In this document: positions 1 through 64,000 of the stretch, one piece after another
Numbering within the stretch: position 1 is the stretch's first letter
Layout of the letters: each line of letters starts with the position of its first letter
Virus record (IMG/VR): IMGVR_UViG_3300020380_000001
Location: 186,001-250,000 of that record
Direction: 5' to 3' (one strand)
Length of the DNA stretch: 64,000 bases
Program-made: the position numbers and the translations under genes
The notes under the pieces: model-generated
What the model was told of the DNA's origin: nothing
Database searches by the model: none
What the model saw: only the letters and a program-made list of their open reading frames with translations

Positions 1-33
1 TCCTTATGGTATACGAATATTTATGCATTTGAT

Positions 34-330
34 TTAATGCTCGAAAATATCGTCGCAGGTTATTTCACCATCAATTACGGCTCTAACTAGCGCACGTTTT
101 TCGTCAGCTTTTCCAATAACAGGACAACCAGCAGTTTCAAAGTAAAAATCACACTTATTGCAGCCTGCGTTGGTTGAGCCTGATACAAAATCTTCGAACG
201 TTGGTGTCATCATGGCCAGCGCTTGCTCGCGCTGCATATCATACGAAGCAACAACCTTATCAATAGCGGTTGCTAGATGATTGATGAACCATGCTCGTAG
301 ATCATCTGAAATCTTTATGCCTTTACGCAT
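34..330 (-). CDS. hypothetical protein
   Basis: 98-aa ORF with RBS (GAGGT). A sigma70-like TTTACA/TATACT promoter lies upstream at about 365-392. Confidence 0.65.
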   Translation of the reverse strand: MRKGIKISDDLRAWFINHLATAIDKVVASYDMQREQALAMMTPTFEDFVSGSTNAGCNKCDFYFETAGCPVIGKADEKRALVRAVIDGEITCDDIFEH

Positions 331-406
331 AAGTAAACCTCATATGCTATCTAAACATAGTCTTAGTATAAGGCCTTTTTTAGTATTGTAAAGACTTATC
401 TGACAT

Positions 407-440
407 AAAAAATGCGGCTAACTTTCGTTGCCGCATTTTT
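407..440. terminator. bidirectional intrinsic terminator
   Basis: AAAAAATGCGGC-loop-GCCGCATTTTT hairpin with A/T tracts, directly after the 460..870 stop. Confidence 0.8.
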
Positions 441-459
441 GTGAACTGCTTAAGTTAAA

Positions 460-870
460 TTAACGTGCAGTACGCATAATTGTGGCATAAATTTCTAACA
501 AGTCGTTGAGTTGGAAAACTTCTTCTTGTAGAAAGTCGATTGCTTCCATAGCAACGTCATTGCCGTAGCCTACGCGCTTAGCCCAATCAAAAAAGTACTG
601 CTCAACAGCACGGTATTGATCGTCGCTAGCTGAACCGAAGTTAGTAACACCGAATTGCTTAAGGAAGCGGCCAGGACGGCGGCGTTTCATTTCAGCTGTG
701 ATTTCCCACGCTACGTGAACGATTTGCTCAGGTGAACCATAGTCGCTTGCAGCGTCCATAACTTCGTCAGAATCAAGTGTTGCGCCAGGTAGGGCAGCAA
801 TGTCAGCAGCATATTGGCCAACTTCTGAGTCGTCTTCAGTCATAAGGTTCATAATTTTTCTCATATCCAT
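460..870 (-). CDS. acidic protein with shared N-terminal peptide (putative internal head protein)
   Basis: Starts MDMRKIMNLMTE; RBS GGAG; TAAATA late-type element upstream at about 934-939. Confidence 0.8.
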   Translation of the reverse strand: MDMRKIMNLMTEDDSEVGQYAADIAALPGATLDSDEVMDAASDYGSPEQIVHVAWEITAEMKRRRPGRFLKQFGVTNFGSASDDQYRAVEQYFFDWAKRVGYGNDVAMEAIDFLQEEVFQLNDLLEIYATIMRTAR

Positions 871-1049
871 AAAGCTGTCTCCTTTAAAATGCTAATTGGA
901 ATGTTTGTCGCTTGCATATTTCGCATAACTTACAAGAGTATTTAGTAAAGTTCTATCGTTGTCGATAATTAACGGTTCAATTTACTCTTTTTGTATTACT
1001 ATCTAAAGTAACGTATTTAGTGCCTTGTTACAAAGCAAGCTTCAATTAT

Positions 1050-1250
1050 TTATCGCCTTATCAGTTCTATGCTACATTTTCGCTTTATTTTGGCAGAAAG
1101 TTTTCTTGCTTTAGTCTGTAAGCGATGCCACTCAATGGCAATTTCGTTATCGTGGTCACTTTCTATATGCAACATTCTTTCTTCAAGTTCACCGATGCGA
1201 TCGAAAACTTTGGCTTCTTTCTTAAGCAGTTTCAGGAGTTTATGTGACAT
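1050..1250 (-). CDS. small hypothetical coiled-coil protein
   Basis: 66-aa ORF in the genome's dominant orientation, amphipathic helical composition. Confidence 0.55.
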   Translation of the reverse strand: MSHKLLKLLKKEAKVFDRIGELEERMLHIESDHDNEIAIEWHRLQTKARKLSAKIKRKCSIELIRR

Positions 1251-1265
1251 GATGTGCCTATAATA

Positions 1266-1342
1266 TGGCAGGTGCGGCAGGATTCGAACCTGCGACCCTT
1301 GGCTTAGAAGGCCAATGCTCTATCCAGCTGCGCTACGCACCC
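1266..1342 (-). tRNA. trnR: tRNA-Arg(TCT)
   Basis: Cloverleaf; TTGGC-CTTCTAA-GCCAA anticodon arm; TTCGAAT T-loop; encoded CCA. Confidence 0.95.
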
Positions 1343-1354
1343 ATTAAAGATGGT

Positions 1355-1648
1355 TTAATCAAACGGCCAGTTCGGGTCTCGTTCTGAGAATTCCATCATA
1401 GAGCCATGGAATTCAAGGTTAATTGAACCTACCTTAGCTTCATGGTAAAATATCCCTATCACCGAGTCGTCTTGGTTGTATATCACCTCAACACGGTGCC
1501 CGTCAATTTCTGACTGTTCGATGTCGTCGCTACTAACCTCCATAGTGAGGTCTTCCCAACGACTGTAATTAACTTTTTTGAAGTTTCCGGATTCAGTAAG
1601 TGGCTTACCTTCCATCACGTTCATAAATCCACGCATTGTATCTGACAT
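1355..1648 (-). CDS. protein with shared N-terminal peptide (putative internal head protein)
   Basis: Starts MSDTMRGFMNVMEG; CTAAATAC upstream at about 1674-1681. Confidence 0.8.
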   Translation of the reverse strand: MSDTMRGFMNVMEGKPLTESGNFKKVNYSRWEDLTMEVSSDDIEQSEIDGHRVEVIYNQDDSVIGIFYHEAKVGSINLEFHGSMMEFSERDPNWPFD

Positions 1649-1706
1649 ATTGAGTTATCCTATATAATGTACGTATTTAGTGACAGAGGCTTCTTCACTG
1701 TATAAT

Positions 1707-1868
1707 TCAAAGATTAAAGTAGCGGTTTCTATCTTCAATACTAGGGGTCAGTTTACGCGTGGTTTCGCGAAACTTTTCTTCTTGTTCACGCACACTGCGC
1801 CAAAACTCTAGACCCTCTTCTTTAGTGGGTTCATGTTCAGAAAGTGCTTTCAGTAACTCGTCATCCAT
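1707..1868 (-). CDS. small hypothetical protein (53 aa)
   Basis: Read by hand: MDDELLKALSEHEPTKEEG...; TAATG overlap with the upstream ORF. Confidence 0.55.
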   Translation of the reverse strand: MDDELLKALSEHEPTKEEGLEFWRSVREQEEKFRETTRKLTPSIEDRNRYFNL

Positions 1869-2041
1869 TATTTCGACTCACTCTCGTGTATCTTCTTCCA
1901 CTGTTCAACAGCATCAAAAAACAAGTCACTCACGGCATCAGCGCCGGCATCAGCAATAGATATCATTGTTTCCGAGTCGTTCCACTGCGAAAGCCACTTC
2001 ATGGTTTCATCAAACCATTTAATTTTATCTTCGTCTGTCAT
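1868..2041 (-). CDS. small hypothetical protein
   Basis: Track ORF 1868..2092; the longer start overlaps tRNA-Leu, so MTDEDKIKW at 2041 is preferred. Confidence 0.6.
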   Translation of the reverse strand: MTDEDKIKWFDETMKWLSQWNDSETMISIADAGADAVSDLFFDAVEQWKKIHESESK

Positions 2042-2084
2042 TATGTATACGCCTTTAAAACAGTACACACTTGCAAATTTAATT

Positions 2085-2172
2085 TGGTGCACGGAGTGGG
2101 ACTCGAACCCACACGCCCATTACGGACAGGAGATTTTAAGTCTCCCACGACTACCAATTCCATCACCCGTGC
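2085..2172 (-). tRNA. trnL: tRNA-Leu(TAA)
   Basis: GGAGA-CTTAAAA-TCTCC arm, long variable arm, CCA. Confidence 0.93.
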
Positions 2173-2183
2173 ATGAAAGACAG

Positions 2184-2615
2184 TTAGATAACTGTCTTTG
2201 CGATTGTTGAAGCCGATCTACCGTCGTATAAACCTTCGTGATTAGCTTTAAGGTGCTTCATCACTTGGCCCATATTACAACCTGGGTTGGCTTCTACGAA
2301 TGAAACGATTGTGCCTCTCAGCTCATCTTCATTCATCTGTTTAGGAATGTACCCGTTTACCACATCAAGCTCAAGCTCATAAGCGGCAAGCTCGGATACC
2401 TGATTGCGCTCTTTCATGTTAGTGATAGTTTCATCAATTGACTTGACGAACTTTTTACACATCTGCACTACCTCTGCATCAGTCGATAGACGCTTACCAT
2501 CGTCTAAGCCGATGCGCGAAGCTTCAGAATACAACGTGGTTAAAATACTAACTCTGGCGCTGTCTCGTGCTTTCATAGCTGCCATACGGTCAGCCTTTAT
2601 CTTTTCTATCAACAT
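2184..2615 (-). CDS. GatB/YqeY domain protein
   Basis: MLIEKIKADRMAAMKARD...LLTTLYSE-like N-terminus and MGQVMKHLK...G.YDGRSAS C-terminus are typical of the YqeY family. Confidence 0.85.
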   Translation of the reverse strand: MLIEKIKADRMAAMKARDSARVSILTTLYSEASRIGLDDGKRLSTDAEVVQMCKKFVKSIDETITNMKERNQVSELAAYELELDVVNGYIPKQMNEDELRGTIVSFVEANPGCNMGQVMKHLKANHEGLYDGRSASTIAKTVI

Positions 2616-2632
2616 TTCTATGTTTCCTTCGG

Positions 2633-2863
2633 TTATGTGCCAGCCACCGTGTCGTGGTAAGCGGTGTCGAGTTTCCCGACAACTTTTACTTTCATAATAC
2701 GGTGCGGCGGATAGTGTTCAAAATAATCTTCGCCTTCGGGGTTTTCTGGATTGTGGCGATAGCCAGTTGCAACAATAGCGGAAGAGTGTTCGCGGGCTTT
2801 GCTTTCGTTCGACACGTTGTATTTGAATACTCGGCCGTCGTCGATGTAAACTTGGATTTCCAT
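2633..2863 (-). CDS. hypothetical protein
   Basis: Start at MEIQVYIDDGR, behind a GGAG RBS, within track ORF 2633..2911. Confidence 0.7.
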   Translation of the reverse strand: MEIQVYIDDGRVFKYNVSNESKAREHSSAIVATGYRHNPENPEGEDYFEHYPPHRIMKVKVVGKLDTAYHDTVAGT

Positions 2864-2935
2864 TAGTGTTACTCCGTGTATGTAGAAATGCAGGATCATG
2901 TCGCCAAACACTCACCTGCATTGAGGACAAACTAA

Positions 2936-3268
2936 TTAATAATCGTCGGTAGGATCAAACACAAGATAAGTATAACGGCCGCCATATGCATTCACTGTGT
3001 GAATACGAGCGTATACACCACCCTCGGTGTCTACTCCACGATTACTACCGTATGCTACTTGTACCCGGGATCCGTGCTTGGCTTTCACTTTTTGCAAGTC
3101 ACTGATCAACTCGTCGATGTCATGTGCGCCAGATATTCTGTCGCCTGCATCGTCGTGCGGCACATCTTCGTCGTCATCCGGCATGTCGTAATCTTCGTTT
3201 ACGGCTTTAACTGGCATGCCAGTGTCCGGATCTAGACCTTCTAATATTCTGCGTATGCGCTCTGACAT
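2936..3268 (-). CDS. protein with shared N-terminal peptide variant
   Basis: Starts MSERIRRILEG; acidic; TAAATA upstream at about 3303-3308. Confidence 0.75.
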   Translation of the reverse strand: MSERIRRILEGLDPDTGMPVKAVNEDYDMPDDDEDVPHDDAGDRISGAHDIDELISDLQKVKAKHGSRVQVAYGSNRGVDTEGGVYARIHTVNAYGGRYTYLVFDPTDDY

Positions 3269-3322
3269 ATAAATCTCCTAAATGCTAATCTCAGATATCT
3301 TTATTTAAGCAAGTAGAGAAAA

Positions 3323-3397
3323 TGGTAGAGACACCGTGGGTCGAACACGGAGCACCAGCCTTATGAGGGCCGGGCGAATACCAGCCATTCTGTCTCT
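3323..3397 (-). tRNA. atypical tRNA with CAT anticodon (Met or Ile2)
   Basis: AGAGACA/TGTCTCT acceptor, CTCATAA loop, canonical T arm, CCA; no connector before the D stem; 6-bp anticodon stem. Confidence 0.8.
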
Positions 3398-3403
3398 AGT
3401 ATT

Positions 3404-3493
3404 TGGCGGAGAGTACAGGATTCGAACCTGTGCGCCCCTTTCGGGACTCTCGATTAGCAGTCGAGCGCGATAGACCTACTCTGCCAACTCTCC
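3404..3493 (-). tRNA. trnS: tRNA-Ser(GCT)
   Basis: CTCGA-CTGCTAA-TCGAG arm, long V arm, G73-CCA. Confidence 0.95.
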
Positions 3494-3500
3494 TTTAAAC

Positions 3501-3597
3501 TGGTACCAGGTACGGGATTCGAACCCGCAGGGTCATTATTACAGACCGCGACAAACACTTTAATGATGCCGCGCCTTCCCATTCGGCGCAACCTAGT
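3501..3597 (-). ncRNA. tRNA-like RNA with degenerate anticodon arm (apparent TTA anticodon)
   Basis: 7-bp acceptor, CGCC/GGCG D stem, canonical T arm, A-CCA; weak GGCAT/GTGTT stem around CATTAAA; extra GGTC/GACC arm. Confidence 0.65.
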
Positions 3598-3598
3598 A

Positions 3599-3692
3599 TG
3601 GCGGTGAGGGTGGGATTCGAACCCACGGCCGATGTTGCCACCGACGTTTGATTTCAAGTCAAGTGCAATAAACCAGACTCTGCCACCTCACC
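3599..3692 (-). tRNA. trnS: tRNA-Ser(TGA)
   Basis: TTGA-CTTGAAA-TCAA arm, long V arm, G73-CCA. Confidence 0.95.
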
Positions 3693-3700
3693 ATAAACCT

Positions 3701-3829
3701 TTACAAGCTGTTTATATCAGCTATTGCTTCTTTAAGAGATTCACGCGCACGCTTTTCGCGCTCGAGTTCTTCAACTCTTTTTTCTAGCTTTTTTACAAGC
3801 TTAACAAGATCACCGTGTGTCATTGTCAT
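3701..3829 (-). CDS. small coiled-coil protein (42 aa)
   Basis: Read by hand: MTMTHGDLVKLVKKLEKRVEELERE...; GAGGT RBS. Confidence 0.55.
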   Translation of the reverse strand: MTMTHGDLVKLVKKLEKRVEELEREKRARESLKEAIADINSL

Positions 3830-3848
3830 TGTGAACCTCTATTTAATA

Positions 3849-3886
3849 TGGAGCCGGCCCTGCGATACAACAGGGGATCACCCGGC
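3849..3886 (-). ncRNA. CCA-terminated minihelix (tRNA acceptor mimic or remnant)
   Basis: GCCGG/CCGGC plus CCCTG/CAGGG stems ending T-CCA, spaced like the neighbouring tRNA genes. Confidence 0.45.
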
Positions 3887-3895
3887 ATTGTAAAC

Positions 3896-3970
3896 TGGTA
3901 GGTTAGGTGAGTATCGAACTCACTACAACTGATTTGTAAGAACAGCGCCTCACCTGTCGGCCTCTAACCT
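3896..3970 (-). tRNA. trnV: tRNA-Val(TAC)
   Basis: AGGTTAG/CTAACCT acceptor, CTTACAA loop with one stem mismatch, CCA. Confidence 0.8.
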
Positions 3971-4392
3971 GATGATTTATATTCTCGTAAATACTTGTTT
4001 CTTTTCGAGATCTTTTTATACCTACTACCGGCACCTTTGGCACCCCATGTGTCGGTTTGCGTATGACAATTAGGGCAAAGTAATCTACAATTACTTGGTA
4101 AATTATTGTCACTATCGCCGTCTATGTGATCTAGCTGCAAAGTCAACGGCTTATTGTTCCACATAGTACCGAGGCCGCACTCACTGCATACCGAACCGTA
4201 TTTCTCGACCAAGTATCGTTTAATATTGCCGCCAAGGCCTGCTTCTATTTTGGGAACCTCTTTATTTTCCCAGTCCCATGACAACTTACACTCCAAATCA
4301 CAATACGTGTTGCCTTTTTTATGGGATATATCAGATCCGCAATACCTACAGTGCACTTCTTTCTTTTTTCTGGCACCGGGCCTGTACCTCAC
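3964..4392 (-). CDS. HNH (homing) endonuclease
   Basis: LQLDHIDGDSDNN...CRLLCPNCH motif plus CxxC Zn fingers. Confidence 0.9.
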   Translation of the reverse strand: MRYRPGARKKKEVHCRYCGSDISHKKGNTYCDLECKLSWDWENKEVPKIEAGLGGNIKRYLVEKYGSVCSECGLGTMWNNKPLTLQLDHIDGDSDNNLPSNCRLLCPNCHTQTDTWGAKGAGSRYKKISKRNKYLREYKSSG

Positions 4393-4517
4393 AGATTTGC
4401 CGCACGAGCTTTTATGCCCGATATACTTGTGCCTATTCGTGTAAAACTTCGCCGCAATCGCAAATATATTTTTTCATAAAAATATTTAGCAACTGCCTGA
4501 ATAATCACGTCAAATAA

Positions 4518-4543
4518 GCACTCTGCCTCTGAGCTACGGATCT
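4518..4543 (-). pseudogene. 5' fragment of a tRNA gene (acceptor 5' strand plus D arm)
   Basis: AGATCCG-TA-GCTC-AGAGGCA-GAGT with no anticodon arm, T arm or matching 3' strand nearby. Confidence 0.45.
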
Positions 4544-4550
4544 ATAATTC

Positions 4551-4847
4551 TTAAACTGCTTCGTGTGTAAACTTACACATAACTCGGTAGAATACCTGCG
4601 TTGCAGCATACTTGTCGATATTGTCAAGAAACATTTGGAAGAACTTCTTCTCTGTGTCACTATTGTCCATAGCAACTGCTCTATTCAAAGTAGCTACGTA
4701 TGTTTCCCTAGGAATCAACATAAAGTTTGCGTATTCTACACGACCCCATTCAATTAACTGCTTAAATGTTTCGGGGTCTAACTCTGCTTTAAGCTCGTTG
4801 ACGCGCTCTGTAAGCTCGTCTATGAAGTTATTCTTGTAATCTTCCAT
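4551..4847 (-). CDS. hypothetical protein
   Basis: 98-aa ORF; promoter-like TATAGA/TTGTAA upstream. Confidence 0.65.
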   Translation of the reverse strand: MEDYKNNFIDELTERVNELKAELDPETFKQLIEWGRVEYANFMLIPRETYVATLNRAVAMDNSDTEKKFFQMFLDNIDKYAATQVFYRVMCKFTHEAV

Positions 4848-4966
4848 AATGTTACTCGTTAAGTTTTAATCTATAATAGCACGTCTGTAGAAGCTTACAA
4901 GAATAATTTCTAATTTATTTAAAAATAAAAAAGTGCCAAAGTAATTACTACAATGACACCTTAAAA

Positions 4967-5039
4967 TGGTTGCGGGTACAGGTAACGATCCTGCCGGTCC
5001 TGGGTTATGAGCCCTGGCTGAACACCGTGTTCACCCGCG
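4967..5039 (-). tRNA. atypical initiator-like tRNA-Met(CAT)
   Basis: C1:A72 mismatch and three consecutive G-C pairs closing CTCATAA (fMet hallmarks); ATCGTTA T-loop; no connector. Confidence 0.8.
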
Positions 5040-5053
5040 ATAGATTTAAAAAT

Positions 5054-5132
5054 TGGTTGCAAGGGCGGGATTTGAACCCGCGTCCGCTAGGGTTATGAGC
5101 CCTGCCATCTGCCAGACTGATTGTACCTTACT
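5054..5132 (-). tRNA. initiator-like tRNA-Met(CAT)
   Basis: 1:72 mismatch, GGG-CTCATAA-CCC, canonical T arm, CCA. Confidence 0.85.
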
Positions 5133-5138
5133 ATTGTT

Positions 5139-5216
5139 TGGCACACCCTCCAGGATTCGAACCTGGGACCTTCGCGTTCGTAGCACGACATTCTAATCCA
5201 ACTGAACTAAGGGTGC
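5139..5216 (-). tRNA. trnR: tRNA-Arg(ACG)
   Basis: CGTG-CTACGAA-CGCG arm; CCA. Confidence 0.95.
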
Positions 5217-5225
5217 AATAAACTT

Positions 5226-5720
5226 TTAATCATTTTCGTCAAGAAGGATATCTGTTATAATCTCTTCAAATGCGTGGTAGTCTTCCATACCATCCCAATT
5301 GCCTTCGTTATAAAAAATATCCGTTGTTAGTGATACTATCTCGCGGCGACGGTTACGCGGTAATGCCTTCCATTCATCTATCGAAGTAACGCCTTCTCTG
5401 CGCAAGGTTGACAAAATAGCAACAGAAAAACTGTCGTCATTGTTGCCTGCCTTATTAGTATCACTTAGCACCGAATCTATCATATCAGCAAACATTGCTG
5501 AATCCGGCATCGCTTCATCGTCAATCCAACCATGATTGTAAAACAAGTCACTAGCTAGATCACCGTAGCGATATTTTTCGCGTCTTGATAACGCGTTCCA
5601 GTCAGCTAGCGTGTTGATATTATCACGAGCTAACATTTGTAACACACCCGACTTAACAGCGGCATCGCTGCCGCTAGTGTCTTCCATCAAGTTCATAAAT
5701 TTGCGCATCTGATCTGACAT
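5226..5720 (-). CDS. acidic protein with shared N-terminal peptide; internal duplication
   Basis: Starts MSDQMRKFMNLMED; two copies of an L.R..I.T...W.AL.R..R....L..D.FY..G.W unit. Confidence 0.8.
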   Translation of the reverse strand: MSDQMRKFMNLMEDTSGSDAAVKSGVLQMLARDNINTLADWNALSRREKYRYGDLASDLFYNHGWIDDEAMPDSAMFADMIDSVLSDTNKAGNNDDSFSVAILSTLRREGVTSIDEWKALPRNRRREIVSLTTDIFYNEGNWDGMEDYHAFEEIITDILLDEND

Positions 5721-5729
5721 AAATGTTCC

Positions 5730-6209
5730 TTATTTGATCTGCAATATGCTTGCCGCCTGTCGTAGCGCGACTTCGCGCATCGCTTGCGACTTGTATCTTT
5801 CTTGCATAAAACTCAAAAGTTGATTTATGCCATCTTCAAAATCATCATACGCAGAGTCAGGGTCACCAACACCATAAGCACCGATGATAACACCGTTAGC
5901 AAAGTATTCACCGTCTTCTGCTATTTCAAGAACCTCGGCTTCTTCTTTAGCTTGAGCAGCGTTAATAACCTTAGTAGCAAACTCGTACGGAGCCATAGCG
6001 CCATATGATAAGAGTTGCTTGCCTACTTTTTGCGTATAAGACTCTACTGAACCTTGTTCTATACCGTATATTAACGCTGACGCTTTATCGTAAAACTGAT
6101 CAACTGATATAGCATCAGAGTTTTCCGTAATAGCTGTGTCAATATTTTGATTCAATGGCCCGGACTGACCTTCCATTAAATTCATTATTTTGCGCATCTG
6201 ATCTGACAC
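5730..6209 (-). CDS. protein with shared N-terminal peptide
   Basis: Starts MSDQMRKIMNLMEG; GGAG RBS; GTAAATAAG upstream. Confidence 0.8.
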   Translation of the reverse strand: MSDQMRKIMNLMEGQSGPLNQNIDTAITENSDAISVDQFYDKASALIYGIEQGSVESYTQKVGKQLLSYGAMAPYEFATKVINAAQAKEEAEVLEIAEDGEYFANGVIIGAYGVGDPDSAYDDFEDGINQLLSFMQERYKSQAMREVALRQAASILQIK

Positions 6210-6256
6210 TTAATATCTCCCATAAACTATTGTATAGCTTATTTACGCATTTAAGT

Positions 6257-6333
6257 TGGAAGGGGTGGCAGGATTCGAACCTGCGAGTACCGGGATCAAA
6301 GCCCGGGGCCTTAGACCGCTTGGCGACACCCCT
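6257..6333 (-). tRNA. trnQ: tRNA-Gln(TTG)
   Basis: CCGGG-CTTTGAT-CCCGG arm; CCA. Confidence 0.93.
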
Positions 6334-6339
6334 ACAAAC

Positions 6340-6415
6340 TGGTCTCTCGAGCAGGATTTGAACCTGCGACACGTAGTCCCAAACCACGCATGTTACCAGA
6401 CTACACTATCGAGAG
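6340..6415 (-). tRNA. trnP: tRNA-Pro(TGG)
   Basis: CGTGG-TTTGGGA-CTACG arm; CCA. Confidence 0.93.
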
Positions 6416-6424
6416 AATCAAAAC

Positions 6425-6502
6425 TGGTTGTCCCTGCTGGATTTGAACCAGCGATCAGCGATTATCAGTCGCACGCTTTAGGCCAGGCTAAGCTAAGGGA
6501 CA
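6425..6502 (-). tRNA. trnI: tRNA-Ile(GAT)
   Basis: GCGA-CTGATAA-TCGC arm; CCA. Confidence 0.93.
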
Positions 6503-6510
6503 ATAAACTT

Positions 6511-7353
6511 TTATCGTTTACGTAGAGTAATCTCAACACCTTTAATTGCATTGAGTTCATCTACGATTTGCTGAGGATCTACCTCTATGTCAGTACGACG
6601 TCTAGGCACATACTCGATGTCTCTACCTATTAATTGAATACGTTTAGGCAAAACACGCAATATAAACGGACCACCAACCTGTAGATTTCTATTAGTTAGG
6701 TCATAGTAATAACCGAGCATTTTGAGCGCTTTCGCTACTTCGTCCGATACTACCTGTTTTTTCACCTGTTTTGATGGTTTGTCCGAAACAATATACTCTT
6801 CTGCGGGTGTTTCGTCGTCGTACTCAAGTGCTAGCTCAACCACATTTTTTACGTGTTTCTTTGCAATAAACAAAACACCGTCGTCCATGTCATGCTCTAC
6901 GTCATCTAATTCAAGATCCGAAACAAGCCCAGCGATTTCACTTGCTGTCCATCCAGGCATAGTCAGTTGTACCATTTTACGCTTGGACTCTCTGACTGTC
7001 TTTTTCGGTCCGTTGCCTTGACTAGCATAATACTTGCTGAACTCTTCGTCAGCATATTCGGCCATTTGCTCAATGAAATCCCAGCGAGGGCCATCTTCAG
7101 CATATGCCAAATCCGGAACTATTTTTGTCAGCACTTCGTTTTCAACTGCTGACTCATCATCATCTAGAATTGCACGGGTCAAGTCATGTAAGCGATCTCT
7201 GTCGTCACCAAACAACTCGTTACCAGCGTCATGTGCCATACCATCCAATTTAGACATCAAGCGGCCGAAAACATGTCTTTTTGCTTTCTTGTGTCGCTCG
7301 TCACCAGTTGGTGACTCCATCAAATTCATTAATTCGCGCATTTTTTCTGACAT
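6511..7353 (-). CDS. acidic protein with shared N-terminal peptide
   Basis: Starts MSEKMRELMNLMES; GTAAATAAG upstream; upstream 30 bp resembles that of 5730..6209. Confidence 0.8.
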   Translation of the reverse strand: MSEKMRELMNLMESPTGDERHKKAKRHVFGRLMSKLDGMAHDAGNELFGDDRDRLHDLTRAILDDDESAVENEVLTKIVPDLAYAEDGPRWDFIEQMAEYADEEFSKYYASQGNGPKKTVRESKRKMVQLTMPGWTASEIAGLVSDLELDDVEHDMDDGVLFIAKKHVKNVVELALEYDDETPAEEYIVSDKPSKQVKKQVVSDEVAKALKMLGYYYDLTNRNLQVGGPFILRVLPKRIQLIGRDIEYVPRRRTDIEVDPQQIVDELNAIKGVEITLRKR

Positions 7354-7400
7354 TACTGTCTCCTATAAACTATGTCATATAGCTTATTTACGCAGGTAAT

Positions 7401-7500
7401 TGGTGGACCCCCGCGGACTTGCACCACACGCCTCAATACTACCCTCACTTTATTTCTTTTAAGACACCGGATTTACAGTCCGGGGTGAGGAAAGGGATCC
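7401..7500 (-). ncRNA. rearranged tRNA-Tyr(GTA)-like RNA lacking a D arm
   Basis: GGATCCC/GGGGTCC acceptor plus A-CCA; perfect CCGGA-CTGTAAA-TCCGG arm; CCTCAC/GTGAGG helix replaces the D arm. Confidence 0.7.
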
Positions 7501-7523
7501 TTAATCTGTTACAAAAACTGTTT

Positions 7524-7547
7524 TGGAAGGGGTCGTTACCAACCCCT
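7524..7547 (-). ncRNA. CCA-terminated microhelix
   Basis: AGGGGTT-GGTAAC-GACCCCT-T-CCA; no U-tract on either strand. Confidence 0.35.
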
Positions 7548-7561
7548 CAATAAAACAATTC

Positions 7562-8053
7562 TTAAAAGTGCGGGTTTTTGTCATTGTGAACACCGCGTGC
7601 AAGCGTCCAAATGCCTGCTCGTTTATATGTAGCAGTGTTGCCTTTACGCCAAAATACTGTACCGTCGCTTGTTGTAACTTTCTTCATAGTTTTAGAAATC
7701 TTGACAATTGTACCGCACGGATACCAGTCACCGTTAAAACCGTAACTTACTACGTCACCAATCTTTGGCATGCGCTCTACTGCATGATCATCGTGACGCT
7801 CTACAGCAATATAAGTATCACCGGTTTCTTCACTCAACTGCTCAGCGATTCGTTGCGCAATAAAGCTAGAGCCACAATAATTAAGGGTAACAAACTGGGC
7901 CATTATTTCTTTGTAGAAGTTCGGCGCTTTTTCTTCATCGCCACCTGCCATCTTTAGCGCAGTTTCACGGACTTCTTCAGCCCATGCTTCAGTGTAGTCT
8001 TCGTTACGATCAATAATGTTACCAGTTTTTAAATCTACTCTATAATGTATCAT
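7562..8053 (-). CDS. hypothetical early protein
   Basis: 163-aa ORF behind a repeated promoter cassette. Confidence 0.75.
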   Translation of the reverse strand: MIHYRVDLKTGNIIDRNEDYTEAWAEEVRETALKMAGGDEEKAPNFYKEIMAQFVTLNYCGSSFIAQRIAEQLSEETGDTYIAVERHDDHAVERMPKIGDVVSYGFNGDWYPCGTIVKISKTMKKVTTSDGTVFWRKGNTATYKRAGIWTLARGVHNDKNPHF

Positions 8054-8141
8054 AATTTGCTACCTTGTGTTTGTTTAATCAACCTACACAGACATAATAG
8101 CAGAATGACATTCAAGTACAAGACTTGTTTGAAAATAATTT
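8051..8141 (-). repeat. promoter-leader cassette, copy 1
   Basis: About 90 bp, near-identical to 9506..9600 and similar to 24741..24843 (+). Confidence 0.85.
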
Positions 8142-8153
8142 AAAATATATTTT

Positions 8154-8239
8154 GCACAGCGGACGGGTTTCGAACCCGCAATGCGATATTCGCGCTGCCT
8201 TGAAAGGGCAGTGACTTTACCAGTTTGTCCACCGCTGTG
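8154..8239 (-). tRNA. trnE: tRNA-Glu(TTC) with long variable arm, no encoded CCA
   Basis: CTGCC-CTTTCAA-GGCAG arm; 15-nt V region CGCGAATATCGCATT. Confidence 0.85.
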
Positions 8240-8310
8240 GAAAATATACTTATTCTGGGCAAAAATAAAGCGACTTAATAGCCGCTTTATCATGGCATTA
8301 AGGTTTGTTA

Positions 8311-9021
8311 CTATGCGCGTCTACGAACAGCGATTCCTAGTACTGCTAAAAGCGCAAGTGCTAATGAACCTGGCTCCGGTACCGCTGTTACACCACCTAA
8401 CTGTAAATCATATGAACGCTGCATTAGCCCAGTATCAGGCGATGCAATATTACCGCGCACTTGGATGGCTCCGATGTTTGTGAAGTCAGTGTTACTAAAT
8501 TCACGCGAAAGGAAAAACGCATCACGTCCTGGGCGATTAACACCGGGTATCGGTAACTCAACAGTTTCAGCAGTTCCGTTAGGACCTGACCAAAACGTTA
8601 CGTCAAACCAAGCATTCAAATCTGATTCAATAATCGTTGTAATAAATTTTATCGGGTTGCCAATTGCAGTTAAGTCAAGTCCGCCTAAGCCGAATGGATT
8701 AATTGCATTTGATCCGTCAACGCCGTCCCATTGAATGGTAAACATTGATTCGTTACCTGCGCCTGAACTAAAGAAAAAGTTATCAGCCGCTACGTTTACA
8801 GAGGCGCCTTGGTTGAACTCGTCAACAACGCTTGTTATTTCTAAATCTCGTTCTCCGCCGATCATAGAACCCAATACAGAGCTAAACAAAGTTTGGCCTT
8901 GCATTACTACCATTGGTCCTTGGTCATCAGAAAAGTCATCAATCGTTATCATACCTGCGTTGGCTGAGGTAGTAATACCCATGGCCAATACAGCGCCTAA
9001 CAATAGAGATTTCATTTTCAT
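8311..9021 (-). CDS. PEP-CTERM sorting-domain surface protein
   Basis: Sec signal peptide ending SANA; C-terminal VPEPGS + hydrophobic TM + RRRA. Confidence 0.93.
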   Translation of the reverse strand: MKMKSLLLGAVLAMGITTSANAGMITIDDFSDDQGPMVVMQGQTLFSSVLGSMIGGERDLEITSVVDEFNQGASVNVAADNFFFSSGAGNESMFTIQWDGVDGSNAINPFGLGGLDLTAIGNPIKFITTIIESDLNAWFDVTFWSGPNGTAETVELPIPGVNRPGRDAFFLSREFSNTDFTNIGAIQVRGNIASPDTGLMQRSYDLQLGGVTAVPEPGSLALALLAVLGIAVRRRA

Positions 9022-9068
9022 ATAAATGATCCTTTTAAAGTTATCCAGTTGCTTTTAGCAACACATAC

Positions 9069-9096
9069 ACTATACATTACTTTTTTACAAGGTCAA
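9069..9096 (-). promoter_or_regulatory. sigma70-like promoter for the PEP-CTERM gene
   Basis: TTGACC-16-TATAGT. Confidence 0.65.
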
Positions 9097-9229
9097 GAAG
9101 TTTCTTTAATTCGTAAAACAGTATTTAATAGGCATGTATGAATAACACACGATTTTGACCTCTTATTCACAAAAAGCCAAAATCGTGTGTTATGCGATGA
9201 CCATAATGATCACCGCGCTACACTACTAA

Positions 9230-9508
9230 TTATTTTTGCAAATCGTAATATTCGTACTCATAACGACCACCTTCGATCTCGCCCCACTGCTCCCAGCCGT
9301 TCTTTGAAACATGCATTGTGTTCGCGGCGTGCTCAGGAGTAATGATAAAACGTACATCAAAACCAGCAGCGTGTGCCTCAGCTTTTACACTTTCAAAGTC
9401 TTCAGCGCTGTGTGCAGCACCGTGCCATACGTTTTCAGTTGCGCCTACCATTTCTTCAGCGCTGTTCCAGTTCGCTACTACAAAACTTGTTGCTTTACGA
9501 TTGTTCAT
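9230..9508 (-). CDS. hypothetical early protein
   Basis: 92-aa ORF behind the repeated cassette. Confidence 0.7.
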   Translation of the reverse strand: MNNRKATSFVVANWNSAEEMVGATENVWHGAAHSAEDFESVKAEAHAAGFDVRFIITPEHAANTMHVSKNGWEQWGEIEGGRYEYEYYDLQK

Positions 9509-9600
9509 AATTTGCTACCTTGTGTTTGTTTAATCAACCTACACAGATATAATAGCAAAATGACATCCAAACACAAGGCCTTTTTGAAAATAATTTCAAA
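9506..9600 (-). repeat. promoter-leader cassette, copy 2
   Basis: See 8051..8141. Confidence 0.85.
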
Positions 9601-9685
9601 AATATTTCGTTGCTCTGGGTACTTATATTAGTCGCTTTTAAACTCATGTGTTTATCATCTCGCAAAATGGCAAACATATAAGTTT

Positions 9686-9770
9686 TGGTGGGTTGGGTGG
9701 GATTCGAACCCACGAAGCATTACGCGCTAGATTAAAAGTCTAGTATCTTTAACCACTCGATCACCAACCC
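9686..9770 (-). tRNA. trnK: tRNA-Lys(TTT) on a class II (Tyr-like) body
   Basis: CTAGA-CTTTTAA-TCTAG arm; 13-nt V region CGCGTAATGCTTC; A73-CCA. Confidence 0.88.
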
Positions 9771-9803
9771 ATATCGTTTTCGTACTTTCGTCTTTCGTTT
9801 CAT
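9732..9803 (-). CDS. Lys/Arg-rich 23-aa leader ORF running into tRNA-Lys
   Basis: AGGAGA RBS + MKRKTKVRKRYGLVIEWLKILDF; the stop is the TAA in the anticodon loop. Confidence 0.4.
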   Translation of the reverse strand: MKRKTKVRKRYGLVIEWLKILDF

Positions 9804-9838
9804 TTTCTTTCTCCTGTTAATTATACGAGTGTAGTATG

Positions 9839-9912
9839 CAGGGACGACGGGACTTGAACCCGCGCTCTCCGCAGTGACAGTGCGATATTTTAACCAACTA
9901 AACTACGCCCCT
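9839..9912 (-). tRNA. trnD: tRNA-Asp(GTC), no encoded CCA, flanked by a 13-bp inverted repeat
   Basis: CGCA-CTGTCAC-TGCG arm; flanks 9827..9839 and 9913..9925 are perfectly complementary. Confidence 0.88.
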
Positions 9913-9936
9913 GCATACTACACTCATATCTTTATT

Positions 9937-10488
9937 TTAATATAACGAGTCTTCTACGATTTCAAACAAGTCATTATACATAGCTGAAGCCATTGCATTA
10001 AACTCGTCGTAAGCGCCATCAGCAAAAAAATCACTATACAACATATGTGCATCGCCTTTATTGTCACGTACTGACTTTGACACGTACTGTAACGAGCGAG
10101 GCTTAAAGTGCGACATCTTTTGCAATCTAGGTTCCGGCGGGAAAGCACGCATTTCAATATCAATTGAGTCATCGCCTTCCTGATAAAACACTAACATTTT
10201 AAGAACTGTATTCGCGTTCCAGTTAGTTTTTATCGGCTTAAACTTGATAGTGAAGCCTTCTTTACCAGCTTGAGGAACATCGTCGCCTTGTAGTACGTCG
10301 ACACCCATATCAGCAATCTCATCTAACCAAGTGTTCATACCACTAACGATTTGTTCACGGAACTTGCTGTATTGTTCTCTGAATCCGGCAGCGTCGCTTT
10401 CCATTAATCTGAAAACCTTTTCCATACCGGAATTTTGTCCTGTTTTTTTCCCTTCAAGGATTTTGTTAACTCGATTTCGGTCAGCCAT
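9937..10488 (-). CDS. protein with variant shared N-terminal peptide
   Basis: MADRNRVNKILEG...MEKVFRLMES; ATAAATAG upstream. Confidence 0.75.
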   Translation of the reverse strand: MADRNRVNKILEGKKTGQNSGMEKVFRLMESDAAGFREQYSKFREQIVSGMNTWLDEIADMGVDVLQGDDVPQAGKEGFTIKFKPIKTNWNANTVLKMLVFYQEGDDSIDIEMRAFPPEPRLQKMSHFKPRSLQYVSKSVRDNKGDAHMLYSDFFADGAYDEFNAMASAMYNDLFEIVEDSLY

Positions 10489-10566
10489 GTTTAGTATTCT
10501 CCTGTTATCCGTTATCGTTACTATTTATCCAATAACTTAAGAGCGTACAAAACCAATAACCAAAAT

Positions 10567-10658
10567 TGGCGGACGGTGCTGGATTTGAACCAGCGCGGGG
10601 GATATTCTCCACCTCCGGGTTAACAGCCCGGCGCAATCGGCCACTATGCGAACCGCCC
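10567..10658 (-). tRNA. trnN: tRNA-Asn(GTT) on a class II (Ser-like) body
   Basis: CCGGG-CTGTTAA-CCCGG arm; 20-nt V region; G73-CCA; G3:U70 pair. Confidence 0.88.
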
Positions 10659-10674
10659 ATAAACTTTTAAAGTT

Positions 10675-10750
10675 TGGTGGAGTATACCAGACTCGAACTG
10701 GTCAGGCTATCATCTTGCAAGGATGATCCGGGTGCCCATGCCCATACCCC
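10675..10750 (-). tRNA. trnA: tRNA-Ala(TGC), atypical D region
   Basis: G3:U70; ATCATC-CTTGCAA-GATGAT 6-bp arm; CCA. Confidence 0.88.
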
Positions 10751-10758
10751 ATTAAACT

Positions 10759-10833
10759 TGGTGCCGAGTGGTGGTACCGCCCCACCCTCTAAGGATTTTC
10801 AATCCATCGCTAATCTGTCTCAGCTAACTCGGC
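10759..10833 (-). tRNA. trnF: tRNA-Phe(GAA), non-canonical T and D loops
   Basis: GCCGAGT/ACTCGGC acceptor; TTGAAAA loop; T-loop GGCGGTA. Confidence 0.85.
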
Positions 10834-10838
10834 TAAAT

Positions 10839-10912
10839 TGGTGCCGGCGGAGAGAATCGAACTCCCGTAGACGCATTACAAGTGCGCTGCATGGCCACTG
10901 TGCTACGCCGGC
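10839..10912 (-). tRNA. trnT: tRNA-Thr(TGT)
   Basis: CGCA-CTTGTAA-TGCG arm; CCA. Confidence 0.93.
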
Positions 10913-10935
10913 TGAATATCTGTCTAAATACATTC

Positions 10936-11012
10936 TGGGGTAATAGACGGGCAACGATCCCGCATCTTCCAGGGTCACATCCTGGGGCTCTGCCATTTGA
11001 GCTACTATCACC
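10936..11012 (-). tRNA. trnH: tRNA-His(GTG)
   Basis: G-1:C73; CCAGG-ATGTGAC-CCTGG arm; T-loop ATCGTTG; CCA paired with the leader (CATTCTGG/CCAGAATG). Confidence 0.9.
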
Positions 11013-11131
11013 CCAGAATGCACTTTCGTACATACTGGGTTCTGTTTTAACGCTAGAACCAGCGTTTAGACCAGATATAAGTTTATATCCAAATTGTTAA
11101 AGAACGTTTCGACTCCTACGGAGTCCAGGCA

Positions 11132-11159
11132 TAAAAAAAGCAGCCTGTTGGCTGCCTTT
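11132..11159 (-). terminator. intrinsic terminator
   Basis: GCAGCC-loop-GGCTGC hairpin followed by a U-tract on the minus strand. Confidence 0.7.
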
Positions 11160-11182
11160 ATGCTTTTCAATTTCGTACGAGG

Positions 11183-11440
11183 TTAGATAATCTCTTTCTC
11201 GTCTAATTGCATAAAGGCAGTGTTAAAATCTTGATACTCTGGTTTATGATTCGTTTGATTATTATCATCCGACGCAATTCCAGATTCACGGATACTTCTT
11301 GTCGCGTTTACCGGAGCATACGATTTTTCGTTGCTTGGCATGATAAACGTTTCTTCACTACGTGGAATTTCAGCTACAACTACGCGTGGTGGCGTAATGT
11401 CGCTTAATTCTTTTGTTGATGTAGTAATAAATGTTGCCAT
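11183..11440 (-). CDS. hypothetical protein
   Basis: 85-aa ORF, GAGGA RBS, CTAAATAA upstream. Confidence 0.7.
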   Translation of the reverse strand: MATFITTSTKELSDITPPRVVVAEIPRSEETFIMPSNEKSYAPVNATRSIRESGIASDDNNQTNHKPEYQDFNTAFMQLDEKEII

Positions 11441-11618
11441 TGTATCCTCGATTAATATTCAATAGGAACCGTAGTTCCTTGCTATAGTTTTATTTAGCAC
11501 CGTAAAACCATTTTTTACGGCAGCTAGTAATAAAACAGGCTAGTTTTTTAAAACGCCAATGTTTTTTAAAAAATTGCTGTTCCTAGCCTAAGTCATTTGT
11601 TTTAAAAACTTGATGTCT

Positions 11619-11646
11619 ATTATACATGCTTTTAAAACGTTGTCAA
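11619..11646 (-). promoter_or_regulatory. consensus sigma70 promoter
   Basis: TTGACA-16-TATAAT with an upstream A-tract. Confidence 0.8.
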
Positions 11647-11669
11647 GAACTTTTTTCAACTTTCTTGAC

Positions 11670-12185
11670 TTTAATAAGTCGGGTTGCTTTTACTAGTATC
11701 GAATTATGAGTTCGAGTTTTCGTAAAGTTTTGCTGTTAGCAACCCATAATAGATATACACCGTGATGCACATGTATTATGAGTAAAAATAGCAGCGAACT
11801 ATCCAAAGGGTTGGGAGTTCTCCAGATAGTCGCTACCCAAGAGAGTGGATGAACACTCTAGACAAACAAAATAAGTCGGGCTACATTATCTAAAGTCAAA
11901 TTAAAAGTTTGATGATCGATAATATTGCTGTTAGTAGCCCATAATAGATATACACCGTGATGCACATGTATTATGAGTTCTAACATTACACCCGGTTTTG
12001 GGACCTAAACTGCCGTACTCCCGGGGTAACATTAAAAATTAACGCCGTATCCAAATATATGCGTTCAGGTCAAATCGGATAAAAATCACCTACTAACACA
12101 TAAAAAGAACTTTGTTAAACTGGATGCATTAAGTACTGGTTTGATTAGAAGTCAAAAGTAATTAAATGTTGCTGTTAGCATCCAA
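11670..12185 (-). ncRNA. candidate large structured ncRNA with three TAACAGCAA motif units
   Basis: No ORF; continuous hairpins; three motif copies with compensatory stem changes; own promoter at 12235..12262. Confidence 0.6.
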
Positions 12186-12234
12186 AACTTTTTAGCTTTA
12201 CGGAAACTTTTGTTTCCCTAACGCTGTCTTATCT

Positions 12235-12262
12235 ATTATACTTCATTTGATCGCTGTGTCTA
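12235..12262 (-). promoter_or_regulatory. sigma70-like promoter
   Basis: TAGACA-16-TATAAT with an upstream A-tract. Confidence 0.7.
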
Positions 12263-12312
12263 GAACTTTTTTAATTTTTTTCAAATTAATTTTCTAACCA
12301 ACAATCTTTTTA

Positions 12313-12597
12313 AGTGCTAGGGGCCGAAGCCCCTATCTCAGCACTGTGAGATCAGATGATATTATACTAGCGTAGTTCACAGGATTGTCTTCACCGGAAG
12401 GTCCCACGAAAAACATTTTCAATATCCGGGCAAGGTAAAAGCAGCAACCAAATTATGCAAAGGTATATAGCTAACTCCCGCGGATCCTCTCACTGCTGGT
12501 GTTACTTCGCCACCAAACGATAACTAGACTAATATAGTTACCGACCCAGCTAGGCGTCTATGATGCAGGCTGTACTCTCGACAGCCGTCACTAAAAT
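12313..12597 (-). ncRNA. candidate structured RNA or 3' UTR
   Basis: ORF-free; several hairpins including GGGGC-TTCG-GCCCC and a possible pseudoknot. Confidence 0.4.
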
Positions 12598-12930
12598 CTA
12601 GCTAGGTTCAACTACGTCTGGTCGCACGTAAATGTCAATCGGCGATGCGTCACCGTACATACACCACTCACCACCAAACAAATAAATTCCGGTTAAGTCG
12701 TTTCCGACTGGCTTGCCATCAATACTTAATGGCTTTACTTTTACAGTTAAATGCTTTGCTTCAAGACTGGTTATGTTTTCACAACCATGTGCCTTAGCAA
12801 CTTCCGATACAGACGAGTAACTCTCGCCTTTACACTCAATTGAGTCAACGAACCATAGTGCGTGATCTGTTTCGCCTTTAAATGCTACTAAGATCGTATC
12901 GTTCTTAACAATCTTTTGCTGTATAGTCAT
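12598..12930 (-). CDS. hypothetical early protein
   Basis: 110-aa ORF; TAGACA/TATAGA promoter at about 12963-12993. Confidence 0.7.
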   Translation of the reverse strand: MTIQQKIVKNDTILVAFKGETDHALWFVDSIECKGESYSSVSEVAKAHGCENITSLEAKHLTVKVKPLSIDGKPVGNDLTGIYLFGGEWCMYGDASPIDIYVRPDVVEPS

Positions 12931-13010
12931 TGTTGCGCCTTGTTTGTTTTGTGTTTACGTAATCTATACTAACACCAAATTAGTAGTTGTCTACAAGTTT
13001 TTTCAACTTT

Positions 13011-13496
13011 TCACCAAACACGCGTACCATACGAAAACCGGCTTCGTAGATACTGTACTATCAAGCGGGGCGCAGGTATAAAAGAGTTAACTGGGATGAT
13101 TTTCATCGTATCTGATTGCGGAATATCCCAAAAATCCTGATAGTTGTTTTGACCATCAAAATATATTGAACGTTCAGAGCCTACTATCCGTAAATGAAAG
13201 CTATGCACTCCCACAAACTCATAACTATCAACCGAAGTGCGATACTTTTTTGTGTCGCGTGCTAGTATTTTTATACGATGTAAGCCTTCCAGCACAGCAC
13301 GTACTGACTGGGACAGGCCTGCAGACGATATTTCCACGTTGCCCATTATTACTTGCTTAAGTAACTCTTCATCATCTGTGCAATAGTAGTACCCTGAATT
13401 TGGTATAAGGCATTCAGAATTTACGATATGTATATTATCGTATGTTACTTTGACCTTTTTGAACAATAGCGCGTCGGATGGTATCGAAAGATCCAT
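13011..13496 (-). CDS. hypothetical protein
   Basis: Track ORF 13011..13589; start uncertain because it overlaps the nucleotidyltransferase. Confidence 0.55.
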   Translation of the reverse strand: MDLSIPSDALLFKKVKVTYDNIHIVNSECLIPNSGYYYCTDDEELLKQVIMGNVEISSAGLSQSVRAVLEGLHRIKILARDTKKYRTSVDSYEFVGVHSFHLRIVGSERSIYFDGQNNYQDFWDIPQSDTMKIIPVNSFIPAPRLIVQYLRSRFSYGTRVW

Positions 13497-14058
13497 TTTG
13501 TTCTCCGTATAATTCTTCAAATACTTGGCGCGCTTGTGTTTCATCACTGTGTGATAGAAGCTCACGCAAGTCCGTAGAGTTGTATACATTGCCAGTCGAG
13601 TTAACTACGTTGTCAATAACGATAACCTGACCTCGGGTGTTTGCGGCTTCCGTGCTATTATTAAACCGACGGTAGTATCCAAGTTCACCGTCTTTCTTGT
13701 GTGTCGTTCCTGCTTCGTCAAATTTGAAACGATCAACGTCCTTTTCACCAACAGCGACAATATATCGTATCATCTCAGGCTTACGGCCTAGGCGTTCAAT
13801 AACCAAGTCACTGCGCATTGGACTGGCTACTTCTATCACGTACTCGGAAGGTACGCCGCTGGCTACTATTAATGATTTGCGAGTTTCAAAATCAAGCGGG
13901 CTGCGCTCATTAACGACATTACTCGTTGCAATATAACAGTGGCCGAATTGTTCGACTACTTTGTCGTATACTGCTTTATGCCCAGGATGGAATGGCTGGA
14001 AACGACCGGGATAAACCGCGATCGTCTCAAGCTGTACTATGTCAGCAACCCGCATCAC
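13435..14058 (-). CDS. cytidyltransferase-like (HIGH-superfamily) nucleotidyltransferase
   Basis: YPGRFQPFHPGH motif; VGEKD and late NSTDLRE (SxT-like) motifs. Confidence 0.8.
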   Translation of the reverse strand: MMRVADIVQLETIAVYPGRFQPFHPGHKAVYDKVVEQFGHCYIATSNVVNERSPLDFETRKSLIVASGVPSEYVIEVASPMRSDLVIERLGRKPEMIRYIVAVGEKDVDRFKFDEAGTTHKKDGELGYYRRFNNSTEAANTRGQVIVIDNVVNSTGNVYNSTDLRELLSHSDETQARQVFEELYGEQNGSFDTIRRAIVQKGQSNIR

Positions 14059-14363
14059 GCAACCTTTGAAAGAGGCGTAGTAGTTGCTACACGAAGAGTT
14101 CTATCGAACTGTTCAAGTGTAGGTAAGTTGGAATGGAATTTTATTGTCTTTTCGTCAGTGTCATAGTCGTATGTGTTGCCTTCGACATTAGTAAACGACA
14201 CAGCATAAACGGTGCCGTCACACCCAGTTACTTTAAAGGCTGGATCAGAAGACAGTAATTTAGGATCGCGTTTTTTCGCGGTTGAAAGATACGTTTCAAG
14301 TATTGCTTTAGTTGACTTCTGCGTCATATCCAAAATCATTACTTTTTTTGTGCTCGTACTCAT
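14055..14363 (-). CDS. hypothetical protein
   Basis: 4-nt overlaps on both sides (translational coupling). Confidence 0.7.
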   Translation of the reverse strand: MSTSTKKVMILDMTQKSTKAILETYLSTAKKRDPKLLSSDPAFKVTGCDGTVYAVSFTNVEGNTYDYDTDEKTIKFHSNLPTLEQFDRTLRVATTTPLSKVA

Positions 14364-14710
14364 AGTTGTTTTTCCTTGTTTCTTGTATAAGCTGACACAC
14401 CCAACACAGCACCGAATGCCAAGTGAAATGTGCCAGCGCCGCCCAGAGTAATAGGCTCCCAGCGCTCACGCTGAGTTGGTACAGACGTAAGCATCTTAGC
14501 CTGAACAGCATCTGATTCTAACGTGCGTACTAACTCTACGTAAGCAGGCATATCGAAGTTTTTAGCATTAACCTCAATATATGTTGGCATAATAATAAAG
14601 TCAAAAATACAAATAATCAAGTACACAAATGCCGCCATAGGTCGCCAAGTTCTTTGGTACCATTTCTCCTGCGGTGATTTGGTCTTTAATTCACATTTTT
14701 CACAAGTCAT
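14360..14710 (-). CDS. putative holin (3TM holin-like family)
   Basis: WRPMAAFVYLIICIFDFII ... FHLAFGAVLGVSAYTR..EK pattern; two hydrophobic segments. Confidence 0.6.
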   Translation of the reverse strand: MTCEKCELKTKSPQEKWYQRTWRPMAAFVYLIICIFDFIIMPTYIEVNAKNFDMPAYVELVRTLESDAVQAKMLTSVPTQRERWEPITLGGAGTFHLAFGAVLGVSAYTRNKEKQL

Positions 14711-14712
14711 AA

Positions 14713-17700
14713 TTAGCCTCTATAATATTTCGGGTGCGCAATCTCTACCTGGAACTGAGGGTCTTGGTCAAAGAACTTAGTAAAGTAGTTATCCGGAATT
14801 GGCTTTTCAAACGTTGGTATCAAGTCATTGCCATCCTGCGGGATAACATCAGACTCAATTACAGGCCAATCAAACACAAACGTATCTGCACGGAATAAAA
14901 CTGTACTTTCTACTACAGGCATCACCCCGTAGCGCTGTATACCAGACTCAACCTTATCAAGCACCTGCGGCGCGTATTCAATAAGACCGTTCTCTGAAAC
15001 AATTCGTATAGAGTCACCGTATCTTATATCGTCTAGTGCTTCAGTAGGCCAATCAACCACGTCTACTTTTGCGTTGCCTATATCAATCCTTACAAGTACA
15101 CCATCTACCGGATCATGTTCTTGTGTTTGTATAGGATGCATCTGCTTGAGTGTTTCAGGCAGCCCGGTGATAGTTGACGTCGACGTTATTTTAACAATGT
15201 CAGGCACATAATAATGTGAATCAACTGCCAAGACATCAGCAGCATCTTCGAACCTTGCAGGTATCATGTCAGCGACAAACACATACGGACGACGGCCATC
15301 ATCGTCTATCATTTTGCCAACTACCGGTACATACTTGTCGTGCTCAGCAAGTACTGATCCAACCAAGTGACGTGCCCAGGGTTCTGCCTTCAGGTAATCA
15401 TCCACAGAAGCCGGTGCGACATCGTCTACTACATACGACACAGCCGACGCCGTGTGTACTGATTGTTTGTCGGTAATATAAGCCTTAACAACCCTGTCGA
15501 AAGATACGCCACTAATATCAAATACCGGCTTAACATCTAAATGATCAGGAACATCGTCTCTGTAGCCTGTTTTTATTGGTCCGGTGTCTACATGTATCTT
15601 AAACGGGTTGTACAGTAGGGCAATATTGTCGTGGTGGTACAGTGACTCAACAGGATATTGCTTGTCAGTAAGCACCCATTTATCGTCGAATATAGCCTCT
15701 GTCAAGCCCGGCACAGTTGTAACTTCGTGATCTATCTCATACAACGTGTGTTGGTATTGTTGATCTACCACATAGAACGTACCCTGAACATTGTCTGGCA
15801 CAGGCAATGTAGGATGAGTAAATGCCGCTTTCCCGTTTACAAGATAGTTATACTCAAACATCTTAATATTAAGGTGTTCCGGCATATGCTCCCAACCGTT
15901 ATAGTCAGGGTCATAGCCAAATAGAGTATCTATATCGCGTCGTATGTACTGATCCCAGATCGGCACAGATTCTGTCCACGGTGTACCTGCATACGGGTTC
16001 CATGCTTCTAGCGGGGTGCCAGGCATAGACACATGGGGATCAGTTACGTGGCCTACTAATAAGGGCTCTGCTTCGTATGCGTCAGATGTCAGGAAGTCGA
16101 AACCCCACTCAAGGATAGCAGGATCCGAGGCTCTATTGTTGATATCACCGTCACCAAATTCTGTGCTTAAAGTGTAACGCGTATTACGTGAAAGTTCCGG
16201 ACTAAACACCGCGCGATGTGCTGTGTTAGGTGTAGTCGGACGAACTCTGTCAAGTACTACCCCGTCACTGTCTTTTAGGACTAGCCACTTAATGTCATTC
16301 GGGTTGGTGAACACAGTGTTGCCTTTAGCGAACAACACGGTCAATCTTACTTCACGATCCTCGGTTTCAAATTCAATGTCTTCCGGGTACACACTAAACC
16401 CGTCAGGATCATCTAGCGAGTTCAATATAATGCCTGCGCCTGTTGACGTAGAGTAAAGCCTATTTGCATTTAATTCAGGAAGTGCGTCGTTGCCGTCGCT
16501 GTACTTGGCATCTTTAGTCCAACCTTTGAATTGGTGATCTAGCGTGTTAACCGGCGATGCTGCGTTACCACTTGCTGCGGCTAGTAATTCAGGCACTGTT
16601 AACGCCCAGTTATAAGCTGTGATATCCTGTACAACTAGGTTCGGGTTTATATTTGCCAAGCTACTCACCACACCCAATGACAGATGCTGCGTGCGCATCA
16701 TGCCCTGGTCAAGCGGCAATGTTGTTTCTTGGATGCAACGTTCGTTTACATACACTCGTATTAGGCCTCTATCATATACGATACTTATAAGAACTCGCTC
16801 GTTATACTTGGTTGCACTCCCCATCGCTGTGTGAATTCTATCAGCTGTATTCAGCTTTAACGAACCCTTATAAACGTCTTTTACGAAAGCACCGTCTGAC
16901 GAAACACCGTCACGCCATATGCCAACCGTTCTCGGGAATATGTCGTGTTCAGACGACACTCCCCACATAATGTCATGCTGTGCAAAAACGCCTATACCAC
17001 CGTCTTGCGCTGGGTTATCGGTTTCTTGCCATGCATTAGTCCTGATACTCAAAGTCCATTGATCGAATGTCTGCGGCGCTAGAGCACACGTATCTATACT
17101 ATACCATCCCGTAGGGTACATACCGTACGTGCCGTCAGGGAATTGGTACTTCGCAGGATCACCGTTATTACGTGAATCCAAGTCAGTGCGCTTAAAGCGT
17201 AATACATCATAATACGTGTTGTCCGGTGTATCGAAAGACACCATCATTGAGCGGGCTTTTTCCCTAGTATCCTGTCCAACTAACGGATGATTAATTACGA
17301 ATCGTCTTATAGTAATTTCAGTACTTGGTATCTGGCGCGGGTTATAAAACTCTAGCTCATATAAACCACTGTAAGGCACCTCTATATCATACCATTTAGA
17401 CTCTGTTTCAATAGCAGGGTCATATGCTGTGTCCGAGATAATTTTATCAGTTGTCAAATTACGTAGACGCAACGACATGTAATCAGTATTACCGTGTGTT
17501 GACTCTATATAAATACGCACTTTAGCAGGGCCGCTTGCTTGGAACTCTACGGTTTCGCCATGCGCAAAAAGTAAATCAGTTCTATCTGATTCAAAGTCAT
17601 ACGTGGCGTTTGTTAGATCACTAGTTGCCGATACTGCCGCTGAACGCACTGCTACATTAGATATACTAAGCAACTCACCACTTGGTGTAGTGGCGTCTGG

Positions 17701-20700
17701 TGTTCCGATAAAACTATCAAGAATATCCACCGCGTCTGCGCTGCCCATTTGGACAAACATCATGTCAGTGCCGTCAATCATTCTATCAAAAACGATAAAA
17801 TTAGATATCTTACCAGCATAATCGTACGACGACACAGGGAATATAATCGAATCCGGTGTCAGATACAATGCTTCGGGATTTACGTAGTCGCTAATCACAA
17901 GCCTGTTACCTACGTAAATTTTAATGTTATCGCCGCGTACTGAATACGTTAGCCATAATTCACCGTTAGCGTCTAAGTCACCGTCTTTAACCACTAGTAA
18001 ATCGTTACTAGCAACGCGCAAGTCAGTTCCGCCGAACAGTCTATTAGACCGTGCGTTAGTGGCGTCATTTGAAAACTTAGCAACCCACTCTTCTAGTTCT
18101 GAACCAGTGCCTTCTATATCAAACTTAGTTTGATTAGACTTGCCGACTTGCATAAAGTCGCGCACGTTGACAGTCGCGCCGACTGCTGTGTCTAGCTTTA
18201 ATACCACCGTATATTCGTCTAGTACATCGGTTAAGCCAAATGCAGACATCGCCATACTAGATCTATTAGCTAGCTCGCCAGGCGTCCAAGGGTATACTGA
18301 TCCATCTAGTGTCTTGGTACCGGCGGGCACTCCCAACCCAGTAGTTAAGTCAGTAACATATAACGACGAAGCTTCATTGTTAGCTAGATGCATAACACGT
18401 CGAGTAACACCTTTACCGGCGCCTAGAGACTCAATAACCATATCGTTTGTTTCATATACCAATATACTTTCTAATCTAGAATCGACATCGTAATCAAAGT
18501 CTTTAGACATGGAGAACTCATATGTACCGGCAGGCAGTAACACTGGCATTAACCAAGTGTCTCCACCTACATGCTTGAATGTAGGGTCAGCTTTGTCTGC
18601 CGTTGTCCATACTTCTCCCGTTGCTATATTCTCTATGTTAACAGGCGCGTGATACTCGTCTTCTGCGTTCCACACAATTTGCATATACGACGGCTCGTCT
18701 AATTTATACCGCTGTGTGCCGAATTTAAGTCTTGCATCAGTCTCCAGAACAGCGCCGTGGAATTGGGTTGATCGCTCTATTCCGAACTCGCAGCGCCACA
18801 CGCGTTCCATATTGAACCATCTACGACCGACAAAGTTATAATCACCCCAAGAACCAGTCGCATTAGAACGTGTTAGATTTTTCATGTAGCCGTCGTAAAC
18901 AGGGTTCATGGCGTACCCGTTAAGACCGTCTTCTAAAACGTCTCCTGCAGGGATTCTATAAAACTGTACACCGCGCGGGACACCAGTACGAGGATGGCTG
19001 AAGTCATCATAAAAGCCAGCACGAGCTCGAATAGCGTGAACCTCAACAGGGTCATCTGTTTTAAATTCAATAACGAAGTACCCAGGATATAAGTACTGCT
19101 CTTGATAATATGCGCGTCTACTCAACATAGCAGCGTTAAGACTGTCAGTTGGCTCCATAAATCCGTCATGTATATTTGGTCCTACCCAAGGACCTGTTTT
19201 CAAGTAATTATTAGAATCGCGCGGTATGGAACTGCCGCCAGCCGCTAATGGGTTGCCTTTATATCCATATGCCAACGGACTTCCTAAAAAGTTAGGAAAC
19301 TTCCCAGGTAGTTTCTGTGTAAATCCTGTCGAATTAGGGTCATCTAAGGCCGATTCAATTAAACTAATGGTATACGGAATAGGGTCGCCGTTCTTATCAT
19401 AGAACGTAATCTCTCCCAAGACCGCGCCCGAGTTATAAAAGTTCCACCAATAGTGCCCTGCATCGTTGGTCTCTTCCCACGTAGGCTTAAGTTCAGGTAC
19501 GTCATTAACAGACGGGATAGTGGGCATCGGGCCAGGGTTAGGATTAGTAGACGGATTAGCATCGTAGGCGTCTTTTGCAATCTGCCATTCGGCTTGTAAC
19601 CGTGCTTCCTCTGCCTGTCTGCGATTCTCCCATTCAGCAGCATGCCATGCGTTGGCTAACGATCTCGCACGCTGCACCGCAGACGATGACCCGTTACGAG
19701 TAACGTCCTCTACGTAAAACGGTTTCTCTACGCCGATAACCATGTACTTTGCGGTGAACACATTTGATTCGTTATAAGACAGTCTATTCCTACGGATCTG
19801 ATTTCTGTACAGTTCGTTATCAGCGTCATACGGCCATCCGGAATCTAACTTGTTTACATCATCACCAAGTACGCTATCGCCCTGCGTGGCTTTCCTAGTA
19901 TTATACCAGTTGTTTACCATGCCGATATACTGGAAGTTGCCGCCTTGTGTATCCTGCCCGCCTGTTACTCGTTTAGCTGTGACGATCTTACCGTTCTCCG
20001 TAACAGAAACAAAGTTAAAGCCGCCGTCGTGGTGTAGTGCACCGAGGCGTTCTAGATAAAAAGCATCGCTCAATATAGTGGGATTAGCAAACGTAAAGCG
20101 CAACCCATCTGTTATGTCTATTTCACGAGTAACAGTGTAAAAGCCTTCACCGCCGCCGTTGTATAAGACATCTTCGGCAGAGTACCCAGCGTATTGATCT
20201 GAAACCCATCCGTCACTTAAACTCACAGTAAGGTTATCAAACACACTAACCTGCGAACCGGACGTAACTAACGTACCGTAATCAAATACGTTGCCCTGCG
20301 CGTCGAGGAATCCCCAAGATCCGATAAATGCATCCGACGGGCTACTTGATGTTGCGAAGCCAGTTACTGCGATATTCTTTATAGCGACAACGTTATCGGC
20401 AGGTTCAAAATACGACACAGATCTACCGGAGAAATATTCAAACGGTGCGTACAAAAGGTCTTCTTTAGCCATGCGCAGACGTGCGCCCCAACCCGGCGGA
20501 AGTGTAACCGCAGGAGCCAAAAGTCCGGTAGTCAAGGCCCCGTCTTCTAGTATAGTACTGTATCCAGAATCATAGCCGTTTTTGGCTATCAATACCTGGT
20601 TGGTAGAGGCGTCTACTAAAAACTGTATGACGTCGCCTTTATAAAAGCCAGGAACATCAAATGTCGTGTTAGCTACTGAGCCGTTACTATAGACAGAGTT

Positions 20701-21123
20701 AGTTCGTGAATCATAACCTACACTCACTAAGCCTTGATCAAACTGCTTGTCGCCTAATGCGTAAACGTTTATTCTACGATCATTAAGGATGCCTATATCA
20801 GCTAGGCCAACACGCGCTGACCATTCATCGACTGAGTTTTCCGGGTAGGCTTCTGCGTCAGTAATTTCTATTTCAAAATAGAACAGTTTATTGGTTTTAA
20901 AGTCAAGCACTGTATCAGCTAGAACCATGCCGAAGCTTTGTTCAATTAACTCTAACTGAGGTGCACTACCGTAACTCACATACGGATCAGAGTATGTGTT
21001 CATTACAGACTCTTGGTCTTCCGATATAACAAATCTAGACTGCTTGGCATGCCTTGGTACTGAATCAGGATTAAAGCCAGGCTTTAGTGTAGAAGTGCTA
21101 TGCGGTATTTTTAACTGTGCCAT
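14713..21123 (-). CDS. giant virion structural/tail protein with N-terminal SPRY-like and LamG-like domains
   Basis: 2136 aa; YFEIEI..VGL...SVGY...GDVIQFLVD...KNG SPRY pattern; IKIYVGNRLV and IRVYVNERCI LamG-like strands; CTAAATAT upstream. Confidence 0.75.
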   Translation of the reverse strand: MAQLKIPHSTSTLKPGFNPDSVPRHAKQSRFVISEDQESVMNTYSDPYVSYGSAPQLELIEQSFGMVLADTVLDFKTNKLFYFEIEITDAEAYPENSVDEWSARVGLADIGILNDRRINVYALGDKQFDQGLVSVGYDSRTNSVYSNGSVANTTFDVPGFYKGDVIQFLVDASTNQVLIAKNGYDSGYSTILEDGALTTGLLAPAVTLPPGWGARLRMAKEDLLYAPFEYFSGRSVSYFEPADNVVAIKNIAVTGFATSSSPSDAFIGSWGFLDAQGNVFDYGTLVTSGSQVSVFDNLTVSLSDGWVSDQYAGYSAEDVLYNGGGEGFYTVTREIDITDGLRFTFANPTILSDAFYLERLGALHHDGGFNFVSVTENGKIVTAKRVTGGQDTQGGNFQYIGMVNNWYNTRKATQGDSVLGDDVNKLDSGWPYDADNELYRNQIRRNRLSYNESNVFTAKYMVIGVEKPFYVEDVTRNGSSSAVQRARSLANAWHAAEWENRRQAEEARLQAEWQIAKDAYDANPSTNPNPGPMPTIPSVNDVPELKPTWEETNDAGHYWWNFYNSGAVLGEITFYDKNGDPIPYTISLIESALDDPNSTGFTQKLPGKFPNFLGSPLAYGYKGNPLAAGGSSIPRDSNNYLKTGPWVGPNIHDGFMEPTDSLNAAMLSRRAYYQEQYLYPGYFVIEFKTDDPVEVHAIRARAGFYDDFSHPRTGVPRGVQFYRIPAGDVLEDGLNGYAMNPVYDGYMKNLTRSNATGSWGDYNFVGRRWFNMERVWRCEFGIERSTQFHGAVLETDARLKFGTQRYKLDEPSYMQIVWNAEDEYHAPVNIENIATGEVWTTADKADPTFKHVGGDTWLMPVLLPAGTYEFSMSKDFDYDVDSRLESILVYETNDMVIESLGAGKGVTRRVMHLANNEASSLYVTDLTTGLGVPAGTKTLDGSVYPWTPGELANRSSMAMSAFGLTDVLDEYTVVLKLDTAVGATVNVRDFMQVGKSNQTKFDIEGTGSELEEWVAKFSNDATNARSNRLFGGTDLRVASNDLLVVKDGDLDANGELWLTYSVRGDNIKIYVGNRLVISDYVNPEALYLTPDSIIFPVSSYDYAGKISNFIVFDRMIDGTDMMFVQMGSADAVDILDSFIGTPDATTPSGELLSISNVAVRSAAVSATSDLTNATYDFESDRTDLLFAHGETVEFQASGPAKVRIYIESTHGNTDYMSLRLRNLTTDKIISDTAYDPAIETESKWYDIEVPYSGLYELEFYNPRQIPSTEITIRRFVINHPLVGQDTREKARSMMVSFDTPDNTYYDVLRFKRTDLDSRNNGDPAKYQFPDGTYGMYPTGWYSIDTCALAPQTFDQWTLSIRTNAWQETDNPAQDGGIGVFAQHDIMWGVSSEHDIFPRTVGIWRDGVSSDGAFVKDVYKGSLKLNTADRIHTAMGSATKYNERVLISIVYDRGLIRVYVNERCIQETTLPLDQGMMRTQHLSLGVVSSLANINPNLVVQDITAYNWALTVPELLAAASGNAASPVNTLDHQFKGWTKDAKYSDGNDALPELNANRLYSTSTGAGIILNSLDDPDGFSVYPEDIEFETEDREVRLTVLFAKGNTVFTNPNDIKWLVLKDSDGVVLDRVRPTTPNTAHRAVFSPELSRNTRYTLSTEFGDGDINNRASDPAILEWGFDFLTSDAYEAEPLLVGHVTDPHVSMPGTPLEAWNPYAGTPWTESVPIWDQYIRRDIDTLFGYDPDYNGWEHMPEHLNIKMFEYNYLVNGKAAFTHPTLPVPDNVQGTFYVVDQQYQHTLYEIDHEVTTVPGLTEAIFDDKWVLTDKQYPVESLYHHDNIALLYNPFKIHVDTGPIKTGYRDDVPDHLDVKPVFDISGVSFDRVVKAYITDKQSVHTASAVSYVVDDVAPASVDDYLKAEPWARHLVGSVLAEHDKYVPVVGKMIDDDGRRPYVFVADMIPARFEDAADVLAVDSHYYVPDIVKITSTSTITGLPETLKQMHPIQTQEHDPVDGVLVRIDIGNAKVDVVDWPTEALDDIRYGDSIRIVSENGLIEYAPQVLDKVESGIQRYGVMPVVESTVLFRADTFVFDWPVIESDVIPQDGNDLIPTFEKPIPDNYFTKFFDQDPQFQVEIAHPKYYRG

Positions 21124-21171
21124 TAATTTACCTATTTATATTTTAATAATATTTAGTTTGACAGCCAGACA

Positions 21172-21199
21172 TAAAAAAAGCGCCCGTAGGCGCTTTTTT
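21172..21199. terminator. bidirectional terminator
   Basis: AAAAAAAGCGCCCGTAGGCGCTTTTTT; its core is the exact reverse complement of 24703..24726. Confidence 0.85.
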
Positions 21200-21211
21200 A
21201 CGTTTTACACA

Positions 21212-22651
21212 TTAGCCGTCGATTATAGCTAAACGGTAACCAGGGTTACCGGCTGTATCAGTTTCATATGCCCAGATACGATAGTCTTGGTTGTTAACCG
21301 TCAACGCGTGGTGAGTTTGACCAACACCTGACGTAAGCAAGTAAACACCAGTGCCTGAACTAATATCGCCACCGAAGTGGCCTAGTCCAATGTTGTGTGC
21401 GCCGAACGGAATTAAGATTGGCTGATATGCCAAGCTCGCGTCTAAGTGCAAGTTAACATCTAGTCCTAGTGCGCCAACAATATCGTTAGGATCAGTAATA
21501 CGAGGACCAACGCCGCCAGATGCAGTACCGTATGACGGGGAGGCACCGCCCAGCGTAGACAATTGCATCATACAGTAGTCAACACTCGAGTCGATGTTAT
21601 ACTCGCTGAAGTCGTTGATACACTTGAAGTAATCATAGCGCTCGAACGATGTGCCGATATTTTTCAAGTTAGGCATAGAGTCAAACTTAAAGAAAGGCAT
21701 AACTGATGGGCCGCCTCCGCCGCCAAGGCTGTTAGTAAGCATTTCAGTCGAAATAGGAACAGTAGTAAACACATAAGGGTCATACGCGTTTTCAACGGTG
21801 TCCCATGGACTTAGGCGAGTATGTTCGAATAAGAACGGAGAACCAGAGCTTGTAGACAAGTTATTGTAAAACGACTGGAAGCCTACGTGACGATCAGACG
21901 CCGTGATAAGAAGCATTGTCTCACCTTGCGCTTGTTTAAAAGCGAAGCTGATTTGTTCTTTATGTAGACGCCAGTTAGCACTGTTATTCAAGTCTTCAGC
22001 ACGCGGCACACCTGCGCCGTTGTTATACGGGTTATAAAGACCGTTATTAATTGCTTTGTTTGCACCCGTAGAGAATACCATGTTGTGGTATGCCGGGTAA
22101 AGTTCGCCGTTAAGACCGTGCACTGCCGGATCAGGTGTAGCGCCTACGGCTGCCCACTGTGGTCCGTTTACTGCAAGAGTTGCGTCGTCTACATGAGCGT
22201 GGAAGCGTACTAATACACAACGGTCCATACGTACTGTACGAACACCAGTTCCGTTTTCGTCAAGCGTTGCCATGCCTTCTACTGTAGAAGAGCCCGGGTT
22301 AGCGTTAGCGAAGAAATCCCATGAAATACCTTCGCCAGACGGATCGCCAGGAAGGATCCCTAGTCCAGGAAGCTTTTGTGGGATGAACAGTTCCATATAA
22401 CGGAAGCGTGTTGGATCATCAGTCATTGGCTGTTTAAGGAACACGCTCTTGTCAGCGCCAGCACTGTTCTGTAACCTGCCTTGCTCTACCCAGTTAGACG
22501 TTGTAACAGTGGTACTGATATAACTATCATCTGGTTGGATACGAGCGCTTAAGGTCGCAATGTTAGTTTCACCAGTCAATACACTGGCAATGTCGTTCAT
22601 TACATCTACTGGATCGACATTTTCAATGTCATAGTGTAGAGCTGCGTACAT
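21212..22651 (-). CDS. putative virion structural protein
   Basis: 479 aa, Gly/Asn/Thr-rich, highly biased codons, TAAATA upstream. Confidence 0.7.
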   Translation of the reverse strand: MYAALHYDIENVDPVDVMNDIASVLTGETNIATLSARIQPDDSYISTTVTTSNWVEQGRLQNSAGADKSVFLKQPMTDDPTRFRYMELFIPQKLPGLGILPGDPSGEGISWDFFANANPGSSTVEGMATLDENGTGVRTVRMDRCVLVRFHAHVDDATLAVNGPQWAAVGATPDPAVHGLNGELYPAYHNMVFSTGANKAINNGLYNPYNNGAGVPRAEDLNNSANWRLHKEQISFAFKQAQGETMLLITASDRHVGFQSFYNNLSTSSGSPFLFEHTRLSPWDTVENAYDPYVFTTVPISTEMLTNSLGGGGGPSVMPFFKFDSMPNLKNIGTSFERYDYFKCINDFSEYNIDSSVDYCMMQLSTLGGASPSYGTASGGVGPRITDPNDIVGALGLDVNLHLDASLAYQPILIPFGAHNIGLGHFGGDISSGTGVYLLTSGVGQTHHALTVNNQDYRIWAYETDTAGNPGYRLAIIDG

Positions 22652-22707
22652 TTTATAAATTCTCCTTGATCAAGAAATCTTATTTCTTATTATTTAGTGG
22701 ACCGCTA

Positions 22708-23988
22708 TCACAGGACTAGTGTTTCTAAGTTCTTCTTAGTAGACACTTCAGGGTCATCGTATAGCTGCGAACTGCGGTTATCGCCAGCTACAACATATTC
22801 GATTTCCTGTCCTACTTGCCTGCGTATTATTGTATGGGTTGCGCTGGTGTCAAAATCAACAACATCACTTAATATTAATGTAGGCGACAGTATTGTCGTT
22901 TCGCCCCCAGCGTCATTAGTGTCACTAGCTACGCCCATCTGTTCGTATCCATTAAAGCCAAAACCCCATAGCTCACCACTATCATATAACACCAATGTAT
23001 GGCTTGAGCCGCATTTTACTTTTACTGGGATACCAGTAGCGCCAATGTTAACCAATACAGGCGTGTCAGTGGCATCATGTGTTAAGAAGGTAGGTGCTGT
23101 TATGTCACCTAGCTGTCCGTAGTAATTGTGGCCGAGCGCATAAAGATCACCGTCTTTGATATAGACAGTATGTGCACCGCCGCATGCTATCTCGTCAACA
23201 CCAGTATCTAGTAATACAGGGTCAGCGTTTTGTGATGCAGTGCCAGTCGGGTATACCGTGCCTACTTGTCCGTAGCGATTATAACCTAATACCATTAAAT
23301 CGCCGGCATTGGTGATATAAGCGCCGTGGTAATAGCCTAGGCTTACTTTGTCCGGGTTGACGTCTATAATGTTAGTCTGCATAGTAAAGACAGCACGGTA
23401 AGATGAACCATAAAAACCCACTTGGCCTGATTCGTTGGCGCCAGCTGTCCATACGTTACCGTCAAAATCCATTACCCATGAATAATAGCCGCCTGCCCAA
23501 GCACGCATAACATTTCGTTTTAGAGGGCCTCCTGTTTCTTTAGTAGTAACCGTATTGTAACGAGAGTCAGAGTAACCAAGTTGCCCTTGTCTGTTACTTC
23601 CCATTACATACAACGCGCCGTTACTAGTCAACAAAAGCGCATGTTTAACACCGGTGGATATGTCTAATACTTTTTGTGCTTTGCCGGCGAAGTAGTTGTT
23701 ATCCCTGTCTAAGAGACCCCAACTAGCGTAGTCTGGATTATCTTCAGTGCCGGTGTCCGTAATCCCTGCTTCTTCGTTTTCGTTGGCGTACTGTAATCCA
23801 AGTTGCCCGTACGTGTTGTCACCGCTTACATGTAGTACGCCTGTTTCGGGGTCTAGTATGATACTGAATGCGCGGCTTACACCGTAAAGGCTAATTATGT
23901 CAGTAAGCTTTGCGTTATTATTAGCAGGGGATCCTATTAACACGCCACCAGAAAATACTTGGGAGCCTGTTAGGGTGATTAAAGCCAT
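22708..23988 (-). CDS. RCC1-repeat beta-propeller protein
   Basis: Repeated G..H.......G.LY..G.N.YGQLG units. Confidence 0.9.
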   Translation of the reverse strand: MALITLTGSQVFSGGVLIGSPANNNAKLTDIISLYGVSRAFSIILDPETGVLHVSGDNTYGQLGLQYANENEEAGITDTGTEDNPDYASWGLLDRDNNYFAGKAQKVLDISTGVKHALLLTSNGALYVMGSNRQGQLGYSDSRYNTVTTKETGGPLKRNVMRAWAGGYYSWVMDFDGNVWTAGANESGQVGFYGSSYRAVFTMQTNIIDVNPDKVSLGYYHGAYITNAGDLMVLGYNRYGQVGTVYPTGTASQNADPVLLDTGVDEIACGGAHTVYIKDGDLYALGHNYYGQLGDITAPTFLTHDATDTPVLVNIGATGIPVKVKCGSSHTLVLYDSGELWGFGFNGYEQMGVASDTNDAGGETTILSPTLILSDVVDFDTSATHTIIRRQVGQEIEYVVAGDNRSSQLYDDPEVSTKKNLETLVL

Positions 23989-24410
23989 TAGTCCTCCTGT
24001 GACTCTTTGGCTTCGTCTTGCATAATAGCAGAAACGAACTTAGTGAATACTCGGTCAACGTAACGTTCAATCTCACTAGTCACAATCGGCTTAAGGATAT
24101 ACTTGTCAACAGGCCATTTAGCAAACTCTTCTACTATGTTCCTGTCATAATATGACGTGCATACTGCGACATGAGCGTCTGTTTTCTTTTCAGTGAACAT
24201 GTACTCTAATGTCTTTAACCCGCTGTCCTGCGAGTCTAAACAAATGTCCTGGAATATGAGGTGATAGCTCATTAAGTCTAATAAATTGATAGCGTTCTCC
24301 AAGTCATACGCCTGCATAACATTAGCATTACTACCTAAGGTTTTTTCGACAGCCAGCTTAATAATCTCGCTAGTGACACGACAATCTTCTATTATAAGCA
24401 CTTTAAACAT
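23988..24410 (-). CDS. stand-alone response regulator receiver (CheY-like)
   Basis: VLIIED acidic pocket, LIFQD phosphoacceptor, VCTS Thr, ILKP Lys. Confidence 0.85.
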   Translation of the reverse strand: MFKVLIIEDCRVTSEIIKLAVEKTLGSNANVMQAYDLENAINLLDLMSYHLIFQDICLDSQDSGLKTLEYMFTEKKTDAHVAVCTSYYDRNIVEEFAKWPVDKYILKPIVTSEIERYVDRVFTKFVSAIMQDEAKESQED

Positions 24411-24480
24411 GATTAATCCTCCAGGACAGTAATAGAGATTGGACCGTCCGTTGTTTAAGATTATTTAGTTGTAAAACTTC

Positions 24481-24508
24481 TTGACATGTTTGAATATGAA
24501 ACTAATAT
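24481..24508 (+). promoter_or_regulatory. sigma70 promoter
   Basis: TTGACA-16-TAATAT. Confidence 0.7.
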
Positions 24509-24542
24509 TAACAGCGACACAGACAAACAAGAGTAAATACTT

Positions 24543-24686
24543 ATGCAACGTGATTATATCAACATGTATCAACAAGAAGAGAAAGGCATGTCAAACGAAA
24601 CAAAGTCCACAATTAAGTGGGCACTTGCTGCGTTAGTATGTACGTTCATTGTTGTATGGATGGCAGCGCCATACTTGTTAGCGTAA
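24543..24686 (+). CDS. small membrane protein (47 aa)
   Basis: Read by hand: MQRDYINMYQQEEKG...WALAALVCTFIVVWMAAPYLLA; has its own promoter and terminator. Confidence 0.7.
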   Translation: MQRDYINMYQQEEKGMSNETKSTIKWALAALVCTFIVVWMAAPYLLA

Positions 24687-24702
24687 TAAAAGTTTTTGAA
24701 AC

Positions 24703-24726
24703 AAAAGCGCCTACGGGCGCTTTTTT
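24703..24726. terminator. intrinsic terminator
   Basis: AAAAGCGCCTACGGGCGCTTTTTT. Confidence 0.85.
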
Positions 24727-24740
24727 ATTGCCTGAAATAA

Positions 24741-24843
24741 TTGAAATTATTTTCAAATAGGTATTGTGTTTGAGTGTCATTTTGCTATTATAACGATGTA
24801 GGGCAATTACGCACTACACAGACAAACAAAGGTATAAATTATG
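24741..24843 (+). repeat. promoter-leader cassette, copy 3 (diverged)
   Basis: AAATTATTTTCAAA..TTGTGTTTGAGTGTCATTTGCTATTAT..AAACAAAGGTA..AAATTATG. Confidence 0.7.
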
Positions 24844-25254
24844 AATACAACTACTATTAAAGTTTTACAAATCCAACTTAGCGACGAAATGTACAACAAA
24901 GTAAACGCTGGTGAATTTGTTCCAGAGTTCATGCTTAAGCGTGATATGGGCTTTGACGGCTCTGAGCGTTGGAAGCCAGAAAACATCAATTCTTATACAC
25001 ATGTTGCTGACGTAGTTGTTGAAGAGCGCGACGAAGAGCTCATGTTGAATGACGCAATGGCGAAAACTCAAGACTTAGGCAACTATGGCAAAACAGTTCA
25101 TCCAATTTTGCCAAAGCGTGTTGTCGTTATTGATGGCAAAACACACGAGTTCAACAACATGGAAACACCGAGCTCAGGCACTGTGTTTATCGTAAACGGC
25201 AACTACTACTTAACAGAATTTATTGGCTTCAAAAAAGTTACTGTTAGTCAGTAG
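24841..25254 (+). CDS. hypothetical early protein
   Basis: 137-aa ORF behind the cassette. Confidence 0.75.
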   Translation: MNTTTIKVLQIQLSDEMYNKVNAGEFVPEFMLKRDMGFDGSERWKPENINSYTHVADVVVEERDEELMLNDAMAKTQDLGNYGKTVHPILPKRVVVIDGKTHEFNNMETPSSGTVFIVNGNYYLTEFIGFKKVTVSQ

Positions 25255-25621
25255 TTCCGCTATCCAATATACTACAGAGCTCCGACAGGGGCTCTACATA
25301 CTCCCGGATATAATTGCCGGGAGTTCTTTTATCAGCTGGCCCTTTGCGTTTGTACGTCACTTGCCGTGCAATGCTTTTTATTCGCTCTGATACGGGCGCG
25401 TCGTAGCTGCCGTTAGTGCGCATGTTTACTTTCAGCGCGTGTGCTGCCTGCGACAGTGTACGAACTTCCGTTATTAGTATTTCGTTGCCGTCTATCCCAA
25501 ACTCGCGTGCTACATACTCCATGTCGCTGCGCGGGTCGCTAGTGTCATCTATGCACAATCCGTATGCAACATCGTCAAATACTTGCCCTATGGTTGTTGG
25601 CAGGTGCCTTACAGTTTGCAT
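25244..25621 (-). CDS. hypothetical protein
   Basis: 125-aa convergent ORF; TATTAT -10 upstream. Confidence 0.6.
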   Translation of the reverse strand: MQTVRHLPTTIGQVFDDVAYGLCIDDTSDPRSDMEYVAREFGIDGNEILITEVRTLSQAAHALKVNMRTNGSYDAPVSERIKSIARQVTYKRKGPADKRTPGNYIREYVEPLSELCSILDSGTTD

Positions 25622-25862
25622 ATTTTACTACCTTGATGGGTTGCCTATAATAACACAATAGCACCGGTAAATTTTTTTGCAAACTTTTTTATTGGAAAAC
25701 CTTTTTCAAAACAAGAACCTGTTAGAAAATGAAAACTTTTTTTAATTTTTTTTCCAAAAACACTTGCACACCTGTCAAAAAGACCTATAATAGATAATGT
25801 AGGTTAAATAAGTAACCCACTAAACAAACTTTTGATTTTTTGATTTTATAAGGTAAGACATT

Positions 25863-26186
25863 ATGACAAACGCAAACACTAACGTAAAAACTACTTTTAA
25901 CGCTGTTCGTACTGCTACTGGTTATGACTACACACACGTTAACACTGACGGTGCGCAACATAAAATGACTTTTGTGTGGAAGAAAGGCACTCGCGGTAAC
26001 CCAATACACCTTAAAGTTGCTGACGACAACAAAGCAGTTCTTTCACTAATGATCGGCGGTGCTAAGACGCGTGCTGACGCTGACAAAAAAGCTCGTGACT
26101 ATATCCAAAAGCACAACCTACGTAAACAGCTTCGTGATTGGGCTAAAGGCAAAATCGATCGTCCGATGCTTGTTAAAGCGCAGTAA
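25863..26186 (+). CDS. basic hypothetical early protein
   Basis: TTGCAC/TATAAT promoter at about 25765-25792; terminator at 26199..26226. Confidence 0.75.
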   Translation: MTNANTNVKTTFNAVRTATGYDYTHVNTDGAQHKMTFVWKKGTRGNPIHLKVADDNKAVLSLMIGGAKTRADADKKARDYIQKHNLRKQLRDWAKGKIDRPMLVKAQ

Positions 26187-26246
26187 TTAATAATTTACAA
26201 AAGCCTACTTTTATAGTAGGCTTTTTCATACCCGATATACGAAGGA

Positions 26247-26456
26247 ATGAATATGAAAAAAACTAATCCAGCCATTTTAGCAGTGTACAAGAGATGCCAA
26301 CAGGGCGACAATTCTGCTCGTAAGGAGCTCGTAGAGCACCACAAAAAGAAGTTTCCGCGTCACAGCATTCACGCAAGCAAGGAAAACTTCGACACTATGT
26401 TGAGCTCCAATGGCGCGCCTAAGTTTTATCATATGCTTTACTTGCACCTAACTTAA
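26247..26456 (+). CDS. hypothetical protein
   Basis: AAGGA RBS, 69 aa. Confidence 0.6.
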   Translation: MNMKKTNPAILAVYKRCQQGDNSARKELVEHHKKKFPRHSIHASKENFDTMLSSNGAPKFYHMLYLHLT

Positions 26457-26549
26457 TCAAACAGAAATTCTTTTTGAAAAAGCCTTGCGGCTGTCATTAT
26501 TTCATCTATAATAGATTATGTAAGTTGATTTATTAAAAAGGTTGAAATT

Positions 26550-26750
26550 ATGACACAGTTACTAGCAGATATTAAAGCGTTTTGTTTAGCAAACTACGAA
26601 GAAGGTTATGATTCTTGTGTAGAGTGCTGGGACGACAGAGATTATGTTGAGTTCATTGAAGAGAACAACGTGAAATCTGTTGACGACTTTGTTAAAGAAT
26701 ACGCCCCGGTAATCGGGCACGCTAACGAAATCCGCAGCACTGCCTTTTAG
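26550..26750 (+). CDS. small acidic hypothetical protein
   Basis: TTGCGG/TATAAT promoter upstream. Confidence 0.7.
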   Translation: MTQLLADIKAFCLANYEEGYDSCVECWDDRDYVEFIEENNVKSVDDFVKEYAPVIGHANEIRSTAF

Positions 26751-26769
26751 TGCTGCAAGGAGACTTGAT

Positions 26770-27060
26770 ATGCCATCGCCAAATATACCGCAAGAACTTC
26801 GTCAAGCTTGGGCCAAAATACACGGGTTCAAGCTACGTGAAATGATCAAAGCCGAATGCCCTGATGTTGAAGTACGTTCGTGTGACTCAAAACGACGTCA
26901 CTATAAACTGAAAGGCAAAGTGCGAACTGTCAACTTGTACGCGTCAACGGGTACAATATCAGTCGAGCCACACGGTGATATGAAAGGTTTTAACCAACGT
27001 TTAATGATGCCAGAACGCGCAATTAAACGAGCTGTTACTATAGCGAACATCGGTTACTAA
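26770..27060 (+). CDS. hypothetical protein
   Basis: AGGAG RBS; terminator at 27085..27111. Confidence 0.7.
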   Translation: MPSPNIPQELRQAWAKIHGFKLREMIKAECPDVEVRSCDSKRRHYKLKGKVRTVNLYASTGTISVEPHGDMKGFNQRLMMPERAIKRAVTIANIGY

Positions 27061-27133
27061 AAACTGTCAATTATTTCAGCCAACAAAAAAGCCGCTCGAA
27101 AGCGGCTTTTTCATCTTAGCTATTCAACTAGGA

Positions 27134-29983
27134 TTATGAGTTGCGGTATTCAACTACAACAACACCAGCACCCACTGTCGCGCCATTTGGAGTAACAGTG
27201 AACTGAGCAGTAACGTCAGAGCCACCCACAGTAACAAGTGGAGCAGTTTCGAACACGCCTTGTACTTCAGGATCGTTTTCGTCAGCTGACATGTACTCAA
27301 CAGCAGAGCTGTCGTCGAACAATACTTCAGCAGCAGCATCAGCGATAGTGTTAACTTTGAAGCTAACGCGCATAACAGTAGAGCCTGCAGGGATAGTACC
27401 AAGTGATACAGTGCCCGCCGCAGTTAGATCAACAGCCGCACTTAGTGAAGCAACAGATCCAGGTACTACGTTACCAGCAAGTTCTTCGTCAACGTATGCT
27501 TTGGTTACAAGCGTAGTATCAGTACCAGAAGTACGGATGTCAGCAGCAACGTCAGCAGAGTCGTTAGCGATGTCAATTAGGCCAGCACCCTTAGTAGCAA
27601 GAGTAAGACCAACATCAGTGTCAGTACCAGTTGCGCGTAATACAGGAGCAACGCCAGCAGCACCAGCAACAAACTCAAGGTTGTTTACCGCGCCTGCAGG
27701 AGAGTTAACAACTTCAGCAACAAGGTTGCCGTTAGCGTCAATTAGTTTAACAGTACCGTTAGTGCCTGTGCCTGAAGCAGAACCACCACGTAGTTCAACA
27801 TCACCAGCTTGGCCGTCTTCAGCAGCACCACCAGAGATTACAACATCACCAGCGTTTTGGTTGCCAGTGTTTTCACCAGCTTCAATTACAAGCGACTCAC
27901 CGGTATCAGCAGTAATAGCACCCGCGCCGCCAGAACCAATGATTACTTCACCAGAGCCGTTAGGAAGAAGAACTAAGTCTTGGTCCACACCTAGTGTAGA
28001 AATAGTGTTTCCAGAGATGTTGATGTCTGCAACGTCTAGGCCGCCAGCAGCGTCGATGTCAACTTTGTCATTTACTGAGTCGTAAATTACGCCAGCATTT
28101 TGGTTGAAATCACCAGTTGCGTCAGTGAATACTAGGCCACCGTCTACTGTAAGAGTAGAGTCAGCAAGGCCAGCCGCAGTAAATGTACCACCTACTGTTA
28201 AGTTACCAACAACATCAGCGTCACCGCCCACGTCAAGGTTACCAGAGAAATCACCAGCGCCAGTTACTGTTAGTACGCCTGCAGAGAACGCAAGTGCCGC
28301 GTCATCAACAAGTTGGCCTGCAGCGCCAGCAAGTACTAGGCGGCCAGAGGTTAAGTTAGCAGCTTCAACAGTACCACCTTTAACTACTGTAGAAGAAAGC
28401 GCGCCAGTGCCAGAGTCGAACGTAAATGCTGCGTCGTCAGTTAGTAGACCGTCAACACCCGCAAATACTACACGACCTTCAGCAAGGTTAGATGCAATAA
28501 TTTGGTTAGCTTGTAGGCCGGCAGAGTCCCAAACACCAGCTTGTACGCCATCAACTGTCATAGTGATTGCGCCAGTACCCGCGTCAGTTACTGCTACACT
28601 TGTGTCGCCTTCTTCAATAGAGTTAGCAGACGTGTAGTTATTACCGATATAAGTACCAAGCGTGTCAAGAGTTACTTTCTCGTTTGCGCCAGTTGAAGCG
28701 TTAAAGAACACAACTTCGTCTAGTACATCAAGAGCTTCTACCGCAGCAGTTAAGCCGTTAATGTCAAGACCAACAGTCATGTTACCAGATACGCCGTCAC
28801 CGTTAGCGATTACGATACCAGCTTCATCAGCAGCACTAGATGCTTCTAGTGTACGAGATGCGTAAGTACCAGCCGCTGTGCGAACTAGGATGCCGTCAGC
28901 TGTAGCGCTTACTAGGTCTTTGTCAGCCAATAGTTGGTTGAAAGAGATCTTTTCAATTGTGCCGCCGTTGTTAACGATAACTTCTTGTGAACCGTCAGCC
29001 GGTGCAGTTACCGCAGCAAGTGAAGCAAAGTCAAAAGAAAGAGTTGGGTCGCCAGCGATGCCGTCTGCGTTGGTCCATAATAGGCCGTCGCCTGATTGGA
29101 AAGTACGAGATGCATAAGTGTCGTCAGCAGTACGTGCAACGAAACCATCTGCGCTGATGCCTTTAACTACGTCAAGCGAGTTGATCATGCTTGCGATAGT
29201 AGTCTTAGCCATTGTGCCAGTCGACGCGTCGTAAATTGCGATTTCGTCAGCTTCAGCAGCCACAGCAGACGCAAGACCAACAGTGTAGTCTAGCTCAACA
29301 GTGTTACCAGTTAGGCTAATACCAGTGTCGGTATTGATTTGGCCAGCTTCAGAGAATTGAACCCAAACAATTGGATCAGTGTTAAGGTCGATAAGGCCAG
29401 CACCTTGAACCACCCAACCAGTAGTTGCGCCGGCGGCACCTTGTTCTACGAATACGAAGTTACCAGCTGAAACTTCAGCAGCAGGTGAACCGTCTTGGTC
29501 CAATGCACGGCGCCACACACCGTCAGCACCAGTACCCGCAGTAATTACTTCGTAGATACCGTTTTGTAGAGTGTCAGTTTGGTTCTTAACAAGAACACGA
29601 TCGCCGTCTACAAGAGTTTCGCCGTCTACTACATTAGGAGCAGCAGTAAAGCCACCAGTAGAGTTAGCGCCAGCTGATGCGTCATAAGTCGCACCAAGGT
29701 CAGCAGTAGTCGCGACACGTACTGAGCCCTTAGGGTCAAGACCAGCAGAAAGGCTGTCTACATACTCTTTAGTCGTTGCGTCAGATGCGTTTACCGGTGT
29801 TGCAACTTGTACGCGAGACAGTGTAGAGCCATCTTTCGCTGTAGCTTTAAAGGTTCCATTGGCTGTGTCAAAACCTAGTTTACCGCCGCCTTTGCCAAGC
29901 TGTAAACTAGAGCCAACGCCCTTAATGCTATAATTAATAATATCAGACATTTTTACTCCTTGTTTAAGTAATTGATCAATCAC
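27134..29983 (-). CDS. abundant virion structural/tail-fibre-like protein
   Basis: 949 aa, Ala/Gly/Thr/Asp-rich; LDPKGSVRVATT and FVFVEQG..GW motifs seen in phage fibre proteins; strong codon bias. Confidence 0.75.
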   Translation of the reverse strand: MIDQLLKQGVKMSDIINYSIKGVGSSLQLGKGGGKLGFDTANGTFKATAKDGSTLSRVQVATPVNASDATTKEYVDSLSAGLDPKGSVRVATTADLGATYDASAGANSTGGFTAAPNVVDGETLVDGDRVLVKNQTDTLQNGIYEVITAGTGADGVWRRALDQDGSPAAEVSAGNFVFVEQGAAGATTGWVVQGAGLIDLNTDPIVWVQFSEAGQINTDTGISLTGNTVELDYTVGLASAVAAEADEIAIYDASTGTMAKTTIASMINSLDVVKGISADGFVARTADDTYASRTFQSGDGLLWTNADGIAGDPTLSFDFASLAAVTAPADGSQEVIVNNGGTIEKISFNQLLADKDLVSATADGILVRTAAGTYASRTLEASSAADEAGIVIANGDGVSGNMTVGLDINGLTAAVEALDVLDEVVFFNASTGANEKVTLDTLGTYIGNNYTSANSIEEGDTSVAVTDAGTGAITMTVDGVQAGVWDSAGLQANQIIASNLAEGRVVFAGVDGLLTDDAAFTFDSGTGALSSTVVKGGTVEAANLTSGRLVLAGAAGQLVDDAALAFSAGVLTVTGAGDFSGNLDVGGDADVVGNLTVGGTFTAAGLADSTLTVDGGLVFTDATGDFNQNAGVIYDSVNDKVDIDAAGGLDVADINISGNTISTLGVDQDLVLLPNGSGEVIIGSGGAGAITADTGESLVIEAGENTGNQNAGDVVISGGAAEDGQAGDVELRGGSASGTGTNGTVKLIDANGNLVAEVVNSPAGAVNNLEFVAGAAGVAPVLRATGTDTDVGLTLATKGAGLIDIANDSADVAADIRTSGTDTTLVTKAYVDEELAGNVVPGSVASLSAAVDLTAAGTVSLGTIPAGSTVMRVSFKVNTIADAAAEVLFDDSSAVEYMSADENDPEVQGVFETAPLVTVGGSDVTAQFTVTPNGATVGAGVVVVEYRNS

Positions 29984-30091
29984 TCGCTAGCTTGTCTTGC
30001 TAGCATACTTTATTTCCTAAAGTCACCATTATTTAGCAACTCATGTATTTTATCGAATTAAAACAGTACCATTTGACTGTTTTAATTTTGG

Positions 30092-31213
30092 TTATTCTTG
30101 TACTAAGAATACGCCGTCTTGATCACGCGCAGTAGATGTGTCTGTGCCCACGCCGTACCCGTGATACATATAGTTGCTTGAGTTACGTGGGCCGGAGAAT
30201 CTAATCTCACCAGTATCGTCTATCCATGTGCCGTACGAGTTACCGGCGCTCGTAGTACCAGTAATGCCAAACGTGTCTTGCCATGCCTCTCTTTCAGCAG
30301 CGGATATCGATTCAGACGGTGCACGATCTTTTAATTCAAATGATCTACCGAAGTAGTTAAATAACAACTCGTCAACTTCTGCCGGCGTAGCCAAGCGCAA
30401 GCCCGCGTATTTTGGATCGCTTGTTGCTTCATCAATAGGTACAGAGTCTGTATAAATTAAACGTAGCCATTTAAGTCCAGTAACCGAATCGGTGTAGAAG
30501 TTACTAGGATTAAAATTGCCGCGAGGGAACGGCGGTGTTTGGTCTGTATAAGTAGGTTTCGTTCCGTTTCTTACTAAGAATACACCAGAGTTTGAACGCT
30601 GTTCAGATGTAGAGTAGCGCCAGTCATATATTTCGCCGTTTACTGGCCAAAAACCGCCGCCACCAACGCCTTCTGTAACAGAAGGTTGATCAGATGCGTA
30701 TTCATACCACCATCCGTAAGCTGCGCCTTCCACTGTGCCTATCCATTCTTTGAACGCGTTATCTACTACGTCTTGGTATCCTCGACTCACTTTCGTTGCG
30801 CCAGGGGTTGGATCGAACTGTACGCCACCAGGCACAGTATGTTCAATAATATTATTGAAGAATGATATAACTTCGTAGTTGTTCGCTACGCGCCATCCAG
30901 GGTAAACAGATCCCGCCGCTGTTTGGTTATTCACTGTCTCGAGCGTCTTGTTAGCAGTAGCTGGCATCTTAAGCCAATCTAGTCCAGTGTAGTAATCGTG
31001 TGTGACGAGGCCGTCGCCTGCTTTCCAGTCGCCGTGTCCGAATCCTGATGTCTGATCTCCACCCGGGTCAGTTGGTAGCGACCCGTTTTCTTTGTAATAC
31101 AGTACTTCTGATTTAATTCTCGGCACTTTATCATTCCTTACTATGGGCATATTAATTGGGTCTGGTGATTTTAATTTGCGCGGCTTCACCGGGCCAGTAA
31201 ATTTAATTGGCAT
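30092..31213 (-). CDS. putative receptor-binding protein with duplicated D..TGL.WL domain
   Basis: About 30-aa N-terminus shared with the next gene; two D..TGL[DK]WL...G[WL]R[VL]A...EV units. Confidence 0.7.
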   Translation of the reverse strand: MPIKFTGPVKPRKLKSPDPINMPIVRNDKVPRIKSEVLYYKENGSLPTDPGGDQTSGFGHGDWKAGDGLVTHDYYTGLDWLKMPATANKTLETVNNQTAAGSVYPGWRVANNYEVISFFNNIIEHTVPGGVQFDPTPGATKVSRGYQDVVDNAFKEWIGTVEGAAYGWWYEYASDQPSVTEGVGGGGFWPVNGEIYDWRYSTSEQRSNSGVFLVRNGTKPTYTDQTPPFPRGNFNPSNFYTDSVTGLKWLRLIYTDSVPIDEATSDPKYAGLRLATPAEVDELLFNYFGRSFELKDRAPSESISAAEREAWQDTFGITGTTSAGNSYGTWIDDTGEIRFSGPRNSSNYMYHGYGVGTDTSTARDQDGVFLVQE

Positions 31214-32385
31214 TATTTTGTTACCTTCATTATTCTTCCAGTGCTATCCTGGAACGGGATCAAGATCTCAGTTTCGCTAAGCATTGTGATGTTGTACATC
31301 ATACCGCCGCGTGCCTGGGTTCCTGTATATATTTCGGCCGGTAAAGTATACCAACTGTCTTGGACATATTCTGTGCCATTCCAGGTATACTCAATAATAC
31401 TGAAAGCGTTTGCGTTATCTTGTTCTTTACTACCGGTACACACCACTAGCATAGTGCCGCCATGGCCACGCACAGCGATAGGTCTATACGAGTTGCCCGG
31501 TACTGGGTACGGGTTAGTTATGCGTTGAACTTCCGTCATCGTTGCAGCTACGTCGTCATACTCAAACACAGATATAAGGGCATGGGCGCCAGAGTTTTCT
31601 GAGGGGCTTGCGATAGCCGCCACTAGCAGCCTATCTTGATCAACATCCATAGAGCCGCCGAATAGCAGATCATCGTTTGGAAACTCGTACCCTATTAATG
31701 CCGTAGACGTGTATGTAGACGAATCGACAAGTGTATGGGTAATTGTCTTGCGCGAGTTGACTGGATCAGTTCTAAGCCTGTATCCGATCATGCCGCCGTA
31801 GTCAGTACCTTGACGCCAATGAGGCGACGACGTTATTTGCAAGTCTTTATAAACTACGTTCTGGCGTCCTTCTAATCCAGCAGTCGATGTAAGGTCCGCA
31901 CACACCTCGCCAGCACCGGTGATAGTCGCAGTACTGAAGTCAAAGTCATATCTTAAGGTTTGTCCCGAGTTGCTAGAAACAGTCGGCCTACCAACGAAGA
32001 TACAACCGTTCTCTCGGTCAAATATCGTTTGTCCGGTTATAAGGTTGTTTAGTTGCTTTGTTTCTGTGAGGTTCCATGTCATACCGTCATGCTTATAAAA
32101 ATATAAGTTTCCGGAAGCCATATCACCCACGTGTATTACCATTACATCGCCGTCTACTGTTACACTGTCAGCACCTCTTGCTGATGCGGCACTAGCAGGC
32201 ATCGTGATGTACTCACTTATAGATGTCCACGGGTCTGATACTCTCGGCATCTCACCGTGCTCTTTATAATATTGTACATCGGCCTTAACTCTTGTAGACC
32301 TATTGTCGCGCACTAACGGCATATTGATCGGATCAGGTGATTTTAGTTTGCGTGGTTTCACCGGACCAGTAAATTTAATTGGCAT
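31213..32385 (-). CDS. putative receptor-binding beta-propeller protein
   Basis: Same N-terminus MPIKFTGPVKPRKLKSPDPINMP; FG-GAP-like blades (FGGSMDVDQDRLLVAA). Confidence 0.7.
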   Translation of the reverse strand: MPIKFTGPVKPRKLKSPDPINMPLVRDNRSTRVKADVQYYKEHGEMPRVSDPWTSISEYITMPASAASARGADSVTVDGDVMVIHVGDMASGNLYFYKHDGMTWNLTETKQLNNLITGQTIFDRENGCIFVGRPTVSSNSGQTLRYDFDFSTATITGAGEVCADLTSTAGLEGRQNVVYKDLQITSSPHWRQGTDYGGMIGYRLRTDPVNSRKTITHTLVDSSTYTSTALIGYEFPNDDLLFGGSMDVDQDRLLVAAIASPSENSGAHALISVFEYDDVAATMTEVQRITNPYPVPGNSYRPIAVRGHGGTMLVVCTGSKEQDNANAFSIIEYTWNGTEYVQDSWYTLPAEIYTGTQARGGMMYNITMLSETEILIPFQDSTGRIMKVTK

Positions 32386-32402
32386 TCTTATCCCTTATAA
32401 GA

Positions 32403-34397
32403 TTACATGTACGAAACGCTAATTATTGCTGAACCCACAGTCGAGCCGTTAGGCGTGTAAGAAGCAATAATAACCGAGTCTGTACCGTCTCCGTTGTCTA
32501 GCACCATATCGGATTGTATCGAGTACGTTCCTAAAGTAGCTAAGTCAAGTAAGTCGTTATCCATAAGTCTGTCAGGGTCAGTGCTAGGCCCTAGTGTAAG
32601 TTCAGCACTGCCGTCGAATTCCGTCATTACAGTAACAGTAATTAACGTTATTCTTGAACCAGGTGATACACTACCAATTATTACAGTAGGTTGAGAGTCA
32701 AAGTTTAACTCAACAGTCATTGTATCGGCATCAGTTCGGGCGCTGTCTTCGTCTGCGGTTCTTACCCAGTCTTGGCCAGTCCATAAGTAGATAGCCCACT
32801 CGTTATTGCCATCGTCTATGACATAGGCTTGGTCGCCTACAAGCGGATTAAGTATGTCACGGCCATTTACATCGGCTACCACAGTCATGCTTGAGCCGCC
32901 TGATCCAGAAGAGATAACACGTAAGCCTTGTTCAACGTACATCGCCTCGGCTTTTGCTCCGTTCTCTACTGTATATAAGCCAGTGTCCTCTACCGGTGTA
33001 CCAGAAATGTTTCGCGTATTTATAGGACCAGCATCGCTGCCCTCTACTTTGATTTGAACGTCACTAGTACCAGCGGTGTTTAATGGCAAGCCTGTACACG
33101 AGGCGGAGCCTGCGAAGTTATTACCGGATCCATCAGCCGTAACGTTAGTGATGTTAATTGCGCCGCCTGTGCGGTCATAAAGACGTAAAAGACCATTACT
33201 GTCTTCACCGTATATATCAACGTTGCCGGCCGCGTTCATATCCCTATCAATAGCAGCAATCATATCATCTACGTTGGCTGCGGTAGTACCAAACTGCACA
33301 GTGCCGTTCGTAGTCAGATCGAATGTGACCAACACACCGTTTATTTCTGCTTGTGTTGTGTTACCTAGTGCACCCGTAACACCGTAAGCCAAGTCACCTA
33401 CATTACCAGTTACGCTAGTCGGAGGTGCCACAGCACTAGCAAGAACGCCTGTCGTGCCCGTTACTGCGTTAATAGAACTGATGATATCGCTTGTATCACC
33501 TACACTAAAGGTAACTTCTACGCCGTTCACAGACATTTTATTGCCCGCAGTAGTTGTCGGGTTTATTACGTCTGAAATGTGTTCTGTTACGGTTGCTTCT
33601 TTAGTCTTTATGTACATAATGTGGTCAGTAACGGCGGTTGTTATCTTACCAGCATTGTTTTCATCGAGATAAAGGATAGATGCAACGTCCCCGGGAAGGG
33701 AATCTAAATCGTCAATTATACGCTGAACAGGTGTTACGTAGAAGCCGTCAGGACCAGGACCTAATGCACTAATACGGCCGATGATATACGGATACTCAGG
33801 CGCGGATAAAACCCAACTATTAGTAGAAGGGTCAGCTGCGACTATATCACCTACTTGGAAAGAGTGCCCTTCTTGTATCATTGGATAATCGTACTCGATG
33901 TTTATATTCTGGAAGCGGCTCATCAAGTTAGCAAAGAATATAGAACTAATAGTCCCGGGCGTTAGGCCATCTAGTAGCGGTTCGCCTTCTTCGTTTAATG
34001 TGAATATAAGAGAGGTGCCTGCTTGCGGCGCGCCAGATCCCTGGGCACTCGGATCACGATACGTGTTATATCGGTCAACGTCTTCCACTATAAGCGACAA
34101 TGACGTTTCCGACTTGCTAACAACGCCTATAATTTTATGGGCTGTGCCCGTAGACGTGTTTGCTATCCAATCGCCGATAGACACGTCATAACCGTTATAC
34201 TCGAACGGATCGCGTGTTAAGTGGCTAGAGTGATTTGATTTAGTGACAGTGACATCTACTGTCCAGCGATAAAAGCGAGGGCTGGAGCCCCCACTCCAGT
34301 AAGGATCACCCGTGCCGTCGTCATATATCCAACGTTCGTGTCCTGAGATATTAGATATCTCGGCACGGATGAGCTTTGAAGGTAAAGAAATGGCCAT
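32403..34397 (-). CDS. virion structural protein
   Basis: 664 aa, T/G/S-rich, inside the late module. Confidence 0.75.
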   Translation of the reverse strand: MAISLPSKLIRAEISNISGHERWIYDDGTGDPYWSGGSSPRFYRWTVDVTVTKSNHSSHLTRDPFEYNGYDVSIGDWIANTSTGTAHKIIGVVSKSETSLSLIVEDVDRYNTYRDPSAQGSGAPQAGTSLIFTLNEEGEPLLDGLTPGTISSIFFANLMSRFQNINIEYDYPMIQEGHSFQVGDIVAADPSTNSWVLSAPEYPYIIGRISALGPGPDGFYVTPVQRIIDDLDSLPGDVASILYLDENNAGKITTAVTDHIMYIKTKEATVTEHISDVINPTTTAGNKMSVNGVEVTFSVGDTSDIISSINAVTGTTGVLASAVAPPTSVTGNVGDLAYGVTGALGNTTQAEINGVLVTFDLTTNGTVQFGTTAANVDDMIAAIDRDMNAAGNVDIYGEDSNGLLRLYDRTGGAINITNVTADGSGNNFAGSASCTGLPLNTAGTSDVQIKVEGSDAGPINTRNISGTPVEDTGLYTVENGAKAEAMYVEQGLRVISSGSGGSSMTVVADVNGRDILNPLVGDQAYVIDDGNNEWAIYLWTGQDWVRTADEDSARTDADTMTVELNFDSQPTVIIGSVSPGSRITLITVTVMTEFDGSAELTLGPSTDPDRLMDNDLLDLATLGTYSIQSDMVLDNGDGTDSVIIASYTPNGSTVGSAIISVSYM

Positions 34398-34433
34398 TTC
34401 CGATAAATCCTTTTTCTATTATTTAATAGAATT

Positions 34434-36848
34434 TTATCCTGGGATTTGGAAAAGGACAAACACCCTCGCATAGTATGTCGGCAAACCATTAAGGTTATTT
34501 GCGCCCGTGTTAGCACGTGACATTGCCATCTGCCATTGACCCACATTCTCTTGTGTAGTCTTAGGCAAGTCTGGGTCAGTATAGCTTGTGCCGTTTGGAT
34601 CAGTCATAAACAATTGTTGGTCGACAATCTCTGTCGTGTCTATGATGTTCCATTTACCGGTTACCAAGTTCTGAGCATAAATCATACAAGCAACGGGTGG
34701 CAAGTTATAACCGGAGAACGTAAAGCCAGTTAAGTTCTGCTCGTCTGCGGTGATGTACTCTATTGTCACGCCTGCAGAGTGTTGTGTCGCTGCCTGATCA
34801 AACGTGTCGCCTGCTTGGTACTGGAATACAGCCCATTCATATCCGCCTGTGCCACTGCCGCCAGAACCAGCTGGTGCTGTTAGTGCGAACGTGCCAGCGC
34901 CTAAGTCGATTGAACCAGTAACGTTACCGCCTGATTGCGACAATGTAGGCAATGCTGTAATCTCAGACCACGCATGGGTGTGGGCACTTGGCGGGAACTC
35001 AGTCGGTACATCAGATAAGTCGTTATAACTATATGTTGCAGATCCGCCGGTTGGGGTAGCCGCTACCCATTGTCCACTCTGATACGTCAGTACATCGCCT
35101 TCAGTACCCGTAGGGAAGTCAGTAATGTCACTAAATGAGTGAGTATGCGCACTAGGTGCAAACGTGCTAGGTACATTTGTTAGGTTGCTGTAATTACCAT
35201 CAAACGGCGTGTACACTTCCCACGTCAACGTGCCGTAACGTATGCTCTGCCCTTGTGTCGGTGACAAGTCAAACAAGTTATAAAACTGTTCGAAACCCAG
35301 CTGCCCGTTACCGTCTGTTACCATCACTTCGCCAGCATTGCCATCAGCAGTTGGTAAGTTGAATCCGTCTATAGTAAACGACCCTGTAGTTAAGTCGCCA
35401 CCTAGTACAGGATTAGTGTCGTCCGACACTGCCGTTAACCCGTTAGCCGAAATCGTAGCCGCTACCCACTCAGTACCATTATAACGAAGTACTTGGCCTG
35501 ACGTTGCGCCTGACACGTCTGTATCAGTTAGTGCTGCGAGTGACGTTGCTGCGCTTTGTGGCGCTTGTGCTAGCCACTGCGTACCGTTCCACGTTAGTAG
35601 ATCACCGCTTGTGCTGCCTTGCGGGAAGCCAGTAATCTGACCAAATGTATGGGTGTGAGCACTTGGCGTAAACGACGTAGGTTTATTCTGTATAGCTGAC
35701 CATTCCGGGTTAGCAGATGAATCACTAACATTTACTACAAGAGTTCCGTCTGCAAGGTTTAATGTGCCCGAATCAATGTTCTGACCAGTTACAGGGATAT
35801 CAGTCGGTTTGTTCTGTACAAGATTCCAGTACGTCTGCCCTGTCGTATTGGCTTGTGCTACCCAACCGCCAGTATTAGAGTTCCATACTAGAATTTGGCC
35901 GTTAGCTGTACCTTGCGGGATTGTACCCTGCGGTGCATCTGATATAACCCAAGTAGATCCATCCCAAGTAAAGATCTGTCCAGGGGACGTACCAATTGGC
36001 AAATTGCCATTACGGATCTTGTCAAACTTTAATGAACCGTCTGAGTCTACAACTAATATATCACCTGCGCTACCAACAGCGTCAGGGAATAAGTATCCAC
36101 TAATACCAACACGGCCTTGGTCGCCGCCTTCGAGCATTAAGTCATCGCTGCCATCTGCGCGTATAGTAGACGGTCCGTCACCGGTGTCGAATATAATGCC
36201 GCCTTCGCCAGTAATAGCCTGCCCATTAGTCTTTAATGGCGCGCTAAGTGTCGGGTCAGGATCACCGAATAAGCTAAACGATCCGCCTGTTCCTCCGTCG
36301 CCGCCGCTTCCGCCGGTGCCGCCAACTTGTCCTACATACACATAGCCCTCTACTGTAAGGCCAGTACCAACATTAGGCACATTGTTTACAAATTGTAGTA
36401 CGCCAGACACGTAATCAAATACCCACTCAAAACCATTGTTAAGTGGGTTTAACGAGTTAGCCGGATCCACTGTATTGTCGCTATAAACTTTTAATAGGTA
36501 ATCAGATCCAAACGACGGTGGGATCCAATTCCTTACACGGTTAGCAGGGTCAGTAGTAGAGCCATTCGGATCTACTAGAGCAAGCCATGCTTTGTTACCA
36601 GGTACTGTGGGGTCGGGCACTAACGTCACCGCGTCTGTACCCGTACGAAGTTCTATTTGTGACGTAGTGATAAGAGGGGCAGTAGTCGGTATTACTGAAG
36701 CTTCACTCCAAACGAAACGCGCATCTACCACTATCGGACTGGCTATCGTTTCGTTAGCTGCCGCCTTACCGCCTATGTTGGTGTTCGAGACACCAAATAT
36801 AAGCTTCTTCCACAAATAATCAACTTTTTGACTATCACTAATTGCCAT
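34434..36848 (-). CDS. tail fibre protein
   Basis: Repeated GQ/GD-[IVL]-L-x-[WY]-[DN]-G..W units and three AHTH (HxH) motifs typical of trimeric fibres. Confidence 0.75.
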   Translation of the reverse strand: MAISDSQKVDYLWKKLIFGVSNTNIGGKAAANETIASPIVVDARFVWSEASVIPTTAPLITTSQIELRTGTDAVTLVPDPTVPGNKAWLALVDPNGSTTDPANRVRNWIPPSFGSDYLLKVYSDNTVDPANSLNPLNNGFEWVFDYVSGVLQFVNNVPNVGTGLTVEGYVYVGQVGGTGGSGGDGGTGGSFSLFGDPDPTLSAPLKTNGQAITGEGGIIFDTGDGPSTIRADGSDDLMLEGGDQGRVGISGYLFPDAVGSAGDILVVDSDGSLKFDKIRNGNLPIGTSPGQIFTWDGSTWVISDAPQGTIPQGTANGQILVWNSNTGGWVAQANTTGQTYWNLVQNKPTDIPVTGQNIDSGTLNLADGTLVVNVSDSSANPEWSAIQNKPTSFTPSAHTHTFGQITGFPQGSTSGDLLTWNGTQWLAQAPQSAATSLAALTDTDVSGATSGQVLRYNGTEWVAATISANGLTAVSDDTNPVLGGDLTTGSFTIDGFNLPTADGNAGEVMVTDGNGQLGFEQFYNLFDLSPTQGQSIRYGTLTWEVYTPFDGNYSNLTNVPSTFAPSAHTHSFSDITDFPTGTEGDVLTYQSGQWVAATPTGGSATYSYNDLSDVPTEFPPSAHTHAWSEITALPTLSQSGGNVTGSIDLGAGTFALTAPAGSGGSGTGGYEWAVFQYQAGDTFDQAATQHSAGVTIEYITADEQNLTGFTFSGYNLPPVACMIYAQNLVTGKWNIIDTTEIVDQQLFMTDPNGTSYTDPDLPKTTQENVGQWQMAMSRANTGANNLNGLPTYYARVFVLFQIPG

Positions 36849-36858
36849 GTCTTATCCT

Positions 36859-38946
36859 TTACTTGATCTCTATGCCCGTAATAGAATCATTTGCTTCCAT
36901 ACGGAAACGAACATAAATCTTGTTATCCGTTGCGTTCGTAGATGTCTCAGTACCGAATGTGGCTGTGAATGTACCGGATGATCCAGTTGCTACTGAACCT
37001 AGTGCGCACCCTACTGTGGGAACACCAGCACCGCCGTATAGTTGGAACATATCCCACCAACCAGCAACGCCAGGTATCTGTACTTCAAGGCCACTGTATG
37101 TGCCTGTGACTTGAATATCAAATAACGATACTGCCGAGCGTCTAAACTCAACTGTAAAATATTGCACGGCTGCCTTACCGGAGTAGTCAGGTCCAGCTGG
37201 TAGGTATCCACTTGTATAATCAGTGTTGTCGTGACGCATAACGCCACCTACTACCGTTGCCTCGTCTGGTGCTACTAACGTGGTAGAATCCCATGCAGAA
37301 AAATCACTAGTATTTACACGATATCCATTTGTACTTGCGCCAGAAGGAATGCTGCCTAAACTAGACCTAACCGGTATAGTGAGCTCTTTAACCGGTGATG
37401 TCGGGTTACCACTCATCACTAATAATGTCGCAGGAATATTAGTCTTAGATGAGCTATTATCCGGGTTATGCGATACTAGGCCGAGGCTACTTGTTGTGTG
37501 CACGTTGCCACCGATAGTGAATACCGCACCAGTAAAGGATGCGCTTGCCAAGTCTTTATCAAATACCGCAGGAAGACCGTTGGAGCCTGGACTAATTGAC
37601 ACACTAGATCCAGTACCGTTAGTTGAGCTTATAACGAATACGCCAGATGACTTATATGCATTAGTTGCTAGGTTAGTACCCGTGCCGTCTATAGTAATAG
37701 TCGTGCCACTTGCGTAGTGCGGTATGCCAGAAGAATGATCTAAGACAGAGTTAGATACACTATAAGAGTCAATTGTTGCTGTAGTAGCAGGCGCAGCGGT
37801 GTCGTATAACACAGAAGCAGTGTTAGTTTCACCCGACTCATTGTGTGACATCTTAGCCTGGTTCAAGCCCACTGGCATATTAACACCGCGTATACGCGCA
37901 CTTAAGTCTTGGAAGAATCCAGGGGTCTCAACCGGAAAGTCGTTGTTGGCTGTGATGACAAGCGAAGCATCAGTACCACTATTGTCTGTACCGTCTAACG
38001 CAATAGATCCATCTACTACACCGTTTATTACAGCATCAAGAACGCCGCTATTGCCAGAGCCAAAGCCACTAACAACGTTAGTCTGCGGAATAGACGTGGT
38101 GCGTGATGATATATCATCACCAGCAGCAGGACCCGCACCAGTATTGTCGATATAATTGTTCGCATATTTTAAGCCGCTTGTATTACCAAACGACAGTGTC
38201 TTAGTACTGAGTAGCGCAGGCGCATCAGGAAGTAACAAACCTACAATTTCATTTAAGCTGTCAAATGCGTCTACTATCTTACTAGTACTTAGTAAGCCTT
38301 GTACCGCCGGAGTCTTGCCGCCAGCTACTCGCGGATCATCAAAATCACCGTCTTGCGGTAATGCACCAAATTCAGGCACAGTTAAGCCGCCACCGGAGCC
38401 ACTCGGCAAGTCTATAGCGATCCATGCATCAGTAGCCGCGTCATACGCTAACACCTGGCCATCAGTTGCTGCGGGGAATTCTGCGGTAGACTGATCTACT
38501 GCGATCCATGTTGAATTAGTTGCATCCCAAGCAAGCACTTGGCCGTCAGTAACGTTGGTCGGCATTTGTACAGAGCTGTCAGGTACTGCTACCCATTGTG
38601 TACCGTCCCACTTGATGATGTCATTTACGTTTACATTAGTAGACGAAAGTTGTACAGAGCTGTCAGGTACTGCTACCCATTGTGTACCGTCCCACTTGAT
38701 GATGTCATTTACGTTTACGCCGTCAGGTACATTACTACTGCCGCCGCCTGATCCAGACACTGTCAGTAATACAAGGTTGTTACTCGCATCAACACCAACG
38801 ACTTGGTTTGGTGTAGCCGTGTCTTTACCTAGTATGTTTAACTCACGTATGCCTACCGCGCTTTCTTGGATGTCTTCGGAGGCAACACCACTGTCCTTAA
38901 TTACTTCGGAGGTTACTCTTGTTAATCCTCGTCTAGCCATAGTCAT
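36859..38946 (-). CDS. tail fibre/virion protein
   Basis: GQVLAWD/KWDGTQW repeats; internal tandem duplication. Confidence 0.75.
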   Translation of the reverse strand: MTMARRGLTRVTSEVIKDSGVASEDIQESAVGIRELNILGKDTATPNQVVGVDASNNLVLLTVSGSGGGSSNVPDGVNVNDIIKWDGTQWVAVPDSSVQLSSTNVNVNDIIKWDGTQWVAVPDSSVQMPTNVTDGQVLAWDATNSTWIAVDQSTAEFPAATDGQVLAYDAATDAWIAIDLPSGSGGGLTVPEFGALPQDGDFDDPRVAGGKTPAVQGLLSTSKIVDAFDSLNEIVGLLLPDAPALLSTKTLSFGNTSGLKYANNYIDNTGAGPAAGDDISSRTTSIPQTNVVSGFGSGNSGVLDAVINGVVDGSIALDGTDNSGTDASLVITANNDFPVETPGFFQDLSARIRGVNMPVGLNQAKMSHNESGETNTASVLYDTAAPATTATIDSYSVSNSVLDHSSGIPHYASGTTITIDGTGTNLATNAYKSSGVFVISSTNGTGSSVSISPGSNGLPAVFDKDLASASFTGAVFTIGGNVHTTSSLGLVSHNPDNSSSKTNIPATLLVMSGNPTSPVKELTIPVRSSLGSIPSGASTNGYRVNTSDFSAWDSTTLVAPDEATVVGGVMRHDNTDYTSGYLPAGPDYSGKAAVQYFTVEFRRSAVSLFDIQVTGTYSGLEVQIPGVAGWWDMFQLYGGAGVPTVGCALGSVATGSSGTFTATFGTETSTNATDNKIYVRFRMEANDSITGIEIK
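38566..38718. repeat. perfect 69-bp direct repeat, 84-bp period
   Basis: 38566..38634 = 38650..38718; encodes VNVNDIIKWDGTQWVAVPDSSVQ twice. Confidence 0.95.
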
Positions 38947-40502
38947 TAATCCTTATACATATTGATAATTGACCAATCAGTGCCGTTGTGATACAGCGTT
39001 ACTGATGCGTATGGCTGCGTAAGTGTTAGTGACACCTGTCCATCAATTGGCTGATTAGCGTTAATCGTTATATTACCTGTGCCCGCAACGTCTTTAATAG
39101 TCAATTGCTTGCCTGCATCAGCGATCATCATATTCGGTAATGTGATTACTGTGTTAGGCTGCGTAACACTTATTACACCGTCAAGAGGGTCTGCGGTGTA
39201 GGTAGAGGTAGACACTCTAACGTGGCCACCAGTAAGTCTGTTGCTGATTTCGATTACATCATTGACCACGCGCATGCACAAGCCCGGGCCAGTACGTAGT
39301 GTTCTGATATCACCGTCTTGGTTGACTAGTTGATAACCGTTGCCCGCGTTGTTTACTGCTGATTGTGTAGGCGCAGTAATATCACGACCAATTATCAAGT
39401 CGCCATTTACGTCTACATCTATGCGAATATCATCAGCTGCCGTTATTGACGGCACGTCTGGTATTGCGTTAATTTGGTCTTTTAGTGCCTGCGATAAAGC
39501 AAAGTCAACAGTATCGGCATTCTCGGTCACGATTATATCATCATCGCCCCGCATTCTACGCATATGAAGTTCATAGCCAGTCTTAGTTCTACGCAACTCC
39601 TTGAGGTTTCGAGCCCCGTCTTCGGTTATATAGAACGCCGCCATTGCACATGCGCAACCGTCAGTTTCATCATCGTTGGACTCAAACGTAATGCCCAGTA
39701 TTTCGACCTCTGTCTGGTTGTCTGGAATCTCGTTTAGTCTGAATATAGTAGAACCGTCAGTCTGCGGTATTACTTCAAATGTTTGTCTACCCTGCTTAAT
39801 ACCATCTAGTGTCAATATAATCTTAGATCCAATTGCCGACCAAGGCACAGGAAAGTCAGCAGTCGTACCATCAGCGACATAGTTAGCAACAGAAAATGTA
39901 TTGTCAGGATAACCACGTAGACCGAATACCTCTATCTCGACGCCCGCGGGGATGTCTTCAACGAATCGTATCGCTGATTCACCGTCTGCTGGGTAGAATA
40001 GGTCGTATGCGCCGGTGTGCTGTATAACACCATCTAGTGTCACTATAAGCGAGGCTGTATTAGTCGCGTACCACGGCAAGCCAAAGTCGCGCTGAGCGCC
40101 AGGCGCTACACGAGTAAAGAGACCAAGACGCGATGCTGTTAAAGTTTGGAACCCGTAAACTTCTAATCGCTGACCTTCTACTAAATTATCACTAAACTCC
40201 AATACAGTAACAGAGTCGCCGATGTTTATAGAGAATGTGTCAACGTGTTGCTTAACACCGTCTATAGTAACAAGCAAACTTGTCGTAGAGATGGCACGCC
40301 AAGGCAATGTGAATCTCGTTTCGTTACTCATCACATCTAGTTGGAAACATTCAATAGTTTCGCTTATTGTTGGTTCTTTGGTGCCGCCCGGGACTTTAGG
40401 TAAGGTACCGCCATGCTCGCCTGATAAAACAAGACAGCCTTCTGCCATAATCTTTAAAGCGAGTGATTGACTGTAAAGAGTGTTGCATGCATTAATAGCC
40501 AT
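38946..40502 (-). CDS. virion structural protein with triple internal repeat
   Basis: Three [VL]T[IL]DG[VI].Q...F...G..[LIV]E[VI].G units. Confidence 0.75.
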   Translation of the reverse strand: MAINACNTLYSQSLALKIMAEGCLVLSGEHGGTLPKVPGGTKEPTISETIECFQLDVMSNETRFTLPWRAISTTSLLVTIDGVKQHVDTFSINIGDSVTVLEFSDNLVEGQRLEVYGFQTLTASRLGLFTRVAPGAQRDFGLPWYATNTASLIVTLDGVIQHTGAYDLFYPADGESAIRFVEDIPAGVEIEVFGLRGYPDNTFSVANYVADGTTADFPVPWSAIGSKIILTLDGIKQGRQTFEVIPQTDGSTIFRLNEIPDNQTEVEILGITFESNDDETDGCACAMAAFYITEDGARNLKELRRTKTGYELHMRRMRGDDDIIVTENADTVDFALSQALKDQINAIPDVPSITAADDIRIDVDVNGDLIIGRDITAPTQSAVNNAGNGYQLVNQDGDIRTLRTGPGLCMRVVNDVIEISNRLTGGHVRVSTSTYTADPLDGVISVTQPNTVITLPNMMIADAGKQLTIKDVAGTGNITINANQPIDGQVSLTLTQPYASVTLYHNGTDWSIINMYKD

Positions 40503-40513
40503 ATGTCACCTCC

Positions 40514-40927
40514 TTATAGACTTAACAGAACTTTGTCTATCGCACCGTGTGTAAGCTTAAGATCAGGGATCTGTAAACTATCAGTGCTTATGTAACTTCT
40601 GTCTTGCACAAAGCGTAAGAACGTGAAGTTACCGCAGAAGGTAAATGCCGCAACGCCAGACTCAGGATCATCGTTTAATGGGAATTCGATGAAGGCGCCG
40701 TCACAAGAACACGTATAGCCTCGTAACGTTATATCAAACCAATCGTTGTCGTCTGGGTTTAGTGAAAGGGTGCCTTGTATCTTTATACGGCCTATGAAAT
40801 CCTGATAGTGGATAGACACGGTGTGCAGGCCATCTACACTACCGTACCATCCGTCAGCGCGTACACGCTCGCCTACATAATTCCATTCTTGACCTGTATT
40901 AGATGTAAGAAGAACGGGTTGTCTCAT
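40514..40927 (-). CDS. conserved-looking structural-module protein
   Basis: 137 aa; CTAAATAC upstream; GGAGG RBS for the next gene. Confidence 0.75.
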   Translation of the reverse strand: MRQPVLLTSNTGQEWNYVGERVRADGWYGSVDGLHTVSIHYQDFIGRIKIQGTLSLNPDDNDWFDITLRGYTCSCDGAFIEFPLNDDPESGVAAFTFCGNFTFLRFVQDRSYISTDSLQIPDLKLTHGAIDKVLLSL

Positions 40928-40980
40928 TGGGTATCCTACTAGAAAGTTTTATCTTTCCAGTATTTAGTGATACCATTTTA

Positions 40981-41826
40981 TTAGCCGGCTACTAGACCGT
41001 ATTGTAATACCGCCAGTGATAGTGATTCTTTCGGGATTCCTAGTACAGAGATATCGTCTAGATGAAGCTCGATGGCGTCCCGTAGTTCTGCGGGTAGTTG
41101 ACCTTTGTTCATGCTGTGGTCCATGATATAACACCCGTAGCGATAGAAGTCCATCAAATCAGTTTTGGACGGCATAAACACAGGCTTGCCCATAGTGATA
41201 GTCCAGCCTGTACTTTCTGTTTTAGATTCAGTCATGCCGTTACAGCGACTAATCACAGTGTTAGGTATACCGATAGTCGTCTCGTCACGGACTAGTTTCA
41301 CCACCGTCTCATAGTCTTCTTTAAAGTTAAGCACAACAATAGCGTTGACCATTCGCATACATATCTCGTCATTGCGCTTATCGTTATGAAGTCCAAATGT
41401 GCGGTGGTGTGCTATGATATAGAAGCTGCCTGTTTCAGGATCCAGCTTTAAGATGTCGAGTGTACCGTTCATCATACGCAGATAATACTTGTCGTCACCA
41501 AACTGGTAAGCTACACAGCAATCAAGGCCTGTATTCACATACATCAAGTCAGATGCAATTTTTAATTGGCCGTCGAAGTCGTCTTCCCGGACTGCCGCTA
41601 AAAATGTTTTAGAACTGCGGTACATCTTTACGCGTGGTGACTTGAATTGTTTCTCAATCACATATGTTACGTCACGTACCCACTTTTCTACGCGAGCAGA
41701 GTGATGTTTCAGATCTAGTACCTCTGCAGGTGATAGATAAGAAGTCTTCTTTTTGTGCACGTCGAGTAAGGTAGTCAAGCAAGCAATAAACGACGGTATC
41801 GATTTTGTATACTGTTTTTGATGCAT
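40981..41826 (-). CDS. C-terminal-tag array member 16
   Basis: Ends IPKESLSLAVLQYGLVAG. Confidence 0.8.
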   Translation of the reverse strand: MHQKQYTKSIPSFIACLTTLLDVHKKKTSYLSPAEVLDLKHHSARVEKWVRDVTYVIEKQFKSPRVKMYRSSKTFLAAVREDDFDGQLKIASDLMYVNTGLDCCVAYQFGDDKYYLRMMNGTLDILKLDPETGSFYIIAHHRTFGLHNDKRNDEICMRMVNAIVVLNFKEDYETVVKLVRDETTIGIPNTVISRCNGMTESKTESTGWTITMGKPVFMPSKTDLMDFYRYGCYIMDHSMNKGQLPAELRDAIELHLDDISVLGIPKESLSLAVLQYGLVAG

Positions 41827-41828
41827 AA

Positions 41829-42695
41829 TTAATCCACTACTTGGTACTGGTCCTCAATACCGTTTAATTTGATTTGTGCTATTATACGGTTCTTAACCTC
41901 GTCGTCAAGGTTTTTTACGCGGCCAAGCTCATTTATGTTGATAGTTTGGTTATAAGAATAGCCGTGATCGTTTAATAGCTCGCCTGTCTTTGGTTTTCCT
42001 ACATCACTTATGTACTCTACTGTGCTATCAAGCAACGGACCGTAACGTCTGAGTACCAACCATCCTTTCTTATACTCGATACCATGAGTCCCAAAGCTAT
42101 GGTCTATCAAAGCCAGCTTCGAGTTGCCGTCTGTGATATTACTATCCGGGATTTCTTCACAGTATTGAATTGTATCAATACGACCTGTCTGCGCGACAGT
42201 ATGGTAACGCACGAACTTTCTGTCGCTGCGCACTACTAGCGAACAATTACCGACGGTTCCTTTGACTGCGTGTATCTCATAGCTCGGACTGTCATCAACA
42301 CCTGCCGGTGTAAGATTCATTTTGGTAGACACATCTGGGCTGCCTACTCGGTCGGCCGTGCGCGTTATTGTTATGAAGTATTTCCCGGACTCAGGAAGCC
42401 CGGTGCTGATCCTCATGACACGCCGCAGGGCACTAAATGCGACAACGTTTATCTTTGCGCCAGAACTCGTAGTAAATTTAGACTTAGTACCATGTAAAAT
42501 AGGCTCGTTTAATTCGTTCCATTCAAACTCGCTTTCTACATAGTCAAAAAATAGGTTAGCAGCCGTGTTCACTTGTACTATCAAGTGGCGCAGTTTGGCA
42601 GCATCTGTAGCCGGGTGTTCTAGTGAAAATACCGTTTCAAGTCTCCTAACAATAATCTTTAGGTTAGCTTCGGCGATATCAAGAATACTTTCCAT
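41829..42695 (-). CDS. C-terminal-tag array member 15
   Basis: Ends LDDEVKNRIIAQIKLNGIED... Confidence 0.8.
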   Translation of the reverse strand: MESILDIAEANLKIIVRRLETVFSLEHPATDAAKLRHLIVQVNTAANLFFDYVESEFEWNELNEPILHGTKSKFTTSSGAKINVVAFSALRRVMRISTGLPESGKYFITITRTADRVGSPDVSTKMNLTPAGVDDSPSYEIHAVKGTVGNCSLVVRSDRKFVRYHTVAQTGRIDTIQYCEEIPDSNITDGNSKLALIDHSFGTHGIEYKKGWLVLRRYGPLLDSTVEYISDVGKPKTGELLNDHGYSYNQTININELGRVKNLDDEVKNRIIAQIKLNGIEDQYQVVD

Positions 42696-43531
42696 TATTT
42701 TAAGTCTCCCCTAAGGCGCAATTTCGCTATAGTTTCGGCTTTTTCTTCATCGGATAAATTGTCAATCTCCATGAAACGGTTTGCGCCTACTATGACACGG
42801 TACTGATTGTTAAATTCACCAACCAAATCGCCTGCGACAGATGTCAATAACGGTACTACATCCGATGTTATCTCGTCCACTATTCTTAACTTGTTACTGT
42901 CCGCATGCTTCGTCACCAACCAACCGTTAATATGTCTGACATTGTTAGATGGATCCTGCGGGTAGACTGCACATTGCGCTACCGGCATGCCTCGTTCATC
43001 CTTGTCCGGGTCTTCTATCCTGTATACCATGAGCGATGTGTCGCCTAGATACATAATGTGAGTTTCGCCCGGGCTACGTAATACAACTGACGCGCCACGA
43101 TGCGGTTCGCGTGCTACGAAACATGATATATCGTTTCCTGCAGATTCAAACCCGTAAAAGGCAATGTCTGAATCCGTTACGAAGCTTACTATCCGATCGG
43201 GCCTGTGATTGTAATCAGGCGGTACTGTTTTATTATGCGATGCGGCGACTATATTAGCAGTCGTAAAACGGTAATAGTCAACCATTTTGCTGATCGCAGT
43301 GTGTGTCTTGCCGGAAAAATATATGGCACCTTGTATATCACCGCGTGTCACGTCCCAGTACATGGTACCCATCGAATGTAAGGCAGTAACACACCCTATT
43401 AAATCAAGAATAGTGCCTGATAAGGTATCTTTGATAGTTGTGCTTTTTATTGTAGCTAGCGAATCTTTGAGCTTAGCAGGGGCTTCAAGAACTGCCTCTG
43501 CTATTACTCTATCCATAGATGTAGTAGTCAT
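42695..43531 (-). CDS. C-terminal-tag array member 14
   Basis: Ends LSDEEKAETIAKLRLRGDLK. Confidence 0.8.
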   Translation of the reverse strand: MTTTSMDRVIAEAVLEAPAKLKDSLATIKSTTIKDTLSGTILDLIGCVTALHSMGTMYWDVTRGDIQGAIYFSGKTHTAISKMVDYYRFTTANIVAASHNKTVPPDYNHRPDRIVSFVTDSDIAFYGFESAGNDISCFVAREPHRGASVVLRSPGETHIMYLGDTSLMVYRIEDPDKDERGMPVAQCAVYPQDPSNNVRHINGWLVTKHADSNKLRIVDEITSDVVPLLTSVAGDLVGEFNNQYRVIVGANRFMEIDNLSDEEKAETIAKLRLRGDLK

Positions 43532-44274
43532 ACCATCCCCTGTATACGTAACATAGGCAGTGCTATATTATTGGCCAGTAAAGGTTCATATGTCGCTACT
43601 ACTGATTTCAAAGTATAGTACTCCACTCGCTCAACCAACCACCTGTGAACGGTCTTTATTTCAACCGAGTCACTGATTTTTTTCTTTTCCTGCGTTACTG
43701 CGTTGCTGTCTAGTGTGTTGAAATCAAATTCAGTAAACCACGACACACGATCATAATCACGGTTTTGTTCAGACGTAATTTTAATAAAACCTTGTTCCGA
43801 TGTTCCGATTGTGTCTGTCACCGTATACGAACCGTGGTAGCCGTGTGCTGGCACTACAAGATTATAACTAAGGTAACGATCACGTTCCATATCTTTAATG
43901 ATGAACTTGCTATTGTTTAATAAAGCAGTGTACTTGAGCGTTCCTCTACTATAAAGGCTAACTACATGGCTAGTAACTGTTCCGCGCTTGTAATCCACAT
44001 CGTATTGGGTAACAGGAGGCTTTGTTTGCTTAGCAGAGTTTCTCAGGCACCTATGATGCATGTGCATCATCATCGCAACCATTGGGCGTTTCTGCTTGTT
44101 GTGAAAGTTAAGGAACGCCCAGCGTACAAATAACATTAGACGCGCTTCGTCTGAATTTGGTAGAGACTTTAATGGCTTCCTAAAGCTGCGCGTTTTGTTG
44201 TGCGCTGATGCCAGATAAGCCCTAGTCGGCAGATATACGTCGTCCCATATATGATTAATCATCCCATATCCCAA
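43528..44274 (-). CDS. C-terminal-tag array member 13
   Basis: Ends NNIALPMLRIQGMV. Confidence 0.8.
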   Translation of the reverse strand: MGYGMINHIWDDVYLPTRAYLASAHNKTRSFRKPLKSLPNSDEARLMLFVRWAFLNFHNKQKRPMVAMMMHMHHRCLRNSAKQTKPPVTQYDVDYKRGTVTSHVVSLYSRGTLKYTALLNNSKFIIKDMERDRYLSYNLVVPAHGYHGSYTVTDTIGTSEQGFIKITSEQNRDYDRVSWFTEFDFNTLDSNAVTQEKKKISDSVEIKTVHRWLVERVEYYTLKSVVATYEPLLANNIALPMLRIQGMV

Positions 44275-45086
44275 TTTAATAATGCGTTACTCACAACTTC
44301 TTTTGAACAGAAGCCCCGTACCAATACCAATAAGTCACGTATGTTACCGAACGTTCTTGTTTCATCTTTACTGTCACGGTAAACCCACATAGAGCTAGTG
44401 AGTGTGAATTCTTCAGTATCAGAGTCATACGCGTAAGAGTGGTAATTCTTATCTAGTGTGTTCCAGTCAATTACCGTAGTCCATATTGAGTACGACATCA
44501 ACTTAGACGGGAACCCGTCTCTAGTTGTGCCTTTATAGTTCATACGGTATACTGACGTTTCTTTATAGCTGCGCCTAGAAGTAACGGTAAATTCTATTAG
44601 TCCTGTGCTAAACAGTCCACCTCGTAAGAATTCTACCAAGACCACAGCAAAACCATCACCAGTAGCCACTTCCGTTAACGTTACGCCCTTATGCGTCGAA
44701 TAATACACATTGTATACAAGTCGATCCTTAAAGTAAACATCAATATCAATGCCATATTCTCTGGCAGTTTGGTAGTGTACTTGTACCGTAATGTGGTAGT
44801 CAGTGTTGAAAGAAGTTTCTTCTTTTCCTATAGTCGTATTCATAACCTTTTCGATTGAACCACCGCCACATACTCCATAAAAGGACTTGAGCATGCGTTC
44901 TTTTAAGAGCCATGTACCGAGTGCGATGTCAGATTTATTCCCGTGCTTATTCTTCCTTAGTAGTGCACGACACACAGCATACCATGTCTTGCCATCTAAT
45001 ACTTGGCTATACACATTATGCGAGTTAGTGGCGTGATCGTGCATTGTAGAGAACAAATTACCAAACAGTTTCAAATTAACATCCAT
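44259..45086 (-). CDS. C-terminal-tag array member 12
   Basis: Ends SKEVVSNALLNWDMG (weak match). Confidence 0.75.
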   Translation of the reverse strand: MDVNLKLFGNLFSTMHDHATNSHNVYSQVLDGKTWYAVCRALLRKNKHGNKSDIALGTWLLKERMLKSFYGVCGGGSIEKVMNTTIGKEETSFNTDYHITVQVHYQTAREYGIDIDVYFKDRLVYNVYYSTHKGVTLTEVATGDGFAVVLVEFLRGGLFSTGLIEFTVTSRRSYKETSVYRMNYKGTTRDGFPSKLMSYSIWTTVIDWNTLDKNYHSYAYDSDTEEFTLTSSMWVYRDSKDETRTFGNIRDLLVLVRGFCSKEVVSNALLNWDMG

Positions 45087-46023
45087 ACTGTAACCTCATC
45101 ATGGTCATATCTTCTTCCGGCATTAATACTACTCCGTATTTTTCCTGCTCAACTATTATGCGCTTAATATGATTGCGTACCGATTCATAGTCGTGCGGGT
45201 TGTTGGTAGTCAGTAAACCAGACATAGAGAAACACTCTATTTCAAGACCATTCTCAGTCCGGTAATATTTTATCGCACCTGCGCGATATACCCCTTTCGC
45301 CACAATTGTACCAGTCCCATTAACACAGTACGCAGAAAATGCCGGCCTATTGACAATGACTTCTCGCATACGTAAGGACGCGTCCAAAGGATGGTGTATC
45401 GGCGTACTACTAAGCGGCACGGTGAACTTCGCATTAACTCGTAGCGCCTGCATCTGTGCTTCTTTTAAGAAGGGTGTGTCTGAAGGTATGCTGTTCTCTA
45501 CTTGGCCACAATCATAAGAATTATGACGCAAGTAAATAGCCAAGTGTTTGATTCTTTCACATAGCGGTATAACCGGATGCCCAGTCATTACATACTCAAC
45601 ACTAGACGACCTCGTTATACCAATTGGGCTTTCTCTGTGCAGAGATACAGTGACTGAGTAACTTGCACCCTCTGTGCTAGTGGCAGAATTTGCAACGTAC
45701 CTCACCCCAACTAGGTGATTCTTGCTTGCTTGCCAGGTAACAGTCATATCGACATCAGTCCATTTGGCCTCCCTAGTCTTTATTCTAAACATACCCAAGT
45801 CGTTTAGCATGCAAGCTTCGTTCAAATTCTTGTTAACTGGTAACTTCTCTGTTATTGCGAGTATTCCGTTACCTTCGTTAGAAAAAAGATCCAAGAACGT
45901 CCAAAAGTCAAACGGTTCATCTGCCCCCTTGCCGATAGACGCGAAGCGATATAAGTGTCGATAATCATTCATTGCGATTTCAGCAATAGCAGCACTATGC
46001 CTGCAAAGTGTTTCAATAACCAT
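45076..46023 (-). CDS. C-terminal-tag array member 11
   Basis: Ends MPEEDMTMMRLQYGC. Confidence 0.8.
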   Translation of the reverse strand: MVIETLCRHSAAIAEIAMNDYRHLYRFASIGKGADEPFDFWTFLDLFSNEGNGILAITEKLPVNKNLNEACMLNDLGMFRIKTREAKWTDVDMTVTWQASKNHLVGVRYVANSATSTEGASYSVTVSLHRESPIGITRSSSVEYVMTGHPVIPLCERIKHLAIYLRHNSYDCGQVENSIPSDTPFLKEAQMQALRVNAKFTVPLSSTPIHHPLDASLRMREVIVNRPAFSAYCVNGTGTIVAKGVYRAGAIKYYRTENGLEIECFSMSGLLTTNNPHDYESVRNHIKRIIVEQEKYGVVLMPEEDMTMMRLQYGC

Positions 46024-46873
46024 AATTAAGGGCCATAATTGTTGCGTCAGTATCGTTTAAAATTCTCAGGCCTGTTTCGGCTTCTGCCTCTCGCACTTCG
46101 CTTAAGCGATGCGCAGATGTAAACCATTCACCGCTTAATTCGTCATAGCCAAACCCAACTCTTTGATTCGCGACACGCCCATCGGAGCCATACTCTACTA
46201 CTGTACGAATTGGCTTACATGGATTAATGACATAAAATTTAGTGTCTTTGGAAAATGGGAAGTTATCACCATATACAGCAAACGGACGGCGTAGTATTTC
46301 CTTTCGTAACAGTGCGCCACTGCCAGAGTGTCCTTGGGTTTTTGTTAAGTAGCGCCTTGTGTATATGCTTCCTGGAACATACGCCGGTATAGCAACATAC
46401 CGCGACGTACGGAATTCAACAGCGCCGGTTTTATACACTAGCATCGTTAATTGTCGTGTGGCGTTTGATCCACGTTCCGGTGCGCGGTGCCCTTCGGGTA
46501 TTGACTGATGAAGTGACATAAACAGTCGCGTAAATGATGTACGCGGGCTGAGGCGTATAATTGCGTCATAACGCTTACCGGTACCAAAATCAATACCATC
46601 TATGTATATGCCGACCGAGCGTATTCTCTCAGAGTTGCGTACTGAGATTGCCAAGCCGCACATGTTGTATTCGTACTCAAACCCCTCACTTTCACCATCC
46701 GATGCATACGGCAGCACTTCCAATAACTTATTAGTAAAGTCCTGGACAGTATTCATACGCCATTCCGTATGTGTTTCTTTCATGTTGCGCAGGTAAAGCT
46801 TGCCAAAGTGTCGCAAGCCAGTCATAATAATACCTAACGTGCGGTGATCGAATGCTTTATTTCTAGTAACCAT
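46013..46873 (-). CDS. C-terminal-tag array member 10
   Basis: Ends LNDTDATIMALNYGY. Confidence 0.8.
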   Translation of the reverse strand: MVTRNKAFDHRTLGIIMTGLRHFGKLYLRNMKETHTEWRMNTVQDFTNKLLEVLPYASDGESEGFEYEYNMCGLAISVRNSERIRSVGIYIDGIDFGTGKRYDAIIRLSPRTSFTRLFMSLHQSIPEGHRAPERGSNATRQLTMLVYKTGAVEFRTSRYVAIPAYVPGSIYTRRYLTKTQGHSGSGALLRKEILRRPFAVYGDNFPFSKDTKFYVINPCKPIRTVVEYGSDGRVANQRVGFGYDELSGEWFTSAHRLSEVREAEAETGLRILNDTDATIMALNYGY

Positions 46874-47618
46874 TTAACATTCCTGCCCATACTTCTTTAG
46901 TTTCAATTGGTGCTAGATTTCCTTTACCTTTGCGATACGTGTTAACGAACCCCATCCGGCGTGTAAGAGAGCTTTTTTCACCAAAGTCATCTAAAACACC
47001 GACCACTTCCGGCGAGTCAGTTATTTCGAGCGGCAGACTCCACTCCCTAGTAACCCTTGCATCACCTGTTTCGTAGTCCTTAGAACTCACTTGTATCGCT
47101 GGAATATGTGCTTTTACCGGTACAGCTTCAGTAAAGGTAACGTTGCGATATAAGTAACGTATAGTGATCTCGTTGTTTTCGTAATCAATTATAAGCTTTG
47201 AGCCGCTAAGTGAGTTAAACCGAATTTCAATTTTCCTAACTTTTGCACCTTTAGACACTATAATAAGGCTAAGCGCGGGTCGGTGACATTGATCAAGTCC
47301 GATTCTGGTTTTAAGGAATTCATGCGGTACTCGTTCTTCAACACCGCGTTTTTGATACACCGATAGTGTAACCGCATTATAGTAATTACTGGTTTTGGAC
47401 TCGATATAGAAATGTGTTTGACGATCACCTATTTCGTGCGTTTCGCTGAACACGTTACCCTTCTTGACTTGGCTAAGGATACGTGTGTTGTGCTCGCCTA
47501 TTGCTTCGAGCTTTTCTCGAAGCGCATCGAAATCAAGTATACGCGCACGCGATACCATGGGTAGTATTTCCATCGCGTAGCCATAGAACTCTTTAGTTAG
47601 GCCGTACATGTCAAACAT
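46863..47618 (-). CDS. C-terminal-tag array member 9
   Basis: Ends ETKEVWAGMLNGY; AGGAG RBS. Confidence 0.8.
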   Translation of the reverse strand: MFDMYGLTKEFYGYAMEILPMVSRARILDFDALREKLEAIGEHNTRILSQVKKGNVFSETHEIGDRQTHFYIESKTSNYYNAVTLSVYQKRGVEERVPHEFLKTRIGLDQCHRPALSLIIVSKGAKVRKIEIRFNSLSGSKLIIDYENNEITIRYLYRNVTFTEAVPVKAHIPAIQVSSKDYETGDARVTREWSLPLEITDSPEVVGVLDDFGEKSSLTRRMGFVNTYRKGKGNLAPIETKEVWAGMLNGY

Positions 47619-47643
47619 TGTTGCTCTCCTTTATCATAAGCAC

Positions 47644-47672
47644 AATATACGACACAAACAACCGTTAGTCAA
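47644..47672 (-). promoter_or_regulatory. sigma70-like promoter inside the array
   Basis: TTGACT-17-TATATT in a 71-bp gap. Confidence 0.7.
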
Positions 47673-47689
47673 GAAAGTTTTCTAATTGA

Positions 47690-48466
47690 TTACATATACT
47701 GTATTCTGTTTGCGAAAATCTCAGGATAAGTTAAAGGTGGTTGGTTGTATTGTTTGCGCTTTTTGTCGACATAGTCCATAGCATTATTGAAACTACGTTC
47801 ACCAACAATTGCCCATTCTTGCTGTAACACTCGCTCGCTAGACCGCGTGTCATTTACGAAGTCAGTGTTTAATACAAACTGGCGCGGTATGTGTACTCGT
47901 AAAGGCACTCGCTCCTCCCAAAGTCGGCGCTGGGACAGGGTTTCGTAATTGGCCAGAGTTAGCCCTTCGTCAGTTAATGTCACTGAGCGAGATCCAAAAA
48001 AATCAGACTCGGTGCGTATACACAAACCAGCAGAACTAAGTTCTGATTGCTTTGTTAAGTTAACATTCATAGAAACGTCAAGAACGCGTCTATACGGGTG
48101 TGTTTTACGCTTGCGCTTGCCAGGATACGTGCGCAGTGCGTAAACGTTGAAAGACCAGTACATGCTCGCAAGGACAGAGCGACTCACACGTATTTTAAAT
48201 TCACGGCCATTAACTACCAAATTTGGTGATGAATGCTCCCAAGTACCAGCACTTTCACCGAACTGGTTCTTGAGTTCAGAACAAGCCGTTGCGATTTCAA
48301 TAATAGTAGTGTGCCATTTTGTACGAAGCGCACGCATAGTGTCATAAGTAGCTTGCGGATCGGGGCGCCTGACTTGACTAACACCAGTAATAATACTGAA
48401 GCCAGTTTTTATAAAATCAAGTGCGCAGCTTTCAGCTGCCCGTACCGTTGCTTCACTAGGCTTCAC
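47690..48466 (-). CDS. C-terminal-tag array member 8
   Basis: Ends LTYPEIFANRIQYM. Confidence 0.8.
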   Translation of the reverse strand: MKPSEATVRAAESCALDFIKTGFSIITGVSQVRRPDPQATYDTMRALRTKWHTTIIEIATACSELKNQFGESAGTWEHSSPNLVVNGREFKIRVSRSVLASMYWSFNVYALRTYPGKRKRKTHPYRRVLDVSMNVNLTKQSELSSAGLCIRTESDFFGSRSVTLTDEGLTLANYETLSQRRLWEERVPLRVHIPRQFVLNTDFVNDTRSSERVLQQEWAIVGERSFNNAMDYVDKKRKQYNQPPLTYPEIFANRIQYM

Positions 48467-49178
48467 AGATTACACCGTGCTGTAAACAAAGCATTGAGCG
48501 CTCGTTAGAGTCGCTTACGTGCTGTAATTTGTCGTGTACTTGCAGTGCAAGCGATCCGCCCATATAGTTTCTACCGCGCTCAACGATAGTGCTATCAGGG
48601 TGTAAGCGCCATACAGCAAGTGTCGGTGAGTCCATAAATAGTGCGTTTTTGTTAGTAACGCCAACTTCGCGTGCAATATTGATTATTTTTTCTTTCGGCG
48701 ATGTTGCGTCAAACATTTTTTTATGACTTTTTTTCAACGATGCGTCAATGTTAAATGGAAATTTGGTTGTCGCCGCTTCAAGGCTAACGTGTTTAACACG
48801 ATAGCTGTCGTCGCTATATGAACTAAACACTGTATTCAGCACAACATATGCACGGTCATGCAAGTTTACTTTGCCGTTTGAACGTTCTAACACACTAATT
48901 GTAGCAGTTACGCTCACTGTGCCTGGACGATATTCTTCAAACGTATAGTTTTCAGCTACATCTAAAGTTAAGCAATATTTGGCATTTTTTGTATCAAGCA
49001 ATGTCATTGGGACACCTTGGTACACGCCAGATTTGATCATCGAATCACATAAACCAGGAATCAAATTAAGGATTTCTTCAGCGCCTTCGTACGATGCACT
49101 ATCACGAAGTCTAAAGTTGTGACGCGCTTTGATTAACTTTTTTACAAACGTATTGATTTCAGCAGCTAATTCTTTCAT
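48456..49178 (-). CDS. C-terminal-tag array member 7
   Basis: Ends SDSNERSMLCLQHGVICEA. Confidence 0.8.
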   Translation of the reverse strand: MKELAAEINTFVKKLIKARHNFRLRDSASYEGAEEILNLIPGLCDSMIKSGVYQGVPMTLLDTKNAKYCLTLDVAENYTFEEYRPGTVSVTATISVLERSNGKVNLHDRAYVVLNTVFSSYSDDSYRVKHVSLEAATTKFPFNIDASLKKSHKKMFDATSPKEKIINIAREVGVTNKNALFMDSPTLAVWRLHPDSTIVERGRNYMGGSLALQVHDKLQHVSDSNERSMLCLQHGVICEA

Positions 49179-49831
49179 AAACCTTGCAACCTTGTAAGTG
49201 TAATAAGTCTAGTCTTTTCTTCGTCAGCAATGTTTAATCTCTTTATCTGTTCAACAACACTGCCACCGCTATAATTGACATTATATACGATTGCCTGTTT
49301 GGTTGTCAAGCAGAATTCTGAATATTGTTTCATTGGTATTAACGGAAACGTAAGGCCAAGTTCAGATCGTAAGTATTCGTCCTCTCTAGTCCATGATATA
49401 TAAGACTTTCCTGATGATTCATACAAAACAAGAGTAAGAGCCCTTTTTCCAAATCTTGTGTCACTTAGAACTACACTAGTAGGACTGCCTGGTTTCGTGA
49501 TCACTGTGAGTCTACGTGTTACATGGCGTTCTTCGTCATCTGACAGTATTTGTTTTTGTATAGATAATATCTCAAAATGCATTGCCTCAATTCTGGTTGC
49601 CGGCTTGCGTGCGCTTACGCCTACTTTATGCGTATCACCGTCGTATATAATCCCATCGCGCATTACAGTCGCGCCCGGGCATGCTTGGTTTACTGCTAGA
49701 CGACTTAAGCTTGCTATCTGTAAAACGAACGATTCCATGGCATCAGTATCATATGCTCTTCTTAGTGAGCGCACATTGCTGGTTACCAGCTTGCCTATGT
49801 GGTTTACGGTTTCTAATATTTCATCACGCAT
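49175..49831 (-). CDS. C-terminal-tag array member 6
   Basis: Ends IADEEKTRLITLTRLQGL. Confidence 0.8.
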   Translation of the reverse strand: MRDEILETVNHIGKLVTSNVRSLRRAYDTDAMESFVLQIASLSRLAVNQACPGATVMRDGIIYDGDTHKVGVSARKPATRIEAMHFEILSIQKQILSDDEERHVTRRLTVITKPGSPTSVVLSDTRFGKRALTLVLYESSGKSYISWTREDEYLRSELGLTFPLIPMKQYSEFCLTTKQAIVYNVNYSGGSVVEQIKRLNIADEEKTRLITLTRLQGL

Positions 49832-50624
49832 ATTGAAGCCTTAGCATTGCGATACGGTTTGGGTCAACCTTCTTTTCATTATTACCTATACGATTGCGTA
49901 TGTGTAAGTCAATATCATTTCGAGTGAAATACGCGTTATTGCCGAACTCATTATCGTCAGCGTCAAACACTGATGTTTCGATTGACGGGGATTCCAAAAA
50001 CAACGGATAGCTTTCTACATTACCTACGTTACGTTTTAAATGCATATACGCGATACCTGTTTGCGACAATATTTTAATAGGAAACCTGGACATACTATAC
50101 GACACACGAATTACCGATTTTGAATCAGAACTAGTATGGCCAGGCACAGCGGCTGATCGAATAGATAACTTAAATGGCTTCTTTGCTAGGTACGAGTTGG
50201 ATACTGTTACCGTAAAGCCGTTGTCGCTCTCTGAATTATAAAAAGTGCTTATTGTCAATGTAAGCTCGTGTATGAACACTGATATCGACAGACTTTCTGC
50301 CGTGAATGGATCCCGTATGAGTCGTATATGACTAGAGTTCAAACCAGTCGAGTGCGCTAATTCAGCATAAGACATCGCTTCTACGACTTTGCGGGCTTTG
50401 TTGGCTATCGATACATGTGCGCGTCTAGTTCGCTTAAACTTGCCTTTAGTTGTAGTCAGATACAACCTGTTCTTTAACACACACTCAAGCAGATCTTTAG
50501 TACTTTTCATATACCGCTTATAGCCAGGCGTATTATCGTATACTCTACGATTCCTAATAGGCTCATATACTCGTTGCGTGAACCCATCTATATCCAATAT
50601 GTCCATGTTAATATTGCTCCCCAA
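49824..50624 (-). CDS. C-terminal-tag array member 5
   Basis: Ends VDPNRIAMLRLQYA. Confidence 0.8.
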   Translation of the reverse strand: MGSNINMDILDIDGFTQRVYEPIRNRRVYDNTPGYKRYMKSTKDLLECVLKNRLYLTTTKGKFKRTRRAHVSIANKARKVVEAMSYAELAHSTGLNSSHIRLIRDPFTAESLSISVFIHELTLTISTFYNSESDNGFTVTVSNSYLAKKPFKLSIRSAAVPGHTSSDSKSVIRVSYSMSRFPIKILSQTGIAYMHLKRNVGNVESYPLFLESPSIETSVFDADDNEFGNNAYFTRNDIDLHIRNRIGNNEKKVDPNRIAMLRLQYA

Positions 50625-51510
50625 GTACGAACAATGCTGCGGTAGACCGTTTTAGTATCGGCCCATGCATCTCTTCAACCAGTTTGGCTTCTTCTAAATA
50701 CTGACGTAACGTCATTGTTATATCAAACCCGTAGCGCCAGCGTCTTAGGTTTAGTTCTAATTTGTTAGTGCCCGATACTTGCACATATGTAGAAACTACA
50801 GGCACAAACGGTCTGAATAACTCAAGTGATTCGTACATCCAATAATCCGCGGTACACATTGCCTTATCAGTAACAGTACATGACATAAGACGGGTGTCTG
50901 TGTTTTTATTTGCCACAAATACTATCTCACCGATATTAGACGATAGACGAACCTTTCTTTCAGCTGAAGATACACCGTCCCAGTTAGACCATAATCCAGT
51001 GCGTGCGGTTGCTGTGACGTACCGGTGCTCCATATAAAACTCGTATGAAGCTCTAGACCAGCGCCTATAGAATACCGCACTTGGGCCGTATAACTTTGTC
51101 TTAGTGAGTTTGCTATGCTTACTAAAGGTTATTTGCACCGTGTACACAACGTCGTTATATTCAATAGTAACACCGTAACACTCACTGGTATAATCACCGT
51201 CCACGATACATACGTTAGACGGATCGACAGTATGCATCCGCTTACGCGTCAACGTTACTTTTACGTTAGTGCCAGGCAAACGACACAAGTAAACCGGATT
51301 AAAATCACCTGACTTTAAAATAGCAGGGCCAATTTCTTCATCAACGAACGACATAAAATCGCCCATCAACTTATGCATTGTTTTACCTACACCGACAACG
51401 CCTATATCCTCCCGTGGACCAAATCTAAACGACACCTTCCGTCTAGTTTCAACACGTTCTTTGCGCAGGCGCATTAAGTGCGTCAGTAGTTTGTTTCCTG
51501 GGTTACGCAT
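50608..51510 (-). CDS. C-terminal-tag array member 4
   Basis: Ends LKRSTAALFVLGEQY (weak match). Confidence 0.75.
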   Translation of the reverse strand: MRNPGNKLLTHLMRLRKERVETRRKVSFRFGPREDIGVVGVGKTMHKLMGDFMSFVDEEIGPAILKSGDFNPVYLCRLPGTNVKVTLTRKRMHTVDPSNVCIVDGDYTSECYGVTIEYNDVVYTVQITFSKHSKLTKTKLYGPSAVFYRRWSRASYEFYMEHRYVTATARTGLWSNWDGVSSAERKVRLSSNIGEIVFVANKNTDTRLMSCTVTDKAMCTADYWMYESLELFRPFVPVVSTYVQVSGTNKLELNLRRWRYGFDITMTLRQYLEEAKLVEEMHGPILKRSTAALFVLGEQY

Positions 51511-52375
51511 AATTCAACCTCATTAAGGCAAACTGTTCTTCTGTTAACCGATCACCAATACACCACTCGGCCACTGTTTCGCAAGAACCGCTTAGTGTCG
51601 GCAGGGACTCGTAATCAGCGAGAAACACGTTTTCTGCTATTACGGTGCTACTGGTATCGTAATACTTGTCGAAACTAGCAAACATCATGGTAGACTCTTC
51701 GTTGTTGAGAACTTTAGTCCCAGGATGGTAACGACACGAAATTGCATTAGGACCCGGGTTAGCGTAGTCAAACCGTCTCATATACACTATCCGTGTCCCA
51801 TGTCTATATGCAAGTGAATGTCCGCGCACCCAGATCGCACAAAGCCCTCTTCTCGAGGAGGCATACGCTATATGAATAGGACGCTCGATAGTCATGTCTT
51901 TGTTTGGGCTGCTCATGTTTATAGTCAACATGTAGTCGCTTCTAGGCTGGTGCTTATAAAACCGTAACGTGAAGTCAACGTGAACATTACCAGCGACCAC
52001 GATAGTTACTCGACGAGAAAACCTGTCCTGCCAAGTTACTTTGGGATCATATTCTGCTACTTCTTCAAGTTCGACTTTGGGTATGAAATCCACATTGTAT
52101 AGCTTAGACGCAATATAAGTAGATAACAATGAGCTGCCGACTAGACGAAACACTGCGCGTTCAACCGGGCGACCATCATCATCCATTATACGGTTAATAC
52201 GTTTGGCTATTGCTAGATGAGTCATTTTGCAATCGTTGGAAAGTGCATCGTTTATAGCTTTTATGTTGGCGACAACATCATACCCAAACACGTAGGAATC
52301 CTTATAATTTTCCATCACCGTACTCCATTTTAAGTCGTAGACGTTCTTCGGCGGATACGCGGGATAGTACGTCAT
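51503..52375 (-). CDS. C-terminal-tag array member 3
   Basis: Ends LTEEQFALMRLNYA; true start may be MENYKDS at 52318. Confidence 0.8.
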   Translation of the reverse strand: MTYYPAYPPKNVYDLKWSTVMENYKDSYVFGYDVVANIKAINDALSNDCKMTHLAIAKRINRIMDDDGRPVERAVFRLVGSSLLSTYIASKLYNVDFIPKVELEEVAEYDPKVTWQDRFSRRVTIVVAGNVHVDFTLRFYKHQPRSDYMLTINMSSPNKDMTIERPIHIAYASSRRGLCAIWVRGHSLAYRHGTRIVYMRRFDYANPGPNAISCRYHPGTKVLNNEESTMMFASFDKYYDTSSTVIAENVFLADYESLPTLSGSCETVAEWCIGDRLTEEQFALMRLNYA

Positions 52376-53033
52376 TAAACTCTACAGGGATATCATTTAA
52401 CATCCACTGAGCCCTTAGCACTTGTTTCACAGCACTAAAGTCATCCACATCGTATTGGAAAGTAACAGCGGCAGGGCGCTCCGTTGAATGAATGACAAAA
52501 TCATTAATTATTTGATCTGCATTCATATTAACCGGATCTAACCCTGTATTACTGTAATACCCGTGAGTCATAACACACGGAGTGTGTCCGGATACAATTT
52601 TTTTCGTTCCGTCTATATGTTCCATAGCAACACTCATTGACGTTGACGAGTTATAAACATACTTGACCGCGTCCGTCGTACCAACGCCTTCAACAATAAT
52701 CAAAGTAGGCGGCCAGTTTCCTTGACGAGACTCTTCAAGAGTGCGAGTGGCGATCGCTGCCATTGTTTCACGAGTGTATTGCGTGTGAAATGTCATACCA
52801 ATACTAGTACGCGAGGTTGGACTCGTAAACATTACGCTAGTCACTAACTTGCGATTGGCGGTTAGCACAATACCATATTGTCGTTTGATTTCGGCCGCAC
52901 GGCCGTTTATATAAGTGGCTGCGCATTCGTGCCTAGACGGTATGCCGATTATGGTTGTCATTGTAGTCATCTTAAAGAAAAGGTCTTCAAGATTTCTTGG
53001 CAATGTGGATAAGCTGGAGATTGTATCTAGCAT
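52302..53033 (-). CDS. C-terminal-tag array member 2
   Basis: Ends VSAEERLRLKMEYGDGKL. Confidence 0.8.
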   Translation of the reverse strand: MLDTISSLSTLPRNLEDLFFKMTTMTTIIGIPSRHECAATYINGRAAEIKRQYGIVLTANRKLVTSVMFTSPTSRTSIGMTFHTQYTRETMAAIATRTLEESRQGNWPPTLIIVEGVGTTDAVKYVYNSSTSMSVAMEHIDGTKKIVSGHTPCVMTHGYYSNTGLDPVNMNADQIINDFVIHSTERPAAVTFQYDVDDFSAVKQVLRAQWMLNDIPVEFNDVLSRVSAEERLRLKMEYGDGKL

Positions 53034-53096
53034 CGTTGCCTTCTTTGTTAAACGTGTATAATGTTAGATTAACAAAGTCGGCAACAAGAAACAAGA

Positions 53097-53891
53097 TTAT
53101 CCGTAATTTAATCTATATAAGAGGTATTCTGAAGGGCTAAGGTGTCGTTTAAGATAATAGTCACCCATGCCACTGAGTGCGGATTTCAAATCACATAAAT
53201 CAATCAGTGTGTATGAGCTATGAACTGGCCCATCGCTGTTTGGTGGTCTGTGGTGTGATTCATACATAGCAAAGCATTCGTCAACAGTAATGTCTTTTAC
53301 TCTACTACCAGCGCCCGGAACAAAGTCTTCATGAAGAGATAGCCAGAATTTAATTGACCGACCAAACGGCATGGGCGCGTCAGTCATTTTGCGGCCTAAT
53401 ACTTTAGCTGGATTTGGAAGATACGATATCCGTTGGCTATAGTCGCTGATAGAAATAGATAATACTGACCTCCCACTTGCTACACGCACATCAAGAGCAG
53501 GTATACCGTGTGCATAGTTATTCACAGTGAGCTTTGTCGTGAAACGAGCGGTGTCATTTGGGTTTATTAAACTAAGATACTCTGACTTGTTAATCTCCCA
53601 AACCCTATCTTTGCCAGTAACAGATTTTCCGTTTATCACTAAATCAGTCATAGGCCATCTAGGTGACACAGTATCACCGATATATCTTACGCGTGTCTTT
53701 ATGATTATCCTTGATAGCTCACATACACACGAGTGGATGCATTTCAAATCTTCTACTACTTGATCAGCAAAAATACTGAAGTCCTTCTTATTACGTGTCA
53801 GTTTGCGCACTCGGCGAAAACTATTCAACACATCATCGAAGTTAGACGAAAGCTCTACTTTCTTGTCACCAAATTCTGCATAACTATTCAT
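53097..53891 (-). CDS. C-terminal-tag array member 1
   Basis: Ends LSPSEYLLYRLNYG. Confidence 0.8.
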   Translation of the reverse strand: MNSYAEFGDKKVELSSNFDDVLNSFRRVRKLTRNKKDFSIFADQVVEDLKCIHSCVCELSRIIIKTRVRYIGDTVSPRWPMTDLVINGKSVTGKDRVWEINKSEYLSLINPNDTARFTTKLTVNNYAHGIPALDVRVASGRSVLSISISDYSQRISYLPNPAKVLGRKMTDAPMPFGRSIKFWLSLHEDFVPGAGSRVKDITVDECFAMYESHHRPPNSDGPVHSSYTLIDLCDLKSALSGMGDYYLKRHLSPSEYLLYRLNYG

Positions 53892-54481
53892 TGCATCTCC
53901 AAGAGTGAACAGAACCTACTTGTGCATTCAGGTTTCTTGCTGGCTATATTAAAACGATTCTTAATGCGCGTGATACATAGCTTGATAAGACCTGCTTTTT
54001 GCGTAACGTCCTCTGAATACTCAAGTCCGCGCTTGTACACGAACCCTGCATTATAAGACGCAAGAGCCATTGGATGATTGCCGCCACGTATACGCAACCA
54101 GTATTTTATCTCGTTTATGGCAAGATGTGCGCCGAGACCTTGATCCATTACTAAGTCTTGGGCGAGCACGTTCGCCATAAACGAATCCCTGTCTATCCCA
54201 AGACGGCTTGTAGCCGTGTCAATATGGATTGCATACGGACCAAAGCTAGGATCGTTTATATTCAACAAGTACTTGCCGAGTTTACTTTCCCGCCACGCAA
54301 TAGCAGGAAGCACAGACTCAAGCCCGTACTCCTTGCCAATCTCATAGCTAGTTACCAACACGTTCGCTTGATCGTGGTTTATTCTGATGTTTGCATCGCA
54401 GAACTCGTCTATAGCTTGGTGCTGTGTACTACTCACAGTCAAGCCCAACGTAACGCCTACGACAGCGAATATGTTAATCAT
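53888..54481 (-). CDS. soluble lytic transglycosylase (SLT)-domain protein
   Basis: AIAWRES catalytic Glu motif, FGPYAI, ALASYNAG; hydrophobic N-terminal signal/SAR. Confidence 0.85.
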   Translation of the reverse strand: MINIFAVVGVTLGLTVSSTQHQAIDEFCDANIRINHDQANVLVTSYEIGKEYGLESVLPAIAWRESKLGKYLLNINDPSFGPYAIHIDTATSRLGIDRDSFMANVLAQDLVMDQGLGAHLAINEIKYWLRIRGGNHPMALASYNAGFVYKRGLEYSEDVTQKAGLIKLCITRIKNRFNIASKKPECTSRFCSLLEMQ

Positions 54482-55785
54482 AGCGTAGTAGTGTCGTTTA
54501 TCAAATGTGCTTCGAACTTGTTGCCGCCATTCGCATCTTCATCAATAAGGCGCTTGGCAAACATAGTTATCTCACGCACGGTTTCGTAGGTGCTGCAATT
54601 GTTTTCTTTTGACAGCAAGATAATCGCGTTAATCATCGCCGCCTGGGCTTGGAGCGTATGTAACTCAGGATCGTAGTTGTCTGCCACTTCCAAGTAACCG
54701 TAGTATTGCATCATACTGAACACAGTATTGTCAACACGGAAACTAGAGTCGTGTCTCACCCCATTATTGTTGCGAAGAAATTGTATTCCCTCATTGGCAG
54801 CCTGCCGACCAACGTTCGCAACAATTAGATCGTATGCGGCCTGTATTACGTATCCAGCAAAGGACATAAACGGATCAGTAGGCACGCCTGGCAGTTCACT
54901 TAGAGCAAGCGCGAGCATGGCGCCGCTTTGGCCGCAATTCGAATGCAAAGGATTAGTGAACCAATGTATGGTGTTGTAGAAGACTTCTTGTGCACTTGAA
55001 CGATAGTACTCGTTGTTCTTAAATACCTCAGCTTTTAAACCTTCATTATAGCCGATGAAGTTTCTCTTATAACTCATGAACGCGTTAACCATAGATTGTG
55101 TTCTACGGGTTGCCTCTTTGGAATCATAACGGTGCCCGTCTTTGGCACATGACTGCGTCATTTCGACTGGTGAAAAGCCAGTTTGCAAAGCTGCTACTAT
55201 TTGGTTGGCATACGGCCATTTGTTCATGTTACAAAAGCCTTTAAATGTAGCCGCGTGGTTGTATATCAGTGACTCTTCACACGCATCGGCATAAGCGAAA
55301 GTATTGGAGTTTACTTTATTCAAAAAGGCACTACATTCCTCCCTATCAGCTAGAAGGCGCTCAGCAGTCGTCAACCCAGTTTTGTCGGTGCGGATCATGC
55401 CGTATACGAGCATCTCTATAAGCTTATTCGGAAATATTGTCGTACCACGCTCTGAATCGGTAGCGTTACTCACGTCCGGATAAGCAGGACGAAATGGATC
55501 AGAGGTCGGCGGATGTTTGGCCAAAAAGCTGCCGTCGTGTTCAGGTTGACCGACTGACGCTAGCTTGTCAGCAAGTGCATTAGCCAGTTCAAGCTGTTTG
55601 AGTACTTCTTTCTTCTCGTTTGCCTCTCTAATAGACTGCACAGTGATCCTTGGCTGTACAACTGAATCAGAACTGTGTAAATCTTTAGCCATGCGGTACG
55701 GTGTCAAAACACCGTGTGAGTTCATCTCTTCCATGCTGAAGTCCTTTGACTTGACTGGCATTGCGATTTTGTTGCCGCTACTCAT
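54478..55785 (-). CDS. hypothetical protein
   Basis: 435-aa helical ORF with 4-nt overlaps. Confidence 0.8.
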   Translation of the reverse strand: MSSGNKIAMPVKSKDFSMEEMNSHGVLTPYRMAKDLHSSDSVVQPRITVQSIREANEKKEVLKQLELANALADKLASVGQPEHDGSFLAKHPPTSDPFRPAYPDVSNATDSERGTTIFPNKLIEMLVYGMIRTDKTGLTTAERLLADREECSAFLNKVNSNTFAYADACEESLIYNHAATFKGFCNMNKWPYANQIVAALQTGFSPVEMTQSCAKDGHRYDSKEATRRTQSMVNAFMSYKRNFIGYNEGLKAEVFKNNEYYRSSAQEVFYNTIHWFTNPLHSNCGQSGAMLALALSELPGVPTDPFMSFAGYVIQAAYDLIVANVGRQAANEGIQFLRNNNGVRHDSSFRVDNTVFSMMQYYGYLEVADNYDPELHTLQAQAAMINAIILLSKENNCSTYETVREITMFAKRLIDEDANGGNKFEAHLINDTTTL

Positions 55786-56429
55786 CGTCTATCCTTACTT
55801 TTTCTAACCAATGTGAGTATGGTATCAGATATATCCCTAAATGGCTGGATTATATCATGCTGAGCAATATCCGGGTTATTGTATCGCGCAACTAACGCGT
55901 AATACTTACGGTACAATTCATACATTTCGTTCCAGTCATCACACAAACGAAGATATTCTTCGCGAAATTCGGAATCAGTTTTGCTGCGGATGAATCCAGT
56001 TATGTTGGATTCATTAGTGACGTTCATATCCAACATCGGCCAGTTATCTGATCCAGTACGTATACCGGCAGCGTCTAGGAAGTCTAGATACTCATGTAAC
56101 AAGCGAATACTGGCTGAAGTGTCTAACACCTTAATGCCATGTACTTTGCGATACAGGGTTTCACTGAACGCGATAATTTGATCATCACTGTTAATCGGCG
56201 CGTCTTCTGTTTCAGATTCTGAGTAGCGCTGTATAACTTTTTGATCAACAAGGTTCGCGGCAAGCATGGCTGGATCACCAACAGTCGGTGCGCCCATTGG
56301 CGACAGTATAGACATTAGTCTACAAAAATAAGGACACTCGCTGTGGTCATTTGTGTTGAACATAACAACACGTTCACTAGCCAACGCTTTGAGGTTAGCT
56401 TCGATATATTCATCCGGATCTAAAATCAT
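55782..56429 (-). CDS. hypothetical protein
   Basis: 215-aa acidic ORF, coupled. Confidence 0.75.
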   Translation of the reverse strand: MILDPDEYIEANLKALASERVVMFNTNDHSECPYFCRLMSILSPMGAPTVGDPAMLAANLVDQKVIQRYSESETEDAPINSDDQIIAFSETLYRKVHGIKVLDTSASIRLLHEYLDFLDAAGIRTGSDNWPMLDMNVTNESNITGFIRSKTDSEFREEYLRLCDDWNEMYELYRKYYALVARYNNPDIAQHDIIQPFRDISDTILTLVRKSKDRR

Positions 56430-56932
56430 TTGCTATACTCCACACATGTATGGTCTAATCCGACCAAGTATGTATCAATAATAAATTCGACTATTCGCCA
56501 ATCACCGCCAGCCAAGCCGCACCCGATTTGCGGGTATGCGACTCGTATTGGTGGTAGACCGTTTGCTTCGCGTTCAGCGGCAGAGTCGCGTAAATCATTA
56601 CCCAACTCTCTAAAGAAATCAACCAAAGCAGTGTAGTCGACAGGGCAGTCTTCAGGCGAAGTTCGCGGGGCGTACTGGGTGTAAGCATTAAGGACAACAA
56701 ACTCGTGATCGTTTATCGTTAACACCGCAGACGAAAAGCTGCCTAGCTTAGAACGATCACCTTTTTTAGTCTGTTCTTTATCAGCTTGCGGCACTGCTTG
56801 CCAGCCAGGTCGTCGTGCTATTTGCCCTGCTATACCGGAGCCCATCGCATGCAGACAATTACAGCCGTGAACCATAATGTCGAACTGCGCGTTCTCCATC
56901 ATCTCGAGTAAATCACCTTTAACTTTTTTCAT
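56426..56932 (-). CDS. macrodomain ADP-ribosylhydrolase (DarG/TARG1-like)
   Basis: KGDLL, HGCNCLHAMGSGIA, YPQIGCGLAGGDW motifs. Confidence 0.88.
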   Translation of the reverse strand: MKKVKGDLLEMMENAQFDIMVHGCNCLHAMGSGIAGQIARRPGWQAVPQADKEQTKKGDRSKLGSFSSAVLTINDHEFVVLNAYTQYAPRTSPEDCPVDYTALVDFFRELGNDLRDSAAEREANGLPPIRVAYPQIGCGLAGGDWRIVEFIIDTYLVGLDHTCVEYSK

Positions 56933-57191
56933 ACTTCACCTTTTCTAAGTACGCTTCGTACTCAATTTCATCTATATAGACAAATACACTGCCGTCTTGT
57001 ACAGCAAGACCAAAGTCAGCCAAGTTGTCGGCTACACTATGTTGTAATTCGTCTCCGCCCCATATCAACGCAACTAAGTAGGCTTTAAACCACAAGAAGC
57101 GTTCTTCGGAGTCGTTAATCCACAGCCATACAAAGGCTTCAGTAATACTGAGCTCGTCGTATTTCTTGACTGTCTGCGTCTTCTTACTCAT
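56919..57191 (-). CDS. hypothetical protein
   Basis: Coupled 90-aa ORF. Confidence 0.65.
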   Translation of the reverse strand: MSKKTQTVKKYDELSITEAFVWLWINDSEERFLWFKAYLVALIWGGDELQHSVADNLADFGLAVQDGSVFVYIDEIEYEAYLEKVKYEKS

Positions 57192-57583
57192 GGCACGTAC
57201 ATTGTATCAACTGTAAACCCGCACTCGTTACTCAACGTGGCAAGAAACTCAACAAGCATAGGATCCAACAATTCATCAGCTGTGGCTGGCACAACCATTG
57301 TTTCACCGCTAATTGTTTCTTCTTTGCCAAGGTAAACACCAACGATAAACGGCGGCTCACCGAAATGTCTCCCTTCAACTTTTAAGTCAGTAACGAACAA
57401 ACGTTCGCCAGCGCACAAGTTGTGAGACAGGTATAAACTGATGGTGTTGCGGAGCTCAGACATGTTTGGTTTTATCTCAGTCACTTCACGCAAATACTCA
57501 GTTGAGTACTTATTCTTTTTAACAATTTTAGCTGACATTGCTTTCCCCTTTGTAACGCCATACAACACGCGTATCGCGGTCAT
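57188..57583 (-). CDS. hypothetical protein
   Basis: Coupled ORF; likely start MSAKIVKK. Confidence 0.6.
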   Translation of the reverse strand: MTAIRVLYGVTKGKAMSAKIVKKNKYSTEYLREVTEIKPNMSELRNTISLYLSHNLCAGERLFVTDLKVEGRHFGEPPFIVGVYLGKEETISGETMVVPATADELLDPMLVEFLATLSNECGFTVDTMYVP

Positions 57584-57842
57584 ACACTGCGTCTTTTGTT
57601 TTTAAAACTACGTTATTACCATCACGCACAGCAACACCATCGGCAACTTCTCCAGAGCTAGAGATCACTTCAATCTCACTATCGTCTAAGGGAATTGCAA
57701 ATGGGAAGGTATCGTAGGCTGCGGTAAAAGAACTGATTGCTTGCATGGATCGCGCTCCGGTATAAAAATCACTGAATACGCGCCGACTTACGACGGCGTC
57801 GTAAACAAGTCGGTTAATTTGAGTTGATAAGTTGGTCTGCAT
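57528..57842 (-). CDS. hypothetical protein
   Basis: 104-aa ORF in the operon. Confidence 0.6.
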   Translation of the reverse strand: MQTNLSTQINRLVYDAVVSRRVFSDFYTGARSMQAISSFTAAYDTFPFAIPLDDSEIEVISSSGEVADGVAVRDGNNVVLKTKDAVYDRDTRVVWRYKGESNVS

Positions 57843-58191
57843 AGTTGCGGTAGTGCTCGTATGAAGCCTGCATGTTTTCAGCGCCGATGGGGTTCCTGGT
57901 ATGGATCATGATCGGCGGCAGTGTAAGATCAGCGGCAATATACTCTTCACACATGAATTTAAGACAGTCATGCCCAGTGCGCTCCACTGTACGGCCGTGC
58001 CCCTCTTTAAAATCCTGTATATCGTGGTCAAAGCTATAAACGCACTCTTCCTCTGACTGCACTACATCAAGAACAGCGTCTACGAATTCATCATACGTGC
58101 GCACTACTGTCCAATCAACGTCTTGCCATAATGAAACCCACACTACGTCAGCAACATTGCGTTCGTCGTCTAAGAATATGCCTTTACGCAT
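57814..58191 (-). CDS. cyclic-phosphate-processing receiver-domain protein (RNA-repair associated)
   Basis: IFLDDER...WTVVRTYDEF...SFDHD...TG.D....IHT.NPIGA.NM pattern. Confidence 0.75.
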   Translation of the reverse strand: MRKGIFLDDERNVADVVWVSLWQDVDWTVVRTYDEFVDAVLDVVQSEEECVYSFDHDIQDFKEGHGRTVERTGHDCLKFMCEEYIAADLTLPPIMIHTRNPIGAENMQASYEHYRNYADQLINSN

Positions 58192-58298
58192 ATAATTTCA
58201 TCCTTTTTATACTTTTGTATATTGTAGCATCTAGGAAAAGTTTTACAAGTAGAAAACACAAATGAAAAACTTTTATTTTTACCTGAAGACGAAAGATG

Positions 58299-58322
58299 AA
58301 AAAAGGGGCAGTGTGCCCCTTT
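58299..58322 (-). terminator. intrinsic terminator after clpA
   Basis: AAAAAAGGGGCA-GTG-TGCCCCTTT hairpin. Confidence 0.75.
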
Positions 58323-58325
58323 CAA

Positions 58326-60581
58326 TTATTCTGCGCTGGCTTCTTCTTGCTTGGCGCGCTGTGCTTTGCGATCTAGCGTTACGTTAACCACTAGTTCGTT
58401 ATTAGCAACTTCTAAACGTACAATGCCACCTTCAGTCAACTTACCATACAAGACTTCCTTAGCAATTGGCTTGCGGACCGCAGTCTTAAACAAGCGCTTA
58501 AGAGGACGGGCTCCGTACTTGTCGTCAATCCCGTTGTCACGCAACCAACGCGTAGCGTCAGGTGTTACGGATACTTGGATATTCTTAGTACTCAAGTCTT
58601 GATTTAACTCAGTAATGTACGTCTTGAGGATTCGGTTAATACTAACCTCGTCAAGCGGTGCAAACACATGAACATCATCAACACGGTTAATCAGTTCCGG
58701 CTTAAAGAAGCGTTTCACTTCCGCGTCAATTTCCGATGCCATGTTTGCGCTGCCAGCTGCAAAGCCTATACGACTGCCGCTCGCTTTTGCTGCGCCAGGG
58801 TTACCAGTATAAAAGATAACGGTATTGGAGAAGTCTGCGGCTACGCCTGACGACGACGTAAGTTTGCCGTGATCGTGTATCTGTAAGAATAAATCATATA
58901 CGCTTCGGTGCGCTTTTTCAGATTCATCCATCAGTATTACACAAACTGGGTTTTCAGATACTTCCGTAACCAACTTACCATTCTTATAACGACCTTCACC
59001 GTGACCCTTGTAGCCAGGAGGTGCGCCAATCAGTAACGCGTCTGAGTGCTCAGCTGAATACTCACTCATATCATAGCGCAGTAACGGCACGCCCCATTCT
59101 TCCGCAAGTACTTTCACCAAGTGTGTTTTACCAGTACCTGTGATACCAGCAATAATACCACCGTAAATAGGACCTTCGGAATTGTCAAGCCCAGCTTTGC
59201 GCGTTTCAATAGCTTCAACTACCGTGTCAATAACATCGTCGTGTCCAAACACACGATCCTTAATACGGGCAGCAAGCGTCGACATACTGTCGCTGTCGTT
59301 CGCTGTTAAGTCTTTTTCAGGAATGCCGGTAGTCAAACTTAGTGCGCGTGTGATGTTTTCATCGTTTACTTCGTCTTGTCCTTTAATCTTAGCGTTAATC
59401 ATCGCTAAATCAAGTAGGTCAAAACTTCTGTCCGGGTTGTGCTTTTGCTGCACATATTTGGTAGCCAAATCAACCAGTTTCGGTAAGTCTGCCATATTAA
59501 ACGACACGTTATGGAAGTCTTCGTACGAGAACAGGCTCTGTGCAAGTATACGCACAGTTTCATCACGCGATGGTTCAGGCACATCAACTAACGCAAAGCG
59601 GCGCACAAGTGCTCTATCACTTTCAATTTGTTCGTAATACTCAGCGTTAGTAGTAGCGCCGATTACTTTAATTTCACCGTTTGCTAGTTTAGGCTTAAGC
59701 ATGTTGCCCAAGTCAAGCGCTGAATCTTTAGTTTGTCCAGCTGACATTGCGGAGTGCATCTCGTCAATAAACAAGATAACTTTGTCCTTAGAACACAGCT
59801 CGTCAATAATTGACTTAATACGTTCTTCAGCATCACCGCGGAACTTAGTACCTGCCATCAGGGCAGCAACATCAAGTGAATAAATTTCGTAGTCTTTTAG
59901 TGAATCCGGGATTTCGCCGTCTACAATTCGTTTAGCTAGGCCTTCAACAATTGCTGTTTTACCAACACCGGCTTCACCTGTCAAAATTGCGTTTGACTTT
60001 TTGCGGCGTCCCAGTACATGTACTAGTTGATCAATAACATCGTCGCGCCCAACAAGCGGATCAATTTTCTCAGCTTGTTCGGTTAAGTTTACACAGTATG
60101 TGCCTAAAGGATCAGTTACGTTTGAACCAGTACCAGCGCCAGATTGAAGAGCAGGCTCTAGGATTTCTAAAATCTTTTCACGTGTAATGCCGTGCTTTTT
60201 AAGATATGCTGCCGAGTGCGAGCGCTCTTCGGTAACCATCATTAATACTAGCGACACAAGTGTCAAATCAGAATTGCCTGAAATTGCGTCTTGTGCTGAT
60301 GCACGACGGATAAGTTCAATTAAGCGCTTGGATTCTTTGGGTTCAATGTCAGTGCCAGTCCATGGTGAACGTAGCGACTCACTTGACAAATAAGTTTCAA
60401 CATCAGTGATAAGGCCGTTAAGCGTGCCTTTACAGCGCGTAACTAAATCAGTGAATGTTTTTTCTTGTGTAAGGGATAAGAGCAAATGCTCGGTAAGTAG
60501 GTATTCGTGATAGCGGCTAACCGCCTCGTTTGTAGCGCGTTCCATAACACGCTTGATGAACTGTAAGTCTTTATCAGCCAT
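58326..60581 (-). CDS. clpA: ClpA-like AAA+ unfoldase
   Basis: N-domain ([11 protein letters not shown]); D1 GEAGVGKT and LFIDE; D2 GITGTGKT and LMDESEK; IGF ClpP-docking loop; no ClpB M-domain. Confidence 0.92.
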
Positions 60582-60606
60582 ATTTTGCTCCTTGTGTTTA
60601 AACTAT

Positions 60607-60996
60607 TTATTCACCCGATTGCGAATTATTCTGTATTTGTTGCTCATATGCTTTTATCACAGCTTGCTGGTCCTTAATATAACGTAATAAGTCAGCGGTG
60701 TTATACGACAGATTTTCATAGTCCTTTGCGCTTAACACAAAGTACGCTTGATCGTCAGTCATATTGTCAGTTAAGTCAACCATAATAGCCCGGTTGGCAA
60801 CTCTGAATTCGACTGCGGCCATATTAACTGGCTCAGGTCTGCCGAACGTGCCATATATAGGGCATATAGCGTCACTGACGTCCACAGTCTGCGTCTGTTC
60901 CTCATCCGTTAAAGTACAAGCCGGCGTCGTAAGAATAATTCCTACGGTTATACCGAGCACGATAATAGACTTCACACCGTTATTCAGTTTCTTCAT
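60607..60996 (-). CDS. putative outer-membrane spanin (Rz1-like lipoprotein)
   Basis: Signal with lipobox-like TPAC; YENLSYNTADLLRYIKDQQAVIKAYE tail; overlaps the upstream i-spanin. Confidence 0.7.
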   Translation of the reverse strand: MKKLNNGVKSIIVLGITVGIILTTPACTLTDEEQTQTVDVSDAICPIYGTFGRPEPVNMAAVEFRVANRAIMVDLTDNMTDDQAYFVLSAKDYENLSYNTADLLRYIKDQQAVIKAYEQQIQNNSQSGE

Positions 60997-61429
60997 CGAT
61001 TTTAGTCACTTCTTCAATGTCAGTACCCAGCTTAGCTATGGCTCGATTTACTCGAGTTTCTATTAAGCCCGGCTTTTTGCTGGCTAGATATTCAAGGTCA
61101 TGTTTGCGCAACACGTCTTTGATCTTATTCTGTTCAGCTACGTTTTCGTTATACATCTCACGTAGCTCAGAATGTTGTTTCAACAGTTGCTCAACTTTGG
61201 ATGCCTGAATCTCAAGCCGTTTGACTAAGTTTTCGTTCTTATTTGTAACATTAGTGACTTCGGTTGTCAAGGTATTAACTTCTTTTTGTAACTCAGTGTT
61301 ATCTTCAATTACAGAAGTTAAGTACGAATAGCCAAGGTACACGGCAAACAGAACACCCGCAAAGGCGGCAAGTACGGCTATTGTACCCCAAGTCTTTTTA
61401 GATCCTAATGCGGCGAGTCCTGCTAACAT
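60980..61429 (-). CDS. putative inner-membrane spanin (Rz-like)
   Basis: N-terminal TM + coiled coil + KKPGLIETRVN, as in T4-type i-spanins. Confidence 0.75.
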   Translation of the reverse strand: MLAGLAALGSKKTWGTIAVLAAFAGVLFAVYLGYSYLTSVIEDNTELQKEVNTLTTEVTNVTNKNENLVKRLEIQASKVEQLLKQHSELREMYNENVAEQNKIKDVLRKHDLEYLASKKPGLIETRVNRAIAKLGTDIEEVTKIDEETE

Positions 61430-61430
61430 G

Positions 61431-62165
61431 TTATCCGTTCCTTGTTACTTTAAGACAGTGGTTGTCATCATTAACCACTAATATATGTGAATCACTAGTA
61501 CCGAATACAGAGTAACTGGCACCTAGCGAGCGCTCTAAGAATACTATATCAGTGCCGCTTGAAAACGGCGATACTTGACTATGAAAGCCTTTAAAGTCGC
61601 CTTCGTCAACAACACGATAAGAACTACCTTCCAACGAGAATGTAGACTTCTGCGTATCTGTGCGACTTGCGGCTTTAGCAAGAAACTTGGCTATTGCATC
61701 TTGTCCTTTATTGGCCAAGTACTTTTTGTGAGTCATGTACTTCTTAGGATCAAGAGGCAAGTCAGCATGCGGGCAGCCTGCGCGGTAACGCTTAACTTCA
61801 CCTGTCATATAAAACCTAAGACTCCATTTCATCTTATCAGTCATATTTTCAATGTCAGCGATCATCTCGTCAAAGTTTTTCCAAAAGTCACGATCACGTC
61901 TATATTCAACGTGCACTTTCCACATGTTGTTGGTATCGCTAAGCTCAGTGAACTCTGTATCAATCGTATCATACGGTGACATTTCAATAAACATAGCAAA
62001 GTCACGAGCGGCAGCTTCGTCTATTACATTAAACGTCACTACTACCACTTCTTCAGGTGTCCCCGACTTAGGCTTAAAGAAATCAACTAGAATGATCGGA
62101 TCAACCATGTGCTCTAGTTGATGGCGTCTAAACCTTTCGTTTAACTGTCTTTTATTACGCTTCAT
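61431..62165 (-). CDS. hypothetical protein
   Basis: Track ORF 61431..62261; start MKRNKRQLNE preferred to avoid a large overlap. Confidence 0.75.
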   Translation of the reverse strand: MKRNKRQLNERFRRHQLEHMVDPIILVDFFKPKSGTPEEVVVVTFNVIDEAAARDFAMFIEMSPYDTIDTEFTELSDTNNMWKVHVEYRRDRDFWKNFDEMIADIENMTDKMKWSLRFYMTGEVKRYRAGCPHADLPLDPKKYMTHKKYLANKGQDAIAKFLAKAASRTDTQKSTFSLEGSSYRVVDEGDFKGFHSQVSPFSSGTDIVFLERSLGASYSVFGTSDSHILVVNDDNHCLKVTRNG

Positions 62166-62700
62166 CGTCGCCTTCATCCTGGTTTGTTTCTGGGGCATCA
62201 TCTGTGTCGTCTCCACCAAATATGTCGTCACTATCGTCGATTTTCTCATCTCGATAATCAACCCCGCTTAGCGCGGTAGACAGATTCAAGTAATCAGTAA
62301 TGTTGCTTGCAATTAGACGTTTGGGGAATTTCAAATCAACTACTGAAACACGGTAAAGCTCGCTTTTAATTGGCGCGGTTGGATTATCGTCGAACTCTTC
62401 AGCAGTCGGTACGCCTGTCATATTGAAAGCTTCGTTACGCAGGGTATACTTAATACCGAACTTCTCTAAGCGCGGCAAGCCTTTTACATCAGGTGGTCTG
62501 GACTTGGGGTACATGATAGACACGTCAACCCAGTACTCTGTGATATCAGGCCCTGCTATAATTTCGCCTTCTTCCCAGTTCTCATATGCATAGACGCCGG
62601 TCTCGCCAAGGATACTCTCGCACTCTAGCAAGTAATCCATAGCAGTAATGTCGCCCATAATATACTGGTAGTTTTGTTGTAATGAATCAAATTCTATCAT
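62155..62700 (-). CDS. acidic hypothetical protein
   Basis: 181 aa; CTAAATAT upstream. Confidence 0.8.
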   Translation of the reverse strand: MIEFDSLQQNYQYIMGDITAMDYLLECESILGETGVYAYENWEEGEIIAGPDITEYWVDVSIMYPKSRPPDVKGLPRLEKFGIKYTLRNEAFNMTGVPTAEEFDDNPTAPIKSELYRVSVVDLKFPKRLIASNITDYLNLSTALSGVDYRDEKIDDSDDIFGGDDTDDAPETNQDEGDDEA

Positions 62701-62925
62701 TATATCGCCTGTTTAGTCTTTACCATATTTAGTACTTGGGCAATTGTAATGAAAGATTAATCTACAAATTGAATTCTGGCCGTAAATACTTTTGAACACT
62801 ACGGTGTTCACGGAACCCCGGATGATAGTAAATTCATATACTTACAATCCATGCAACACGCCAAAGACTCTTGTTACTAGAACGAAGGGTCACCACTTCT
62901 TTAACCCTAATAAAGGAACTATTTT

Positions 62926-63681
62926 ATGGCAAAACAGGCTAAGTACGACCAGAATTCAACCAAGCACGGTAAACATAACCAAAAAGCAACTGTTTACGAT
63001 ATAAACTCACTTACTAAGAAGAGCCCGCCGTCTACTAAAGACGTGCGCCCGATTCCTAGAAACGTTGCTCAGGAAGAATACGTACAATACCTCAATAACG
63101 AAAGCGTTCGTTTAGTTTTCGGCACAGGGCCTGCAGGTACCGGTAAAACACTACTGGCTACACTGAAGGCAATTCAACTATTTTTAGAAGGCCATGTTAG
63201 TAAAATTATCATTACTCGTCCCGCAGTAGCAGTAGACGGAGAATCGCACGGATTTCTACCCGGTGACATATTCGCTAAGCTAGAGCCATGGACAAAACCT
63301 ATCCTGGATGTATTTTTAAAGTTCTTTTCACATTCCCAGATAGCAGATATGATCGACACCGATATGTTAGAAATTTGCCCGCTTGGTTTCATGCGCGGCA
63401 GAACATTCGATAATGCGGTGCTTTTACTTGACGAAGCACAAAACTCAACTGACGTACAGATGAAAATGTTCTTAACCCGTATAGGCACCGGCACGCGTGC
63501 ATTTATTACTGGTGACTTAGAACAAAGTGACCGAGAAAAAGGCATCAACGGCTTAGAGGACTTTGCCCGTCGAGCTAATGACCGTGCGCCGGACAGTATC
63601 AAGTTCGTTAATTTCCAACGCAAAGATGTGGAGCGTGATGCGATTGTAGAGACTGTATTGGCACTTTACGAAGACGAATAA
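62926..63681 (+). CDS. phoH: PhoH-family ATPase
   Basis: GPAGTGKT, IIITRPAV, PLGFMRGRTF, DEAQN, GDLEQSD. Confidence 0.95.
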   Translation: MAKQAKYDQNSTKHGKHNQKATVYDINSLTKKSPPSTKDVRPIPRNVAQEEYVQYLNNESVRLVFGTGPAGTGKTLLATLKAIQLFLEGHVSKIIITRPAVAVDGESHGFLPGDIFAKLEPWTKPILDVFLKFFSHSQIADMIDTDMLEICPLGFMRGRTFDNAVLLLDEAQNSTDVQMKMFLTRIGTGTRAFITGDLEQSDREKGINGLEDFARRANDRAPDSIKFVNFQRKDVERDAIVETVLALYEDE

Positions 63682-63690
63682 GGTGATATG

Positions 63691-63717
63691 AAAAAGCCGC
63701 TTAAACGCGGCTTTTTT
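63691..63717. terminator. bidirectional terminator
   Basis: AAAAAGCCGC-loop-GCGGCTTTTTT between convergent genes. Confidence 0.85.
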
Positions 63718-63731
63718 GTCTTTGGATTTTA

Positions 63732-64000
63732 TTATGCTGCGTCTACTGTCTCAATCACATCAGACCAGCTATTAACAACCGGAAACTTGTCTACTTCTAC
63801 GCCGCTGTTATACTCTTGGTAAAAGTTTAAAACTTTTAAACCATACTCGTGCGCTGCTAGTGCATGTTTTAGGTGATCTTCTACGTAAAACAACCCGGTG
63901 TCTTTATAATGATCAAACGCTTCTTCTTTGTGGTGGTGAATGTCCACAGCCCAAAGCTTGTCAAAATCAAAAGCGGCTGCACCAAATACCGCAGTAAGGT
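63732..64000 (-). CDS. C-terminus of a HAD-family 5'(3')-deoxyribonucleotidase-like protein (runs off the window)
   Basis: Frame stays open to the window end; K...YVEDH..HA and V.SW motifs. Confidence 0.6.
   Translation of the reverse strand, partial: LTAVFGAAAFDFDKLWAVDIHHHKEEAFDHYKDTGLFYVEDHLKHALAAHEYGLKVLNFYQEYNSGVEVDKFPVVNSWSDVIETVDAA

What the first reader, a model, noticed from the sequence alone, without database searches (positions are those of the whole stretch)
8154..10658. Class I anticodons (Glu, Lys, Asn) on class II long-variable-arm tRNA bodies
Seen: tRNA-Glu(TTC) has a 15-nt V arm. tRNA-Lys(TTT) has a 13-nt V arm ending CTTC, as in tRNA-Tyr. tRNA-Asn(GTT) has a 20-nt V arm, G73, a Ser-like D loop and G3:U70. 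Established: in bacteria long V arms are normally confined to Ser, Leu, Tyr and Sec, and they are identity elements for SerRS and TyrRS. Nematode nev-tRNAs and bacterial allo-tRNAs with V arms are charged with an amino acid other than the one their anticodon specifies. tRNA-Lys(UUU) and tRNA-Glu(UUC) are targets of the defence nucleases PrrC, PARIS/AriB and RloC. Inference: these are either nuclease-resistant replacements built on foreign scaffolds or deliberately mis-acylated tRNAs that cause mistranslation.
Basis: partly seen in the sequence, partly recalled or inferred. Interest (0 to 1): 0.72.

Follow-up and report, generated by a model that had tools for sequence, protein, structure and literature searches.

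The report
Phage Lys, Asn, Glu tRNAs with extra arms
A marine jumbo phage carries lysine, asparagine and glutamate tRNAs with the extra hairpin arm normally found only on Ser/Leu/Tyr tRNAs, and such tRNAs turn out to be conserved and widespread in phages, apparently undescribed, and probably still charged with the normal amino acid.

Summary
Three tRNA genes on the minus strand, Glu(UUC), Lys(UUU) and Asn(GUU), fold into 7/5 cloverleaves with variable arms of 15, 13 and 20 nt. The Asn tRNA has G73 and G3:U70.

They are not unique. Pattern scans of IMG/VR found at least 118 loci with long-arm Lys(UUU) (101 distinct sequences), 53 loci with long-arm Asn(GUU) (35 distinct) and 5 more with long-arm Glu. 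Cultured phages carry them too: phiCbK, CcrBL9, XacN1, Xanthomonas phage X1 and Ruegeria V10.

The arm stem is kept by compensatory changes. Its geometry is mostly Tyr-type. The three tRNAs are about 99% identical in a relative whose flanks are only 86-94% identical.

Discriminators follow the anticodon (Lys A73, Asn G73, often U1:A72). An anticodon-blind classifier calls the Glu body Glu. The Lys and Asn bodies score ambiguously.

The phage has no aaRS, uses the standard code, and these codons make up 17.6% of its coding sequence.

My best reading is that these are working, cognately charged phage tRNAs whose arm is under selection. Evasion of tRNA-cutting defence nucleases is the likeliest benefit, but that is inferred, not shown.

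Deliberate mistranslation is unlikely. It is not excluded for the Asn tRNA, which also carries SerRS and AlaRS elements.

The parts
8154..8238 (-). tRNA-Glu(UUC). Anticodon at 8202-8204, discriminator G73 at 8155, no encoded CCA. The body is Glu-type with a hairpin added in the variable region.
   Evidence: (53.2 bits). Classifier result is Glu by 8.9 nats. The D and anticodon arms match T5-like and crAss001 tRNA-Glu. There is one difference, in the T loop, from relative L001.
8180..8194 (-). Variable arm of tRNA-Glu, 15 nt: 1 unpaired nt, 4-bp stem CGCG/CGC(G), 3-nt loop, then 3 unpaired nt (AUU).
   Evidence: It is identical in L001.
9686..9770 (-). tRNA-Lys(UUU). Anticodon at 9734-9736, A73, encoded CCA. 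D arm NNNG-AGYGGYYAAA-NNN of the bacterial tRNA-Tyr type.
   Evidence: (63.9 bits). Nearest database tRNAs are tRNA-Tyr of Xanthomonas phage X1 and tRNA-Ser(UGA) of cyanophages and PA5oct, at 76-80%. Classifier result is Tyr/Leu/Lys within 2.3 nats.
9714..9726 (-). Variable arm of tRNA-Lys, 13 nt, CGCGUAAUGCUUC: a short 2-3 bp stem followed by 3 unpaired nt (UUC). This is Tyr-type geometry.
   Evidence: The single difference from L001 lies in the arm's loop/stem edge. Near-identical arms occur in other phage long-arm Lys tRNAs, for example CGCGAAAUGCUUC in L103.
10567..10658 (-). tRNA-Asn(GUU). Anticodon at 10622-10624, G73 at 10570, G3 (10656):U70 (10573), G1:C72, G2:C71, C11:G24, encoded CCA.
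   Evidence: (54.8 bits). It is 100% identical in L001. The closest known homologue is the 89-nt tRNA-Asn of Xanthomonas phage XacN1, at 80.5% and also with G3:U70.
10595..10614 (-). Variable arm of tRNA-Asn, 20 nt: 1 unpaired nt, a 5-bp stem with one internal mismatch, a 5-nt loop, then 2 unpaired nt.
   Evidence: The geometry falls within the range of the phage's own tRNA-Ser(GCU).
1266..11011 (-). Window part of the phage's tRNA array: 20 of about 26 tRNA genes, all on the minus strand and interspersed with small ORFs. It extends upstream to genome position 172956.

Best explanation
The three genes are working elongator tRNAs of a marine jumbo phage. They belong to widespread phage-borne lineages in which a tRNA with a class I anticodon (above all Lys UUU/CUU and Asn GUU, more rarely Glu UUC) carries a class II-style core: a 3-bp D stem, a long D loop and a hairpin variable arm. 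The arm is mostly of tRNA-Tyr-type geometry, with 1 unpaired nt, a 3-4 bp stem, a GNRA tetraloop and 3-4 unpaired nt.

They are most likely charged by the host's LysRS, AsnRS and GluRS, because these enzymes read mainly the anticodon and the discriminator. They would then serve the phage's abundant AAA/AAG, AAU/AAC and GAA/GAG codons.

What is shown: the structure exists, it is conserved under purifying selection, the arm stem covaries, the trait is common in phages and rare in bacterial chromosomes, and identity elements track the anticodon.

What is inferred: (a) cognate charging, and (b) the benefit of the arm. My best guess for (b) is that the arm changes the shape of the anticodon-stem/D-arm/elbow region, so that tRNA-targeting nucleases fitted to the host's class I tRNA fail to cut the phage copy. 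These could be host defences such as PARIS AriB, PrrC or Schlafen-type enzymes, or a phage's own host shut-off activity.
For: Structure.

Selection: there are 2 differences in 262 nt of the three tRNAs against 6-14% divergence in the flanks of the relative L001.

Covariation: with one fixed structure imposed on all 15-nt arms of long-arm Lys (n=32), the three stem pairs are paired in 32, 28 and 24 of 32 sequences, using 4-5 pair types each. All three exceed every one of 500 column shuffles. A hairpin of at least 3 bp forms in 81-88% of arms against 32-41% of shuffled arms.

Cultured phages phiCbK, CcrBL9, XacN1, X1 and Ruegeria V10 have them. In 185,579 bacterial and archaeal species genomes a strict pattern gave 29 hits, of which ARAGORN called 23 as long-arm Lys(UUU) tRNAs; more than half of these lie within multi-tRNA clusters. 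Only 1 of 201 genomes of one Actinomycetota class had it.

Family coherence: the nearest neighbour of a long-arm Lys in another locus is another long-arm Lys in 103 of 125 cases (mean identity 0.84). The best class II tRNA in the same locus averages 0.54.

Identity elements: Lys has A73 in 76 of 101 sequences. Asn has G73 in 33 of 35 and U1:A72 in 19 of 35. XacN1's long-arm Cys has U73. Published rules say Asn identity is the anticodon plus G73 and is transplantable, Lys identity is the anticodon plus A73, and U1:A72 is the GatCAB determinant (PMC9976931). Most other long-arm class I tRNAs classify as their own isotype: Cys 11/12, Glu 7/7, Met 9/11, Trp 7/10.

Genome context: no aaRS or CCA enzyme in the phage. 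Standard code, with K+E+N at 17.6% of codons.

Defence link: AriB cuts Lys(UUU), Thr(UGU) and Asn(GUU) and reads both the anticodon stem and D-loop U16-U17 (PMC12409363). RorSlfn5 fragments of Lys(UUU) are the most abundant (PMC13056530). Within Thr, Glu, Gln and Gly, long arms occur in 29 of 255 U34 isoacceptors against 1 of 139 others (Fisher p=3e-5). The Asn tRNA has C39 where U39 is needed for AriB cleavage of tRNA-Lys.

Expression: metatranscriptome contigs from two studies span 10571-10935, covering Asn-Ala-Phe-Thr. This is weak evidence.
Against: There is no charging, expression or cleavage experiment. The RNA-library contigs could derive from contaminating DNA.

Absence of nucleotide 47 is a major E. 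coli GluRS determinant (PMC9976931), so a 15-nt arm should hurt Glu charging in an E. coli-like host.

The Lys tRNA shares A73, U35 and a Tyr-type arm with tRNA-Tyr, it scores highest as Tyr, and the phage has no tRNA-Tyr.

The Asn tRNA carries the E. coli SerRS elements and G3:U70.

Known nuclease evasion by phage tRNAs works through anticodon stem-loop and D-loop substitutions, not arms (PMC10264068, PMC12409363, PMC12445682). Some defences (Septu, Retron-Eco7 PtuAB) actually target the tRNA-Tyr variable loop.

The Lys anticodon arm still contains U36-A-A-U-C.

The U34 enrichment could simply reflect which tRNAs AT-rich phages need. The sample behind it was selected for phages that already had a long-arm Lys or Asn.
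Confidence: 0.5

Rival explanations
1. Mis-acylation. Because of the class II arm and shared identity elements, one or more of these tRNAs is charged with the wrong amino acid. Candidates are Lys(UUU) by TyrRS, and Asn(GUU) by SerRS or, through G3:U70, by AlaRS. The result would be proteome-wide substitution at Lys or Asn codons during infection, as with nematode nev-tRNAs or tRNA-Ser anticodon variants.
For: The Lys tRNA has A73, U35 and a Tyr-type 13-nt arm ending CUUC. The classifier's top call is Tyr, and the genome has no tRNA-Tyr. A73 and U35 are the critical Tyr determinants (PMC9976931). The Asn tRNA has G1:C72, G2:C71, C11:G24, G73 and a 20-nt arm whose geometry matches the phage's own tRNA-Ser(GCU). 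G3:U70 is kept in both this phage and XacN1 even though 4:69 and 5:68 have changed. Serine identity does not depend on the anticodon.
Against: Across the families the discriminator and 1:72 pair follow the anticodon, not a class II donor. Asn has G73 in 33 of 35 and U1:A72 (never found in tRNA-Ser) in 19 of 35. G3:U70 occurs in only 2 of 35. Arm geometry in most members is 1 unpaired nt on the 5' side and 3-4 on the 3' side, unlike Ser at 1/1. LysRS and AsnRS identity is anticodon plus discriminator and is transplantable. The affected codons are 11% (K+N) of a standard-code proteome. In the sampled loci, 88 of 122 with long-arm Lys have no short-arm Lys(UUU) nearby. G73 is unfavourable for AlaRS, which prefers A73.
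Confidence: 0.15
2. Folding or stability aid. The arm and class II core make A/U-rich, modification-dependent tRNAs (Lys UUU, Asn, Ile UAU, Thr UGU and others) fold and work when they are made quickly and under-modified late in infection. No nuclease is involved.
For: Long arms concentrate in tRNAs with U or A at position 36 and in U34 isoacceptors. Unmodified E. coli tRNA-Lys is charged 140-fold less well than the native tRNA (PMC9976931). The arms carry stable GNRA tetraloops. Selection on the stem is shown.
Against: There is no direct evidence. Many of the same loci also carry short-arm versions of the same tRNA (34 for Lys, 11 for Asn). Host bacteria manage without arms.
Confidence: 0.2
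3. Tolerated drift or remoulding with no function. The arms are leftovers of descent from Tyr/Ser/Leu genes by anticodon change, or are inserted hairpins, and are tolerated because the cognate synthetases ignore the variable region.
For: Phage arrays blur tRNA classes in both directions: 58 short-arm Leu tRNAs turned up in the same loci. Asn GUU is one mutation from Tyr GUA or Ser GCU. The Glu arm looks like a simple hairpin insertion into a normal Glu tRNA.
Against: The arm stems covary and far exceed shuffled controls. The arms are conserved between G000 and L001 while the flanks diverge. The families are old, coherent and spread across many unrelated phages. Lys UUU, the commonest case, is two mutations from any class II anticodon. 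No recent donor exists in this genome.
Confidence: 0.1
4. Not translation adaptors. The RNAs act as decoys, primers, regulatory RNAs or pseudogenes.
For: The neighbouring 97-nt tRNA-like element (3501-3597) is clearly aberrant. The Glu gene lacks an encoded CCA and the phage has no CCA-adding enzyme.
Against: All three score 53-64 bits on the tRNA model, with intact 7/5 stems, U33, purine 37, a canonical T loop and GG in the D loop. Two of them encode CCA. The host CCA enzyme can complete the Glu tRNA.
Confidence: 0.05

Closest known systems
Bacterial class II tRNAs, especially tRNA-Tyr
   Same: A 7/5 acceptor/T architecture, a 3-bp D stem with an 11-nt D loop, and a hairpin variable arm. The Lys tRNA reproduces the tRNA-Tyr layout: D arm NNNG-AGYGGYYAAA-NNN, a 13-nt arm ending CUUC, and A73. 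Family arms show the Tyr-type pattern of 1 unpaired nt 5' and 3-4 unpaired nt 3'.
   Different: The anticodons are UUU, GUU and UUC. The discriminator follows the anticodon (G73 for Asn and Glu). The Glu body is a genuine Glu body.
Nematode nev-tRNAs (Hamashima et al. 2012, PMC3333845)
   Same: Both are class II-shaped tRNAs carrying class I anticodons.
   Different: nev-tRNAs keep Leu/Ser identity elements, are charged with Leu, are weakly expressed and read rare codons (PMC4033280). Here the identity elements match the anticodon, and the codons are among the phage's commonest.
Bacterial allo-tRNAs and selC*-type tRNAs (Mukai et al. 2017, PMC5389517)
   Same: Both have a long variable arm with non-Ser/Leu anticodons, and some occur in phage tRNA clusters.
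   Different: allo-tRNAs are defined by 8/4 or 9/3 acceptor/T stems, a Sec-like D stem with a tetraloop, and mostly G73/U73 Ser identity. The window's tRNAs are 7/5 with ordinary D loops.
Nuclease-resistant phage tRNAs: T5 tRNA-Lys/Thr/Asn against PARIS AriB, phage tRNA-Thr against P2 OLD, phage tRNA-Tyr against Retron-Eco7
   Same: The same isotypes (Lys UUU, Asn GUU) are encoded by a virulent phage as extra copies that differ structurally from the host tRNA. AriB also reads the D loop.
   Different: Documented resistance comes from point changes in the anticodon stem-loop or D loop, or from a shortened anticodon stem. No arm-based resistance has been reported, and none was tested here.
Alloacceptor tRNA remoulding (anticodon change after gene duplication, known from mitochondria)
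   Same: It could explain the Tyr/Ser-like features of the Lys and Asn bodies. Asn GUU is one step from Tyr GUA or Ser GCU.
   Different: There is no recent donor in this genome (at most 70% identity). The families are old and coherent across phages. The discriminators have already adapted.

Membership tests
tRNA (Rfam RF00005), functional elongator type | Cloverleaf scoring above the gathering threshold, with a 7-bp acceptor stem, 5-bp T stem, 7-nt anticodon loop with U33 and purine 37, a T-loop UUCRAnY and GG in the D loop | tested here: met
   53.2, 63.9 and 54.8 bits against 29. Folds and parse.
Class II (long-arm) tRNA architecture | Variable region of at least 10 nt forming a hairpin, with a 3-bp D stem and an enlarged D loop | tested here: met
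   Variable regions of 15, 13 and 20 nt with stems. D region is 3 bp plus an 11-nt loop in all three. The Lys arm stem is weak (2-3 bp, -0.6 kcal/mol).
tRNA-Lys isoacceptor (bacterial LysRS identity) | Anticodon U34 U35 U36 and discriminator A73 | tested here: met
   UUU and A73. Rule from PMC9976931. Actual charging is not testable with these tools.
tRNA-Asn isoacceptor (bacterial AsnRS identity) | Anticodon GUU and discriminator G73; U1:A72 if the host uses the GatCAB route | tested here: inconclusive
   GUU and G73 are present. The 1:72 pair is G:C, not U:A, so the tRNA fits a host with AsnRS but not a transamidation host. The host is unknown.
tRNA-Glu isoacceptor (E. coli GluRS identity) | U34 U35 C36 A37, plus the augmented D helix (U11:A24, U13:G22..A46) and absence of nucleotide 47 | tested here: not met
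   The anticodon loop CUUUCAA fits. However 11:24 is A:U, 13/22 is A/A, and the variable region is 15 nt. T5-like phage tRNA-Glu has the same D arm, so the E. coli rule may not transfer. The classifier still calls the body Glu.
tRNA-Ser identity (bacterial SerRS) | Long arm in Ser orientation (about 1 unpaired nt on each side, stem of at least 5 bp), G73, G1:C72, G2:C71, C11:G24 | tested here: inconclusive
   The Asn tRNA has all the sequence elements and a 1/2-geometry arm like the phage's own Ser(GCU). The classifier does not rank Ser near the top, and the wider family lacks G1/G2. Lys (A73) and Glu (A1:U72, C2:G71) do not fit.
tRNA-Ala identity (AlaRS) | G3:U70 in the acceptor stem, helped by A73 and G2:C71 | tested here: inconclusive
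   The Asn tRNA has G3:U70 and G2:C71 but G73. G3:U70 is shared with XacN1 but occurs in only 2 of 35 family members.
allo-tRNA | 8/4 or 9/3 acceptor/T-stem composition with a Sec-like long D stem and tetraloop | tested here: not met
   All three are 7/5 with a 3-bp D stem and 11-nt loop. Definition from PMC5389517.
nev-tRNA-like mistranslating tRNA | Charged according to the class II body rather than the anticodon | not testable with these tools
   Only indirect evidence is available: identity elements follow the anticodon and the codons concerned are abundant.
Defence-nuclease-resistant phage tRNA | Resists cleavage by a tRNA-targeting defence nuclease that cuts the host counterpart, and rescues infection | not testable with these tools
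   Circumstantial only. The isotypes overlap AriB, PrrC and Slfn targets. There is U34 enrichment. The Asn tRNA has C39 instead of U39. The Lys tRNA keeps UAAUC.

The most novel reading that the evidence does not exclude
Adding a class II-type variable arm to class I tRNAs may be a general, previously unrecognised phage counter-defence. The arm would sterically mask the anticodon-stem/D-arm face from tRNA-cutting immune nucleases (PARIS, PrrC/RloC, Schlafen, OLD-type) while leaving anticodon-reading synthetases unaffected. That would explain why hundreds of large phages carry long-arm Lys(UUU), Asn(GUU), Thr(UGU) and other U34 tRNAs.
Probability: 0.3. Interest if true: 0.85.

Novelty: new variant of a known kind. 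Interest (0 to 1): 0.62.

Why it matters
The textbook rule says that in bacteria only Ser, Leu, Tyr and Sec tRNAs have a long variable arm. That rule underlies tRNA identity models, isotype prediction and the design of orthogonal tRNAs. Here it is broken systematically in phages, by coherent and selected tRNA families that include the sole Lys, Asn and Glu tRNAs of a 306-kb marine phage. The same kind of tRNA sits unremarked in the annotations of model phages such as phiCbK and XacN1.

If these tRNAs are cognately charged, LysRS, AsnRS and GluRS must tolerate a class II core, which is useful for tRNA engineering. If the arm blocks defence nucleases, it is a new counter-defence principle. If some are mis-charged, and the Asn tRNA with G3:U70 is the best candidate, phages would be reshaping the host's decoding.

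Cultured systems make all of this directly testable: XacN1 on Xanthomonas, phiCbK or CcrBL9 on Caulobacter, and Ruegeria phage V10.

Tried and rejected
1. Near and protein BLAST of the region and of the 2136-aa ORF against cultured phages gave no match. The phage has no close cultured relative.

2. Neighbour-protein searches in IMG/VR found only one close relative, L001. It is too similar for covariation analysis, and the second search found nothing.

3. Recent remoulding from the phage's own Ser/Leu genes is rejected. Core identity is at most 70%.

4. A phage-encoded partner synthetase is rejected. The four families searched (class IIb tRNA-synt_2, Glu/Gln tRNA-synt_1c, class IIa core tRNA-synt_2b, Tyr/Trp tRNA-synt_1b) and the CCA-adding enzyme family gave no hit. 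AlaRS was not searched.

5. An alternative genetic code or ochre suppression is rejected. Coding density is 88% under table 11. TAA is the commonest stop (208 of 335). The 'tRNA-Stop(tta)' scores below the Rfam threshold (27.4 against 29 bits), and its putative anticodon differs in the relative.

6. Long-arm Lys as native bacterial tRNAs is rejected. It is sporadic in bacteria, found in 1 of 201 genomes of one class.

7. A literature search (7 queries, several papers read) found no description of phage long-arm Lys, Asn or Glu tRNAs. The XacN1 genome paper and the eLife paper on phage tRNAs do not mention variable arms. Subscription journals are not covered, so absence is not proven.

8. I did not run complex prediction on a synthetase-tRNA pair. 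The host is unknown and RNA jobs receive no verdict.

9. Metatranscriptome contigs cover the Asn-Ala-Phe-Thr cluster, but the Lys and Glu genes are not clearly covered. DNA carry-over cannot be excluded.

Full report
**What is there.** The window is positions 186001-250000 of a 306.5-kb IMG/VR virus genome with direct terminal repeats. The genome carries about 26 tRNA genes, all on one strand. ARAGORN finds 23. Rfam adds Val(UAC) at 3899-3970, Phe(GAA) at 10762-10833 and a third CAU tRNA at 5057-5132. There is no tRNA-Tyr or tRNA-Trp.

The three genes in the finding are called by both programs: Glu(UUC) at 8154-8238, Lys(UUU) at 9686-9770 and Asn(GUU) at 10567-10658. Each folds into a 7/5 cloverleaf with an extra hairpin. 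Parsing the sequences gives variable regions of 15, 13 and 20 nt. It also confirms the CUUC end of the Lys arm, and G73 and G3:U70 in the Asn tRNA.

**What the bodies resemble.** BLAST against cultured phages and inspection of the hits gave different answers for the three tRNAs.

- Glu: the D arm and anticodon arm are those of ordinary phage tRNA-Glu. The D arm is identical to that of T5-like phage Sepoy, and positions 8-44 are 94% identical to crAss001. The 4-nt variable loop GAUU is replaced by a hairpin plus AUU.
- Lys: it looks most like tRNA-Tyr of Xanthomonas phage X1 and tRNA-Ser(UGA) of cyanophages and PA5oct. It reproduces the E. coli-type tRNA-Tyr D arm and arm layout.
- Asn: it has a clear homologue in Xanthomonas jumbo phage XacN1. 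That tRNA is 89 nt, 80.5% identical, and also has G3:U70. Phage X1 has another long-arm Asn.

I then built an anticodon-blind and arm-blind naive-Bayes isotype classifier. It was trained on 1585 canonical tRNAs from phage arrays and reached 76% cross-validated accuracy.

| tRNA | Classifier result (nats below the top score) |
|---|---|
| Glu | Glu, 8.9 nats ahead of the next isotype |
| Lys | Tyr 0 / Leu -0.8 / Lys -2.3 |
| Asn | Tyr 0 / Asn -0.3 / Gln -0.6 |

None of the three is a recent copy of the phage's own class II tRNAs; core identity is at most 70%.

**How common they are.** I scanned IMG/VR for each anticodon arm followed by a long spacer and a T loop.

- Asn(GUU): 53 loci, 35 distinct long-arm tRNAs.
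- Glu(UUC): 5 further loci.

Many of these contigs are 100-600 kb. Cultured phages phiCbK, CcrBL9 (and other Bertelyvirus members), XacN1 and Ruegeria V10 carry 87-89-nt tRNA-Lys(CUU), annotated simply as tRNA-Lys.

A stricter Lys pattern over one genome for each of 185,579 prokaryote species gave 29 hits. ARAGORN called 23 of them as long-arm Lys(UUU) tRNAs. More than half of these lie within multi-tRNA clusters, mostly on MAG contigs. The rest include a conserved singleton in several Actinomycetota MAGs. In 200 other genomes of that class the pattern was not found.

Among 1950 distinct tRNAs in all fetched loci, long arms also occur in several other isotypes:

| Isotype | Long-arm / total |
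|---|---|
| Ile(UAU) | 12/16 |
| Cys | 12/58 |
| Thr(UGU) | 13/61 |
| Lys(CUU) | 12/90 |
| Trp | 10/65 |
| CAU tRNAs | 11/104 |
| Glu(UUC) | 8/80 |

They never occur in Ala(UGC), Gly(GCC) or Arg(UCU). Conversely, 58 Leu tRNAs have short arms.

**Evidence for selection.**
- In relative L001 the three tRNAs differ at 2 of 262 positions, while the flanks are 86-94% identical (p about 2e-5).
- Arm sequences form hairpins of at least 3 bp in 81-88% of cases, against 32-41% for shuffled arms.
- With one fixed structure imposed on all 15-nt Lys arms, the three stem pairs are paired in 32, 28 and 24 of 32 sequences, using 4-5 pair types each. All exceed every one of 500 column shuffles. The 17-nt arms behave the same way.
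- Arm geometry is typically 1 unpaired nt, a 3-4 bp stem, a GNRA tetraloop and 3-4 unpaired nt. This is the tRNA-Tyr type, distinct from Ser (1/1, 5 bp) and Leu (1/2) in the same loci.
- Long-arm Lys tRNAs are each other's nearest neighbours across loci (103 of 125, identity 0.84). Their identity to the best class II tRNA in the same locus averages only 0.54. They are therefore an old, horizontally spread family, not the product of repeated local accidents.

**Which amino acid.** This cannot be computed, so it is inference.

The family data favour cognate charging.
- Lys has A73 in 76 of 101 sequences.
- Asn has G73 in 33 of 35 and U1:A72 in 19 of 35. U1:A72 is the determinant for GatCAB amidation and never occurs in tRNA-Ser.
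- XacN1's long-arm Cys has U73.
- Most other long-arm class I tRNAs classify as their own isotype.
- The tRNA identity review (PMC9976931) states that Asn identity is the anticodon plus G73 and can be transplanted into tRNA-Lys. Lys identity is the anticodon plus A73.
- The phage has no synthetase in the four families searched (class IIb, Glu/Gln, class IIa core, Tyr/Trp), so it depends on host enzymes.
- The genome uses the standard code, with 88% coding density and TAA as the main stop. Lys, Glu and Asn codons make up 17.6% of its codons, so systematic mis-charging would be costly.

There are three caveats.
- Absence of nucleotide 47 is a major E. coli GluRS determinant.
- The Lys tRNA shares A73, U35 and a Tyr-type arm with tRNA-Tyr.
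- The window's Asn tRNA and its XacN1 homologue belong to a sub-lineage with G1:C72, G2:C71, G3:U70, C11:G24, G73 and an arm within the geometry range of the phage's own tRNA-Ser(GCU). SerRS or AlaRS charging of that one tRNA cannot be dismissed.

**Why an arm.** This too is inference. Several defence nucleases cut exactly these tRNAs.
- PARIS AriB cuts Lys(UUU), Thr(UGU) and Asn(GUU). It reads both the anticodon stem (UAAUC|A) and D-loop U16-U17, and phage T5 escapes it with variant Lys, Thr and Asn tRNAs (PMC12409363).
- PrrC cuts Lys(UUU) (PMC10264068).
- RorSlfn5 yields mostly Lys(UUU) fragments (PMC13056530).
- P2 OLD prefers Thr(UGU) (PMC12445682).

In my sample, long arms are enriched in U34 isoacceptors within Thr, Glu, Gln and Gly: 29 of 255 against 1 of 139, p=3e-5. 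The Asn tRNA has C39 at the position where U39 is essential for AriB cleavage of tRNA-Lys.

This fits a structural-disguise role, but no published case of arm-based resistance was found. Some defences even target the tRNA-Tyr arm. The Lys anticodon arm keeps UAAUC. The enrichment has other possible causes. A folding or stability role and neutral tolerance remain rivals, although the covariation argues against neutrality.

**Expression.** The phage occurs in marine metagenomes from many studies. Contigs from two metatranscriptome studies span 10571-10935 (Asn-Ala-Phe-Thr) with 1-2 differences. DNA carry-over cannot be excluded, and Lys and Glu are not clearly covered.

**Comparison with known systems.** These tRNAs are not allo-tRNAs, because they are 7/5 rather than 8/4 or 9/3. 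They differ from nev-tRNAs in having anticodon-matched identity elements and in reading abundant codons. They work like ordinary phage supplementary tRNAs, possibly of the nuclease-resistant kind, but with a structural change not described in the papers I could search.

**Verdict.** I rate this a new variant of a known kind. Interest is moderate to high: the rule-breaking is systematic and experimentally tractable, not unique to this window.

Noticed in passing
window 3501-3597 (-), and L001 15107-15201: A 97-nt tRNA-like element lies between tRNA-Ser(GCU) and tRNA-Ser(UGA). ARAGORN calls it tRNA-Stop(tta), but Rfam gives only 27.4 bits, below threshold. It has A33, a wobble-rich anticodon stem and a 25-nt arm. 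In the 97%-identical relative, all three 'anticodon' bases differ (UUA against CGG), with a further change that turns G28.U42 into G:C and one change in the arm loop. The genome uses TAA as its main stop, so this is not a working suppressor. An exact-pattern scan found it only in these two phages.
   Followed up: partly
window 9937-10488 (-): A 183-aa ORF with no Pfam hit lies between tRNA-Asp and tRNA-Asn. It is absent from relative L001, where Asn and Asp are 23 nt apart. It also has no coverage in the metatranscriptome contigs. This is an indel of a small gene inside the tRNA array, possibly a mobile ORF.
   Followed up: partly
window 8311-9021 (-): A 236-aa ORF between tRNA-Glu and tRNA-Lys ends in a PEP-CTERM sorting motif (Pfam PF07589, E=1.8e-5). 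This hints at a Gram-negative host with an exosortase. The ORF is 94% identical in L001.
   Followed up: no
loci L184, L191, L201, L202 and others: Phage-type tRNA arrays contain 58 tRNAs with Leu anticodons (CAA, UAA, UAG, CAG, AAG) but short, class I-size variable loops (about 77 nt in total). This is the reverse of the finding. The classifier often does not call them Leu.
   Followed up: no
loci L195, L201, L202 and others: tRNA-Ile(UAU), itself a rare anticodon in bacteria, carries a very long arm (median 23 nt) in 12 of 16 cases in these arrays.
   Followed up: no
L188, L189, L190, L192, L194, L203 (Actinomycetota MAG contigs): A conserved 85-87-nt long-arm tRNA-Lys(UUU) with an actinobacterial-type acceptor stem (GCCCCUG...) occurs in several Actinomycetota MAGs. 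In five it stands alone in the fetched stretch and in one it sits beside a tRNA-Glu. One of the contigs is 359 kb. The pattern was not found in 200 other genomes of that class. It may sit on a mobile element.
   Followed up: partly
L002 2217-2305 (Xanthomonas phage XacN1): XacN1 also has an 89-nt tRNA-Cys(GCA) with a 15-nt arm and the Cys-specific U73. It also has a long-arm tRNA-Lys(CUU) next to a normal-length tRNA-Lys.
   Followed up: partly
window 5057-5132 (-): A third CAU-anticodon tRNA, found by Rfam only at 36.5 bits, has an apparent A1:A72 mismatch at the top of the acceptor stem. That is reminiscent of initiator tRNAs. ATA makes up 33% of Ile codons, so one of the three CAU tRNAs is probably tRNA-Ile2.
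   Followed up: no
window 10762-10833 (-): tRNA-Phe(GAA) has an unusual T loop, GGCGGUA, in place of UUCRAnY. ARAGORN misses it.
   Followed up: no
window 14713-21123 (-), 22708-23988 (-), 58326-60581 (-): A 2136-aa ORF has no tblastn match in cultured phages. There is also an RCC1-repeat-like protein (PHROG 4219) and a Lon-type ATP-dependent protease (PHROG 4871, E=2e-203), next to tail genes.
   Followed up: no

What the first reader, a model, noticed from the sequence alone, without database searches (positions are those of the whole stretch)
8311..9021. Phage-encoded PEP-CTERM surface protein under an early promoter
Seen: a complete signal peptide, a beta-rich body and a textbook VPEP-TM-RRR tail, with its own sigma70 promoter and downstream terminator hairpin (about 8267-8292), inside the tRNA array. 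Established: PEP-CTERM proteins are processed by bacterial exosortases and displayed with the exopolysaccharide layer. No exosortase is present in this window. Inference: a captured host gene that uses the host exosortase to remodel the infected cell surface, for superinfection exclusion, receptor masking or aggregation. It also points to an exosortase-positive proteobacterial host.
Basis: partly seen in the sequence, partly recalled or inferred. Interest (0 to 1): 0.68.

Follow-up and report, generated by a model that had tools for sequence, protein, structure and literature searches.

The report
Phage-carried PEP-CTERM surface protein cassette
A 306.5 kb marine jumbo phage carries a self-contained gene for a secreted sugar-binding-like protein whose tail is the sorting tag normally cut by a bacterial exosortase; the phage has no exosortase, so it probably relies on its host's sorting machinery to alter the infected cell's surface.

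Summary
Window 8311-9021 (-) encodes a 236-aa protein with a Sec signal peptide, a confidently modelled beta-sandwich and a C-terminal VPEP / hydrophobic helix / RRR tail that passes Pfam PEP-CTERM. It has its own TTGACC-16-TATAGT promoter, a Shine-Dalgarno site and a terminator hairpin, and it lies between tRNA genes.

The contig is a complete 306.5 kb jumbo myovirus with no exosortase. It is not a chimera: the gene has phage-like GC and recurs in many marine assemblies.

Homologues of 40-94% identity form one clade. Every context I checked is a marine phage, each with its own promoter and terminator, which is the classic moron layout. Selection is purifying (dN/dS about 0.11-0.15).

Bacterial relatives (about 30-40% identity) sit beside exopolysaccharide genes; one such genome has exosortase A. 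The body has a carbohydrate-binding-module-like fold (Z 10-11.5).

Not shown:
- the host
- processing by an exosortase
- early timing of expression
- any exclusion or aggregation phenotype

A motif scan found PEP-CTERM tails on 53 further viral contigs, so the phenomenon is wider than this phage. I found no paper describing it. My call is a new variant of a known kind, with moderate to high interest.

The parts
9069..9096 (-). Sigma-70-type promoter: -35 TTGACC (9096-9091), 16-nt spacer, -10 TATAGT (9074-9069)
   Evidence: 10 of 12 consensus positions. An equivalent TTGAC-N16/17-TAnnnT lies upstream of all 7 homologues aligned. The pattern occurs 4 times in the window, all on the coding strand, against 1.4 expected.
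9030..9034 (-). Shine-Dalgarno AAGGA, 8 nt before the ATG
   Evidence: Sequence. AAGG is invariant in the upstream alignment.
8311..9021 (-). Coding sequence, 236 aa plus stop (P0001): the PEP-CTERM protein
   Evidence: dN/dS is 0.11 against the 94%-identical orthologue in L002.
8956..9021 (-). Sec signal peptide, aa 1-22 (MKMKSLLLGAVLAMGITTSANA, predicted cleavage after ANA)
   Evidence: Read from the sequence. A22 is invariant in 23 homologues. The N-terminal helix has low pLDDT in the model. No signal-peptide predictor was available.
8386..8955 (-). Mature body, aa 23-212: jelly-roll beta-sandwich with a carbohydrate-binding-module-like fold
   Evidence: AlphaFold2 pLDDT is mostly above 90. 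VIA Z is 10-11.5 to the N-terminal CBM-like domain of GH50 agarases, CBM30, CBM11, CBM29, CBM4 and CIA30/NDUFAF1. The top ESM Atlas match is a bacterial PEP-CTERM cluster, TM 0.79.
8314..8385 (-). PEP-CTERM sorting domain, aa 213-236: AVPEP + GSLALALLAVLGIAV + RRRA
   Evidence: PF07589 scores 25.1 bits against a 20.7 cut-off, aa 213-235, and 29.4 bits in six frames. A213, V214 and P217 are invariant and R234 nearly invariant in the phage clade.
8264..8291 (-). Intrinsic terminator hairpin (12-bp stem, 4-nt loop, U-run) ending the cassette
   Evidence: -16.5 kcal/mol, z = -3.6. Every homologue has its own terminator of a different sequence.
9146..9189 (-). Long hairpin (20 pairs) ending the upstream gene 9230-9508 and insulating the cassette on its 5' side
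   Evidence: It is conserved in L002.
8154..8238 (-). tRNA-Glu (UUC), first gene downstream of the cassette
9686..9770 (-). tRNA-Lys (UUU), nearest tRNA upstream

Best explanation
The gene is a phage 'moron': a self-contained unit with a promoter, one gene and a terminator, carried in the tRNA-rich accessory region of an uncultured marine jumbo myovirus.

Its product belongs to a bacterial family of small surface proteins. These have an N-terminal carbohydrate-binding-module-like beta-sandwich followed by a C-terminal sorting tag, here PEP-CTERM.

Most likely mechanism:
1. Host RNA polymerase with its housekeeping sigma factor transcribes the gene during infection.
2. The Sec pathway exports the protein and signal peptidase removes residues 1-22.
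3. The C-terminal helix and RRR cluster hold the protein in the inner membrane.
4. The host's own exosortase recognises the VPEP motif, removes the tail and passes the roughly 190-aa domain to the cell surface or exopolysaccharide layer.
5. There the domain binds a glycan and changes the surface of the infected cell.

The likeliest benefit is keeping further phages, or the phage's own progeny, off infected cells. Changing how infected cells stick together is the alternative.

Shown: the anatomy, the phage location, the conservation, the purifying selection, the fold, the lack of a phage exosortase, and the exopolysaccharide/exosortase A setting of the bacterial relatives.

Inferred: every step of sorting, the ligand, the timing and the benefit.
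For: Identity and anatomy.

Real phage, not a chimera:
- The record is 306.5 kb with terminal repeats and 100% estimated completeness.
- It has a portal, tail sheath, rIIA, family B DNA polymerase and ribonucleotide reductase.
- Its nearest cultured relatives are PA5oct, Atu_ph07 and Rak2-like jumbo myoviruses.
- Gene GC is 44.2% against 43.4% for the genome, and GC3 matches the neighbours.
- The same arrangement occurs in a second 310 kb viral contig at 94% protein identity.
- The stretch is held by marine runs from 10 studies.

Conservation:
- 22 homologues of 40-76% identity were found, several on 300-335 kb contigs.
- All six contexts I looked at are phage-like.
- The homologues form one clade with 98/98 support.
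- dN/dS is 0.11-0.15 for unsaturated pairs.
- The protein is better conserved (52-74%) than the few neighbouring genes these phages share (29-55%).

Cassette: each homologue has its own sigma-70-type promoter, ribosome site and terminator.

Dependence on a host factor:
- Neither phage genome searched encodes an exosortase or archaeosortase.
- A213, V214 and P217 of the motif are nevertheless invariant.

Family biology:
- Bacterial relatives lie next to Wza/Wzz/tyrosine-kinase and sugar-nucleotide genes and a second PEP-CTERM gene.
- One such genome has exosortase A (262.7 bits against a 208 cut-off) with its associated O-glycosylation ligase.
- There is a weak, partial match to the flocculation protein PepA model.
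- PEP-CTERM proteins and exosortases are needed for floc formation, and PEP-CTERM proteins fall in the exoproteome of an exosortase mutant (PMC9850573, PMC12188702).

Surface-binding role of the domain:
- The fold is CBM-like.
- The same domain heads a 639-aa adhesin-like protein with SdrD-type and DUF11 repeats and a different C-terminal tag.

Expression: metatranscriptome contigs from 4 runs in 3 studies cover the gene.
Against: - The host is unknown, so an exosortase in the host is assumed, not shown.
- In 9 of 22 phage-clade sequences the motif departs from PEP (VSEP, VAEP, VSAP, GAP) while the helix and basic cluster stay. That could mean relaxed dependence on an exosortase, or a different sortase specificity.
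- TIGR02595 is just under its cut-off.
- RNA-library contigs cannot prove transcription. They run about 60-85 nt upstream of the predicted start, and one crosses the terminator, so they do not confirm this promoter or terminator.
- No carbohydrate-binding family matches by sequence, and no ligand is known.
- Nothing tests exclusion or aggregation.
Confidence: 0.6

Rival explanations
1. Exosortase-independent membrane protein. The tail acts only as a C-terminal membrane anchor. The beta-sandwich stays in the periplasm, tethered to the inner membrane, where it could block DNA entry by other phages or bind envelope precursors, in the manner of small membrane-bound exclusion proteins of T-even phages.
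For: - The hydrophobic helix and basic cluster are kept in every homologue, whereas the P and E of the PEP motif vary in 9 of 22 sequences, with E replaced by A in three separate lineages.
- No exosortase is encoded by the phage.
- The host is unknown.
Against: - A213, V214 and P217, just before the helix, are invariant in the phage clade. A plain anchor would not need that.
- 13 of 22 sequences keep the exact VPEP.
- Bacterial relatives are PEP-CTERM proteins beside exopolysaccharide genes, one in a genome with exosortase A.
- The domain is also found at the tip of adhesin-like surface proteins.
Confidence: 0.22
2. Virion or adsorption accessory. The CBM-like domain is a receptor-binding or decoration module that ends up on the phage particle.
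For: Foldseek against viral models returns mostly tail-fibre tips and uncharacterised phage proteins at E 1e-6 to 1e-4. The jelly-roll CBM fold is common in phage receptor-binding proteins.
Against: - A cleavable Sec signal peptide plus a C-terminal membrane anchor is not how tailed-phage virion proteins are made.
- The gene lies in the tRNA/accessory region, far from the structural genes.
- It has a -35/-10 promoter rather than sitting in a late operon.
- TM-scores are low (0.3-0.46).
Confidence: 0.05
3. Artefact or relic: a piece of host DNA joined to the phage by mis-assembly, or a decaying passenger gene with no function.
For: None found. The idea rests only on a bacterial-type sorting tag being unexpected in a lytic phage.
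Against: - The same locus appears in independent assemblies and a second complete viral contig.
- The composition matches the phage.
- The frame is intact in all homologues and dN/dS is 0.11-0.15.
- The promoter and terminator are kept in every context.
Confidence: 0.02

Closest known systems
PEP-CTERM / exosortase protein-sorting system of Gram-negative bacteria (PF07589, TIGR02595; exosortase A and relatives)
   Same: It has an N-terminal signal peptide, a divergent body and a C-terminal PEP motif followed by a hydrophobic helix and an Arg cluster. It scores over the Pfam cut-off. Its bacterial relatives sit beside exopolysaccharide genes, one in a genome with exosortase A.
   Different: It is encoded by a lytic-type jumbo phage that has no exosortase, no exopolysaccharide locus and only this one PEP-CTERM gene. 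It would therefore have to be sorted in trans by the host. It is driven by a sigma-70-type promoter; the characterised pepA genes are RpoN-dependent (PMC9850573).
PepA, the flocculation-associated PEP-CTERM protein of Zoogloea and Aquincola (NCBIfam NF033554)
   Same: It is a small secreted PEP-CTERM protein of about 230-260 aa. There is a partial profile match beyond the tail (aa 120-235, 26.9 bits; 27 of 38 family members match, best E 1.2e-11). The named bacterial relatives found are Ferribacterium, Accumulibacter and Thiobacillaceae.
   Different: The score is far below the 80-bit equivalog cut-off, so it is not PepA. It has a different N-terminal half, with an IDDFS-x-QGP and GGERD signature. 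The setting is marine phage, not sludge bacterium.
Phage morons and small envelope proteins that change the infected cell surface (for example lipoprotein Llp of T5, Imm/Sp of T4, Cor of phi80-like phages); stated from general knowledge, not tested here
   Same: It is a single accessory gene with its own promoter and terminator, inserted between unrelated phage genes. The product is exported to the envelope. Exclusion of other phages is a plausible role.
   Different: Those proteins use lipoprotein or plain membrane targeting. None is known to me to carry a PEP-CTERM tag or a CBM-like fold. Exclusion is not shown here.
Prophage-encoded sortase substrates of Gram-positive bacteria (LPXTG surface proteins such as SasX on a staphylococcal prophage); stated from general knowledge
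   Same: The logic is the same: a phage gene supplies a protein with a C-terminal sorting tag, and the host's sorting enzyme displays it.
   Different: The enzyme family, the tag and the envelope differ. Those are lysogenic conversion genes, whereas this phage has no tyrosine integrase and looks lytic.
Carbohydrate-binding modules with a jelly-roll fold (CBM11, CBM30, CBM29, CBM4/22, the N-terminal domain of GH50 agarases) and CIA30/NDUFAF1
   Same: The fold matches at Z 10-11.5, with about 135-150 aligned residues and rmsd 3.4-3.9 A. ESM Atlas neighbours include CIA30 and CBM11-type clusters.
   Different: Identity is only 5-14%. There is no Pfam or PDB sequence match. The ligand is unknown. 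A shared fold does not show sugar binding.
PEP-CTERM domain protein HOG10 of the IME1 elements of Dehalococcoides (bioRxiv 10.64898/2026.09.15.751708)
   Same: It is a mobile, virus-like element reported to carry a protein with a PEP-CTERM domain and a signal peptide.
   Different: That is a small integrative element proposed to form filamentous or budding particles in a different phylum. It is not a tailed jumbo phage. Homology between the two proteins was not tested.

Membership tests
PEP-CTERM sorting domain (PF07589 / TIGR02595) | Profile score at or above the curated cut-off | tested here: met
   PF07589 scores 25.1 bits against 20.7 and 29.4 bits in the six-frame search. TIGR02595 scores 15.3 against 16, marginally below.
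PEP-CTERM sorting domain (PF07589 / TIGR02595) | Located at the extreme C-terminus: Pro-Glu-Pro motif, then a hydrophobic helix, then a cluster of basic residues, then the stop | tested here: met
   V214-P-E-P217, GSLALALLAVLGIAV, RRRA, stop. The helix at 219-235 appears in the model.
PEP-CTERM sorting domain (PF07589 / TIGR02595) | N-terminal signal peptide on the same protein | tested here: met
   The MKMK / hydrophobic core / ANA|G pattern is read from the sequence and conserved in 23 homologues. No dedicated predictor was available.
PEP-CTERM / exosortase system | An exosortase encoded in the same genome | tested here: not met
   No PF09721 or TIGR04178 match in the 306.5 kb phage genome, and no PF09721 match in the related 310 kb phage. 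The enzyme would have to be the host's.
PEP-CTERM / exosortase system | An exosortase present in the cell where the protein is made (the host) | not testable with these tools
   The host is unknown. The only indications are kinship to phages of Pseudomonadota and marine origin.
PEP-CTERM / exosortase system | The tail is removed and the protein is exported in an exosortase-dependent way | not testable with these tools
   This needs an experiment. A complex prediction with a heterologous exosortase A gave no verdict.
Flocculation protein PepA (NF033554, equivalog) | Full-length profile match at or above 80 bits | tested here: not met
   26.9 bits, covering only aa 120-235 against profile positions 160-258.
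Phage moron (autonomous accessory cassette) | One gene flanked by its own promoter and its own terminator, inserted between unrelated genes, present in some related phages at differing sites | tested here: met
   Promoter. Terminators. Flanks differ between L002, L003, L015, L017, L019 and L020. The signals are predicted, not mapped.
Carbohydrate-binding module families (CBM11/30/29/4) | Sequence membership in a CAZy/Pfam CBM family | tested here: not met
   There is no Pfam hit other than the tail and no PDB sequence match with the family profile. The resemblance is in fold only.
Carbohydrate-binding module families (CBM11/30/29/4) | Demonstrated glycan binding | not testable with these tools
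   This needs the purified domain (aa 23-212) and glycan arrays or host polysaccharide.

The most novel reading that the evidence does not exclude
Phage-encoded PEP-CTERM proteins are a widespread, so far undescribed class of morons. Phages of exosortase-bearing bacteria supply a tagged glycan-binding protein that the host exosortase displays in the exopolysaccharide layer of the infected cell or lysogen. This reprograms adsorption of other phages or cell-cell aggregation. The marine jumbo-phage family found here, and about 20 unrelated PEP-CTERM protein clusters on other viral contigs, would be independent captures of the same trick.
Probability: 0.3. Interest if true: 0.78.

Novelty: new variant of a known kind. 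Interest (0 to 1): 0.6.

Why it matters
PEP-CTERM/exosortase sorting is common in environmental Gram-negative bacteria, but few of its substrates have a known function.

A substrate family kept under purifying selection by abundant marine jumbo phages that lack the enzyme would be a natural case of a virus feeding a protein into this pathway in trans. That gives three things:
- A small, portable reporter substrate for studying exosortase specificity.
- A host-range clue, because the host should carry an exosortase.
- A candidate mechanism by which phages alter the exopolysaccharide coat, phage adsorption or aggregation of marine bacteria.

The wider scan suggests the same idea recurs in many unrelated phages. 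I found no paper that reports it.

Tried and rejected
- DNA and protein searches of 50,697 deposited phage genomes found no match to the locus or the protein. The family is therefore absent from cultured phages in that collection, and no cultured model exists.
- PHROGs gave no family for the protein or for most neighbours. Pfam on ten neighbours gave only YqeY, a weak HNH and a weak peptidase hit.
- Two alignments were too diverse for the genome-contig scan.
- The scan with phage-type motifs found no bacterial genome.
- The scan with a bacterial alignment named only three full-length relatives; the rest were tail-only hits.
- The class-wide genome search returned hits but no taxon names.
- The host could not be identified. 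Run names were coded, and no spacer or prophage evidence was available.
- The variant tails (VSAP, VSEP, VAEP) were scanned for other C-terminal sorting domains. None reached a cut-off.
- The family profile found no sequence relative in the PDB. Language-model neighbours were all below 0.8 and are leads only.
This is no evidence either way.
- The RNA-library contigs neither confirm nor refute the predicted start site.
- No other genetic code was needed.

Full report
WHAT IS THERE

The ORF at window 8311-9021 on the minus strand is real: 236 codons, ATG start, no internal stop. Its product (P0001) starts with a typical Sec signal peptide, MKMK, then a hydrophobic core, then SANA|G. It ends with AVPEP, GSLALALLAVLGIAV, RRRA and the stop.

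Pfam's PEP-CTERM model scores 25.1 bits against a cut-off of 20.7. The six-frame search of the whole genome gives 29.4 bits and finds this as the only PEP-CTERM tail in the genome. The NCBIfam version of the domain is marginally under its cut-off, at 15.3 against 16.

AlphaFold2, run with 38 homologues, gives a confident model (pLDDT 88.8, pTM 0.81). It has thirteen strands between residues 25 and 215 and a helix at 219-235.

EXPRESSION SIGNALS

- TTGACC, 16 nt, TATAGT lies at 9096-9069.
- AAGGA sits 8 nt before the ATG.
- A 12-bp hairpin followed by a U-run lies at 8291-8264. It folds at -16.5 kcal/mol with z = -3.6.

A single promoter-like match means little, since 8 were found in 2.5 kb against 5.9 expected. 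The comparative evidence is stronger. All seven homologous loci I aligned have TTGAC-N16/17-TAnnnT and AAGGAT at the same distance, even where the rest of the upstream sequence is unrelated. Each locus is also followed by a strong terminator of a different sequence. The gene therefore travels as promoter + gene + terminator, which is the classic moron layout.

A further hairpin at 9189-9146 ends the upstream gene.

The cassette lies between tRNA-Lys (9686-9770) and tRNA-Glu (8154-8238), in an array of at least 17 tRNA genes on the same strand. Homologues in more distant phages also sit among tRNA genes.

THE GENOME IS A PHAGE AND THE LOCUS IS NOT A CHIMERA

The window is bases 186001-250000 of a 306,500-bp viral record with terminal repeats, estimated complete. 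The record encodes a portal, tail sheath, rIIA, family B DNA polymerase and ribonucleotide reductase, plus tail-fibre-like and ClpA-like proteins.

Its nearest cultured relatives are jumbo myoviruses of Pseudomonadota:
- portal: 48% identical to Pseudomonas phage PA5oct, 46% to Agrobacterium phage Atu_ph07, and 42-45% to Rak2-like phages
- DNA polymerase: 37-41%

No tyrosine integrase was found.

The gene's GC (44.2%) and GC3 (0.35) match the genome (43.4%) and its neighbours. A second complete viral contig of 310 kb has the same gene order, with 94% protein identity. The stretch is held by marine or seawater metagenome runs from 10 studies.

A CONSERVED PHAGE FAMILY

The word-based protein search returned 22 homologues of 38-76% identity, several on contigs of 300-335 kb. 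It also returned 24 more distant proteins of 26-38% identity. I checked six contexts among the closer group (P0002, P0005, P0019, P0020, P0022 and the IMG/VR contig). All are phage-like, and several come from Tara Oceans or other marine samples. The remaining homologues sit on contigs too short to judge.

In a maximum-likelihood tree these 22 sequences form one clade (98/98 support) on a long stem. That fits a single old capture followed by spread among phages.

Selection is purifying. dN/dS is 0.11 for window against L002 and 0.15 for L015 against L017; most deeper pairs are saturated. The PEP-CTERM protein is 52-74% identical between phages whose few other shared genes in this region are 29-55% identical. 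In L019 it is the only shared gene.

Within the tail, A213, V214 and P217 are invariant and R234 nearly so.

BACTERIAL RELATIVES AND THE NATURE OF THE BODY

The distant homologues are bacterial. Two of them (P0032, P0024) lie in a conserved locus: a LolA-like protein, an ABC ATPase, DUF1302, the PEP-CTERM gene, ThiF and two MacB-type permeases. The locus sits beside Wza/Wzz/tyrosine-kinase genes or sugar-nucleotide genes, and beside a second PEP-CTERM gene. The genome holding P0032 encodes exosortase A (262.7 bits against a 208 cut-off), fused to EpsI, next to the exosortase-A-associated O-glycosylation ligase.

Named genomes with full-length relatives are Ferribacterium, Accumulibacter and a Thiobacillaceae MAG. 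No genome among 185,579 species carries the phage-type motifs. The donor is therefore not identified, and the transfer is not recent.

The body matches no Pfam family and no PDB sequence. Its fold is the jelly-roll of carbohydrate-binding modules, with Z 10-11.5 to the N-terminal domain of GH50 agarases, CBM30, CBM11, CBM29, CBM4 and CIA30/NDUFAF1. The best ESM Atlas neighbour is a bacterial PEP-CTERM cluster (TM 0.79).

Because the word search only sees proteins of similar length, I also looked at six-frame genome hits. The same domain heads a 639-aa protein with DUF11 and SdrD-type repeats and a different C-terminal tag. P0033 ends in an IPTL-CTERM-like tail that scores below its cut-off. 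So this is a surface 'head' domain that bacteria combine with different anchors.

There is a weak, partial profile match to the flocculation protein PepA, far below the family cut-off.

HOW IT MOST LIKELY WORKS

Published work holds that PEP-CTERM proteins cross the inner membrane by Sec and stay anchored by the tail until an exosortase processes them. They then reach the cell surface or exopolysaccharide, where they are needed for floc formation, biofilm or motility (PMC9850573, PMC12188702).

The phage has no exosortase yet keeps the motif under constraint. The simplest reading is that the host enzyme processes the phage protein.

[quoted passage not shown] This fits a -35/-10 promoter being used by the host enzyme. 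'Early' remains an inference.

The benefit is not shown. The options are masking or occupying a surface glycan to keep other phages or progeny off infected cells, or changing aggregation.

The main rival is that the tail is just a membrane anchor and the protein acts in the periplasm. In favour of that rival, 9 of 22 phage-clade sequences have VSEP, VAEP, VSAP or GAP instead of VPEP, with E changed to A in three lineages. None of these variants matches another known sorting tag.

EXPRESSION

Contigs assembled from four metatranscriptome runs in three studies cover the gene. Examples are X19 at 8528-8679 with 0 differences and 8659-9142 with 6 differences, and X17 at 7543-9148.

Contigs cannot show transcription, strand, ends or level, and DNA carry-over is possible. 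They also extend upstream of the predicted start, and one crosses the terminator. This is presence in RNA libraries and nothing more.

WIDER CONTEXT

A scan of the viral-contig collection for DNA encoding VPEPG[S/T]LAL found 57 contigs. Of these, 53 have a hydrophobic stretch, a basic cluster and a stop right after the motif. The 47 proteins of at least 100 aa fall into about 20 clusters, and only one belongs to the present family.

Two of the contigs were checked with PHROGs:
- In one, the PEP-CTERM gene lies between terminase/portal genes and an amidase gene.
- In the other, it lies between a virion-protein-like gene and a tail sheath gene.

PEP-CTERM morons therefore seem to recur in unrelated phages, mostly of higher GC. 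I did not check the other contigs for host flanks.

Full-text searches found no paper describing PEP-CTERM proteins of tailed phages. The nearest is a PEP-CTERM domain protein on IME1 elements of Dehalococcoides.

VERDICT

The protein is a new family with a known kind of sorting tag, in an unusual carrier, and depends on a host enzyme it does not encode. I rate it a new variant of a known kind, interest 0.6.

Noticed in passing
L104-L160 (IMG/VR viral contigs); for example L147:9640-10479(+) and L140:4212-5003(+): 53 viral contigs encode proteins ending in VPEPG[S/T]LAL + hydrophobic stretch + basic cluster + stop. The proteins fall into about 20 unrelated clusters on contigs of GC 0.47-0.68. 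In L147 the gene lies between terminase/portal and amidase genes. In L140 it lies between a virion-protein-like gene and a tail sheath gene. PEP-CTERM morons seem to recur in many phages.
   Followed up: partly
window 3501-3597 (-): ARAGORN calls a 97-nt 'tRNA-Stop' with anticodon UUA between two tRNA-Ser genes. Rfam's tRNA model does not reach its threshold there. In the related phage (L002:11107-11201) the same slot is called tRNA-Pro(CGG), 95 nt. This could be a suppressor-like or degenerate long-arm tRNA.
   Followed up: partly
window 3899-3970, 5057-5132, 10762-10833 (-): Rfam finds three tRNA genes that ARAGORN did not list, and misses three that ARAGORN lists (3323-3397, 3501-3597, 10675-10750). 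The array therefore holds about 20 tRNA genes.
   Followed up: no
window 9937-10488 (-): This 183-aa ORF between tRNA-Asn and tRNA-Asp is absent from the 94%-related phage, where the two tRNAs are adjacent (L002:5027-5216). No RNA-library contig covered it. It looks like a strain-specific insertion in the tRNA array.
   Followed up: partly
L008-L013 (bacterial loci): Bacterial homologues sit in a conserved block: a LolA-like TP_0789 protein, an ABC ATPase, DUF1302, the PEP-CTERM gene(s), ThiF and two MacB/FtsX permeases, next to exopolysaccharide export genes. This may be a dedicated export or modification system for this PEP-CTERM family.
   Followed up: no
L040:1441-3360 (+); P0033, P0035: The same N-terminal domain (IDDFS-x-QGP, GGERD, WDG) heads longer adhesin-like proteins with DUF11 and SdrD-type repeats. 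L040 and P0033 end in IPTL- or XrtH-type tails (weak matches) instead of PEP-CTERM, so this is a 'choice-of-anchor' style domain with no Pfam model.
   Followed up: partly
window 9863 joined to 8201 (run X17, table 5c): One RNA-library contig joins a point in tRNA-Asp to a point in tRNA-Glu with 25 other letters between. It could be a mis-join across similar tRNA segments, or a strain lacking the 1.6 kb that holds tRNA-Lys, ORF 9230-9508 and the PEP-CTERM cassette.
   Followed up: no
P0014 (homologue from a 1 kb contig): Its C-terminus departs from the family right after VP and reads CLLYTSPSPRDRTRSRMPSSA. From memory this looks like translated sequencing adaptor at a contig end. I left it out of the tree.
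   Followed up: no
window 58326-60581 (-), 22708-23988 (-), 14713-21123 (-): The window also encodes a ClpA/Lon-like ATPase (phrog_4871, 37-42% identical to those of PA5oct, Atu_ph07 and Rak2-like phages), an RCC1-repeat protein and a 2136-aa ORF.
   Followed up: partly
L020:7116-7751 (-): In the phage context of P0020, the PEP-CTERM gene is the only gene on its strand in that stretch. It lies next to a sulfotransferase (PF03567), which may be another surface-glycan-related accessory gene.
   Followed up: no

What the first reader, a model, noticed from the sequence alone, without database searches (positions are those of the whole stretch)
11670..12185. Candidate large structured ncRNA with three covarying TAACAGCAA units beside the tRNA array
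Seen (minus strand): an ORF-free stretch of about 520 nt downstream of a TAGACA-16-TATAAT promoter. Three units read GGGTTGC-TAACAGCAA-[variable hairpin]-GCAACCC-GACT, GGGCTAC-TAACAGCAA-[..]-GTAGCCC-GACT and GGATGC-TAACAGCAA-[..]-GCATCC-AGTT. The stem sequence changes while pairing is kept, and the unpaired TAACAGCAA is invariant. Two units are preceded by an identical 40-nt CATAATA/TATTATG hairpin (11745-11783 and 11940-11978). The gaps hold further hairpins (AGCGAACTATC/GATAGTCGCT, AGAGTG/CACTCT, TTACACCCGG/CCGGGGTAA, TATCC/GGATA). Established: large phage ncRNAs such as GOLLD and ROOL often sit next to tRNA clusters. I do not recognise this one as either. Inference: a multivalent protein-binding or sponge RNA, or a set of processed small RNAs.
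Basis: partly seen in the sequence, partly recalled or inferred. Interest (0 to 1): 0.75.

Follow-up and report, generated by a model that had tools for sequence, protein, structure and literature searches.

The report
Phage Y-RNA-like anticodon-mimic small RNAs
The three repeated TAACAGCAA hairpins (plus a fourth nearby) are real and belong to a large, so far uncatalogued family of small phage RNAs that travel with a Ro60-like ring protein, so they are most likely this phage's Y RNAs, each showing a mimic of a tRNA anticodon arm.

Summary
There are four units on the minus strand, not three: A 12186-12118, B 11942-11875, C 11747-11678 and D 11591-11534. They lie behind two near-consensus sigma-70 promoters.

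Each unit has a helix made by its own 5' and 3' ends. On the 5' side sits a bulge with invariant ACAGCAA. In A-C the apical arm is a 5-bp stem with a 7-nt loop that reads like an anticodon loop (Arg-UCU, Lys-UUU, CAU).

This is not one large GOLLD/ROOL-like RNA. A covariance model built only from units of other phages finds exactly these four in the 306.5-kb genome (E 4.5e-9 to 2.9e-5).

The family is widespread and has no Rfam match. In dozens of phage contigs, and in cultured Listeria, Mycobacterium and E. coli phages, the units lie beside a DUF2828+vWA gene. My model of this phage's copy matches Ro60 over its full length. The same helix+ACAGCAA module, circularly permuted, is inserted in the anticodon stem of many phage tRNA genes.

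Best reading: Y-RNA-like partners of the phage Ro60-like protein, a new variant of a known kind. Binding, processing and function are inferred, not shown.

The parts
12235..12262 (-). Promoter P1 (TAGACA-16-TATAAT) that would drive units A, B and C
   Evidence: 11 of 12 consensus positions. The region 12232-12279 is 73% identical to the P2 region (D2).
12118..12186 (-). Unit A. Terminal helix TTGGATGC/GCATCCAG (12185-12178 with 12127-12120). ACAGCAA at 12175-12169. Apical stem TTTGA/TCAAA with loop CTTCTAA (12151-12145), like an Arg-UCU anticodon loop.
   Evidence: for the sequence. R1 score 51.6 bits, E 4.5e-9. Identical in the 98% relative.
11938..11978 (-). Repeated hairpin CATAATACA...TGTATATCTATTATG directly before unit B. 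Its role is unknown; it may be a processing or stabilising hairpin.
   Evidence: D1 (54-nt repeat, 96% identical); fold.
11875..11942 (-). Unit B. Helix TGGGCTAC/GTAGCCCG, TAACAGCAA, middle stem ATTATC/GATAAT. Apical stem TCAAA/TTTGA with loop CTTTTAA, like a Lys-UUU anticodon loop.
   Evidence: 42.9 bits, E 4.5e-7; identical in the relative.
11743..11783 (-). Second copy of the repeated hairpin, directly before unit C
   Evidence: D1.
11678..11747 (-). Unit C. Helix TGGGTTGCT/AGCAACCCG, ACAGCAA, middle stem TTTAC/GTAAA. Apical stem TCGAA/TTCGA with loop CTCATAA, like a CAU (Met/Ile2) anticodon loop.
   Evidence: 36.9 bits, E 1e-5. In the relative, five substitutions cluster in the apical hairpin; the loop becomes CTCATCC and the stem lengthens to 6 bp.
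11619..11646 (-). Promoter P2 (TTGACA-16-TATAAT, 12 of 12) before unit D and the 85-aa ORF
11534..11591 (-). Unit D. Helix TAGGCTAG/CTAGCCTG, GA-ACAGCAA, and a 10-bp A/U stem with a 10-nt loop. This loop is not anticodon-like.
   Evidence: 35.0 bits, E 2.9e-5. The relative carries a +T/+A pair of insertions that lengthens the stem by one pair.
11985..12117 (-). Spacer between A and B with two further hairpins (TATCC...GGATA; TTACCCCGG...CCGGGTGTAA). They are not part of the family model and their role is unknown.
   Evidence: fold. The relative's substitutions fall in the loops.
11784..11874 (-). Spacer between B and C with hairpins AGAGTG/CACTCT and AGCGACTATC/GATAGTTCGCT. Their role is unknown.
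   Evidence: fold.

Best explanation
The stretch encodes an array of four small Y-RNA-like RNAs of about 58-70 nt. They are transcribed from two strong sigma-70-type promoters and presumably cut out of the two precursors.

**Structure of each RNA.** The 5' and 3' ends pair into a terminal helix. On the 5' strand, directly after that helix, sits an unpaired ACAGCAA in a fixed register. This is the layout of a Y RNA: a 5'-3' stem with a conserved motif in a bulge.

**Proposed partner.** I propose that the helix plus bulge is the docking site for the phage's Ro60-like ring protein. That protein is a DUF2828 + DUF7788/vWA protein of PHROG 850, encoded at genome positions 55,820-57,271, which is outside the window.

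**Variable arm.** In units A-C the apical arm copies a tRNA anticodon stem-loop (Arg-UCU, Lys-UUU, CAU). It would act as the second module, as in other Y RNAs. It could tether the ring to factors that read anticodon loops, or it could act as a decoy for them. Candidates are host anticodon nucleases, synthetases, modification enzymes and the ribosome.

**Shown:**
- Membership of the units in the RNA family, and covariation of its helices.
- Genomic linkage of the family to the protein family.
- Ro60 fold of the protein model.

**Inferred:**
- Direct binding of the RNA to the protein.
- Processing of the precursors.
- What the anticodon arm is for.
For: **1. Family membership.** Model R1 was built from 33 units of other phages. 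It finds units A-D at 51.6, 42.9, 36.9 and 35.0 bits. Nothing else in the 306.5-kb genome scores below E 0.8.

**2. Structure.**
- Both helices covary. In the seed alignment 87.5% of cells pair, against 60.5% when shuffled and 33-43% when slid. There are 110 double-change cells against 32.
- In 77 hits, 94% of cells pair and there are 269 double-change cells against 72.
- A test that does not select on the 3' strand: 26% of all ACAGCAA have a fixed-register 6-bp partner downstream, against 4-9% for control 7-mers. G-R-Y at positions -7 to -5 occurs in 37% against about 5%.

**3. Anticodon mimicry.** Of 102 units, 78 have an apical 7-nt-loop hairpin, against 46.8 +/- 4.8 in shuffles. Of those loops, 41% fit Y-U-NNN-R against 9% +/- 4%. 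Lys-UUU and Asn-GUU are the commonest.

**4. Linkage to the protein.**
- 38 of about 122 loci fetched by an RNA pattern alone carry a DUF2828 gene in the few kb held. The motifs lie almost wholly on the gene's strand, and a unit usually lies just before the start codon.
- 28 of 36 large records encode the protein, and 17 of 19 that are at least 90% complete do so. The rate in GenBank phages is 710 of 50,697.
- This phage encodes it.

**5. Protein fold.** The AlphaFold model (pLDDT 79) has Ro60 proteins as its 13 best PDB matches over the full length. These include Thermus phage phiLo Ro60 (E 3.7e-9, TM 0.6), D. radiodurans Rsr, and Xenopus and human Ro60. PHROG 850 is named 'RNA-binding protein'.

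**6. Cultured phages.**
- Listeria phage LMSP-25 has three tandem units in the gap just upstream of the gene.
- Mycobacterium phage MsGreen has three just downstream.
- E. coli FelixO1-like phage D4 has several in the tRNA array after the gene.

**7. Literature.**
- Y RNAs lie within 4 kb of Ro60 genes on the same strand and carry a conserved 5'-strand motif plus a tRNA-like module (PMC4201824).
- The phiLo Yrl RNAs have a 5'-3' stem flanking a bulge with the motif (PMC12135203).
- In the P100-like Listeria phage CKA15, three very abundant unannotated RNAs lie within 2 kb upstream of the Rsr-like gene (PMC12282133).

**8. Transcription here.** Marine metatranscriptome contigs cover 11094-11749 and 12016-13046 but not 9600-10535.
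Against: - No binding data exist for any member of this family. The one complex prediction I requested was not folded.
- In this phage the Ro60-like gene is about 141 kb from the units, so the defining 'within 4 kb' linkage holds for the family but not for this locus.
- The conserved motif ACAGCAA is not the GNCGAAN0-1G / GGUCCGA motif of known Y RNAs, and no Rfam Y-RNA model matches.
- The Ro60-like gene usually sits beside tRNA arrays. Part of the adjacency could therefore reflect shared placement rather than partnership.
- The RNA evidence consists of assembled contigs from RNA libraries. These may contain DNA, and they give no transcript ends.
- Unit D and about a quarter of family members lack an anticodon-like loop. 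In the 98% relative, the loop of unit C has C at position 37, which no tRNA has.
Confidence: 0.68

Rival explanations
1. These are free-standing anticodon-arm decoys or sponges that work without the Ro60-like protein. The units would soak up host anticodon nucleases or other tRNA-directed defence enzymes. On this view the helix plus ACAGCAA is only a stabilising or processing scaffold, and the linkage to DUF2828 reflects shared placement in the tRNA region.
For: - The apical loops copy anticodon loops far more often than chance, with Lys-UUU and Asn-GUU dominant.
- In this genome the units sit at the head of the tRNA array, 141 kb from the DUF2828 gene.
- Phage tRNAs are known to counter tRNA-cleaving defences (general knowledge; see also PMC13096335 for Septu and tRNA-Tyr).
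Against: - A mere scaffold would not need an invariant single-stranded 7-mer in a fixed register with sequence-conserved helix pairs.
- MsGreen has no tRNA array at the site, only one tRNA gene 1.2 kb upstream, yet it has three units directly after the Ro-like gene.
- 17 of 19 near-complete genomes with the module encode the protein.
- Some units, D among them, have no anticodon-like loop.
Confidence: 0.13
2. This is one large multi-domain structured RNA of about 520-700 nt, comparable to ROOL or GOLLD. The units would be repeated domains of a single functional molecule.
For: - Units A-C lie behind one promoter with structured spacers, and the whole stretch folds with z = -6.3.
- Metatranscriptome contigs run across unit boundaries.
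- ROOL occurs in the same kind of neighbourhood in another phage (L113).
Against: - There is no Rfam match.
- In other phages the units occur alone, in other numbers, or inside tRNA genes.
- I did not see the spacer hairpins or the 41-nt hairpin in the other phages' units, though I made no dedicated search for them.
- Promoter P2 separates unit D.
Confidence: 0.05
3. These are remnants or free copies of an intron-like or mobile module that targets tRNA anticodon stems. The stand-alone units would be by-products of its spread rather than functional RNAs.
For: - The same helix+ACAGCAA module is inserted at position 28/29 of many phage tRNA genes.
- Rfam's tRNA model spans those genes at 117-141 nt.
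- 'Enigmatic introns' have been reported in Lak phage tRNAs (10.1101/356790).
- Units B and C arose by local duplication.
Against: - The stand-alone units keep covarying helices across unrelated phages.
- They are driven by consensus promoters.
- A and B are invariant among strain variants whose flanks differ.
- The phage has no RtcB or tRNA-splicing endonuclease.
- The module carries no coding capacity and no known ribozyme core.
Confidence: 0.07
4. These are degenerate or minimal (armless) tRNAs, or tRNA pseudogenes.
For: - A 7-8 bp terminal helix plus a 5-bp/7-nt anticodon-like arm.
- Location in a tRNA array.
- Length of about 68 nt.
Against: - There is no D arm, T arm or CCA, and neither ARAGORN nor the Rfam tRNA model calls them.
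- The terminal helix has its own conserved sequence (U.G closing pair; G-A-Y), unlike acceptor stems.
- The phage already has normal tRNAs with the same anticodons.
Confidence: 0.04

Closest known systems
Bacterial and phage Y RNAs of the YrlA type (Chen et al. 2014, PMC4201824) and Yrl1/Yrl2 of Thermus phage phiLo (PMC12135203)
   Same: - Small non-coding RNAs encoded next to a Ro60-type gene on the same strand, often several in a row.
- The 5' and 3' ends pair into a stem with a conserved motif on the 5' strand or in a bulge.
- A second module mimics part of a tRNA.
- The protein partner here has the Ro60 fold.
   Different: - The motif is ACAGCAA, not GNCGAAN0-1G or CGAA.
- The tRNA part copied is the anticodon arm, with many anticodon identities, rather than the T and D arms.
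- The partner is the DUF2828/DUF7788 branch, which the TROVE Pfam model does not detect in this genome. The 2014 survey, which started from TROVE-annotated genomes, would therefore have skipped these phages.
- The module also occurs circularly permuted inside real tRNA genes.
- No binding has been shown.
Metazoan Y RNAs bound by Ro60
   Same: Terminal stem from the two RNA ends, a conserved protein-binding motif on the 5' strand, and a variable effector loop. The function is as a tether or gate for the Ro60 ring (PMC4201824; PMC12135203).
   Different: There is no sequence similarity and no Rfam Y_RNA match. The context is bacterial sigma-70 transcription in a phage tRNA array.
ROOL and GOLLD large phage RNAs
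   Same: Found beside tRNA clusters in large phages. A ROOL lies a few hundred bases from family units in another phage (L113).
   Different: Those are single RNAs of about 580-800 nt with their own Rfam models. Here nothing matches them, and the functional unit is about 60-70 nt.
'Enigmatic' tRNA introns of Lak megaphages (10.1101/356790)
   Same: Insertions of tens of bases in the tRNA genes of large phages, conserved in sequence, with no known splicing route.
   Different: I could not test whether the Lak insertions carry ACAGCAA, because no supplement is held. The window's units are stand-alone, not insertions.
Abundant unannotated RNAs upstream of the Rsr-like gene of Listeria phage CKA15 (PMC12282133), and the Bas63 gp130 Ro60-like protein (PMC11482910)
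   Same: Same protein family by its distribution: Listeria P100-like and FelixO1-like phages are among the homologues. Same placement. I find three family units exactly in that gap in the related phage LMSP-25. The authors guessed at Y RNAs.
   Different: Those papers define no motif, structure or family. I did not check that their transcript coordinates coincide with the units.

Membership tests
ACAGCAA hairpin family (defined here; model R1) | Terminal helix of the 5' and 3' ends, followed in fixed register by unpaired ACAGCAA on the 5' strand | tested here: met
   All four units score 35-52 bits with a model trained on other phages only. Consensus register.
ACAGCAA hairpin family (defined here; model R1) | Apical hairpin with a 7-nt anticodon-like loop (Y-U-NNN-R) | tested here: met
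   Units A, B and C: CTTCTAA, CTTTTAA, CTCATAA on 5-bp stems. Unit D does not have it. In the family, 41% of apical loops fit against 9% in shuffles.
Y RNA (partner of Ro60) | Bound by a Ro60-family protein | not testable with these tools
   The complex prediction was not folded. This needs pull-down, CLIP or EMSA.
Y RNA (partner of Ro60) | The genome encodes a Ro60-family protein | tested here: met
   DUF2828+DUF7788 protein at genome 55,820-57,271. The model matches Ro60 structures over the full length. The TROVE Pfam model itself gives no hit.
Y RNA (partner of Ro60) | Encoded within about 4 kb of the Ro60 gene on the same strand (criterion of PMC4201824) | tested here: not met
   Here the gene lies about 141 kb away, on the + strand of the record while the units are on the - strand. 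The criterion is met for the family elsewhere: 38 loci, and LMSP-25, MsGreen and D4.
Y RNA (partner of Ro60) | Stem formed by the 5' and 3' ends with a conserved motif on the 5' strand or in a bulge | tested here: met
YrlA subfamily of bacterial Y RNAs | GNCGAAN0-1G motif near the 5' end, and a tRNA-like domain with T and D arms | tested here: not met
   No unit contains GNCGAA(N)G and none has a T or D arm. No Rfam family matches at E up to 10.
tRNA | Cloverleaf with D and T arms, recognised by tRNA models | tested here: not met
   ARAGORN and Rfam RF00005 tRNAs in the window, but none at 11534-12186.
ROOL / GOLLD | Match to Rfam RF03087 or RF01998 | tested here: not met
   No match at gathering score or at E up to 10. 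The same scan finds a true ROOL in L113.

The most novel reading that the evidence does not exclude
A divergent Ro60 branch (DUF2828) has a dedicated RNA handle, the helix plus ACAGCAA. Large phages use this handle in two ways: on free mini-RNAs that display spare anticodon arms, and as an extra arm built into their own tRNAs at position 28/29.

This would mean that the 'enigmatic introns' of phage tRNA genes are not introns at all but docking sites for a Ro-like ring. The ring would guard, check or decoy anticodon arms during the contest with host tRNA-cleaving defences. That is a tRNA-centred RNP system not yet described.
Probability: 0.3. Interest if true: 0.85.

Novelty: new variant of a known kind. 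Interest (0 to 1): 0.72.

Why it matters
**An RNA partner for a common phage protein.** Ro60-like proteins are common in phages. I found 710 GenBank records with a homologue, including FelixO1-like, P100-like, Twort-like, Campylobacter phages and mycobacteriophages. Their RNA partners are unknown outside the TROVE-annotated minority. A defined motif, structure and model for the partner RNA makes the system testable in cultured phages. In one of them the protein is already reported to counter a defence system (Bas63 gp130 against Ppl, PMC11482910). In another it is reported to be packed in virions beside very abundant unexplained RNAs (CKA15, PMC12282133).

**Oversized phage tRNA genes.** The finding also offers a concrete explanation for the many oversized tRNA genes of large phages.

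**A link to the tRNA-cleavage arms race.** Because the RNAs display anticodon arms, mostly Lys and Asn, the finding ties Ro/Y biology to that contest.

**Annotation.** The RNAs are currently invisible to Rfam. They are sometimes overlaid by spurious small ORFs or called 'tRNA-OTHER'.

Tried and rejected
- **Rfam.** I scanned at gathering score and at E up to 10 and found nothing at the units. The weak Phe_leader and sRNA hits are the terminator and chance.
- **GenBank phage DNA.** Both near and distant searches with the 1-kb region found no match. tblastn of the neighbouring 110-aa ORF also found none.
- **tmRNA-like tag idea.** I read from the GCA in ACA|GCA. The frames end at inconsistent places and the peptides have no tag-like ends, so I dropped it.
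- **Hfq (ARN)n site.** The invariant C's at the 'N' positions argue for more specific recognition.
- **Pairing of ACAGCAA with the capped-helix loop (UGU) or with RNase P RNA.** At most 3-6 bp, and not conserved.
- **Archaeal-type bulge-helix-bulge intron.** The ends of the insertions are A-rich on both sides and cannot pair.
- **RtcB and tRNA-splicing endonuclease.** Both are absent from this phage.
- **ARAGORN on all deletion variants of the interrupted tRNAs.** It was too permissive to place the insertion, so I replaced it with an explicit cloverleaf parse.
- **Neighbouring ORFs.** Those of 85, 110 and 192 aa have no Pfam or PHROG match. The 207-aa ORF is a cytidylyltransferase-like protein with no evident link.
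- **Protein-RNA complex prediction.** The tool does not fold this kind of complex, so it gives no evidence either way.
- **Lak phage intron sequences.** No supplement is held.
Full report
**1. What is in the sequence**

- Unit A: TTGGATGC-TA-ACAGCAA-...-GCATCCAG.
- Unit B: TGGGCTAC-TA-ACAGCAA-...-GTAGCCCG.
- Unit C: TGGGTTGCT-A-ACAGCAA-...-AGCAACCCG.

A TAGACA-16-TATAAT promoter lies at 12262-12235. The hairpin before B and C is part of a 54-nt direct repeat, 11730-11783 and 11925-11978, 96% identical. No ORF longer than 42 aa overlaps the stretch. The 576 nt fold better than every one of 100 shuffles, z = -6.3.

- A fourth unit, D, reads TAGGCTAG-GA-ACAGCAA-...-CTAGCCTG at 11591-11534. It lies behind a perfect TTGACA-16-TATAAT promoter at 11646-11619. 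The two promoter regions are themselves duplicates (D2).
- In A, B and C the apical hairpin is a 5-bp stem with a 7-nt loop. The loops read CTTCTAA, CTTTTAA and CTCATAA, which are the anticodon loops of tRNA-Arg(UCU), tRNA-Lys(UUU) and a CAU tRNA.

**2. Context**

The window is bases 186,001-250,000 of a complete 306.5-kb phage genome with terminal repeats, 43% G+C. The genome comes from marine metagenomes. The units sit at the upstream end of a minus-strand array of about 20 tRNA genes.

Rfam has nothing for the units at gathering score or at E up to 10. GenBank phages have no similar DNA.

One IMG/VR contig of 310 kb is 98% identical across the region.
- Units A and B are unchanged in it.
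- Unit D carries a paired +T/+A insertion that lengthens its stem by one base pair.
- Unit C has five substitutions, all in its apical hairpin.

**3. The units belong to a large family**

A pattern scan of IMG/VR aimed at the units turned up unrelated phage contigs in which TAACAGCAA lay inside tRNA-like genes and in neighbouring hairpins.

A second scan used ACAGCAA, then 20-45 nt, then GGTTCGANTCC.

In these loci ACAGCAA occurs 536 times. Control permutations of the 7-mer occur 96-245 times.
- 37% of the ACAGCAA copies carry G-R-Y at positions -7 to -5, against about 5% for controls.
- 26% have a 6-bp partner for positions -9 to -4 within 18-80 nt downstream, against 4-9% for controls.

The consensus is 5'-U-W-R-G-A-Y-N-C-(N)-N-ACAGCAA ... 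G-N-R-U-C-Y-W-G-3', with a U.G closing pair.

Of 102 units chosen only by motif plus stem, 78 have an apical hairpin with a 7-nt loop. Shuffles give 46.8 +/- 4.8. Of those loops, 41% fit the anticodon-loop rule Y-U-NNN-R, against 9% +/- 4% in shuffles. CTTTTAA (Lys) and CTGTTAA (Asn) are the commonest.

**4. Independent test on the window**

I aligned 33 units from other phages, leaving out this phage and its near-identical relative. RNAalifold recovered the terminal helix, with compensatory changes at all six pairs.

With the apical stem added:
- 87.5% of cells pair, against 60.5% when shuffled and 33-43% when the partner is slid.
- There are 110 double-change cells against 32.

The covariance model R1 built from this alignment finds the four units as follows:

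| Unit | Coordinates | Bits | E-value |
|---|---|---|---|
| A | 12186-12118 | 51.6 | 4.5e-9 |
| B | 11942-11875 | 42.9 | 4.5e-7 |
| C | 11747-11678 | 36.9 | 1e-5 |
| D | 11591-11534 | 35.0 | 2.9e-5 |

In the whole genome the next hit has E 0.8.

Over 841 kb of loci there are 77 hits at E up to 0.001. In their alignment 94% of cells pair, with 269 double-change cells against 72. That alignment is fitted to the model, so it leans towards the structure. The seed units were chosen for having a stem, so the counts share that bias.

**5. The same module inside tRNA genes**

I parsed the hits as cloverleaves. In the clearest cases a stretch of 40-54 nt is inserted in the 5' strand of the anticodon stem, most often between positions 28 and 29 (15 of 36 parses). 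The affected tRNAs include Lys, Asn, Thr, Pro, Ser, Arg, Asp and Val. Rfam's tRNA model spans these genes at 117-141 nt.

The insert has this form: an A-rich linker, a capped helix, 1-3 nt, ACAGCAA, then a U/A-rich linker.

The strand of the capped helix next to ACAGCAA has the sequence of the 5' strand of the stand-alone units. For example, AAGACAC-NN-ACAGCAA appears in both forms. The insert is therefore a circular permutation of the stand-alone module, and the tRNA body takes the place of the apical arm.

This phage has one such chimera outside the window, near genome position 169,384 on the minus strand. Whether the insert is removed or stays in the mature tRNA is unknown. The phage has no RtcB and no tRNA-splicing endonuclease.

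**6. The protein link**

In two of the first loci, the ORF right after the units began ...FT.TENGA... This is a DUF2828 protein with a vWA domain.

- **Adjacency.** tblastn shows such a gene in 38 of about 122 loci that had been fetched by the RNA pattern alone. The motifs there are almost all on the gene's strand. In more than half of the loci an ACAGCAA unit lies within a few tens of bases of the estimated start.
- **Genome-level co-occurrence.** Of 36 large records with the tRNA-embedded module, 28 encode DUF2828. Of the 19 that are at least 90% complete, 17 do. Among GenBank phages the rate is 710 of 50,697.
- **This phage.** It encodes one at 55,820-57,271: DUF2828 + DUF7788/vWA, PHROG 850 'RNA-binding protein'.

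An AlphaFold model made from a 19-sequence alignment (pLDDT 79) has Ro60 proteins as its 13 best PDB matches over the full length:
- Thermus phage phiLo Ro60 (E 3.7e-9, TM about 0.6).
- D. radiodurans Rsr.
- Xenopus and human Ro60.

The TROVE Pfam model itself does not hit the genome. This is probably why these phages escaped the 2014 Y-RNA survey, which started from TROVE annotations (PMC4201824).

**7. Cultured phages**

Model R1 and direct scans find units next to the gene in three cultured phages.
- **Listeria phage LMSP-25.** Three tandem units at L172 3105-3372 fill the gap just upstream of the 'RNA-binding protein'. A 'tRNA splicing ligase' gene lies 1.3 kb further on.
- **Mycobacterium phage MsGreen.** Three units lie just after the 'Ro-like RNA binding protein'. 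One of them has loop CTGCTAA.
- **E. coli FelixO1-like phage vB_EcoM_D4.** Several units lie in the tRNA array after the gene.

Published work fits this picture.
- In the P100-like phage CKA15, three very abundant unannotated RNAs lie within 2 kb upstream of the Rsr-like CKA15_055. They are driven by consensus sigma-A promoters, and the protein is found in virions. The authors could only suggest Y RNAs (PMC12282133).
- In Bas63, the Ro60-like gp130 lies beside the tRNA genes and counters the Ppl defence. The authors guessed that some 'tRNA genes' are Y RNAs (PMC11482910).

Neither paper defines a motif or a structure. I found no paper that mentions DUF2828 in phages.

**8. Transcription here**

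Four marine metatranscriptome assemblies contain contigs 95-99% identical to 11094-11749 (unit D, P2, most of C) and to 12016-13046 (unit A and upstream). None covers 9600-10535.

The gap at 11750-12015 is bounded by the two copies of the repeat, which is where an assembler breaks. This is weak support only. The libraries may hold DNA, and contigs give no transcript ends.

**9. Interpretation**

Known Y RNAs have three features (PMC4201824; PMC12135203):
- a stem made by the two RNA ends;
- a conserved motif on its 5' strand or in a bulge, which Ro60 reads;
- a second module, tRNA-like in bacteria, that tethers the ring to another factor.

The window's units have the first two features, with a different motif: ACAGCAA instead of GNCGAAN0-1G. 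Their tRNA-like part is the anticodon arm.

I therefore read them as the Y-RNA-like partners of this phage's Ro60-like protein. They are made as two precursors and probably processed.

What the anticodon arm does is inference. It may be a tether or a decoy for proteins that read anticodon loops. Host anticodon nucleases are the most attractive candidates, given the dominance of Lys and Asn arms and the known role of phage tRNAs in that conflict.

Points against:
- No binding data exist, and the complex prediction was not run.
- In this phage the gene is 141 kb away.
- The motif differs from all known Y RNAs.
- Ro-like genes tend to sit beside tRNA arrays anyway.

**10. Rivals**

- **Ro-independent decoys.** Cannot be excluded, but they do not explain the invariant motif in fixed register or the MsGreen locus.
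- **One large RNA.** Contradicted by the modular occurrence of the units elsewhere.
- **Intron or mobile-element remnants.** These do not explain the promoters, the covariation or the invariance of units A and B.
- **Minimal tRNAs.** The units fail every tRNA test.

**11. Verdict**

The interpretation 'large structured ncRNA' should be replaced by 'array of four Y-RNA-like small RNAs with anticodon-arm mimics'.

The kind (Ro60 plus Y RNA in phages) is known. This subclass, its motif, its anticodon mimicry and its embedding in tRNA genes appear to be undescribed. They are directly testable in cultured phages.

Noticed in passing
Own genome, outside the window: about G000:C1:169,300-169,470 (minus strand): A tRNA-like gene with a D arm and a GGTTCGATTCC T loop. 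Its anticodon region is replaced by a capped helix (GAATACT/AGTATTC) + TA + ACAGCAA + a small hairpin. It is the only tRNA-embedded copy of the module in this phage, and ARAGORN does not call it.
   Followed up: partly
window 9686-9770, 8154-8238, 10567-10658 (minus strand): The phage's tRNA-Lys(UUU), tRNA-Glu(UUC) and tRNA-Asn(GUU) are 85-92 nt long, with long variable arms. This is unusual for these class I tRNAs and may bear on evasion of tRNA-directed defences.
   Followed up: no
window 3501-3597 (minus strand); L004 7478-7572: A 97-nt tRNA with anticodon UUA, which would read the ochre stop codon. It has a long extra arm and lies between two tRNA-Ser genes. ARAGORN calls the homologous gene in the 98% relative tRNA-Pro(CGG), 95 nt.
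   Followed up: no
window 3899-3970, 5057-5132, 10762-10833 (minus strand): Three tRNA genes found by the Rfam model but missed by ARAGORN.
   Followed up: no
window 11743-11783 and 11938-11978: The 41-nt hairpin that precedes units B and C is identical in both copies. Its loop begins TGTG, like the loops of the capped helices in the tRNA-embedded modules. Its role is unexplained; it could be a processing site, a 5' stabiliser, or a relic of a capped helix.
   Followed up: partly
L113 5852-6477 and 187-276: A full ROOL RNA (323 bits) lies among tRNAs and ACAGCAA units in another large phage. A partial OLE-like hit just above threshold lies nearby.
   Followed up: no
L172 (Listeria phage LMSP-25) 2836-7504: The gene order is: ribosome-associated inhibitor-like ORF, three units, Ro-like gene, and then a 'tRNA splicing ligase' (RtcB) 1.3 kb further on. 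This recalls the bacterial rsr-yrlA-rtcBA operon.
   Followed up: no
L165 (Vibrio phage 6E35-1b) 3919-3964: A short ACAGCAA hairpin (GACATT-AT-ACAGCAA-...-AATGTC) spans the ribosome-binding site and start codon of the Ro-like gene. This hints that the protein may also regulate its own mRNA.
   Followed up: no
L143 5271-6806 (minus strand): The DUF2828 homologue there has three in-frame stop codons. This suggests a phage with a recoded stop codon.
   Followed up: no
window 11131-11233 (minus strand): A weak Phe_leader-like Rfam hit (27 bits against a gathering score of 55). It is simply the GC-rich terminator hairpin plus U run after the 85-aa ORF.
   Followed up: yes
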